Shown here: positions 1-32,000 of the stretch, one piece after another
Position numbering within the stretch: position 1 is the stretch's first letter
How the letters are laid out: the number at the start of each line of letters is the position of its first letter
Origin: Trichodesmium erythraeum IMS101
GTDB taxonomy: Bacteria; Cyanobacteriota; Cyanobacteriia; Cyanobacteriales; Microcoleaceae
Direction: 5' to 3'
Length of the DNA: 32,000 nucleotides
Assembly: GCF_000014265.1 (NCBI RefSeq)
Contig: NC_008312.1
Span: forward strand, 4,410,001-4,442,000
The notes under the pieces: model-generated
What the model was told of the DNA's origin: nothing
What the model saw: the letters and a program-made list of their open reading frames with translations, nothing else
Database searches by the model: none
Position numbers and translations under genes: made by a program

Positions 1-59
1 TTAATTATCAGGGTTTTTATTAAAAATCTTTGTTTATTTGGTTTCTAACCGCCTACAGG

Positions 60-420
60 TGTACCTCACTGAATCGAAAATATACTGTAATTTGAGCAGG
101 ATGAGATGATTATTGCCATACCCTAAAGGCCTTAGGTTTGATATTATTCCTGACTGTTAGGTACAGAGAAACAACCCAGGCGTCCCTCTGATGCGGGTTA
201 AAGTCTCAAAACCCTGCACTCACCCCTATTGCTGGGGATGTATTAAGCGGGTCTCTGCCTTCATTTAGAGCCTCGGAATTCCCGAGGGCGACTTACCAAA
301 AATTCTTGTGGGTCTTTAATTTGCCTTTAGGGCACAAACTGCTCTAAAACCTGAAAGCTTCCCAAGTTAGACTTAAGGGCCCACGGATATTTTCAAGGAA
401 CCTCTTTTTCTACAGTATTT
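60..420. other. GC-rich, hairpin-rich non-coding island; candidate structured RNA or IS-end/MITE, identity unknown
   Basis: Visibly higher GC than its flanks. A perfect 10-nt long-range complement pairs CCCTAAAGGC (121-130) with GCCTTTAGGG (323-332). Local hairpins include CCTCGG-aattc-CCGAGG (~273-289). No ORF of 60 aa or more on either strand. Confidence 0.25.
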
Positions 421-978
421 ATCAGAGAAGGCTGGTTGCGAAACCAAATTTTATTTAAACATGGATTTTCCCTGGATTATTGGCCAGGCTTGAAACTCAA
501 TTTTTCCTATTTAAGTTGAGTAGGGTAAGTTAGAAGGTTAAAATTATTTGCTGGGAGTTAGTCTCAAACAATGTGTAAAACATTAATAAACCATTGAGTA
601 TAAGTGAAATCTACTATTTGATTTGACAGTGGTTCACAGTAGGGGTTTCCTACAAAGTTTTATTGATACAACGTAGTTCATCAATCTCAAAAGTGCTACA
701 TATATTGAGGAGTTACCCATAAACCAAGTTTATCGACTAAATTTCCTGATTTGACAAACAATAAATAATAAGGGTAATAAACTGATTTTCTTGTAACGGT
801 GGGTAGTCATACTGGAATATCATCATCTTAAAAAAAAAGTCTGTTTTTTTTACTTTTGCTATTAAGCAGGTGGATAAAATTAACTACACATTTTTCCAAG
901 CCGAATTACTTATACTATATCTCTCACATCAAATTAGCCGAGGCCTGCAATGAGTGTTTAAGTGCTTATAGTTTTGAT

Positions 979-1827
979 TCAGTTTAAAAATTCAGAATGA
1001 TAACGAATATGATCTTCAATAAAAGATGTAATGAAATAATAGCTATGATCATAATTTTTTAGCATTCTTAAAGTTAGTGGTAAACCAACTTTTTGACAAG
1101 CACTTTCAAACACTTCTGGGAGTAATTGCTTTTGAGCTAAAAAAGGATCTACAGTTCCTACATCAATTAAAATTGGACGATTATACTTATAAGTTAAAAC
1201 TAATTCACTAGCATCATAATCACGCCAATTTTTTGTGTTTGTACCTAAATAATTCCTAAAAGCTTTCTTTCCCCAATAACAACGCATAGGTGCTGCAATT
1301 GGAGCAAAGGCGGAAACAGATTGATATTTTTCAGGATTTTTCAAAGCACAAATTAGTGCTCCATGACCTCCCATAGAGTGACCGAAAATACTTTGCTTAT
1401 CTGGTTGTACAGGAAAATTTTTGGCAATAATTTCTGGTAGTTCTTCGACGACATAACTATACATTTGATAGTGCTTTTTCCAAGGTTCTACAGTAGCGTT
1501 AATATAGAATCCTGCACCTGTACCTAAATCCCAATCATCATCCTCTCCAAAAGTACCAGTATTTCGTGGGCTTGTATCTGGTACAACTAAAATTAACCCA
1601 TATTTATTAGCAAATTGTTGCGCTCCTGCTTTAGCCATAAAGTTCTCTTCAGTACAGGTTAAACCTGAGAGAAAATACAGAATAGGAAGAGGTTGTGATT
1701 TTGCTAGCGATGGTTGGTAAATTGAGAAACGCATTTCAGTATTACAGGTGGAAGATGAGTGGAAATAATAGCTTACTGTACCACCAAAGCATTGATGTTT
1801 TTTAACCAATTTAATTTTTGTAGACAT
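979..1827 (-). CDS. fghA: S-formylglutathione hydrolase (esterase D family)
   Basis: 282-aa ORF, colinear by eye with E. coli FrmB/YeiG and human esterase D. Matching motifs: LPILYFLSGLTCTEENF, VVPDTSPR, nucleophile elbow GHSMGGHGAL, C-terminal YDHSYYFI. Confidence 0.9.
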   Translation of the reverse strand: MSTKIKLVKKHQCFGGTVSYYFHSSSTCNTEMRFSIYQPSLAKSQPLPILYFLSGLTCTEENFMAKAGAQQFANKYGLILVVPDTSPRNTGTFGEDDDWDLGTGAGFYINATVEPWKKHYQMYSYVVEELPEIIAKNFPVQPDKQSIFGHSMGGHGALICALKNPEKYQSVSAFAPIAAPMRCYWGKKAFRNYLGTNTKNWRDYDASELVLTYKYNRPILIDVGTVDPFLAQKQLLPEVFESACQKVGLPLTLRMLKNYDHSYYFITSFIEDHIRYHSEFLN

Positions 1828-1830
1828 AAG

Positions 1831-1917
1831 TCATTTCAGTTTTCTATTATTAATGCTGACTTCTGAAGCCGGAGGTTTGAAACATGATTTTTTTTATTTC
1901 CTTGAATAAGAGAAAGC
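1831..1917. repeat. Dispersed ~90-bp element, copy A, abutting the fghA start codon
   Basis: Aligns by eye (roughly 75-80% identity, small gaps) with 7860-7955. Shared blocks: TCATTTCAGTT, CTGAAGCCGGA(G/A)G(T/C)TTGAAA, and TTTTT(C)AT(TT/CC)CCTTGAA(T/A)A(A/G)G. Confidence 0.6.
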
Positions 1918-2021
1918 GCATAAGGGAAATACAGGTAAAAATAGGCTTGTATGATAGCACGAAGCTTTATTTACCAAAGGCTGTAACTTTAAAAAATATC
2001 CTCTTACTAAGGCTGATTTTT

Positions 2022-2253
2022 ATGAAAGCTCTCTTTCTTGGTGACAATTTATTCAATAATCAAAAACAGTAGAATTACTGAGAAATGCATAGCTTTTTTC
2101 ATGAAGACTCTCTTTCTTGGTGACAATTTATTTAATAATCAAAAACAGTAGAATTGCTGATAAGTATATAGCTTTTTTTATGAGGGCTCTCTTTCTTGGT
2201 GACAATTTATTTAATAATCAAAAACAGTAGAATTACTGAGAAATACATAGCTT
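2022..2253 (+). repeat. Tandem repeat, 3 units of 79 bp (third unit truncated), each carrying a 16-codon mini-ORF
   Basis: Units start at 2022, 2101 and 2180, an exact 79-bp period. Each begins ATG and reads M(K/R)(A/T)LFLGDNLFNNQKQ-stop (2022-2072, 2101-2151, 2180-2230). Confidence 0.9.
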
Positions 2254-2469
2254 GAAGTTAATAGATTGTTTATCAACTATATATTAAAGTTTGAATTTGT
2301 CAGAGATGTCAAACCAACTGTATATCAAAAAAGTAGGAGTTTGGTTATGTAAATTACTATTTTTTTGAGATAAATCTTATTAAGTTATTAGCTATTCCGT
2401 AATTATTTGGTAGACAATTGTAGTAAAAATCAATTAAATTAGAATTTATATGGAGAATTGGATAATATT

Positions 2470-3099
2470 ATGGGCTTAAATGTTGAAGCTTTCAAAAAAT
2501 CGAGCATCCCGATATCCAAATTTAAACATCCTGAACTATTGGAGATTGCTCTAACTCATCCAAATCACATCTATGATAGGACTAATATTATCAGGCCACA
2601 ACAAAAACAACAGGTTCTGGAACATCAAGGTTTGGCCAACCTCGGCTATGTAGTTTTTAGTCGAGTGATTAGTAAGTATTTATCAAAAAATTTTTCTAGT
2701 TTAGGCAAGGCAACCCTGATTATTATAGAAAGCGATCTTGTTAGTATAAAGATGCTTTCTGAATTTGCTAAAGATTTAAAATTGAGGCAATTTTCTCAAT
2801 TAGGAAAAAGTTATAAATGGAAACATAAAAGTGAGAAAAATAAAATGTTAGCTCAAATGTTTGAAGCTCTAATAGGTGTAATTTATTTGGAGTTTGACAA
2901 GGATTTAGAACGGACTTCTCATTGGTTAGTTGAACATTTTATTGCTGAGGCAGTGAATCAACTCTTAACTCTTGCATTTAAAGATGATTCAGATTTAGAA
3001 ACAGATTTTCAACTGATAGATTGGATTGAGGTTTTACAATCACCCTTATTAAATCCAAATAGTTCATATAGAAAAAATAATTCCTTTCTTGAATGTTAA
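2470..3099 (+). CDS. RNase III-domain protein with degenerate catalytic motif and no recognisable dsRBD
   Basis: The ORF track starts it at TTG 2458. ATG 2470 is more plausible because GGAG at 2452-2455 lies 14 nt upstream. RNase III-like blocks: F.HPELLEIALTHPN, QGLANLGYVVFSRVISKYL (canonical ERLEFLGDA) and MFEALIGVIYLE (canonical D..EALIGA). Confidence 0.7.
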   Translation: MGLNVEAFKKSSIPISKFKHPELLEIALTHPNHIYDRTNIIRPQQKQQVLEHQGLANLGYVVFSRVISKYLSKNFSSLGKATLIIIESDLVSIKMLSEFAKDLKLRQFSQLGKSYKWKHKSEKNKMLAQMFEALIGVIYLEFDKDLERTSHWLVEHFIAEAVNQLLTLAFKDDSDLETDFQLIDWIEVLQSPLLNPNSSYRKNNSFLEC

Positions 3100-3482
3100 T
3101 CAAATTATTGTTAATTATTGACTTAACTGTATAAACTTTTGTAACCTGGGCACTTTGTCTACCTCTCTCATCTGAAATCTGCTGTAGCATTTCTCAAATT
3201 ACTCAGTTACAGTTGTTTTTCTTCTTTTCTATTCTGACTATGACCTAGGGATATTGCATATAATGTCCCTAACTACTTCCTCCCAACGAACCAATGCAAT
3301 TAACTCACTGCGGATAAAAACTGCTATAATCTTAAGCTAATAAGCAAATTGTAAAATTTATAAAACTCTATTAGTTTCATAGACTCTATCTTTTAAGATT
3401 TAACTTTTAATTTTAAGTTGATAATTTTGGTTTTTTTTACCTCAACCAAATCTACAAAAATAATCTTTCTTGCTTTGCTTAT

Positions 3483-4604
<1,122 letters not shown>

Positions 4605-5948
4605 CTAAAATTGACATTATGAAAATAATGGGTGATAATAGTTTATGTAAAGTCAAAAAAATAAGCAAGAAAAAAATATAATAATATTTTGTAATTTAAT
4701 GACCTCAAGAAGTAATAAGCAATAGAATAAAAATTGACTTCTGCAGATTTCAGAGCATCTTAAAAAAATAGAGTAAACATTTAGGTATTAGCATTTAACT
4801 TTTTCTTTCTAAAATTTACTAATAGCTTTTTAATCAGATGTGAATATTAGCTTTTAGTCTTGTATTTTCTTTTCTAAGCTTTTGATAGGAGGGATTTATC
4901 AGTTATTAGGTTTAGAATTTCAAGGTATCTCTAAACTCAATAAAATTTAGCTGATTTTTAGAGCAGGACGAAGATAAAAAAGATCAGTTATTCATCCTTA
5001 AACTTCTCAATTAAATTTTGATTCTCTATATCAAATTTATTTGCGAGAAATATTTTTCCATATTCCGTTTTAGTCCCTAATCTTCTACTCTTTGAAGAAG
5101 CCAGGAAATGGTATGACTACCTCTTCATAATCTCAGTAGGTAGGCACAAAAAAACTTAACTATATTAAGTTTTGTAAATTAACTCCTAGCTCTGACCTAT
5201 AGTTGATATAAGAAAAACTTACATTTTCTTATATAGTGAACATAGTGATAAATTGTAACGGCAACCTACTTAAGCACTCAAGCTGATCATAATAATTCAG
5301 AACTTAAGTAACCTTGAGATCGCTTTTGGCAAGATATGCGACTCCGAGAAAATAGTATCTAGAAACTTGATCAGCTTTTGAGGGATGAGCAAGCGATCGC
5401 CACTTATAATAATAAGTCTTTCTATCCCTATGCTAGTGTCCAACTGCGATTTGGTGTTTCTGAGTGAGTGATCATCATGAAATTATTGACAACATTTTGG
5501 AGTGGGGAGACCAATTTACAATCTCAGTGTAGAGGTTGTGTTTAGACAACTTGCCTGATTTCAACTTCCCATAGACTCCTATCAACTAGTTGGTACTTTT
5601 GCAGCAGGAGGAACTTCTGCAACTGTCTAATGCCAATGAATTTTTACACTTCCCCACGATCGCTTTCATTACACAGTGGAGAAAGCCATAAATTATGATC
5701 TCCACTATTATCTGGGTTCATCAATGTTTAAGTGTGTTGGAGAAGAAAAATACTGAATAACTATCATTACTCAGAAGTACCCACGAGCAAGTTATCTTGG
5801 AACTAATTACAAACAATATGGAAAAGAAAAGCAAATTAAAGAGGCAAAGGAAACCTTAAATTCCCTCACCAAAAGTCTAACATTAGTATAACATAGCAGA
5901 TGGGCAACAGATATGAAATTCACTTCATATGACTGACTTTTCCATTAA

Positions 5949-7862
5949 CTAAACATTAGCAGAAGTTAATTGAAACTGTCGATATTGCACCTCTAAATAA
6001 ACTAATAAAGCATTAATATCCGCCGGATTTACTCCACCAATTCGAGATGCTTGACCAATAGTTAAAGGCTGAACTTTCGATAATTTTTCCCGTGCCTCTA
6101 GGGATAAAGTAGAAATAGATAAATAATCTAAATTAGTAGGTAACCTACGATTTTTTTGACGACTAATTTGATCAATTTGATTCTGTTGTCTTTGCAAATA
6201 ACCGGAATATTTAATATCAATTTCTGCGCCCTCTTTTTCAACTAATTTTAAATCTAAATTCCCCAGATTATACTTTTCCAAATCTACATAATGGAAACCA
6301 GGTCTACGCAACAGATCTGCTAAAGTAATCGAACCCTTAATTTTTGTATGAGTATCAGCGACTATATTAATAGCAACCTCATCTAGTTCTTTAATTCGAG
6401 TTGAATTTAACCTAGATTTTTCAGAATTAATATTAGCTTGTTTACTCTCAAATAACTCCCACCGACGGTCATCAATTAAACCAATTTCTCTACCCAAAGG
6501 AGTTAATCTTTGGTCAGCATTATCCGACCGTAAAATCAAACGATATTCCGAACGACTAGTTAACATTCGATAGGGTTCTCGCAAATCTTTTGTACATAGA
6601 TCGTCAATTAAAGTACCAATATAACTTTGTTCCCGTGGGAAAATAATCATCTCTTCATTCTTAACAAATTTAACTGCATTTATTCCCGCCACAAGACCTT
6701 GAGCTGCTGCTTCTTCATATCCAGTCGTACCATTAATTTGACCAGCACAAAATAACCCTTCAATTTTCTTAGTCATCAACGTCGGATAACATTGGGTAGC
6801 AGGTAAATAATCATATTCTACCGCATAAGCAGGTCGTAACATCAAACAATTTTCTAAACCAGGTAAACTCTGCAACATTTGCAGTTGTAATTTCTCTGGC
6901 AAACCAGTAGAAAACCCCTGAATATAAAGTTCAGGAATATCACGACCTTCGGGCTCAATAAATATTTGATGACTATGTTTATCCGCAAACCGGACAATTT
7001 TATCTTCAATACTCGGACAATAGCGCGGACCTTTCGCATCCACCCACCCACCATAAACAGGAGACAAATGCAAATTATCGCGAATTAACTTGTGAGTTTC
7101 TGGAGTAGTGCGTGTCAGGTAGCAACACATCTGTTCTCTTTCCACCCAGACTTCTGGGTCGAAGGTAAACCAACGTACTTTTTCATCTCCTGGTTGAGCT
7201 TCCAGGTCGGTGTAGTCAACAGAACGTTTGTCAACTCTGGCAGGAGTACCTGTTTTTAGTCGTCCGGTTTCAAAACCAAGTTTATTTAGGGTTTCACTCA
7301 GACCAATAGCAGAAAATTCTCCGGCGCGGCCCGCAGGCATTGACTTATTGCCTACCCAGATAACTCCACCAAGGAAAGTTCCTGTGGTCAGGATGACAGC
7401 TTTACATTTAAAGGCGACGCCGAAGTAGGTTTCAACTCCAATAATTTCCTCGTTATCTCCCAAAACTAAGTCTGTTACCATACTTTCGCGAACTCTGAGG
7501 TTTTCTTGGTTTTCGACAATGTTACGCATAATGGTAGCGTATTCTCGTTTGTCGGTTTGAGCTCGTAACGCCCAAACGGCAGGTCCGCGAGAAGAATTGA
7601 GAATACGTTTTTGCAGGTAGGTGCGGTCTGCCATTTTACCTATTTCTCCACCCAAGGCATCCACTTCATGGGTAAGTTGAGATTTTGCAGGTCCCCCAAC
7701 AGCCGGGTTACATGGTTGCCAAGCAATTTTGTCAAGGTTTAGAGTTAGTAGTAGGGTGTGGCAACCGAGGCGTGCAGTAGCGAGAGCAGCTTCACACCCA
7801 GAGTGGCCTGCGCCTACTACGATGATGTCGTATTCATCTTGGAAGTCAAAAGTTTGGTTCAT
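5949..7862 (-). CDS. mnmG: tRNA uridine 5-carboxymethylaminomethyl modification enzyme MnmG (GidA)
   Basis: 637 aa. N-terminal FAD motif [18 protein letters not shown], then [30 protein letters not shown], and a C-terminal GidA-associated domain ([17 protein letters not shown]). Confidence 0.97.
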
Positions 7863-7955
7863 TTCAGTTATCAGTTATTAGTTATCGGTGCCGACCGCTG
7901 AAGCCGGAAGCTTGAAAACCTGAATTTTCTTTTTCATCCCCTTGAAAGGGGAAGC
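7860..7955. repeat. Dispersed ~90-bp element, copy B, abutting the mnmG start codon
   Basis: Homologous by eye to 1831-1917. It contains the hairpin CCCCTT-ga-AAGGGG (~7937-7950) and the direct repeat GGAAGCTTGA (7907-7916 and 7950-7959). Confidence 0.6.
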
Positions 7956-10292
7956 TTGAGATATGATTTTATGGTTATGGTAAATGTTTTATGGCAATAT
8001 ATCTTAATTTAAGTGTTTGAATATTGGACAAAGTTACTTTAGTTATACTAAATGCAAAAAAGGTTGTTACAGTATTAATTTCTAAATTACCATTAGCATA
8101 TCAAACTACTGTAGCAATATTTTATGAAATTATTATTATTATTATTTAAGCTTATATTATAACATTTATGGTTATATTATTAGTAGTATATAATTTACGA
8201 AAATATTTTTTTATATTGATGAAGGAGGTAGAGGATGAAAAGACAAATAGACATATTTTTTTAAGAAACACCTATATTATTTCTAGATTCTCGTTCAACT
8301 CAGCATGCATATGTTCAATATGGGTGACTACTAAGAAAATTTAAATATTTGCTAGAAGAGTAAGGATATTCTTCAAATGTTACAGAATCACCTTTCTTTT
8401 AAATTAAATAGAATAAAATTTTATCAAATTTTTAAGATGGTAAATAAACTTTTTGACGGTGATTAATTAGAGGTTTTATGCAGATATATTAAAGACGAAT
8501 CTGTGGATTTATGTTTATAGTTCTTCCCTTTAATTATAAGGGTAACTATAATCAAATTTATAATAATTTTGTTCATAATAATAGAGCACAAACACAACCA
8601 TTGATACTTTGATTTGGGATGATTTAGCTAATCAAGGTTGAGCAGGAATTATGGAAATTTACAAATGTAAGTTTAAATGTACATTGACTTTTAAAAGTCT
8701 TGATTTAATCCCAGGTTTAATAAAAGTTTTAGACAAAGATATTTTACTTGCTTATTTGATTAGTATGACTCTACTAGCGGCATAAATTTATTTAGCTTTA
8801 AAACGAATGGTTAGTTTTTATCTCCATTGCAACCCCACAGCGAGTCACTATTTAAGATTAGTATTAGATGTAGTTTTTTGTCCTCAAGGTGGAAATTTTC
8901 AAAATTAAATTATTTGGTGTTAGAAATTAGGAGGTAGACTGCGACATGGTTTTCTTAAAAAACATGAGATAATTTTTTTATATACTAAAAGCAAAGATTT
9001 TAAATTTAGTAAATATATGAGTAAAATTGTGGGTAAAATTTAAATAGTAACTATTCAAGAAATTTTATAATACACAAAACGCCTAGATATTAAGCTGAAT
9101 TATGATTTTTTAAAACCTGCGGAAAAACAAAAATAAACTCAAGGTAATCAGTTAAATTTTAACTGAGATATTGAAGGTTTTAATAAGTCATAAAAAAAGT
9201 ATTATTTAATAATATTCAATATTATCTAAATTTTCTTCAGTTAACATATCAATAATTACATCACAATTTTGTGTTTTTACATCAATAAAGTTTTGAATAT
9301 TTGTTTCAAAAACCTGATAATTTTTACTACTTCCACCTTGTATTGATTACTGATTATTAGATGTTTGGATAAGTAACATTAATAACATCACAAAAGTTGG
9401 GGATTTATCATGAATTATTTAGTAAATTTAGCACCAATATTTGACCAAATATCTAGTCTCAGTAGACAATTACTAGATTCCAAAAAAGAGAATAAAATAA
9501 ATAATAAAATTGTCAAAAATTATGTAGCTAAATTAAGATTAGTAATTTATGATAAAAGATGAAATAGAAAAGCTATGTTGACACTAGATGTGTTTGAAAA
9601 ATCAGCTTACCTCCACCTACCAACAGTACCATTACAAATTAGATTGCTTTGTGATTGAATGGTGAAACATGATAATTTTTAACCTTTTTCTAGTGAAATA
9701 TATAAATCTTTAGCTGTACCAATTTTTAGTTAAGTTTAATCATACTTATAGTAATTATCAAAAGTATTGCCATTTTTGAAAAATTGGAAAAATAACTTTT
9801 TTTTCATCCAACTAATAATATGTTCAAAACAGAAAAATTAAGTATAGCAAAGTTTATCGTAATTAGTATTAAAAAGAAACCGTTTTATGAGAATAAATTC
9901 CCAATTTTTGTTAGCTTGAATCTGTAATACTCGGTTTGGAATGAATTATTGTATAACCTTGGCAGTCGCTGAAATTTTCAAGGTTATAAATTTTTAGATA
10001 GTCTCAATAGATATTTTTTTTAATGTTATTGCTCAAAGAAAAAGTAGGCTTTACAAATTATTTTATAGGAAAAAAGTGTTAGGTTTTAGGTCTCAAAAAA
10101 ATTATCTTAGAACTTACGAAGAAACAGGCTTATGAGACGAAATTTCTCATGAGCGCTGTATAGAATAATTAGAGCAATAAATCTGTTTCCTTGTTTAAGA
10201 GCCTAAGTCCTGAATTTTTCATGAGTGTCTTACTGATAACAGGTGACTAACTACCTATTACCTAACACATAAGACAAAATCTGTCTCTAGGA

Positions 10293-10643
<351 letters not shown>

Positions 10644-10914
10644 TCATACTATAAATTTTAAGTTTACTCGTTTATCAGGATGCCATCCTTTAATATCACC
10701 ACCAACTGGGCCTTGTTTATCAATAAATATAGATTTATCAAACAGGCTTTTCAACAGGGTGTCAAAATTTTAAAAATACCAAAAACATTAGATACAAAAT
10801 CTTAAAGTTTTCTAGAATTTATCTCAAAAAGACCTCATATACATGAAAATTTTCGATTAAAATTATAATAAGGTCATACATGAAATTATAAAAGTATCTT
10901 GAGAGGAACTACCC

Positions 10915-12678
10915 GTGCAGTTACAAACTAAAGTAAGCATCAAGCAAGCTACTGGTGCCTTTGCACTAATAGATAGTCTTAAGCGCCATGGAGTTAAACA
11001 CATATTTGGCTACCCAGGTGGTGCTATTTTGCCCATCTATGATGAACTTTACCGCGCAGAAGCAGCAGGAGACTTACAACATATCTTAGTCCGACACGAA
11101 CAAGGAGCTTCCCATGCCGCTGATGGATATGCCCGTGCTACTGGTGAAGTAGGTGTATGTTTTGCTACATCCGGTCCTGGAGCAACAAACCTAGTAACAG
11201 GTATTGCTACTGCTCATATGGACTCAATTCCCATGGTTATAATTACAGGGCAAGTAGGCCGACCAATGATTGGTACTGATGCCTTCCAAGAAACAGACAT
11301 TTATGGTATTACCTTACCCATAGTCAAACATTCTTATGTCGTCCGAGACCCCAGGGATATGGCCAGAATTGTGGCTGAAGCATTCCATATTGCTAGTACA
11401 GGTCGTCCAGGTCCAGTTTTGATTGACATACCTAAAGATGTGGGATTAGAAGAATTTGAGTATGAACCAGTAGAACCTGATTCTATCACACTACCTGGAT
11501 ATCGTCCCACTATAAAAGGGAACCCTCGCCAGATTAATCAAGCAATTAATTTAATCCAAGAAGCACGTCGTCCTTTATTATATATAGGTGGTGGTGCAAT
11601 TTCTGCTAGTGCTCATGGAGAAATTCAAGAATTAGCAGAACGTTTTAATATTCCTGTGACTACTACATTGATGGGTAAAGGTGCTTTTAATGAACATCAT
11701 CCCCTATCAGTGGGAATGTTAGGAATGCACGGCACTGCTTATGCCAACTATGCTGTGAGTGAGTGTGACTTGTTAATTGCTGTTGGTGCTCGTTTTGATG
11801 ACCGAGTCACAGGAAAGTTGGACCAATTTGCTTCTTACGCGAAAGTAATTCATATTGATATTGACCCCGCAGAAGTGGGTAAAAACCGGAGCCCTGAGGT
11901 TCCTATAGTCGGAGATGTGCGCCAAGTTTTGATCGATATGCTAGAGCGTTGTCAGAAGATTGATACTAATGTTAGTTCTAATCAAACCCAAACTTGGTTA
12001 GAACGTATTAAACGTTGGAAACAAGATTATCCATTAGTTGTTCCCCACTACTCAGATAGTATGTCGCCCCAAGAGGTGATTGATCAAATAGGTAAAATGG
12101 CTCCAGATGCTTACTATACTACTGATATTGGTCAGCACCAAATGTGGGCAGCTCAATTTCTCAAAAATGGTCCTCGGCAATGGGTTTCTAGTGGAGGTTT
12201 GGGCACGATGGGTTATGGGATGCCTGCTGCTATAGGTGTGAAAGTAGCACTGCCAAACCGAGAGGTGATTTGTATTAGTGGTGATTCTAGTATTCAGATG
12301 AATATTCAGGAGTTGGGTACTCTGGCCCATTATGGTATTAATGTTAAAACAGTGATTATTAATAATGGTTGGCAGGGTATGGTGCGCCAGTGGCAACAGG
12401 CATTTTTTGGCGAGCGTTATTCTTCGTCTAATATGGAAGTAGGAATGCCTGATTTTGTTAAGTTGGCTGAAGCTTATGGGGTGAAAGGGATGATGATTTC
12501 TCATCGTGATCAGCTCAAGGAGGCGATAGAGGAAATGTTAGCATACGATCAACCTGTTTTGATGGATGCTCATGTGACCAGGGATGAAAATTGTTATCCA
12601 ATGGTTGCTCCTGGTAAGAGTAATGCTCAAATGATTGGTTTACCTATTCGCAAACAGCTTGAGCAAGCGGTGGAATAA
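10915..12678 (+). CDS. ilvB: Acetolactate synthase (acetohydroxyacid synthase) large catalytic subunit
   Basis: 587 aa with a GTG start. Thiamine-diphosphate enzyme blocks: [42 protein letters not shown], and the ThDP motif [15 protein letters not shown]...[12 protein letters not shown]. Confidence 0.93.
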
Positions 12679-12752
12679 TTACTTGCAATAATTGTAACTC
12701 TGAAAATGTTGCTACTAATAATTTTTGTCCTAAATGTGGCAATAAATTTTAA
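12663..12752 (+). pseudogene. Start-less zinc-ribbon fragment (CxxC-x12-CxxC)
   Basis: An open frame just after the ilvB stop reads [29 protein letters not shown]-stop. It has no ATG/GTG/TTG start and is bounded upstream by TGA at 12660-12662. Confidence 0.3.
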
Positions 12753-13740
12753 TTAGACATCTCCAAAAAAGAATGTAGGGATGTTTCATCGAAGACCCCT
12801 AAAAGGGTTTTAGAAAAGAATATTTAATTTCTGGAGATGAAAGAGTACATTTTTTTGATATCAGAGAAAATTTCTGTGGGAGTGAAGTGTTACCAGAAAC
12901 CTGGTTTATAGACCACCTAAAAGTATCTCAAGAAATTTAGGCGATACTACTAACACAATGCTTGAGATTTCATGCCGCTCAGGGAAACGTTTATTTCTTA
13001 AGTATGAGACGGACAAAACAAAAATTGACCAAGACTATAGTATTTTCTAGAGTCCCCATTAATTTTTTTGGTCAAGCTCAAACATATTTCCATTCAAGAG
13101 TTGGTTATGTACCATAGATAATCTAGATCGCTTTGACTCGAACAAATCCTGTTTTTCTGTTTTTCCATCTGTTTTCTTTTTCTGCTTTTGATGGTTTCGG
13201 CGAGGTTGACGAGGAAATCTTGGTAATAATTGACGGATAAATTTTCTTGAACTTGAGAACTCTTTTTTTCAGGGTGCTATCTATAGTCAACTTGCGATAG
13301 TTATTTTAGGAATTTTGATGTGGTAATTATTTAAAGTAGTTGATATTGTCTGATAATATTTTAATTAATCGGAGATATCAGATACTGATGCTTTAGTACA
13401 ATGGTTAAAAGTTGCTAATCCCTAATTATAAACATGGCGCGCAATTTTTGTGTGTTTAGCAAGTATTGTTTGATGCTGATTATTAACTTTTAACCTGGTT
13501 TTGATTGACTTAATATTTATTGTTTATCTACCTCTAATAAATCTCTAAAATTGATTAAATTAGATGAAAAAAATGTACAATTTATGTACAATATTGAATT
13601 ATTATATAATTATTTAGACTTAGTAATTAGCATTATCTTATCATACATCTTTTCTCTCTATTTCCTACTTCTTAAAACTCTAAATATAACCACTATAAAA
13701 ATTTAGAAATTACTGTATTAAATTCAAATGTAAAAACTTT

Positions 13741-14211
13741 TTATACTTCCCCTGTCAAAGCATCAGTAAATGGGTCTGGCAAAGCCTGTTGTATTTCCAT
13801 TTCTTCATTATCTTTATCATAATTTTTAACAGATAAATTATCACTATTTATATTTTTTTTTAAAATATGTCTACTATTTTTCCGCCGACTATAATCCTGT
13901 AATCTCAGCAATTCATCTTGATAAACAGAGATAATTCTGGTTAGAGACTCAGCTACTTCATCCCAATTTTCATCATCTACAATTTTTTCCGCAATACCTT
14001 GGAATAAATCCCCTGTTTGGTTTTTTTGAACATACTCTTTTAATAACTTCCCAGATTTTTGTAAAGCTGCCTGATATGCCTCTCCATCAGACCACCAAAG
14101 TCCAGGCTGGTTTAATAACCAAGTTAAAATATATTCTTGAGCGTGTTGTTCTTTTACCCAATTAGCAAGATACTTTAATTCATCCATATATTCCCTCTTT
14201 AATTTTATCAA
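13741..14211 (-). CDS. Hypothetical protein (acidic, no recognisable family)
   Basis: 156-aa ORF with an alternative start at Met9. I recognise no motif. Coding is judged only from ORF length in AT-rich DNA and protein-like composition. Confidence 0.45.
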   Translation of the reverse strand: MIKLKREYMDELKYLANWVKEQHAQEYILTWLLNQPGLWWSDGEAYQAALQKSGKLLKEYVQKNQTGDLFQGIAEKIVDDENWDEVAESLTRIISVYQDELLRLQDYSRRKNSRHILKKNINSDNLSVKNYDKDNEEMEIQQALPDPFTDALTGEV

Positions 14212-14748
14212 TTAAAAACTACTTTAGTTCAGTTTATATAGTTTTTTTTCAGGTGCCAAAACAATCTTCTAAACATAAAGGCCACAGTATGAGACTGAAC
14301 TAAGTTTGTAAACTTCTGACCTTGAGTGGGGTCTTTATGTTATCGTAATGTTTTTTCGGTTCTCAATTCAACAAATTGATAAATATTCAGTACTTACCAC
14401 TGCCCGTTAGGTAAATAATTAACAGACAAGTAGCTGCAAGATAAGAGTTTTATTATTAACCCCTTATAGATATTATGGCGGAATTAGATGCTTTATAAGC
14501 ATTTATAAGGATGTTTTACTTTAGCTTTTGCTCTTTCGCCTATTAGATTTGAGACTTTTCTAATTATAGGTTTTCAACCTACTTGATACTGATCAAAAAA
14601 GGGGGTTATAGGGAGTATTTTCAACCTTTTTTTCTTATTGCTTCTTCCCACTATAAATGAGAATACTCAAGAATTAAGAGTTGCTCAAGAGTGGGTATGA
14701 TGATGGAAAATAGCGATCGCTTTTCAAATCAACTTATTAAAATTAAAA

Positions 14749-15725
14749 ATGATGCAATGTCCTAAATGTCAATCAGATCAATAAAGATGGTCATAAAAAA
14801 GGAAAACAAAACTATATTTATGTCCATTGTGGCCGAAAATTTATATGGCCTACATTCCTCAGGACGAAATGCAATATCAAAATATAAGTCCAAAGTCAAC
14901 CCCCCTTTATTCCGCCAAGGGGGGGGGGAAGTGACCACAATTTAAAGAAAATTATAGTAGTCAATAAGAGTTAACAATTTAGTAAGTATTTATACTTAAA
15001 ATTTTTCTGAGAATTTGACTCCTAATCAAGATAAATGAAGATAATTTTTCTAGTATAAATACTTAAGCAAGCTACAGCTTTTATACTAATTTTTATGTTA
15101 GAAATTGAAGTACGGAATGTGGGATAGAATTTTAGGAGCCTGGTAAAGGTTACTCTCAAGATTCAAAAAAAAGACTGTCTAAAAATGTATGAAAATGGGA
15201 TGGGATGAGAAATTGATTGACAAATCAAAGAAAGTATGATAATAAAAACACATTAATTTTGTGTGGCCAAGTATGGAAACTCTCACCTGATCTTTATGAC
15301 CCAGAGGAAGCTCCAGAGGTGGGAGAACTAGATGAGTTGGAAACATTTATAGGATCAATTTCAGCAAAATTTGGCTATAGATAACATGGACGACTTTAAA
15401 TGGGGTATTTTAGGATAGGTTTTAGGAGACTAATGTGCCTAAACTTTGACTCCATGATGGGAAGTTATTAATAAATTGAAGTCCTATTTTTATGTGACAG
15501 ATGGATGGAAAGTTTACCCAAACTTTATTCAGAGCTTGAGATCACATTATTAGTAAAACATATATGGTTTAAGTTTGTTGGTGAAAATACTAGATTAATA
15601 ATATATCTCAAGCCAAAGTGATATCGTCAAACTCTGTGTTATTTTATCCTCAGCATAAATGCTCAGATATTCTATTCAATTATTAATTCACTATCTCAAA
15701 TTTAGAGATGTGCTAACTCCTTATT
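14749..15725 (+). mobile_element. Decayed IS1-family insertion sequence (InsA/InsB-like remnants with many stops and frameshifts)
   Basis: Translated fragments match cyanobacterial IS1 transposases. They include MMQCPKCQSDQ-stop, GHKKGKQNYI.VHCGRKFI (zinc finger), PGKGYSQDSKKK, SPDLYDPEEAPEVGELDELETFIGS and YFYVTDGWKVYPNFI. DHIISKTYM, GENTRL and LIHYLKF also match. The fragments are spread over all three frames. Confidence 0.75.
14850..15122. mobile_element. Candidate ~270-bp nested insertion (MITE-like) inside the IS1 remnant
   Basis: About 290 nt separate the RKFI and PGKGYS segments, which are only a few codons apart in intact IS1 transposases. Imperfect terminal inverted repeats: ACATTCC (14852-14858) and GGAATGT (15114-15120). 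Internal hairpin CCCCCCTT (14900-14907) / AAGGGGGG (14917-24), with a G10 run at 14919-14928. Confidence 0.35.
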
Positions 15726-15849
15726 CAAATAATACAAATTATCTGATAGTGAGAGCGATCGCAACTTTTATAATATCATACTTTAATTGAGCAAATTATA
15801 TTTCCTAAAACCCGAATTACTATTAATAACGGCGTTAGATGTCAGGTCT

Positions 15850-17274
15850 CTACTTCCTCAAAAAAACGACAATAATTAAACTACAAATTAACACTATCGG
15901 CACTACTGGCAGAAATCCTAAAGCCCAACTTTTAGGAATAATATTTACCTGAAAACCAATAACTGCTATTTCTCCAAAAATAATGGAAATTATACAACTC
16001 AAAGGTGAAATATTTTTCCCATATAAAGCGGCAATAACTGTGGGAAATAATACTGCTAAACCTGTAAAAGCTTGAGTAGCGATCGCTGCAATTGTTGCCG
16101 GAGGATTTGCTGCTAAAATCAAACCAATTATTGCTAAAATAACAATTAAAATTTTGCCCACAAAAGTTTGTTCTGTCAGGGTTGCTTGGGGGCGAATATA
16201 AACAATATAAATATCCCTAGTAATCATAGAACTTAATGCTAAAAGTTGAGAATCAAGGGTTGACATAAACGCTGCTAAAGCTCCTACCATTACTAATGAA
16301 GCCATGGTAGTTGAGGTATATTCAGCTAACATCATGGGAAAAATTTTATCTGCTTCTTTTCCAACTAAATCAGGAAAATTAATATGACCCCACATTCCAA
16401 TTAAAACAGGGCAAATAAACATTATGCAAGTAATTAATGGATATAAACTAGCAGAAAGTTTGAGGGAATTAGGATTTTTAGGAGTATAAAAGCGCATAAA
16501 CATTTGGGGGAACATCGGTACACTTAAACCCCAAAGCAACATATAACTAAACCATTTGTGGGGAGTGAAAAAATCATTGGTACCAGAACGAGAAAAAAGC
16601 TCTGGTTTGAGTTTATGAACAGTTTGATTAGCTTCAGTCAAGCCACCGAGACTTTGGGAAATAGTCACTACTGCAACTATCATTAAAATCAACATTAATA
16701 CTCCTTGTAAAACATCGGTTAAAGCTACACTTTTCATTCCCCCGATAAACACATATAAAACAATGATGAAAGTTAAAAAAGCTGCTCCCCAAAAATAGGG
16801 AATTTGCCCATTAGTTAAATTTTCAATCATATAACCCCCACCAATTGGTTGTAGGGTTAAATAAGGTATGGTAAAAATTACCATCACGGCTAAAAATATT
16901 AGTTTTAGTGGTTGACTTGGGAGGCAATTTGCGATTAATTCTGAGGGAGTAATTAAACCTTTTTCTTTACCTAAAAGCCAAACTTTATAACCGATAAAAT
17001 AAAATGTAATTCCGACAAGGGCCGTACCAAATCCTATCATCGGATAATAACTTATACCAATACGATAACCAGCACCAGAAAGTCCGAGAAAAGCAAAGGC
17101 ACTAAAGTTGGTAGCAATGAGGGTAAAAAATAGAACTATGGAACCGATTTTTCGCTCTGCTAGAAAGTAATCTTCTGGTGTATTTTTTTGGCTACGATAA
17201 CCAATAATTCCGATGACTAAAGTCAGGAGTAAATATGCACTAATAAATAAGTAGGGAATTAGGTTTTTGATCAT
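15850..17274 (-). CDS. Sodium:solute symporter family (SSF) transporter
   Basis: 474 aa, hydrophobic throughout with many TM-like segments. The overall pattern is typical of SSF (PanF/PutP-like) permeases. Its start lies 2 nt after the stop of the small membrane ORF upstream. Confidence 0.85.
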   Translation of the reverse strand: MIKNLIPYLFISAYLLLTLVIGIIGYRSQKNTPEDYFLAERKIGSIVLFFTLIATNFSAFAFLGLSGAGYRIGISYYPMIGFGTALVGITFYFIGYKVWLLGKEKGLITPSELIANCLPSQPLKLIFLAVMVIFTIPYLTLQPIGGGYMIENLTNGQIPYFWGAAFLTFIIVLYVFIGGMKSVALTDVLQGVLMLILMIVAVVTISQSLGGLTEANQTVHKLKPELFSRSGTNDFFTPHKWFSYMLLWGLSVPMFPQMFMRFYTPKNPNSLKLSASLYPLITCIMFICPVLIGMWGHINFPDLVGKEADKIFPMMLAEYTSTTMASLVMVGALAAFMSTLDSQLLALSSMITRDIYIVYIRPQATLTEQTFVGKILIVILAIIGLILAANPPATIAAIATQAFTGLAVLFPTVIAALYGKNISPLSCIISIIFGEIAVIGFQVNIIPKSWALGFLPVVPIVLICSLIIVVFLRK

Positions 17275-17276
17275 GA

Positions 17277-17504
17277 TTAATTTTCCTCTTCAGTTTCAGA
17301 TTTCCAGAAAGTTTGAGAGAAGATAAAAAGAGCACAGGCGAGGATAATTTGCAAAGTAATAAAGTAGAAAACCCAGGGTGGGAGATGGAGAAATGAAAAG
17401 GAAATTGTTTGTTTCCATGACCAGAAGTCTAGGGAAAGTAGGAAAATTATGGTGAAGCAAAAACACCAGAAATAGGGAGATTTGAAAATCTTGAAGTTGT
17501 TCAT
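17277..17504 (-). CDS. Small two-TM membrane protein, DUF3311-like partner of the SSF transporter
   Basis: 75 aa with two hydrophobic helices. It sits immediately upstream of, and is probably translationally coupled to, the symporter. Small DUF3311 proteins commonly occupy this position. Confidence 0.6.
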   Translation of the reverse strand: MNNFKIFKSPYFWCFCFTIIFLLSLDFWSWKQTISFSFLHLPPWVFYFITLQIILACALFIFSQTFWKSETEEEN

Positions 17505-17649
17505 ATCTGAAAAATTGTGATAAATTATTTGTTGGATATAGCCTAACTTTGAATGATTGAACCTCGATTAATTTTACTTCCTATAATTATGATATAGTAT
17601 AAAGAGAAATGCCTAAACCGACAGACATATTAAGGAGTTAATCAAATGA

Positions 17650-17907
17650 ATGAATGCTTACAAAAAATATGTAATAATTGATAATCCTCAGCAGTTAGTT
17701 TTATCAGATTTGCCATTTTCAGCAGGTCAAAAAGTGGAAATCATTATTTTAGCTGAAGAACAGAACGAAGTTGATAGTCAATTAGAGGAATTACGCCAAA
17801 AAATTGATGGCGCAACTGAGCAAATTTTAGCAGGGAATGTAACAGATGGCGAATTAGTTTTTGAGCAGTTACAAGCTAGATTAAAAAATGAATATGGATT
17901 AGAATAA
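17650..17907 (+). CDS. Putative type II antitoxin (orphaned)
   Basis: 85 aa and acidic. Its stop overlaps the ATG of a downstream stub (TAATG at 17905-17909), as in toxin-antitoxin operons. AAGGAG lies upstream at ~17632. Confidence 0.45.
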   Translation: MNAYKKYVIIDNPQQLVLSDLPFSAGQKVEIIILAEEQNEVDSQLEELRQKIDGATEQILAGNVTDGELVFEQLQARLKNEYGLE

Positions 17908-17978
17908 TGGTAAAGTACAAATTTTCTGAGGATGCAATATTTTTTCCTTCTATTATTTTCTGGCTTGGTCTGGATTAA
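17907..17978 (+). pseudogene. Truncated ParE/RelE-like toxin stub (23 codons)
   Basis: MVKYKFSEDAIFFPSIIFWLGLD-stop. The first ~10 residues resemble the ParE/RelE N-terminus (M.YK..FS..A); the rest is unrelated and terminates early. Confidence 0.35.
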
Positions 17979-18202
17979 TTATTATCTATTAGTTAGTTAA
18001 GTAAGTGCTAAAATTATTCCTCAAAACCTGCTTTAGCAAGACATTGGATATAAATTTTTGTGGCAATGTCTACTGCCAATAAATAAATTTCTTGGCTCGC
18101 AACAGAAGTCATGTTTAGATGACTAATTACCATTATTTGCTATAATACTCAATAAAAAATAATTGACAAAGCTCAATTTTATCTAGTTAAAAAAAAAGCT
18201 CA

Positions 18203-18339
18203 ATGCTTGCCAAACAACTTTATCATAATACTGTAAAAAAAGCAGGAAAATTTTTATAGCTGAAGCTGGTTTTCCCCTGTTTAGTTTTGATGTTTTGATG
18301 GAAAAAATTATTCAATGGAAACCACAGTTCGACTCTTAG
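18203..18339 (+). pseudogene. xisH: xisH remnant
   Basis: MLAKQLYHNTVKKA (18203-) matches the XisH N-terminus (M.AKD.YHN.VK.AL). After a stop or deletion, the tail LFSFDVLMEKIIQWK... resembles the XisH C-terminus. Most of the gene is missing. Confidence 0.5.
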
Positions 18340-18341
18340 AT

Positions 18342-18587
18342 GTAGAGGGGTGGCGCGACACTCTCTCAAAAATTTTGCCATACTATGCTGATATTTATTA
18401 CTGCTATGGTGATGTGAAAACTTTTGTAATTATTAGTCAAGAACACAACCATTTTATGTTACTTCATTAAGGATGGGAAAATCGTCGTCATGTTTATGGT
18501 ACTATTATTTATGCAGATGCTGAATTTAACTGTAGTTTGATTTTTTGTCAACTCAGGGAATATTTATTGAATGATACTAGATTTTAA
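18342..18587 (+). pseudogene. xisI: xisI remnant with in-frame stop
   Basis: The frame reads ...LSKILPYYADIYYCYGDVKTFVIISQEHNHFMLLH-stop(18468-18470)-GWENRRHVYGTIIYADA.... This matches the XisI core (D.E.DHY.L...GW.N..R.YG..IH.D). The C-terminal part diverges. Confidence 0.55.
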
Positions 18588-18759
18588 TTGGTGAGGCGAT
18601 CGCTTTCACCTGAGTCCTTACGAATTTATGGAAATTTCTTCACCTTATTTCTTTCTCTTTTAGAATGTTGTATAAAATGTCTCTACCTATTACCTAATAT
18701 TTGCTAGAATAAATTTTTAGATAGGGTTTTTATAACTTCTTTATTTCTTCTTTCATAAT

Positions 18760-19377
18760 ATGTCTTACAGTGAATTTACTCTCTCACAATTAGAATCTGA
18801 ATTTAATCTTATACTTCAGCAAAGAGTAGAATTATTCAAGTCAATAGAATCTGTAAATCCTAGTGCTTTACTGAAAGAAATTTTAGCTGAAAATATTCCT
18901 TTAGCATTAGAAATTGATACAGAAAAAGCACGTTCTGAATTGATTATTTCTCCAATTATAGTCGAACTTAGAAAATATTTTAATCGCCAAATTAGTTTAT
19001 TTTCTGGAACAGAATTTAATGTAGATAAATCTAAAGGATTAACAGGAAGATGTGACTTTTTAATTAGTTATTCTCCCAAACAATTAGAAATAACTGCCCC
19101 TGTGGTGACAATTGTTGAGGCAAAAAACGATAATATTAAATCTGGAATAGCCCAATGTATAGCAGAAATGCTCGCTGCTCAGTTATTTAACCAACAAAAA
19201 AACAATCAAATTTCTTGTATTTATGGAATTATTACAACTGGCAGTAATTGGAAGTTTTTAAGGCTGAGAAAAAACCAAGTTGATATTGAAGCATGGGAGC
19301 ATTTTATTGGTAATTTAGAGGATTTATTGGGGATTTTAATTTACATAATTAAAGAGGCAGTAGGGTTCAAAAATTAA
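18760..19377 (+). CDS. Hypothetical protein with a PD-(D/E)XK nuclease-type motif
   Basis: Intact 205-aa ORF. The motif GRCDFLIS...(x22)...IVEAKND fits the D...(D/E)xK restriction-endonuclease-fold signature. It resembles the small HSDR_N-like proteins common in cyanobacteria. Confidence 0.55.
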   Translation: MSYSEFTLSQLESEFNLILQQRVELFKSIESVNPSALLKEILAENIPLALEIDTEKARSELIISPIIVELRKYFNRQISLFSGTEFNVDKSKGLTGRCDFLISYSPKQLEITAPVVTIVEAKNDNIKSGIAQCIAEMLAAQLFNQQKNNQISCIYGIITTGSNWKFLRLRKNQVDIEAWEHFIGNLEDLLGILIYIIKEAVGFKN

Positions 19378-19544
19378 CAATTACCTATTCTGTTAATATA
19401 GCCAACTTTTTTTCAGGATAAACAGTAATTTTTTCAAGGAAAGTCAATATATTTATAGCTGAAATTATGAGGAGTATGAATATATTTGTTATAGAAATAT
19501 AAGCTACTAATTTTCTATAAAAATAGGGTATTTAGTTGATTACT

Positions 19545-20116
19545 TTAGAGGGATTTTGAGAGTAGTATCCTGATAGTTATGGTCGATTTTAATTAAGTAA
19601 CGGAGAGATTTTTCAACTGCAAACTACTGGAACCCATGAAAAAGTAGCTGGTTTTCTGGCTTTGGAACTAGGTGTGGAAATTAAACGCTTAAACTTGCCT
19701 TTTTTTACCCTATACAGGAATTAATTAAAGCTATATATTCCGATAAATATGCTTATATTTCTGAGGTGATGGTTTTGGATAAAAATGCTATGGCTCAGGA
19801 GTCAATGTGGAACAAGCGATCTACTATTACTAAAGGTATGAGTATTAAATTAGCGGAAGAAGTAGTAAGTACTAATTGGCAAAATAGTTATTTAATTAAG
19901 CTGACAGAATATGAAAAGTTAGGTATAAACGAATATTGGATAGTTGATTATTTAGGGTGGGGAGGTAGGCGCTATATTGGAGACTTGAAACAAGCAACTA
20001 TTTCGGTTTATAATTTAGTTGAAGCTGAATATGTGCTGAATTTATTTAGATATCAAAATGTGGTGGCTTCACCTACTTTTCCAGAACTTAATTTGATTGC
20101 TGAACAAATTTTTTAA
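19545..20116 (+). pseudogene. Uma2-family (DUF820) endonuclease, disrupted
   Basis: The C-terminal 116-aa ORF (19766-20116) carries the Uma2 blocks GINEYWIVDY and FPELNLIAEQIF. The N-terminal half is in another frame with stops: LEGF-stop, Y..F-stop-LSNGEIFQLQTTGTHEKVAGFLALELG...LYRN-stop. Confidence 0.65.
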
Positions 20117-20195
20117 GTTGGACAGTAGGAGTGTTATAAAAATAACGGGGAATAAGAAGTTAGCTAGTCTATGAAAACGGATTTAGTATTATCAT

Positions 20196-20250
20196 TTAGC
20201 TAAAGCAGAATATATGCTAAATTTATTTAGAGGTGAAGATCATGTTTTTT
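20196..20250 (+). pseudogene. Second short Uma2 C-terminal fragment
   Basis: LAKAEYMLNLFRGEDHV parallels LVEAEYVLNLFRYQNVV of the gene just upstream, with clear nucleotide similarity as well. Confidence 0.4.
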
Positions 20251-20304
20251 TACTAATAAGTTCCCTAAAGATTAGTATATTGAAAATGATTTACTAAAAG
20301 CTAT

Positions 20305-22779
20305 CTATATTGAATTTTCTAAAGATTTTAAGATCGACTTTAAAGTTTCTGAAAAAAATTCAGGAGAACATTCAGTTTGAACTCGCTTTATGGCATTTTT
20401 TCTCAGTTTATTCCATAAGCTTGAATCTTGATAAAGCTTGACACATTGTTGAGTAAAATTTATTGGATCATCGCTAACTAATAATTCTGTTTCATGTTTC
20501 CATCCTAATTGTTGAGCAATTAAGGATGTGGTAACAATAGGTAAACCGTAAGCTGCTGCTTCATGTACTTTATGAGGAATTCCTGCTGCATATCGAGTGG
20601 GAGCTAGAAATAATCTCGCCTGATTATAAAATGGTCTGATATCATCTACTTTTCCTAAAATTTTGATTGATGTATTGTTTAAACTATTTACTTTTTGTTG
20701 AATTTCTTCTACAGTATTATTCCCAATAATTATTAATTCAACATCTTGAGTTAGTTGTTTCTGAATTAGAGGAAATATTTCAGAAGTTAGCCATAAAATA
20801 GAATCAGCATTGGGAGATTCTTTTTCATAAACTGAACCCACAAATAAGAAATTTTGTCTTGACAAAAAAGATTGAGGTGTGGGATAAACAGACAGAGAAT
20901 GACCTAACAAGCTGACATTGGCATAGTTTTGCTCAATAAATTGTTGTTTTTCTGGGGAGGAAACGGTGATAATATGATGGCTATTTTTTGCCAGTTTAAT
21001 TTCTTCTTTAATGGCTGTTTGACGTTCTATTTCAGTAAAATAAGTTTGATTTAAACGTTTATATTCATAGTCTCGAATGCTAAAAATTGCTTCAGCATCA
21101 TAAATAATTTTTGCTGATTTGAGTAAATTTTCTTTAACTAAAATAGAGTTTAAATGTTTGATATTGTGAGGGCGACTAATAAAAACTAAATCATAGTATC
21201 CTTTGCGTTCTCTTAAAAAATCTTCTAACATAATTAACCCATATCCTCGCATAACTTCAACAGTTTGGGGAATATCGGCATAAACAGTTGACCAATCTTC
21301 GAGATGACGCAGATCCCCTGGGTAAAGGGTAACAAAATAGCCTAATTTAACAAGATTACAGAGAATAGAATGACTGCGAGTATAACCTGGACCTAACCAA
21401 GGATGAGGAATTCTATCATCAATAAATAATATGGGTTTTGGTCTTTCTCTAGCTTGAGTTCGAGCAAATATTAAATTCTTGAGTTCGGTAAGATATTGAG
21501 ATGAAAACCAGTCTTTGTGTTTTTGTTGAAATATCTTTTGATTTTTTTCCATCAGAGCGCTCGCCTGCTCGCTTGAACCTGTATGACTGGAACTAGCAAA
21601 CTCATAATGGAGAATATTTACATTGGGGTCGTAAATAATTTTTTTTCCTAATTTTTGCAGTCGCACACAATAGTCGGTTTCCTCAAAATAAGCTGGTTGA
21701 TAATCTTTATCAAACCCTTCTAATTGTAAAAACAAATCTCGTCGAGTTAAGAGAAAAGCTCCCGAACAATAATCAACAGCACGTTGAAATTGATATTCTG
21801 GTGCAGTGGGTAAGTTTCCACGTCCATATCCTAAGCAAGTTCCATCTTGCCAAATAATACTTCCTGCTTCTTGGAGAGTGCCATTGGGAAGGATTAGTTT
21901 TCCACCCACTGCACCAATATCATCTGAAGATTTAATAGTTTCGAGAGCGGAGGGGATACTATTACCTAAAACTTGAGCATCATTATTTAAAAATAGGAGA
22001 TAGTCTCCTTGGGCAATTTTGCTACCTTGGTTACATCCCAGAAGATAATGAAGATTTTGATGATTCAGGGTAATTTTGGCCCCGTTTATCTGTTGTAACA
22101 GTTGACGGGTGGTATCAGTGGAGTTGTTATCGACTAATATCAGTTCAAAAGATTGAAAGGGGTTTCTCAAAAGGGAATATAAGCAGCTTAAAGTTATTTC
22201 TGCTCGGTTATAGAGAATAATAATGATGCTAATTTCTGGATTTTCAACCAGGGGAAAGTTTAGTTGAGAGTTGGTATTGAGGAAGCTATCAAGAGTGATT
22301 TGGTTAAGAGTATCAAGAGTTTGTTTTGCTTGGTCTAGTTGGGGGGTTTGGGGGAGAGAAGGGTCTGGGGATCTAATGGTGGAATTTGGAGCACATTGAA
22401 AACTCTCTGCTAAGGGATGGTGGGGTTGCAGTTGGAGAACTTTTTGATAGGCGAGTTGAGCTTTGTCGAAGAATCCTTTTTTGGTCAACGCTTTTCCTAA
22501 GCCCAGGTAAACCTCGGCGTCATTGGGAGAAATTTCTAATGTTTGATAGTAGGTTTGTAGATCGTCTGGGTTTTGTTGAATTTTCTGTTTGTAATAGTTC
22601 AGCAGATTGGTTTTTTCTGCTTTTGCTTGTTGTTGTAGAGCATCCCCGATTTTTTTGTGTATTCCTGGGAGGTTGGGGTTGAGTTCGAGGGCGCGTTGGT
22701 AGGCAGCGATCGCTTCTGACCAGCTCTGATTCTTGTAGAAATCTTTGGCTTCTTCTAGGTAATTTTCACAAGTTTTCAT
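20305..22779 (-). CDS. Tri-modular TPR / GT2 / GT1(GT4)-like glycosyltransferase
   Basis: 824 aa. The N-terminal ~125 aa are TPR repeats (AIAAYQRALELNPN..., AEVYLGLGKAL). The GT-A/GT2 block has ISIIIILYNRAEITLSCLYSL, ELILVDNNSTD, YLLFLNNDA and YFEETDYCVR. The C-terminal GT-B block has ILFIDDRIPHPWLGPGYTRSH and RLFLAPTRYAAGIPHKVHEAAAYGLPIVTT. Confidence 0.85.
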   Translation of the reverse strand: MKTCENYLEEAKDFYKNQSWSEAIAAYQRALELNPNLPGIHKKIGDALQQQAKAEKTNLLNYYKQKIQQNPDDLQTYYQTLEISPNDAEVYLGLGKALTKKGFFDKAQLAYQKVLQLQPHHPLAESFQCAPNSTIRSPDPSLPQTPQLDQAKQTLDTLNQITLDSFLNTNSQLNFPLVENPEISIIIILYNRAEITLSCLYSLLRNPFQSFELILVDNNSTDTTRQLLQQINGAKITLNHQNLHYLLGCNQGSKIAQGDYLLFLNNDAQVLGNSIPSALETIKSSDDIGAVGGKLILPNGTLQEAGSIIWQDGTCLGYGRGNLPTAPEYQFQRAVDYCSGAFLLTRRDLFLQLEGFDKDYQPAYFEETDYCVRLQKLGKKIIYDPNVNILHYEFASSSHTGSSEQASALMEKNQKIFQQKHKDWFSSQYLTELKNLIFARTQARERPKPILFIDDRIPHPWLGPGYTRSHSILCNLVKLGYFVTLYPGDLRHLEDWSTVYADIPQTVEVMRGYGLIMLEDFLRERKGYYDLVFISRPHNIKHLNSILVKENLLKSAKIIYDAEAIFSIRDYEYKRLNQTYFTEIERQTAIKEEIKLAKNSHHIITVSSPEKQQFIEQNYANVSLLGHSLSVYPTPQSFLSRQNFLFVGSVYEKESPNADSILWLTSEIFPLIQKQLTQDVELIIIGNNTVEEIQQKVNSLNNTSIKILGKVDDIRPFYNQARLFLAPTRYAAGIPHKVHEAAAYGLPIVTTSLIAQQLGWKHETELLVSDDPINFTQQCVKLYQDSSLWNKLRKNAIKRVQTECSPEFFSETLKSILKSLENSI

Positions 22780-22948
22780 ATTCTTAAATTTTAGTCAAAA
22801 AGTTCCACATCCCTTTTATTACAAGGAGGAAATATAAGTGCGAATAAAAAAATAAAACTACTTCATAAACTAGGTTGATAGCTGTAAAAAAAAAGATAAT
22901 GCTTTCAAAACTTATTTTGTATCAAATATTAAGTGAATATCATCCCTA

Positions 22949-23884
22949 TTAGACAACCTCTTTCAAGACTTCTTGCCACTGTGCAATAAATTTATCAATA
23001 TGAAAAACATTTTTTGCCATATTACGAGAATTATGACCAATTCTTCTAGCTTCCTTTGGATTATAATAGAGAAACTTTAAATATTCATAAAGCTCAGACA
23101 TATTATTAGAAGCATAACCATTTTCACCATTAACAATGTACTCACTTTCACCATGAAAATTAGTCGTCACTAGAGCCATACCACATAACATTGCTTCAGT
23201 CCTAGCTCTTGGATTTGGTGATGCGTATGAGGGGCTAAATAGGATTGAGGAGGTAGAGAGAAAAGTCCTATATTTACTAAATGAGCTAAATTTGTAATCT
23301 CTTCCAATCCAGTCAACTTTTATGCCCGTTTTTTCTTCAAATTTAATCACTGCATTGTTGTTACGATATTCATTATGTATTTTCCCTGGAGGTTGATTAA
23401 CAACTATATTTCCACGACCATAATTACTTTGAGGCCATTCTTCAGGACTCATCCCATGACGAATAAATCGGGAATTTTCTATACCCCAAAGGTGATGAGC
23501 CGTGCTGCTATTACACACCATAAAATTATCGCCTATTAACTCTTTAATTTCTTCAGAAGTACAACCATCAACCATGTTACAGCCATGATTAATGATTATT
23601 TTTTTGCCTTTGTACATATTACGATAACGCAAAAATAGTAACCGTTTATCTAATTCATGCCAAGTCCACTGATCTACATGCAAAATCATTAAATCTGTTT
23701 CTACTGATTCTATATTATTGGCAAATTTTACATATGGTGGAATAGGTCTGTAATTTACATTCCAGCGACGATGAGTGTTCGTTAAAAATATCATATTGTG
23801 AGGTAATTTACACAACTCATAATCATGGGCAACATGCCAGGGATATTTAATAATATTCAACCTTGCTTTAAGCGATATTTGCAT
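22949..23884 (-). CDS. Glycosyltransferase, GT1/GT4-like
   Basis: 311 aa. The C-terminal block SPNPRARTEAMLCGMALVTTNFHGESEYIVNGENGY matches the retaining GT4 nucleotide-sugar binding region. The N-terminal half is atypical. Confidence 0.7.
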   Translation of the reverse strand: MQISLKARLNIIKYPWHVAHDYELCKLPHNMIFLTNTHRRWNVNYRPIPPYVKFANNIESVETDLMILHVDQWTWHELDKRLLFLRYRNMYKGKKIIINHGCNMVDGCTSEEIKELIGDNFMVCNSSTAHHLWGIENSRFIRHGMSPEEWPQSNYGRGNIVVNQPPGKIHNEYRNNNAVIKFEEKTGIKVDWIGRDYKFSSFSKYRTFLSTSSILFSPSYASPNPRARTEAMLCGMALVTTNFHGESEYIVNGENGYASNNMSELYEYLKFLYYNPKEARRIGHNSRNMAKNVFHIDKFIAQWQEVLKEVV

Positions 23885-23939
23885 CTTGTTATGATATATT
23901 ATTTGTTTTTTATTATTTGTCTAAAAATCACTCTAAAAA

Positions 23940-24800
23940 CTAAATTTTTCTAGCCAATATTCTAATAGCAGAGGCAACACGATTTTGATTCATTGCCTCA
24001 TCTATTGTGTCAAATATATTTCTATATTTAACTTCGTACTTTGATAGTATGTTTTGTAATAAATAGCTAATAAATATAGCCAAAAGTGGTTCTGCCTTAA
24101 CTTTAGCATATATACCCGAACTTCTAATTATTTTTAATAATTCTGTATCACCTTCATGGTATGAATAATACCCGCTATCTATGATTTCAAATCCAAGATT
24201 GCCTAATCTATCAATCATTCTTTTTCGAGAAAAACCTAAATGGTAGTGCTTATGTTTATCCCACTGCCTTTTTCTTTCGTTTACTAAATAATCCGAAGAT
24301 TCTTGTTCATCCTTTTCTGAATAATGTGGAGTATCTACATAAATATATCCTCCAGGCATAACACAAGAACTTAAGTTGACAAGCGCACTTTGATAATCTT
24401 CTATGTGTTCCAAAGTTTGTATTGAAAAAGTATAATCAAACTTTGATTGCAAATTGCTCCACTCATAATGATCTAAATCTACGTCTACAAACTCAATATT
24501 GTTATTCTCAAGTATATAATTCCAATTATATTTAGGTATATATTTTGAAGATTTATCGAAACAAAACATCTGCATATTAGGAAATGCTTGACTAAGAAAT
24601 ACTTCATGTGAGCAACTTCCAGAGCCAAAACTTCCAGCTTTTCTTGGTTGGATATTATATTTAGTTATATAATCAAGCATTGGCACATAAGATAATAGTA
24701 ACCTGACCAAAGTTTCAGTAAAGAAACAAGACATATGGTTTGATGATTGTTCTATACATTTTTTGAATACTTCTATATTATTTCTCTTAATTTTTTGCAT
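23940..24800 (-). CDS. Class I SAM-dependent methyltransferase
   Basis: 286 aa. Motif-I-like SFGSGSCSHEV, acidic FCFD, a TLEHIEDY block and a VMPGGYIYVDTP post-motif. Confidence 0.7.
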   Translation of the reverse strand: MQKIKRNNIEVFKKCIEQSSNHMSCFFTETLVRLLLSYVPMLDYITKYNIQPRKAGSFGSGSCSHEVFLSQAFPNMQMFCFDKSSKYIPKYNWNYILENNNIEFVDVDLDHYEWSNLQSKFDYTFSIQTLEHIEDYQSALVNLSSCVMPGGYIYVDTPHYSEKDEQESSDYLVNERKRQWDKHKHYHLGFSRKRMIDRLGNLGFEIIDSGYYSYHEGDTELLKIIRSSGIYAKVKAEPLLAIFISYLLQNILSKYEVKYRNIFDTIDEAMNQNRVASAIRILARKI

Positions 24801-24854
24801 AATTTGATATTTTTTTTATTTAATAAATTATTAAAAACTCTTACAAGGTAATGT

Positions 24855-25520
24855 TTAAATCTTCTTCACCACCATACCAAACAATTTGAAATATAACTGG
24901 TAGGTAGAATTGCGAGCTAAATCACTAATTTTCCAAGGCCAAGCACGGTAAACATTAATATACCAAGTGTCTAAAGGAAAAACCTGAGACAGCAGATTAA
25001 ACATCTTTTCTGGAGTCATTGCTGTTTTATGATGATGTGGATTAGTAGATTTTGGTTTGTAGTAAGGAAAATGATCTGGAATATACCTACATTCTTTAAC
25101 TTCTGGCAAGGGTTTTAGGGTTTCATCCCAATGCTCAAAATTGGGAGTTGTGCAAGCAAACATTACATTGGTAGCTGCTTTAATTTTTTCCAGAAAGATT
25201 AATAAATCATTTTCTGGTATATGCTCCAAAACTTCCAATGCCAAAGTTAGATCGGCTATCTTCAGAGGTGATTGTATAATATCTGAGTATGTATTAATAT
25301 TCCTTGCAAGTAACTTACTTGATATATTATTGTCAAGTTCTATGCAAATATAATCTTTAGCATTTTTCGCCTTATTGTATTTTTTAAACCAATCATGTAA
25401 CGGGTTATTGCCAGGTCCAAACTCAATACAAGAAGAAAAGGATAAATTTTTCTCTTTAGCAGTTTGGTCGATTATTTTAATCAGGTTATATTCTGATGTT
25501 TGCATAATATATTGTTTCAT
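24855..25520 (-). CDS. Class I SAM-dependent methyltransferase (Methyltransf_11/23-like)
   Basis: 221 aa. Motif I IEFGPGNNP, ICIELD, and LALEVLEHIPENDLLIFLEKIK followed by FACTTPN. Confidence 0.65.
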   Translation of the reverse strand: MKQYIMQTSEYNLIKIIDQTAKEKNLSFSSCIEFGPGNNPLHDWFKKYNKAKNAKDYICIELDNNISSKLLARNINTYSDIIQSPLKIADLTLALEVLEHIPENDLLIFLEKIKAATNVMFACTTPNFEHWDETLKPLPEVKECRYIPDHFPYYKPKSTNPHHHKTAMTPEKMFNLLSQVFPLDTWYINVYRAWPWKISDLARNSTYQLYFKLFGMVVKKI

Positions 25521-25623
25521 TTGTCTCTCTTATTCTTTTTATTTTTTTTTGTTGTAGATAACCCTGTGATTCCACTATAAAATCTCTAATTTTCCACACC
25601 GTTAGCAGGATTAGACAAAATTT

Positions 25624-28600
25624 TCATCTTGATTTCTTTTTGAGTCTGTTAAGTTCATCATTTAATATATCTATTTTTTCTAGTGCAGATGTGAAAGATA
25701 TGGGTAAAACATCAGGAAAATTGGTAACTATATCCTGAATAATATCATGCTTGATTCGCCTCCACTGATTTGTGATATCAGGCATCTGTGGCGGAATTTT
25801 AGGAGGAAATATTTCCAACCATTTTACATATTGCCTAGATAAATTACTATCTATATCACTGTTTCCTCTCAATACTACAGGAATATTTACATAACAACAG
25901 TTATTTTTCTGTTGATTATTTAATGCCAAAAGTGTAATGTTCCAACCCCAATAGTTAAGTTGTGTTTGAATTAGAGGAATATAAGGTTTTACCCAACTAC
26001 GCTTAATTAGCATAACATCAGGTGTATTCGGATTGATCATGAATTTAATCCCATCAAATATTGAATTTGATTGAATATCTGGCAAGCACCCATAAGATTG
26101 AACCTTTAGTAGTAAAACGGGTTCTGCATCTGATTTACTTAAATGTCGATCTAACTCTTCATAGATACCTTGAGTTAAAATACAATTTCCAGAAACTAAT
26201 AAAATCCAATCTTGGTTTGCTTCTATTATAATTTGTTGAAAATATTTGAAAATTTCTAAGTAATCATTTTCAGGGAATAAATACTGAAATCCGTGCTTTT
26301 CTATTTTTAGTTCTTGCTCATAAGGAGTAGTAGCTACAATATATTGACTACCAAAATCTGACCAGTTGACCTCTGACTCCTCTATGCAAGTAGTAAAAGT
26401 TTTTGTCACAGAGTAGTCATAAATCAAAACTGCAACTTGGGATAAAAAGTTTTTTTGATAAGTTTTAGTAAAATTTCTTTTTACTTGAGTTGGTATCCAG
26501 CGTTTTCGACTACCAAGCACATTATTAAACCAGTTTTTTGTAATCTTTTGAGTTGAATATATCTCTAATGCACGTTGACGTGCAACCAATATTTCTTCTT
26601 GTACCTGGGCAAAATTTGTTTTCAGATAAGTCAGCTTTTCATTCCAATTACCATCGTAGTTCACTAAAAAATGGTTACCCAAATTAAATTCTCTAGCTAC
26701 TCTCCTATGTTCTGGTGTTGCAGTTGCTAATACTGGTACACCTAAAGCAATAGCTTTAATCATGCGATTGGCATTTTTAGCTAGGTTCCATTCTGTAGGT
26801 TCAAGAGGAAATATCAGAAGATCGAACTCCGTCAAAGTCTGATCGACAGTATTGATCTCAAATTCAATATCCCCCCCTTTAGTAATGGTTGTAATTTTTT
26901 CCTCAATGTTTACATTTTTAATCTGTAAAATCCCCTCAGGAGCGCCAAACCAGGCAATATTTTTCAGCTCAGGAGTTGGTTCTCTAACTATATCATCTGT
27001 GTTGATATCGACTGGGTTCTCTAAAACAAATACATTAGGATGATATTTATTGGCAAAATCAGCTAATAATTGACTACCAACTGTAACTACATCAACTGAA
27101 TTCATAAATGCTACTAACTCTTCTTGTGTTCCTTGATTAGGTAAAACATAATTATCATCAAAATCGTAAACAACCACTTTGTTTTCATGTTTGAGTTCTC
27201 TAAGTTGCATTTTTGATCGATCATTAAGTTGATCGAAAAGCCGAAGTTTCTGAAATACATAAACATCACTCTTGTCACTATAACCAATAGTGACTAGATG
27301 ACCTGCTTTGCGAAGGCAATCTACTAGTTTCCAAGTCCTAAGTCTAGCGCTAGCTTTAGAGTAATTACCAAAAGGAAAAAAGGAAAAATTAATTGGTTTA
27401 AAGCCACTACTTGCATCTATAACTATTAATTCAGAAAATGCTAACCACAAATTTCCAGCACTGGTTGTCGGTAGGTTAATATAAAACCCTATATGTACTT
27501 CTTCAGGTAAATTCTTGACTACTTTGTTGAGGTTAATTGATATATTTGTGGTTGACCAGCCGAAATTACTATGGACTTTAGTAGAGAGTTGATAAATTTT
27601 ATTAGTCAATTTATCGTCAGCAAAAATAGCTATGACTATTTCCGATCTATTAGTATTTTGCAAACAAAGTTGTACAGAGCTTGTAATAATGGTATCTTCA
27701 AATATTTTAATACCTCTAACAATTTGACGTAAATAAGATCTGGGATTAGTTTGTTTAACATCTTGAGTTTTAATATAAAAAAAACTATCATTATCAACCA
27801 GTTCTTTGTTTATTTCAGGTATCTCTTTATTACGAACAAATTGAGTTGCAACTTTCCACTCAGGTCTTATTACTAATTCCCAGTCTCTAGGAGCAATATT
27901 ACCCTCACAAATGTTAAGTTCTTCTAAATTAAGGAATTGTGGATTAGATAAAAGATTTTTTTTTGTTGTAGAAAAAACCGTTTTTGTTTGGGTGTTGTTT
28001 TGAGTATCAAACTGTAGTGAATCTTGTTTGTTTTTTTCTACTTCCTGAGTTTGAAATTGAGAGTTTAATTTAGCTGCCTGACGAAATGCATGGAACGCTT
28101 GTTCCAATCCTCCTACCTGCATCGTTTTTTTTAAGTTGTGGCGAGACCAGACGAAAATATCGGGATTTTTATCTATAGCTTTTTGATATGCTAAGATTGC
28201 CTTTTCTGATTGACCTTTTGCAATCCAAGCATGACCTAATCCCAAATATAATTCAGCATCATCTGGCTTAATTTCTAAAGCCTTTTCATAACTTTTCACA
28301 TCTGTCGGATCGTTCCTGATCCCTTGCCGATAATAACTTAATGCTTGCTCTAATTTCCCTTGAACCTGCTGATGCAATGCTTGATTTAATTTTTCCTCTA
28401 CTTCAGGAGAAAAATCAGGCTGAATCTCCATGAATCGACGATAAGCATTCACTGCTTCATCCCATTTTTCTAAAAGGAAACAAAGCTCTGCTAAGTTATA
28501 ATAAGACCAAGCAAAATTTGGTTCTAGATAGATGGCTTTTTGATAATATTTTATTGCTTCATTCAACTTCCCTAACCTGACTAAAACATCCCCTAAATTA

Positions 28601-31600
28601 TTATAAGACCAAGAAAGATCGGGCTTTAATTCTATCGATTCATTATAAGCAGCAATTGCGTCTTCTAACTTTCCTATTTCTTGCAATAAATTACCTAATT
28701 TATGATGTACTTCCCATGATTCCGGTTCCATTTCAACGGCTTTTCTATAAACCTTTATTGCCTTTTCTTTCTCTCCTTTTTCTACCAAAGTATCACCTTG
28801 TAAATGGTAATATTCTGCAAAATTTGCATCTACTTTAATTGTGTTATTAACAGCAATTTTTTCTAAATCTGACTTACTTTGTGTAGCTAATATTTTCCCA
28901 AACTGCCCCGCCTTTGTTAACTTCTTATTAGCTTCTTGCTGCTGTTTAGCATTAGCTATTTTTTCCTGAAGCTGATTTTCCGCATCTGCTAAATACTGTT
29001 TTATATCTTTCCTGTCAGGATCTAATTTAATTGCTTTTTGGTAAGCAGCGATCGCCCCTTCCCAATCTTCCAACTTCACCAACACATCTGCCAACTTATA
29101 ATAATTCCAAGGAAAATCAGGATTCAACTCAATAGCCTGATGATAAACACTCTTGGCTTCTGGCCACTTCTCTAACTTAACTAAAACATCCCCCAAATTA
29201 TTATAAGACCAACAAAAATCAGGATTTAACTCAATAGCCCGACTATAAACACCAGTCGCCTCCGACCACTTCTCTAACCTAACTAAAACATCCCCCAAAT
29301 TATTATAAGACCAACAAAAATCAGGATTCAATTCAATAGATTTCCTATAAGCATTAGCAGCCGTTTCTAACTCCTCTGTTTCCTGGAACAAACTACCTAA
29401 TTTATGATGCACTTCCCATAATTGAGGCCGAATTTCAATGGCCTTTCTGTAAACCTTTATAGCCTCTTCTTTCTCCCCCTTGTTTCTTAAAGCATCACCC
29501 AAATACTGATAAGCATCAACAAAATCTGGGTCTATTGCAATTGCTTTGTAGTAAGCATTTATTGCTTGGGAAAGTTCCCCTACCTTGGCCAAGATGTCAG
29601 CCAATTTAACATAAGACACAGAAGAGTTGGGATTTAATTTTATGGCATGACCATAAGCCGAAATGGCCTCGGAAAATTTTTCTTGTTTAATTAAAATATC
29701 CCCTAAGTTATGATGAGGTTCCCAGAGATTTGGTTGAATTTCAATTAATTTTTCATAGAGAATTACTACTTTTTCTAATTGGTTTTGGTTGACTAAAATA
29801 TTAGCTAAAGAGTAGTAAGCCTCTGTCAAGTATGGCTCAATTTCAATAGCTTTACGGTAATAAGAAATAGCCTCTTCTAATTTTCCTGGTAAAAGAGCTA
29901 ATATATTTCCCATCTCATAATTAGCACCTGAGTCGTTAGGATTTAGTTTCAGTGCTTGAGCATAACAATTAATAGCATTATCTAATTGATTTTTCTGTTG
30001 AAAAGCTTTCCCCATTATCTGATAAGCTTCTGAGTTTTTTTCAACTTTAATTACTGAATAGCAGATAGCGATCGCCTCAGAAAACAATCCTTCTAAATAA
30101 TAAGTCTTAGCTTGTTTTAATAGTTCTTTAACTTCTGCTTTTTGAGAATAATTAATCTGATTTGTCACTATCTGATTCAACTGCAGTAATTCACCACTTT
30201 TCCGTTCAATTTCTGCTGCACTTAGTTGATGACCATTCTGATATTTATCTTCTAATTTTGCTGAGATATTAAAATTCACATCACCCTTTAAACTCTTCTG
30301 ATTTTGATTTTTATTTTCCCAAACTTTATCTTTAATTTCTGCTGAATTTAGTTGCTCACCATTCTCGTATTCAGCTTCTAACTTAGCTGAGATATCAGAA
30401 TTCATATCAACCTTTAAACTCTTCTGATTTTGATTTTTATTTTCCCCAACTTTATCTTTAATTTTTGCTGAATTTAGTTGATAACCATTCTCGTATTCAG
30501 CTTCTAACTTGGCTGAGATATCAGAATTCATATCAACCTTTAAAGTATTCTGATTTTGATTTTTATCTGCCCAAATTTCCTTAGCTTTATGGTAATAAAT
30601 AACTGCTTCATCCCATCTTCCGAGACATTTTAATCCCAAACTAAGATTATAGTAAACTGTACCCAAATTAGGATTTAACTCTATAGAATTTTGATAACAA
30701 GATACTGCCTGAGCAATTTTTCCTTTCTCATACAATTTATTTCCTAAATTAAAATGGTCATTAGCAGTTACTTTTTTAGGTTCTAAAGAGTAAGCTTGGT
30801 ACCAAAAATCTAGAACTCCTAATGTTTCACCTAACTCAGTCAAAACCATCGCTAATTTGTAATAATTCTCAGCCACCTTTAGTTTTATTTCTAACGCTTT
30901 TTCATAACAATAAATCACCAAATTCAAAATTTTATACTCAACATATAAATTGCCTAATACTATATAAATTAAACCATAACTTTGCTGAATTTCCAGAGCT
31001 GTTTTGTAACTGCTCTCAGCTTGTTTTATTTCCCCAATTTTTTTCTGAGAATCTCCGATAATTATGTAAGCTGCTGCTACATCTATTTTAAGAGAAATCG
31101 CTTGCTGACATTGAGAAATTGCTTTTTCATAAAATCCCTCCTCATAATATTTTTGAGCTTCCTGAATATAAACATTAGGAATATTTCTCACACCATTAGA
31201 TGTCATATCTTTTAAAAGAAACGTTGAATTTATTTGTTTTACCTCATTGACTTTGGAAATTTCTTTCAGTTTTAAAGTGGAGTGAATAATCTGATTATTA
31301 TTAGCTTTTTTTGGACTATTCATAACGGTTTTTTCTCCCTCTATATTCCCATAAACATTAGTGACATCTGCTTCGATGATTAGAGGTTTATTGGGAGCTA
31401 AAGTTTTCGTAATTTCCTTATAGTTTGTAACCCTTTTATCCTGACTATTTTCTAACACAGATAAAGATGATTCTAGATAATTAACAGAGTCCGATAAATC
31501 ACTTTTTAAATCAAAAGTTGATATCACTCTACTAACTCCTTTACTAACAACTCTTTGAAAATTTTCAGGTTTCTGAATAATATGAATTGTATCATCAGCC

Positions 31601-32000
31601 CGAACCTGCTGAATTATTCCCTGACTATTTTGGTGATTTTCTCCTATTAGTAAATTGAGAGAATTTTCGAGATTTTGCCAATAATTAGGAAACACTTTTG
31701 TAGTAGGTTTCTTTGTTCCTTGCAGTTTTAATGCTTCCCCTAAACTTTCATAAGCTCCTAATAAATTAGGATTTAATTCTATCGCCCGACAATAGCACGA
31801 TATTGCTTGAGAAATTACCTTTTGTTGCAGCAGACTATTTCCTAATATTAAATGTTCTTCTGCTGTAGCTTTTCCAGGCTCTAAACTGTAGGCTTGATAC
31901 AAACAGTTATCACCTTTTGTCTTCTTACCAACTTTTCTCCAAGCTATAGCTAGTTGACGGTAAGCATCAGCATAATTTGGCTGGATAACCAAAGATTTTT
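25624..32000 (-). CDS. Giant TPR-array protein with C-terminal beta-rich, GT-B-like and GT-A-like modules (5' end outside the window)
   Basis: The frame is open to the window edge: the track 'M' at 31992 is a TTG, and the preceding codons read KS. TPR blocks lie at ~31990-31700, 31140-30570 and 30130-28100. A non-TPR spacer lies at 31700-31140. In-frame 42-aa repeats lie at 30564-30187. A beta-rich region lies at ~27950-27420. The GT-B-like module (~27400-26560) includes NANRMIKAIALGVPVLATATPE. The GT-A-like module (~26470-25750) includes VAVLIYDYS and DWILLVSGNCIL. The tail is coiled-coil. Confidence 0.85.
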   Translation of the reverse strand, partial: KSLVIQPNYADAYRQLAIAWRKVGKKTKGDNCLYQAYSLEPGKATAEEHLILGNSLLQQKVISQAISCYCRAIELNPNLLGAYESLGEALKLQGTKKPTTKVFPNYWQNLENSLNLLIGENHQNSQGIIQQVRADDTIHIIQKPENFQRVVSKGVSRVISTFDLKSDLSDSVNYLESSLSVLENSQDKRVTNYKEITKTLAPNKPLIIEADVTNVYGNIEGEKTVMNSPKKANNNQIIHSTLKLKEISKVNEVKQINSTFLLKDMTSNGVRNIPNVYIQEAQKYYEEGFYEKAISQCQQAISLKIDVAAAYIIIGDSQKKIGEIKQAESSYKTALEIQQSYGLIYIVLGNLYVEYKILNLVIYCYEKALEIKLKVAENYYKLAMVLTELGETLGVLDFWYQAYSLEPKKVTANDHFNLGNKLYEKGKIAQAVSCYQNSIELNPNLGTVYYNLSLGLKCLGRWDEAVIYYHKAKEIWADKNQNQNTLKVDMNSDISAKLEAEYENGYQLNSAKIKDKVGENKNQNQKSLKVDMNSDISAKLEAEYENGEQLNSAEIKDKVWENKNQNQKSLKGDVNFNISAKLEDKYQNGHQLSAAEIERKSGELLQLNQIVTNQINYSQKAEVKELLKQAKTYYLEGLFSEAIAICYSVIKVEKNSEAYQIMGKAFQQKNQLDNAINCYAQALKLNPNDSGANYEMGNILALLPGKLEEAISYYRKAIEIEPYLTEAYYSLANILVNQNQLEKVVILYEKLIEIQPNLWEPHHNLGDILIKQEKFSEAISAYGHAIKLNPNSSVSYVKLADILAKVGELSQAINAYYKAIAIDPDFVDAYQYLGDALRNKGEKEEAIKVYRKAIEIRPQLWEVHHKLGSLFQETEELETAANAYRKSIELNPDFCWSYNNLGDVLVRLEKWSEATGVYSRAIELNPDFCWSYNNLGDVLVKLEKWPEAKSVYHQAIELNPDFPWNYYKLADVLVKLEDWEGAIAAYQKAIKLDPDRKDIKQYLADAENQLQEKIANAKQQQEANKKLTKAGQFGKILATQSKSDLEKIAVNNTIKVDANFAEYYHLQGDTLVEKGEKEKAIKVYRKAVEMEPESWEVHHKLGNLLQEIGKLEDAIAAYNESIELKPDLSWSYNNLGDVLVRLGKLNEAIKYYQKAIYLEPNFAWSYYNLAELCFLLEKWDEAVNAYRRFMEIQPDFSPEVEEKLNQALHQQVQGKLEQALSYYRQGIRNDPTDVKSYEKALEIKPDDAELYLGLGHAWIAKGQSEKAILAYQKAIDKNPDIFVWSRHNLKKTMQVGGLEQAFHAFRQAAKLNSQFQTQEVEKNKQDSLQFDTQNNTQTKTVFSTTKKNLLSNPQFLNLEELNICEGNIAPRDWELVIRPEWKVATQFVRNKEIPEINKELVDNDSFFYIKTQDVKQTNPRSYLRQIVRGIKIFEDTIITSSVQLCLQNTNRSEIVIAIFADDKLTNKIYQLSTKVHSNFGWSTTNISINLNKVVKNLPEEVHIGFYINLPTTSAGNLWLAFSELIVIDASSGFKPINFSFFPFGNYSKASARLRTWKLVDCLRKAGHLVTIGYSDKSDVYVFQKLRLFDQLNDRSKMQLRELKHENKVVVYDFDDNYVLPNQGTQEELVAFMNSVDVVTVGSQLLADFANKYHPNVFVLENPVDINTDDIVREPTPELKNIAWFGAPEGILQIKNVNIEEKITTITKGGDIEFEINTVDQTLTEFDLLIFPLEPTEWNLAKNANRMIKAIALGVPVLATATPEHRRVAREFNLGNHFLVNYDGNWNEKLTYLKTNFAQVQEEILVARQRALEIYSTQKITKNWFNNVLGSRKRWIPTQVKRNFTKTYQKNFLSQVAVLIYDYSVTKTFTTCIEESEVNWSDFGSQYIVATTPYEQELKIEKHGFQYLFPENDYLEIFKYFQQIIIEANQDWILLVSGNCILTQGIYEELDRHLSKSDAEPVLLLKVQSYGCLPDIQSNSIFDGIKFMINPNTPDVMLIKRSWVKPYIPLIQTQLNYWGWNITLLALNNQQKNNCCYVNIPVVLRGNSDIDSNLSRQYVKWLEIFPPKIPPQMPDITNQWRRIKHDIIQDIVTNFPDVLPISFTSALEKIDILNDELNRLKKKSR
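29163..29328 (-). repeat. Near-identical adjacent 102-bp TPR units (recent internal duplication)
   Basis: 29163-29226 and 29265-29328 differ at about 2 of ~65 positions, and a 46-nt block is identical. Both encode AIELNPDFCWSYNNLGDVLV(R/K)LEKW. Confidence 0.85.
30187..30564 (-). repeat. Three in-frame 126-bp (42-aa) tandem repeats inside the giant TPR gene
   Basis: The marker AAACT/AAAGT recurs at 30290, 30416 and 30542, an exact 126-bp period. The encoded unit is KNQNQ.(S/T)LK.D.N..ISAKLE..Y.NG.QL..A.I..K..E. Confidence 0.9.

Follow-up and report, generated by a model that had tools for sequence, protein, structure and literature searches.

TPR-fused multi-domain polymerases are established in ABC-transporter-dependent capsule synthesis. 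In A. pleuropneumoniae, the soluble enzymes Cps3D, Cps7D and Cps1B have a TPR fused to two transferase domains (GT-B with GT-B or GT-A); they act in the cytoplasm, ahead of ABC export, and depend on the TPR to oligomerise, to elongate the primer and to work processively (PMC11666461, PMC5974469). Among ABC-dependent O-antigen loci, those of Klebsiella O4/O7 encode the terminator ORF7-O4 (GT137) with a TPR-like bundle as well as novel GT folds lacking Pfam assignment (PMC11231755), and here as in the E. coli O9a system (WbdA/WbdD) several soluble proteins, some single- and some multi-domain, share the GT modules between them and assemble into a complex, and methylation modifies or terminates the chain. 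Also to be considered are the OGT/SPINDLY enzymes (GT41) together with cyanobacterial Ogt, which are soluble and place an N-terminal TPR array before a GT-B domain, and the mycobacterial methylmannose polysaccharide cluster (ManT, MeT1, MeT3, MmpH), which combines a GT4 enzyme with two SAM methyltransferases and no exporter. The operon Tery_2849-2853 of Trichodesmium erythraeum IMS101 resembles each of these in part, and the evidence described below supports its being an intact, conserved and uncharacterised glycosylation and methylation operon.

The window, that is, the whole stretch of 32,000 nt which was analysed, contains the operon as five minus-strand ORFs, and ORF calling gave exactly the coordinates and gaps claimed in an earlier sequence-only reading of this DNA.

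20305..22779, minus strand: Tery_2849, 824 aa; identity with the locus tag from coordinates in PMC2211374
22949..23884, minus strand: Tery_2850, 311 aa; 100 % match to Tery_2850
23940..24800, minus strand: Tery_2851, 286 aa; class I SAM-dependent methyltransferase
24855..25520, minus strand: Tery_2852, 221 aa; small methyltransferase-like protein
25624..32000 (ORF read to 31992+), minus strand: Tery_2853, a giant of >2,124 aa, cut off at its 5' end by the window edge

The intergenic gaps are 169, 55, 54 and 103 nt in coordinate order from Tery_2849, and the ORF of Tery_2853 is stop-free upstream to 31992 and continues past the window end. None of the five proteins has a TM segment. The coding share of the operon is 96.7 % versus 42-49 % in the neighbouring 20 kb, which the sequence-only reading had called largely decayed; this was mistaken, and the argument for selection built on it misread the normal low coding density of Trichodesmium. 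The neighbouring 20 kb consists of intact housekeeping genes (an esterase, mini-RNase III, ADH, mnmG, glnB, an ilvB-like TPP enzyme of the acetolactate-synthase type and an SSF symporter) split by long AT-rich spacers, and the single clear gene remnant is a Uma2 fragment. Beyond the window lie Tery_2854 and Tery_2855, followed by a GT2 gene, Tery_2856 (window-equivalent 37185-38186), according to the published gene table; a literature search for Tery_2849-2854 gave a single listing, in a gene table of 2007. The promoter and terminator scan gave counts equal to shuffled expectation and was uninformative on the operon boundaries, and the Rfam and tRNA scans were empty.

The N-terminal ~1,300 aa of Tery_2853 consist of TPR arrays and low-complexity linkers, and the C-terminal 824 aa form a separate part, called here the X-module. 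The TPR region and its repeats are as follows.

28099..32000, minus strand: TPR and linker region of Tery_2853, with at least 15 Pfam-scored TPR stretches
29072..29339, minus strand: near-identical tandem repeat, 102-nt x 2.6, encoding duplicated TPR units (ELNPDFCWSYNNLGDVLV...)
30208..30575, minus strand: tandem repeat, 126-nt x 2.9, encoding a low-complexity linker (NKNQNQ..LKVDMNSDISAKLEAEYENG...)

TPR families match here with E down to 1e-128 in Pfam, which bears out the TPR half of the earlier description of a TPR/GT giant; the GT half is invisible to Pfam and NCBIfam and is seen solely in the AlphaFold model with its Foldseek matches. Related sequences have at least about 100-150 further N-terminal TPR residues beyond the Tery_2853 of the window. 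The metagenome contigs bearing the operon all end in the 102-nt TPR repeat, querying metagenomes with the N-terminal 300 aa of Tery_2853 returned unrelated TPR proteins only, and a further search for N-terminal homologues gave fragments of <=410 aa on contigs of <2 kb. The TPR arrays of the Trichodesmium operon are 3-5 times longer than those of Cps3D/Cps7D and are spread across several proteins.

The X-module is previously undescribed. It has no Pfam or NCBIfam family match (best E=0.04), its profile retrieved nothing among the sequences of solved structures, which sets it apart from Cps3D/Cps7D, and it is rare, with 58 representatives at E<=1e-30 among 1.84 billion. Its confident AlphaFold model (pLDDT 84.7) nevertheless contains GT-like folds recognised by Foldseek, arranged with other parts as follows.

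27415..27882, minus strand: predicted beta-sandwich, module aa 73-228; CBM4/CBM22-like (AF2; Foldseek 2y6k and 3k4z, both CBM4)
26509..27390, minus strand: predicted atypical GT-B domain, module aa 237-530 (AF2 and Foldseek)
25864..26436, minus strand: predicted GT-A-like Rossmann domain, module aa 555-745 (AF2 and Foldseek)
25630..25776, minus strand: predicted C-terminal helices, module aa 775-823 (AF2)

In the GT-B domain the invariant residues are QK283-284, D312/D314/D315 (YDFDDNY), H353, N361, D364, WFG383-385, K441-N442-x-N444-R445 and K448, of which K441-N442-x-N444-R445 and K448 stand where GT4 enzymes have E-x7-E; because these canonical nucleotide-binding glutamates are missing, the donor class is uncertain. 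Profile-profile comparison found no relation between the X-module and the Tery_2850 family, so the GT-B domain is not a recent GT4 paralogue. The GT-A-like domain is weakly conserved and has no DxD motif (LLVSGNCIL stands there); its Foldseek matches are WrtF, TarS and EXT at TM 0.4-0.5, and a stand-alone homologue adjoins the GT4 gene in one other locus (L021). A WrtF-like metal-independent fucosyltransferase is a lead only for this domain (TM about 0.5, rmsd 9-10 Å). The Foldseek search of viral structures matched multi-GT proteins from giant viruses and phages, all of a generic kind and none specific.

The remaining proteins are more conventional. Tery_2849 contains a TPR (aa 8-125, Pfam E 1.9e-15), a GT2 GT-A domain (aa ~181-394) and a GT4-type GT-B domain, whose C-terminal half is detected by Pfam (aa 642-805); its orthologues in the Microcoleus and Oscillatoriaceae operons (L007/L008) are 62-64 % identical. 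Tery_2850 is predicted to be a compact, complete GT-B of the GT4 (retaining) type (AF2 pLDDT 95.6), with 3.9e-11 to the C-terminal domain family Glycos_transf_1 of Pfam; its best Foldseek matches are all GT4 (BshA, BA1558, HepE, MshA, PglH and ManT), a sequence search of solved structures gave nothing informative, and of the E-x7-E-type motif the second Glu (E230) is kept and the first position is Ser. Tery_2851 matches five Pfam methyltransferase families (E 1.7e-9 to 9e-6) and is 44-45 % identical to its orthologues in the same two operons. Tery_2852 has a borderline match to Methyltransf_23, 27.3 bits versus a cut-off of 27, and its motif I reads IEFGPGNNP, where the orthologues have the canonical SAM motif I LDVGCGxRP. 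In total, Pfam, AlphaFold, Foldseek and the orthologue motif identify five GT-like domains and two methyltransferases. The earlier domain calls therefore hold in Pfam for TPR-GT2-GT1/4 in the 824-aa protein, the GT1/4 C-terminal domain in the 311-aa protein and the 286-aa methyltransferase, and are marginal for the 221-aa methyltransferase. The HMM assignment which had been proposed as a check found no component at any curated NCBIfam cut-off, every match being far below. Such scores were obtained for the hormogonium polysaccharide GTs (HpsN 58.5 bits versus 425, HpsE 30.6 versus 300, HpsP 20.1 versus 550; NCBIfam equivalog cut-offs) and for the PEP-CTERM/XrtA-associated GTs (TIGR03087 stp1 86.4 bits versus 316.65, TIGR03088 stp2 28-31 bits versus 409).

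Comparison of gene neighbourhoods, also proposed earlier, found the operon intact and syntenic in three genera at 40-79 % amino-acid identity, as a conserved unit of filamentous cyanobacteria of the Oscillatoriales type. In Microcoleus and in an Oscillatoriaceae MAG it is preceded by a TPR-GT61 gene with no exporter nearby, and these relatives have three TPR-bearing proteins per operon, the GT61 partner carrying ~1,900 aa of TPR. As the sequence-only reading had observed, no exporter, initiating transferase or sugar-nucleotide gene is present in the rest of the window, nor did one turn up in the 4-10 kb flanking the orthologous operon of the Oscillatoriaceae MAG (locus L026). Outside the cyanobacteria a smaller unit recurs, a core triad of X-module, Tery_2850-type GT4 and Tery_2852-type methyltransferase, which is TPR-less in other phyla and lies in polysaccharide-type loci. 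Tery_2850 is the most conserved component of this cassette, with 78-79 % identity to the Microcoleus and Oscillatoriaceae orthologues and 50-64 % to homologues in non-cyanobacterial loci (e.g. L010 and L024). In L024 the triad stands beside KpsC, KpsS, a KpsU-like gene, KdsA, a sulfotransferase-like gene and a GT2-GT2 protein; in L010 (Brevundimonas) it occurs with rmlB/D/A, three sulfotransferases, a PAPS-reductase-family gene (possibly cysD or cysH) and more GTs; and in L025 with two methyltransferases. In addition, L011 has an X-module and GT4 pair beside an ABC-transporter ATPase, GT4s, PMT_2 and GtrA genes, and in L021 the GT4 occurs with a GT2-GT4 fusion, GDP-sugar enzymes and GT10 fucosyltransferases. 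Transporter or kps genes are present in two of the eight non-cyanobacterial contexts examined. Apparently, methylation can be joined or replaced by sulfation in the cassette loci of unrelated bacteria, and the cassette, without family assignment, probably holds an unclassified glycosyltransferase family.

Compared with the capsule polymerases, Tery_2853 (TPR, GT-B and GT-A-like domains) and Tery_2849 (TPR, GT2 and GT4) have the same plan as Cps3D/Cps7D, likewise without TM segments, and one cassette homologue, that in L024, is associated with kpsC/kpsS/kpsU/kdsA as in group-2 capsule systems. They differ from Cps3D/Cps7D, however, in that methyltransferases are included in the operon and no TagF-like phosphotransferase domain was found (no Glyphos_transf match), the fold neighbours being GT4-like. 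TagF-type enzymes have a WHG/QHG motif with the catalytic His, whereas the X-module GT-B has WFG383-385 near the start of its C-terminal half, and TagF and Cps3D are absent from the top 50 Foldseek matches of the X-module. Unlike kps loci (kpsMT, kpsCS, kpsFU), neither the window nor L026 contains kps or ABC-transporter genes; a kps setting occurs only beside the distant homologue in L024. With the O9a and Klebsiella O4/O7 systems the operon shares both the distribution of GT modules over soluble proteins and the presence of methyltransferases, but it has neither the coiled-coil molecular ruler and kinase domain of WbdD-type terminators nor an adjacent wzm/wzt; Tery_2851 and Tery_2852 are single-domain proteins with no coiled-coil or kinase match in Pfam, and a sequence comparison with solved structures, WbdD included, found no relative of either at E<=1.

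The observed gene set, folds, conservation of the operon and genomic company of the cassette in other bacteria are best explained, with a probability of about one half, by a cytoplasmic assembly line, scaffolded by TPRs, that makes a methylated glycan for the cell surface. A membrane-free multi-enzyme complex, its enzymes tethered together by the TPR arrays, would build the glycan on the cytoplasmic side; the rare three-part cassette of X-module, Tery_2850 and Tery_2852 would be the catalytic core, Tery_2849 (GT2 and GT4) would supply additional linkages, Tery_2851 would perform a second methylation, and the methyl groups would decorate or cap the chain. A lipid primer would carry the chain until its completion in the cytoplasm, after which an ABC-type system encoded elsewhere would export it. 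We infer that the cells display the product on their surface as a polysaccharide resembling an O-antigen, a capsule or a sheath, and that the long TPR arrays, by analogy with Cps3D/Cps7D, may give primer recognition and processivity and not protein-substrate selection. The modelled CBM-like domain ahead of the GT-B fits glycan-acceptor binding. Against this reading, the TPR arrays (~1,300 aa or more, and those of the relatives' GT61 partner) far exceed those of any characterised polymerase, export, initiation and sugar genes are absent from the window and L026, few of the non-cyanobacterial contexts have transporter or kps genes, and the distribution of KpsC/KpsS is confined in cyanobacteria (PMC4594306). 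The missing exporters are, however, weak evidence because cyanobacteria have their EPS and O-antigen genes dispersed over the genome (PMC4594306).

The sequence-only reading had instead taken the TPR-before-catalysis order as a sign of protein glycosylation of the OGT/SPINDLY kind. On this view the TPRs would recruit one or a few targets in the cytoplasm, such as a pilin, an S-layer protein, an oscillin-like fibril protein or another abundant structural protein, and the GTs would assemble a methylated oligosaccharide on the protein itself, without lipid carrier or exporter. All the operon enzymes are soluble, genes for a lipid carrier or for export are missing both from the window and from the surroundings of the orthologous operon, and the three TPR proteins per operon in the relatives include a GT61 domain, a family to which the protein O-GlcNAc transferase EOGT belongs. 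The structural neighbours of the X-module GT-B also include the compact GT-B protein glycosyltransferases Gtf3, GtfC and AaNGT, although these neighbours are generic GT4/GT-B folds at 10-14 % identity. According to a preprint, pilin glycosylation in Synechococcus elongatus requires a TPR-bearing glycosyltransferase homologue, Ogt (bioRxiv 10.1101/2021.07.06.449578). That the catalytic parts are not GT41, as the sequence-only reading itself had judged, is confirmed: they match GT2, GT1/4 or no family, and none of the five proteins has a Glyco_transf_41 domain. Moreover, multiple GT domains and methyltransferases set the operon apart from OGT/SPINDLY and Ogt, the triad occurs TPR-less in capsule/O-antigen-type loci, TPR polymerases are already known, and no candidate target-protein gene is conserved beside the operon in the window, the relatives' operons or L026. 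The five GT-like domains with the CBM-like domain also suggest a polymer over a short protein-linked glycan. Protein glycosylation has nothing specific in its favour and is unlikely, and somewhat less likely still is its more specific form, in which the X-module founds a new GT family (K-N-x-N-R...K for E-x7-E) recruited in Oscillatoriales, by TPR arrays of about 1,300 aa or more on three proteins, into a machine that builds a methylated glycan straight onto a specific protein and needs no lipid carrier; if true, bacteria would have in it a non-GT41 equivalent of the TPR-guided glycosylation known from OGT. Its target could be, for example, a protein of surface fibrils, S-layer or pili with a part in filament gliding or colony formation.

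We regard as doubtful, more so than either of these, a methylated oligo- or polysaccharide that stays inside the cell or is otherwise not exported, or the head group of a glycolipid, on the analogy of the methylmannose polysaccharide cluster. A GT4 enzyme with two methyltransferases and no exporter is common to both, all the enzymes of the operon being soluble, and ManT of M. hassiacum (7qsg) is at rank 17 of the Foldseek matches of Tery_2850; this likeness, however, is no better than that to a dozen other GT4 enzymes. Neither methyltransferase has a solved relative at E<=1 and hence none among the mycobacterial methyltransferase structures, an MmpH-type hydrolase partner is absent from the operon, the GT2, X-module and TPR parts are additional, and homologous cassettes sit in export-linked loci. 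To our knowledge, no such polymer has been reported in cyanobacteria. Very improbable is a partly degenerate relic which perhaps no longer makes the ancestral product: the internal GT2 domain of the Microcoleus and Oscillatoriaceae giants is absent from Tery_2853, its place being taken by TPRs and tandem repeats, and in a related strain the reading frame is broken in the N-terminal region, but all five ORFs are intact across 11.7 kb of an AT-rich genome, identical proteins were recovered in dozens of ocean metagenome samples, and the family-invariant catalytic residues are retained.

Trichodesmium supplies a large share of the new nitrogen of the tropical ocean, and its surface chemistry governs colony formation, the capture of dust and iron and the epibiont community; we know of almost nothing on how its envelope glycans are made. 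Few loci of this genome, which in this region is about half non-coding, are as fully compact as the operon, and it is retained with identical proteins in many ocean metagenomes. What is newly exposed is a rare, family-less cassette of X-module, very conserved GT4 and small methyltransferase which recurs in capsule/O-antigen-type loci of unrelated bacteria. Knowing what it makes would bring a new polymerase module into the toolbox of ABC-transporter-type glycan synthesis and would probe the role of very long TPR arrays.

The five minus-strand genes Tery_2849-Tery_2853 at the right end of the window lie in a compact operon, as the sequence-only reading had claimed, since the ORFs were found with gaps of only 169, 55, 54 and 103 nt between them:

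20305-22779, minus strand, Tery_2849, 824 aa
22949-23884, minus strand, Tery_2850, 311 aa
23940-24800, minus strand, Tery_2851, 286 aa
24855-25520, minus strand, Tery_2852, 221 aa
25624-31992 and beyond, minus strand, Tery_2853 (the giant), running out of the window

The 311-aa protein is Tery_2850 of Trichodesmium erythraeum IMS101 (100 % identity), and Tery_2849 is placed at 4,430,305-4,432,779 in the published gene table (PMC2211374), which sets the window at IMS101 positions 4,410,001-4,442,000. The coding fraction is 96.7 % in the operon versus 42-49 % in the first 20.3 kb of the window, in which intact housekeeping genes, namely those for an esterase, mini-RNase III, a zinc alcohol dehydrogenase (ADH), mnmG, glnB, an acetolactate-synthase-type TPP enzyme and an SSF symporter with a small partner ORF, are separated by long AT-rich spacers. 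Such spacers between intact genes are the usual condition of the Trichodesmium genome. The neighbourhood had been described as decayed, which is not borne out: these genes are intact, and the sole remnant-like element is a truncated Uma2 (putative restriction endonuclease) fragment directly downstream of the operon, a 116-aa ORF (19766-20116, plus strand) covering only positions 81-169 of the 172 of the profile. The spacer between mnmG and glnB includes 2.4 kb (7900-10290) in which the GC content is 0.24-0.25 and ORFs do not exceed 58 aa, and neither Rfam families nor tRNAs were detected anywhere in the window. The 474-aa sodium:solute symporter (15850-17504, minus strand) is directly preceded by a 75-aa ORF, whose stop adjoins the symporter ATG and which is probably a small membrane partner, not part of a split gene. 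Genes for an exporter, an initiating transferase or sugar-nucleotide synthesis were not found in the window, in agreement with the sequence-only reading; beyond it, the upstream side of the operon in IMS101 carries two genes, Tery_2854/2855, and then the GT2 gene Tery_2856 (PMC2211374).

Tery_2849 is composed of TPR (aa 8-125), GT2 (aa ~181-394) and GT4-type GT-B domains, and Tery_2851 clearly belongs to the class I SAM methyltransferases (Pfam). The Pfam Glycos_transf_1 match of Tery_2850 is confined to the C-terminal half; its very confident predicted structure (pLDDT 95.6) is a full compact GT-B, and the closest PDB neighbours of the model are all GT4 enzymes (BshA, BA1558, HepE, MshA, PglH and ManT). 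The Pfam methyltransferase call for Tery_2852 is only marginally at threshold; its motif I reads IEFGPGNNP, while its orthologues have the canonical motif I LDVGCGxRP and also an acidic residue after strand 2. None of the five operon proteins contains a hydrophobic segment compatible with a transmembrane helix, and none approaches an NCBIfam equivalog, the top scores being far under the cut-offs (stp1, 86 versus 316 bits; HpsN, 58 versus 425 bits).

Upstream of 31992 the reading frame of Tery_2853 meets no stop codon and leaves the window. Its N-terminus has at least about 100-150 TPR residues more, as seen in fragments from related Trichodesmium populations. In the giant, TPR arrays with low-complexity linkers take up ~1,300 aa ahead of a C-terminal 824-aa region (the X-module), and two near-identical tandem repeats (102 nt x 2.6 and 126 nt x 2.9) lie within the arrays. 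All the operon-bearing metagenome contigs (L001-L006 and L013-L017) end at the 102-nt repeat (29072-29339), so full-length Tery_2853 is almost never assembled and is found in protein databases mostly as fragments. A metagenome contig from a closely related strain (98 % identical; L020, 1-1367) carries a frame break among the N-terminal TPRs of the giant gene, due either to an error in sequencing or to a disruption specific to that strain.

The X-module has no Pfam, NCBIfam or PDB sequence match. An AlphaFold model built from 47 homologues is confident (pLDDT 84.7, pTM 0.83) and, with structure comparison, gives the following parts:

aa 73-228, beta-sandwich, CBM4/CBM22-like
aa 237-530, GT-B, with compact GT4-like neighbours (GlgM, PimA, SenB, Gtf3, GtfC)
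aa 555-745, GT-A-like Rossmann domain, with WrtF, TarS and EXT matches at TM 0.4-0.5
C-terminal end, terminal helices in the AlphaFold model

Invariant in the GT-B are QK283-284, YDFDDNY with D312/314/315, H353, N361, D364 and WFG383-385, and K441-N-x-N444-R445...K448 stands at the place of the GT4 E-x7-E motif. Profile-profile comparison revealed no relation to the Tery_2850 family. The GT-A-like domain is weakly conserved and has no DxD (LLVSGNCIL). The family is rare (434 members at E<=1e-3 and 58 at E<=1e-30 among 1.84 billion representatives), and nearly all homologues stand alone as unnamed proteins of 600-800 aa.

The same gene set and order, giant, methyltransferase, methyltransferase, GT4 and TPR-GT2-GT4, are present in Microcoleus sp. 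CSU_2_2 (L007) and Oscillatoriaceae Prado104 (L008/L026). The L007/L008 orthologues are identical to the Trichodesmium proteins at 47-50 % (X-module), 40-42 % (Tery_2852), 44-45 % (Tery_2851), 78-79 % (Tery_2850) and 62-64 % (Tery_2849). Both relatives have, directly ahead of the giant gene, a gene for a ~1,900-aa TPR-GT61-TPR protein (L007 91-5829, L008 60-5735, L026 3996-9830), of which Tery_2854/2855 may be the counterpart. Their giants (L007 5912-12445, L008 5906-12421) contain an internal GT2 domain at about aa 480-700, whereas that of Trichodesmium (28099-32000) has TPRs and repeat-expanded linkers instead, and the giants are collinear only over the C-terminal 820 aa. The L026 operon, six genes long, forms an island: an SDR gene and unknown genes lie upstream past a 0.9-kb gap, and downstream come small ORFs and the genes for a HEAT protein and an SLH-OprB porin. 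Around it lies no gene for an exporter, an initiating transferase or sugar-nucleotide synthesis.

In unrelated bacteria, too, the X-module adjoins a homologue of Tery_2850 (50-64 % identical), and no cassette member is fused to a TPR array there; in three loci a Tery_2852 homologue completes a triad:

L024 (68 % GC), 5374-17590: triad; KpsC, KpsS, a KpsU-like gene, KdsA, a sulfotransferase-like gene and a GT2-GT2 protein
L010 (Brevundimonas MAG), 6757-20425: triad; rmlB/D/A, three sulfotransferases, four more GTs, a separate TPR protein and a PAPS-reductase-family gene (possibly cysD or cysH)
L025 (41 % GC): triad; two methyltransferases
L011: X-module and GT4; ABC-transporter ATPase, GT4s, methyltransferase, PMT_2 and GtrA proteins
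L012: X-module and GT4; no related neighbours
L021: GT4 and a stand-alone GT-A-like-domain homologue; GT2-GT4 fusion, GDP-sugar enzymes, GT10 fucosyltransferases
L022: GT4; GT2, coiled-coil protein, lipid A genes
L023: GT4; Methyltransf_21 gene, GT2

The KpsC/KpsS/KpsU/KdsA set is a hallmark of ABC-transporter-dependent group-2 capsules, which puts the cassette of L024 in a group-2-capsule-type locus; therefore, the non-cyanobacterial cassette keeps surface-polysaccharide gene company. Outside the cyanobacteria, methylation is apparently joined or replaced by sulfation, and the neighbours in L010 suggest that there the same core enzymes make a sulfated glycan containing rhamnose. L011 also encodes a 1,978-aa protein without a Pfam domain (530-6466), possibly a surface protein or a further enzyme, ~3.5 kb upstream of the pair; a GT4 gene and the ABC-transporter genes lie in between.

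Tery_2849-2853 are best read, with a probability of roughly one half, as a cytoplasmic assembly line, scaffolded by TPRs, that makes a methylated surface polysaccharide whose export machinery is encoded elsewhere, because TPR capsule polymerases are known and because of the company of the cassette outside cyanobacteria. Cps3D, Cps7D and Cps1B of Actinobacillus pleuropneumoniae are soluble group-2 capsule polymerases with TPR and two transferase domains, the TPR serving oligomerisation, primer elongation and processivity (PMC11666461, PMC5974469), and a TPR-like bundle is also present in a terminator of Klebsiella O4 (PMC11231755). In cyanobacterial genomes, EPS and O-antigen genes lie dispersed, alone or in small groups (PMC4594306), so the absence of an exporter is weak evidence there.

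The sequence-only reading had proposed TPR-guided glycosylation and methylation of a protein or cell-surface substrate. Its view of an uncharacterised glycosylation/methylation operon stands, but the TPR-first layout does not point specifically to the OGT type, since capsule polymerases share it. Protein glycosylation agrees with the solubility of all the operon enzymes, the island position, the GT61 partner in relatives, TPR arrays far exceeding those of known polymerases, and a TPR-bearing Ogt required for pilin glycosylation in Synechococcus (bioRxiv 10.1101/2021.07.06.449578); however, the operon proteins have no GT41 domain, neither a conserved target gene nor a specific structural similarity supports it, and it is judged unlikely. 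An intracellular methylated glycan like the mycobacterial methylmannose polysaccharide is a still more doubtful product, and a partly degenerate Trichodesmium copy is very improbable.

The logic of the assembly line fits an already known kind, TPR-assisted glycan polymerases that have several modules and are accompanied by modifying enzymes. The system itself is uncharacterised and includes a rare glycosyltransferase module matching no Pfam or NCBIfam family.

Follow-up and report, generated by a model that had tools for sequence, protein, structure and literature searches.

What would a cyanobacterium do with a protein in which a long arm of TPR repeats is joined to glycosyltransferase-like domains? 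The question is raised by a giant open reading frame of Trichodesmium erythraeum IMS101, read here within a stretch of 32,000 nucleotides (the window). The frame is probably Tery_2853, a locus tag that we take from its neighbours, Tery_2849 to Tery_2852. On balance, we lean towards a TPR-scaffolded enzyme of a glycan-assembly operon, whose C-terminal module (module X) would work with a small partner glycosyltransferase (Y).

The reading frame and its repeat arm

A single minus-strand frame runs from position 31998 down to the stop codon at 25624-25626, giving 2,124 sense codons with zero stops. It is not closed at the window edge (32000), so the N-terminus lies outside the window. Because local base composition gives a stop probability of 0.083 per codon, a frame of this length would be expected by chance with a probability of about 1e-80. 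An earlier note on this DNA had described an uninterrupted 6.4-kb frame, open at the edge and not attributable to chance, and we agree on each point. The giant gene is real and, over its visible length, intact. No transmembrane-looking segment is present in the visible product (the Kyte-Doolittle mean over 19 residues peaks at 1.45), and the protein would be soluble, cytoplasmic and multi-domain.

Table 1. Positions in the window of the giant frame, its parts and the neighbouring genes.
Feature	Position	Strand	Basis
Giant ORF, 2,124 codons visible	25624..32000	-	frame scan
TPR block A, aa 1-91, at least 2 repeats, runs on past window edge	31726..31998	-	register scan
Non-TPR spacer, aa 92-273 (182 aa), N/K/S-rich	31180..31725	-	composition
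TPR block B, aa 274-478, ~6 repeats	30565..31179	-	Pfam + register scan
3 x 42-aa charged tandem repeat, aa 479-604	30187..30575	-	TRF + register
TPR block C, aa ~622-996, ~11 repeats	29011..30135	-	register scan
Near-identical 102-bp tandem duplication (one TPR) within block C	29072..29339	-	TRF
K/A/Q-rich non-TPR break, aa 997-1060 (64 aa)	28819..29010	-	composition
TPR block D, aa 1061-1281	28156..28818	-	comparison with relatives
Q/N/T-rich linker, predicted disordered	27883..28155	-	composition + AlphaFold2
Jelly-roll beta-sandwich, module residues 78-232	27415..27879	-	AlphaFold2 + Foldseek
Divergent GT-B domain, module residues 240-535, conserved core of family X	26506..27393	-	AlphaFold2 + Foldseek
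Degenerate GT-A-fold domain, module residues 555-750, SGN at DxD position	25861..26448	-	AlphaFold2 + Foldseek
Helical tail, conserved (E/D)LP....QW.R motif, long terminal helix, then stop codon	25624..25860	-	AlphaFold2 + alignment
M1 (Tery_2852), 221 aa, weakly class-I methyltransferase-like	24855..25520	-	profile + homologue search
M2 (Tery_2851), 286 aa, SAM-dependent methyltransferase	23940..24800	-	profile + homologue search
Y (Tery_2850), 311 aa, small GT4-like glycosyltransferase	22949..23884	-	profile + homologue search
Tery_2849, 824 aa, TPR-GT2-GT4 fusion, ends same-strand cluster	20305..22779	-	profile + homologue search

Pfam recognizes only TPR-type families in the giant ORF (for example TPR_1 in 19 stretches and TPR_11 in 17). 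The ORF holds about 27 repeats, and a register scan, which also set the block boundaries (Table 1), finds about 22 clear ones and several weaker. The TPR repeats were thus rightly called in the earlier note, but the scan divides them into four blocks instead of three. Its non-TPR spacer of about 190 aa is confirmed, at 182 aa; the spacer contains neither a Pfam match nor a recognisable domain, and in the database it matches only one fragment, of 166 aa, from this giant gene. The charged repeat likewise recurs in our analysis (TRF: 30208-30575, period 126, 2.9 copies, 90% matches), with the unit KNQNQxSLKVDMNSDISAKLEAEYENG.QLNSA.IKDKV.EN. The break between blocks C and D, which includes LADAENQLQEKIANAKQQQEANKK, had been called coiled-coil-like. 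It is indeed a non-TPR break, again without a Pfam match, but a possible helix in it covers about 35 residues at most. The linker that follows block D is modelled at pLDDT 36-60 across residues 1-70 of the AlphaFold2 model.

The arm can be traced in relatives. In the closest orthologues, from Microcoleus (L007) and Oscillatoriaceae (L008), the giant-gene region is divided into two ORFs. Block A finds its best match in the TPR array of ORF1, the upstream one of the two (52-55% identity), and block D is orthologous to the N-terminal TPR block of ORF2 (49-50% overall, 60-65% in its distinctive tail). The break before block D matches in position a non-TPR leader of about 60 aa in ORF2, and the block D unit recurs as a paralogous copy in the distal part of block C (aa 817-986). 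In both relatives, additional GT domains totalling about 1,000 aa lie between the proximal TPR block and module X. From these comparisons, two giant ORFs that lie side by side in the relatives seem to have been fused in frame to give the Trichodesmium gene, apparently with loss of an internal GT2 domain and two PF13524 domains.

Folds and conservation of module X

The last 828 aa of the giant ORF were modelled by AlphaFold2 with a pLDDT of 86.9 and a pTM of 0.87. The last ~750 aa form a high-confidence series (pLDDT 87-90) of a jelly-roll beta-sandwich, a GT-B domain with two Rossmann halves, a GT-A-fold domain and a helical tail. This is the order that had been read from the sequence earlier (beta-rich and CBM-like, GT-B-like, GT-A-like), and Foldseek places GT folds in the C-terminal ~830 aa, matching the GT-B part to GT4 and the GT-A-like part to GT-A. 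The sandwich resembles CBM4/CBM22 and the ephrin-receptor ligand-binding domain; its occupancy is 0.34, that is, about one third of family X members.

The GT-B domain finds GT4 enzymes (7qsg at E=8e-9; GlgM, PimA, BshA, SenB) with target-normalised TM of 0.51-0.65. At the level of profiles it is elusive. Module X reaches no Pfam, NCBIfam or PDB sequence threshold (searches of the latter two were empty), and the best Pfam score for its GT-B domain is 14.6 bits (Glyco_trans_1_4) against a cut-off of 27. Matches within the GT-B clan do occur in the family, to Glyco_trans_1_4 in 12 of 44 members (best E=1.1e-6) and to Glyco_transf_4 in 5 of 44. In the family alignment, 120 of ~300 GT-B columns are at least 70% conserved. 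They include the motifs FGD..ASSRLR, QK.RPF, YDFDD, DVVTVGS, ENP.D, WFG, T.GGDIEF, WNLAKNANRM.KA.ALG.P.L and TPEH, with R256, R258, Q287, K288, D316, D318, D319, D340, N365, D368, D423, D430, K445, N446, N448, R449 and K452 invariant. AKNANRMxK stands in place of the EX7E motif of GT4, and the EX7E glutamate is replaced by the invariant K452, whereas Y keeps the glutamate (RTEAMLCG). The donor or the chemistry may therefore differ from classical GT4 enzymes, or the domain may transfer no sugar.

The GT-A-like domain offers a different picture. Modelled alone, the last 289 aa reach pLDDT 90.1, and 50 of 50 Foldseek matches among those listed are GT-A glycosyltransferases (WrtF, SpsA, TarS, TarP). 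'DWILLVSGN' makes the fourth strand of its central sheet (residues 96-101 in this 289-aa model); after the strand comes SGN, where DxD is expected and where the earlier note had seen it. No DxD is present at this position across the family, where the consensus is L..PxG; the domain has no conserved acidic motif and no Pfam match, and only 17 of ~200 columns are at least 70% conserved. Because DxD is missing family-wide and conservation is poor, the domain is probably non-catalytic, which strengthens a suspicion voiced from the single sequence.

The operon and the distribution of family X

Downstream of the giant ORF follow M1, M2, Y and the TPR-GT2-GT4 protein, and this gene order, which we read as an operon, is shared with the Microcoleus and Oscillatoriaceae clusters. 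Tery_2849 shares 62-64% identity with the final gene of each, M2 is 39-45% identical to methyltransferases of related loci, and in other phyla homologues of M1 sit between Y and X. Genes for a transporter, a lipid-carrier enzyme or a flippase are absent from the window and from both cyanobacterial loci. The conserved operon partners had been missing from the earlier description of the locus.

Module X is rare and uncharacterised, with 99 matches among 1.84 billion representative proteins (E<=1e-30). Its fusion to TPRs is confined to filamentous cyanobacteria. As nearly all X homologues are standalone proteins of 600-770 aa, the TPR arm is, judged by this distribution, a lineage-specific addition. 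Where X has both the GT-B and the GT-A-like domain, Y lies within 10 kb in 15 of 15 distinct loci. The Y proteins have ~320 aa, are GT4-like and remain 47-79% identical between phyla. Standalone GT-B-only relatives of X (~300 aa) occur without Y. Methyl- or sulfotransferases are usually close by and ABC-transporter genes often; the loci also hold GT4, GT2, an ABC ATPase with permease, a KpsC/S-like protein, GT-C enzymes and GtrA.

Possible role of the giant protein

Because X is constantly accompanied by the small partner glycosyltransferase, the giant protein most likely belongs to a machinery for making a methylated surface glycan. X would be the working end, composed of an optional CBM-like sandwich, a GT-B domain that is presumably catalytic and has a non-canonical donor site, the degenerate GT-A fold and the helical tail. 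Most likely it acts jointly with Y. One or two methyltransferases would modify the product, so that a methylated glycan would be extended or added to. In other phyla, polysaccharide loci with export through ABC transporters contain the same X-Y pair. Fusion of long TPR arrays to X and to the other glycosyltransferases of the operon is a feature of Trichodesmium and a few filamentous relatives; most plausibly the arrays dock these enzymes to one another or to some other protein partner.

There are two alternatives that we consider unlikely but worth weighing. Firstly, the protein could be a TPR-directed protein glycosyltransferase similar to OGT or SPINDLY, with a TPR superhelix that binds protein substrates, a GT-B domain that glycosylates them, and methyltransferases and other glycosyltransferases that elaborate the protein-linked glycan. 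In OGT, an N-terminal TPR arm precedes a C-terminal GT-B domain, and the giant protein shares this order. The GT41 enzymes HMW1C and AaNGT are among the Foldseek matches (E ~1.4e-7), transporter and lipid-carrier genes are lacking in the cyanobacterial loci, and one locus (L033) encodes, ~3.5 kb upstream of X and beyond intervening GT4 and ABC-transporter genes, a protein of 1,978 aa and unknown function. However, target-normalised TM to GT41 is 0.28-0.30, far below that to GT4, no Pfam Glyco_transf_41 match exists in the giant ORF or the window proteins, nearly all X homologues lack TPRs, and the ABC-transporter, KpsC/S-like, GT-C and GtrA genes of homologue loci are of polysaccharide or glycolipid type.

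Secondly, and with a similarly low probability, the GT-B domain of X might be something other than a classical glycosyltransferase, either a different group transferase built on a GT-B scaffold (e.g. for a phosphate-containing or acidic donor) or a non-catalytic, acceptor-binding activator of Y. Models for such partners exist: GtfB activates GtfA, and EXT1-EXT2 contain inactive domains. The basic motif in place of EX7E, the scores under every GT profile threshold, the clearly degenerate second domain and the co-occurrence with Y without exception would all fit. Yet polar residues that are invariant or nearly so, about 30 in all, occur across both Rossmann halves, as is typical of a working active-site cleft and not of a pseudoenzyme, and the GT-B-only relatives dispense with Y. 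We retain the scaffolded enzyme acting with Y as the preferred reading.

The earlier note had speculated that the arm is a molecular ruler, setting chain length by spacing a terminator from polymerising glycosyltransferases as the coiled coils of WbdD and WbbB do. We find this improbable. It gains something from the linkage of X and Y in other phyla to ABC transporters and to methyl- and sulfotransferases, which are chain-capping kinds of enzyme in ABC-transporter systems (PMC11231755), and from one K. pneumoniae O4 terminator in which a TPR-like bundle adjoins a coiled coil (PMC11231755). The recent 102-bp and 126-bp tandem expansions also make the length of the arm evolvable. But the window holds no extended coiled coil beyond the short possible helix, no terminator domain is seen at the far end of the visible arm, and an ABC transporter is absent from the window and the cyanobacterial loci. 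The arm is a lineage-specific one, in the orthologues it sits on a separate ORF with the extra GT domains intervening before X, and one environmental variant carries a frameshift and a stop within it.

Environmental variants

This variant is contig L041, at 99% identity. It lacks 4 nt at the window edge, its giant codon 169 has changed from TCG to the stop TAG, and it carries 7 nonsynonymous and 3 synonymous changes; upstream of the edge it continues with at least 136 further TPR-type residues. Among environmental contigs, nonsynonymous and synonymous variants number 26 and 24, a ratio that shows modest purifying selection only. All 10 short-read metagenome contigs compared end at or beside the 3' end of the 102-bp duplication (window 29040-29198), within the TPR tandem. 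The changes in L041 and the contig breaks could suggest a decaying fusion or a repeat mis-assembly with no functional single protein, but we regard this as very improbable given the length of the stop-free frame, codons ~908-2125 free of stops and indels in 11 of 11 independent environmental contigs (98.9-100% identity), two of these contigs 100% identical to the window, and intact orthologue ORFs of 2,171 and 2,177 aa.

The giant gene and its operon

The giant open reading frame runs over 2,124 sense codons on the minus strand, from position 31998 to a stop codon at 25624-25626, and is still open at the window edge. Together with M1, M2, Y and Tery_2849 it forms a group of five genes, all on the minus strand and separated by gaps of 54-169 nt. 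Exact protein look-ups identified the four smaller genes, as well as MnmG (ABG52015) and acetolactate synthase (ABG52017) elsewhere in the window. The giant protein itself was matched in no protein search or exact look-up, and because of this absence we infer its identity, Tery_2853, from the order of locus tags. A literature search found no published studies of Tery_2850-2854.

In the giant protein Pfam recognizes TPR families only (TPR_11, 419.6 bits; TPR_1, 374.2 bits in 19 stretches), and multiple 34-residue helix-turn-helix repeats lie above the profile threshold. The spacer, the 3 x 42-aa repeat and the break that interrupt the TPR blocks have no Pfam match, and no transmembrane segments are apparent in the protein. 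The break, described in the earlier note as coiled-coil-like, is indeed a non-TPR interruption. No extended coiled coil is apparent in the visible part: the only candidates are this break, where a glycine occurs after ~35 residues, and a terminal helix of ~26 residues.

Features of the giant protein, its operon and the related giant ORFs
Feature	Location	Strand	Description	Basis
TPR blocks A-D (four)	aa 1-91, 274-478, ~622-996, 1061-1281	minus		register scan
Spacer between TPR blocks		minus	182 aa, N/K/S-rich	composition
3 x 42-aa repeat	30208-30575	minus	period 126, 90% matches	TRF
Break		minus	64 aa, K/A/Q-rich	composition
102-bp tandem (one TPR)	29072-29339	minus	near-identical copies	TRF
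Disordered linker	module residues 1-75	minus		AlphaFold2
Beta-sandwich	module residues 78-232	minus	Foldseek: CBM4, CBM22, ephrin-receptor ligand-binding domain	AlphaFold2
Two-Rossmann (GT-B) domain	module residues 240-535	minus	pLDDT mostly >90	AlphaFold2
Alpha/beta (GT-A-like) domain	module residues 555-750	minus		AlphaFold2
Helical tail	after module residue 750	minus		AlphaFold2
Tery_2852 (M1)		minus	221 aa	exact protein look-up
Tery_2851 (M2)		minus	286 aa, methyltransferase	exact protein look-up
Tery_2850 (Y)	22949-23884	minus	311 aa, small GT4-like GT	exact protein look-up
Tery_2849		minus	824 aa, TPR-GT2-GT4	exact protein look-up
ORF1, Microcoleus	L007 91-5829		1,912 aa; TPRs, GT61 (aa 626-835), TPRs	Pfam
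ORF2, Microcoleus sp. CSU_2_2	L007 5912-12445		2,177 aa; orthologous giant ORF	
ORF1, Oscillatoriaceae	L008 60-5735		1,891 aa	Pfam scan covered Microcoleus ORF1 only
ORF2, Oscillatoriaceae cyanobacterium Prado104 (MAG)	L008 5906-12421		2,171 aa; orthologous giant ORF	

Fold of the C-terminal module

The last 828 aa of the giant protein, which contain module X, were modelled by AlphaFold2 with an alignment of homologues (pLDDT 86.9, pTM 0.87). A beta-rich region, a GT-B-like and a GT-A-like module had been predicted here from the sequence, and the model, compared with the PDB by Foldseek, shows these calls to be correct at the level of fold. The presence of a glycosyltransferase fold is thus borne out by structure searches, for GT-B and GT-A alike. 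Profile searches of the sequence did not recover it: Pfam scores stay below threshold, NCBIfam contains no family for module X, and phmmer and profile searches against the PDB returned no glycosyltransferase, the sole matches being chance ones to inositol monophosphatase (E ~1.2).

The GT-B domain consists of two facing Rossmann-like domains and reaches a Foldseek probability of 1.00 to many GT4 structures. Matches in the PDB include ManT (7QSG, E=8e-9), GlgM, PimA, BshA, SenB and GtfC, at target-normalised TM scores of 0.51-0.65. With GT4 enzymes (ManT 7QSG, PimA 2GEJ, GlgM 6TVP, BshA) X has in common, besides the fold (target-normalised TM 0.51-0.60), an interdomain turn of ENPxD/NGVD type and, at the C-terminus, a helix whose end reads ..A.A.G.PV... 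Identity is only 10-13%, no PDB relative is found by sequence, and for the Pfam family Glyco_trans_1_4 the score of 14.5-14.6 bits stays under the cut-off of 27, so that no GT1/GT4 profile is above its cut-off. The EX7E motif of the C-terminal half is missing as well. The aligned segment reads WNLAKNANRMIKAIALGVPVL and the family motif is AKNANRMxK; by motif register the first glutamate corresponds to A444 and the second to the invariant K452. The partner Y, unlike X, retains the glutamate (RTEAMLCG). The GT-B domain is not a demonstrable member of GT4.

Across 75 family members, 120 columns of the GT-B domain are conserved at >=70%, and the invariant polar residues are R256, R258, Q287, K288, D316, D318, D319, D340, N365, D368, D423, D430, K445, N446, N448, R449 and K452. 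Judging by these residues and by AKNANRMxK in place of EX7E, the domain is probably catalytically active, with an unusual donor site. That it might instead be a non-classical or non-catalytic GT-B domain would be easy to reconcile with the loss of EX7E; in view of the same invariant residues we regard this as unlikely. Because the domain fits no curated family and carries a basic motif where EX7E is expected, it is a candidate for a new glycosyltransferase family. Two other ideas about it were given up. Paralogy between the GT-B domain and Y was rejected (hhalign probability <1%). A pathway of intracellular polymethylated polysaccharide was brought to mind by the top Foldseek match, a methylmannose-polysaccharide mannosyltransferase, and by the two methyltransferases; it was not adopted, since this match barely beats other GT4 enzymes and homologous loci contain export genes.

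The GT-A-like domain was modelled separately as the last 289 aa (pLDDT 90.1). All 50 listed Foldseek matches are GT-A glycosyltransferases (E=1.5e-7, target-normalised TM <=0.67), among them WrtF, SpsA, TarS, TarP and hyaluronan synthase. SpsA, TarS, TarP and WrtF have the GT-A fold in common with X. By sequence no GT2 profile is recognized, as Pfam reports no glycosyltransferase family in these 289 aa even at E<=1. The domain had been suspected to be non-catalytic because of SGN at the DxD position, and the family strengthens this suspicion. After beta4 (WILLVS) there is neither DxD nor a variant acidic motif; homologues have PSG, ESN, PEG, HAG or PPG, with PxG as the family pattern. Only 17 columns are conserved over the 75 members, and the sole acidic column at >=70%, D616, lies outside the DxD site. 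Even the metal-independent WrtF, in which a GT-A domain is likewise followed by a C-terminal helical domain, retains G-A-D-D at the DxD site and the conserved catalytic Asp66 and Asp167 (PMC12595478), whereas X has no conserved acidic residue at that site and is weakly conserved in this domain. Most likely, then, to judge from the alignment, the GT-A-like domain has a non-catalytic structural or binding role, and would be a further example of a degenerate, pseudo-glycosyltransferase domain retained as a structural part. The heparan sulfate polymerase EXT1-EXT2 also combines GT-B and then GT-A in a single polypeptide, and one of the two domains is inactive. Its Foldseek alignment to X covers 499-579 columns at an rmsd of 21-23 A, and there is no sequence relationship; the domains match, their arrangement does not.

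A rare family with a constant partner

Relatives of module X are few. Searching 5.8 billion proteins with the last 828 aa, we obtained 74, at 23-52% identity; nearly all of them stand alone, measure 600-815 aa and have no Pfam domain. In a full HMMER scan of 1.84 billion representative proteins, 99 passed E<=1e-30 and 531 passed E<=1e-10, and only one other protein was longer than 2,000 aa. The window protein belongs to the family by every mark we used: it carries all invariant columns (ASSRLR, QK, YDFDD, WFG, AKNANRMxK), the GT-A-like domain and the (E/D)LP....QW.R tail, and Y lies three genes downstream.

The standalone proteins are mostly metagenomic (Alphaproteobacteria, Chloroflexota, Verrucomicrobiota and others), uncharacterised and without a Pfam or NCBIfam family. 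They share with the window protein the GT-B core, the GT-A-like domain, the helical tail, the partner Y and nearby methyl- or sulfotransferases. In contrast to it they lack the TPR arm, many lack the beta-sandwich, and several adjoin ABC-transporter genes. Wherever X combines GT-B and GT-A-like parts, in 15 of 15 distinct loci, Y is encoded at most 10 kb away, in most cases as the adjacent gene. It is far better conserved than X (78-79% identity in cyanobacteria, 47-64% in Proteobacteria and others) and makes a sharply bounded family, with members at 45-79% identity and the next proteins at 29-37%.

The X-Y pair is repeatedly accompanied by homologues of M1 and M2, or by sulfotransferases, and by additional GT4 and GT2 enzymes. 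An ABC ATPase and permease occur in seven loci, all of them with TPR-less X homologues, and single loci add a KpsC/S-like protein, GT-C enzymes or GtrA. By its gene content, this neighbourhood is the signature that polysaccharide or glycolipid assembly would be predicted to leave.

Two observations concern alphaproteobacterial homologues. In three X proteins (P0011, P0040, P0046; alignment A1, columns ~1380-1480) a coiled-coil-like stretch is followed at the end by (A/R)S.SWR(L/V)(T/S).P(L/M)R, a tail missing from the window protein that may bind the membrane or a partner. At one locus (L033, 530-6466) a protein of 1,978 aa with no Pfam domain is encoded ~3.5 kb upstream of X, separated from it by GT4 and ABC-transporter genes.

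Origin of the TPR arm

Among the relatives found, X lies inside giant ORFs outside Trichodesmium only in Microcoleus sp. CSU_2_2 and the Oscillatoriaceae MAG. The search for homologues with the same domain order, suggested in the earlier note, thus yielded two orthologues with a TPR block upstream of X, though additional glycosyltransferase domains lie between the two. X is 47-50% identical over ~810 aa, the proximal TPR block 49-50%, and the downstream order M1, M2, Y, TPR-GT2-GT4 is identical. The orthologous ORF2 consists of the TPR block, GT2, two PF13524 (CgeB-like) domains and X. The GT2 and PF13524 domains, together ~1,000 aa, are present in the orthologues only. In Trichodesmium only a 90-aa linker separates block D from X, so these domains are absent. 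Further, the orthologues have the long TPR array on a separate upstream ORF1 (1,891-1,912 aa), 82-170 nt from ORF2; in Trichodesmium the array and X share one reading frame.

Block D is the orthologue of the ORF2 TPR block. The two are 49-50% identical as a whole, rising to 60-65% in a characteristic non-TPR tail. The first 102 aa of the giant protein find their best match in the upstream ORF1 (52-55% identity), and the 64-aa break lies where ORF2 has its non-TPR leader of ~60 aa. The simplest reading would be that an ORF1-like and an ORF2-like gene were fused in frame, with loss of internal domains. There is one caveat: the distal part of block C is itself a paralogue of the block D unit, so the break need not be purely a former ORF boundary. 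Beyond the window, the Trichodesmium protein may contain the GT61 domain seen in Microcoleus ORF1.

Possible function and known systems

Giant TPR-glycosyltransferase fusions are common in filamentous cyanobacteria; to our knowledge, their function is unexplained. With slightly better than even confidence, we suggest that the present one is a TPR-scaffolded glycan-assembly protein. Its GT-B domain, predicted to be catalytic, would act on a methylated glycan together with Y and the methyltransferases. The TPR arrays would provide docking sites for enzymes of the operon or for some other protein.

A protein glycosyltransferase resembling OGT would account for the layout differently. In OGT a TPR superhelix at the N-terminus precedes the catalytic GT-B part, and the giant protein has the same order. 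However, Pfam finds no Glyco_transf_41 domain in it, GT41 structures (HMW1C, NGT) match X at target-normalised TM of 0.28-0.30, more weakly than GT4 does, and the beta-sandwich and GT-A-like domains of X are additional to the OGT/GT41 plan. An OGT-like role is thus improbable.

The earlier note also speculated that the TPR and repeat arm is a molecular ruler, by analogy with the coiled coils of WbdD and WbbB. ABC-transporter-dependent O-antigen rulers have an extended coiled coil, a distal terminator and an ABC transporter (PMC11231755). Like WbdD/WbdA, WbbB and the K. pneumoniae O4 and O7 systems (PMC11231755), the giant protein is a multi-module cytoplasmic glycosyltransferase protein with a long non-catalytic arm. 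Association with methyltransferases is common to family X and the WbdD/WbbB-type rulers, and so are ABC transporters for X homologues of other phyla. Yet the defining features (cf. PMC11231755) were not seen: the arm is built of TPRs, no extended coiled coil is apparent, no terminator was identified in the visible part (the N-terminus lies outside the window), and neither the window nor the Microcoleus and Oscillatoriaceae loci contain a Wzm/Wzt-type ABC transporter. Moreover, nearly all family members do without the TPR arm. We consider a ruler very unlikely.

A broader proposal, which we put forward as quite doubtful, is that X represents a new family of transferases, built on a GT-B scaffold with the basic motif replacing EX7E. 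Together with Y, its obligate partner, and the methyl- or sulfotransferases encoded next to them, X would form an unrecognised, phylum-spanning module that primes or caps ABC-exported glycans. The evolvable TPR/tandem-repeat arm of Trichodesmium would then take the spacing or recruiting role of the WbdD/WbbB coiled coils.

Trichodesmium is a globally important nitrogen fixer, and the glycans on its surface influence how its colonies form and how it interacts with its epibionts. Here one giant, a TPR-glycosyltransferase fusion, is reduced to a concrete, testable unit, the rare conserved X-Y pair with its methyltransferases. The TPR-free X-Y unit occurs in other phyla, where genetics is easier, and the rare, uncharacterised family that supplies the C-terminal module merits biochemistry.

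Integrity of the gene and its upstream part

The gene had been claimed to be real on account of its uninterrupted frame, and we agree: the computed probability of 2,124 stop-free codons at local composition is ~1e-80. In addition, 11 short-read metagenome contigs, 98.9-100% identical to the window, cover giant codons ~908-2125 without stops or indels. The distinct variants pooled over them, 24 synonymous and 26 nonsynonymous, indicate an intact gene under modest purifying selection. In all 10 short-read contigs compared, contig ends fall at 29040-29198, at or beside the 3' end of the 102-bp tandem, from which it follows that public assemblies systematically truncate the giant gene.

The earlier note advised extension beyond 32000, and this succeeded in part. 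Through a 166-aa database fragment we reached an environmental contig of 1,367 nt (L041; 99% identical, low coverage), which overlaps window positions 31034-31991 and adds 409 nt past 32000. These contain TPR-type sequence only, at least 136 more residues with the frame still open, so the true start was not reached; two exact-match scans of JGI metagenome contigs gave no match for sequence further upstream. Relative to the window, the contig lacks 4 nt right at the window edge (AAATGGTTATCC against AAATCTTTGGTTATCC), which shifts the frame; it also has a TCG to TAG change at 31492-31494 (giant codon 169), and seven nonsynonymous against three synonymous substitutions. Either these disruptions are errors of the contig, or that population can do without the distal TPR arm and is losing it. 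That the whole gene is a pseudogene or artefact, as such disruptions might be taken to mean, is very unlikely given the 11 intact contigs.

Other features of the window

Scans of the window for Rfam families, tRNAs, promoters and terminators gave nothing above background. A region of ~2.4 kb at 7863-10292 has a G+C content of 24-25%; ORFs of >=80 aa, tRNAs and Rfam matches are all absent from it. Immediately downstream of the glycan operon there are two small plus-strand ORFs, 18760-19377 and 19766-20116. One resembles a truncated Uma2-family endonuclease (E=2.4e-12, profile positions 81-169 only), the other has a faint PD-(D/E)XK match, and both may be relics of genes from mobile elements or related to defence.
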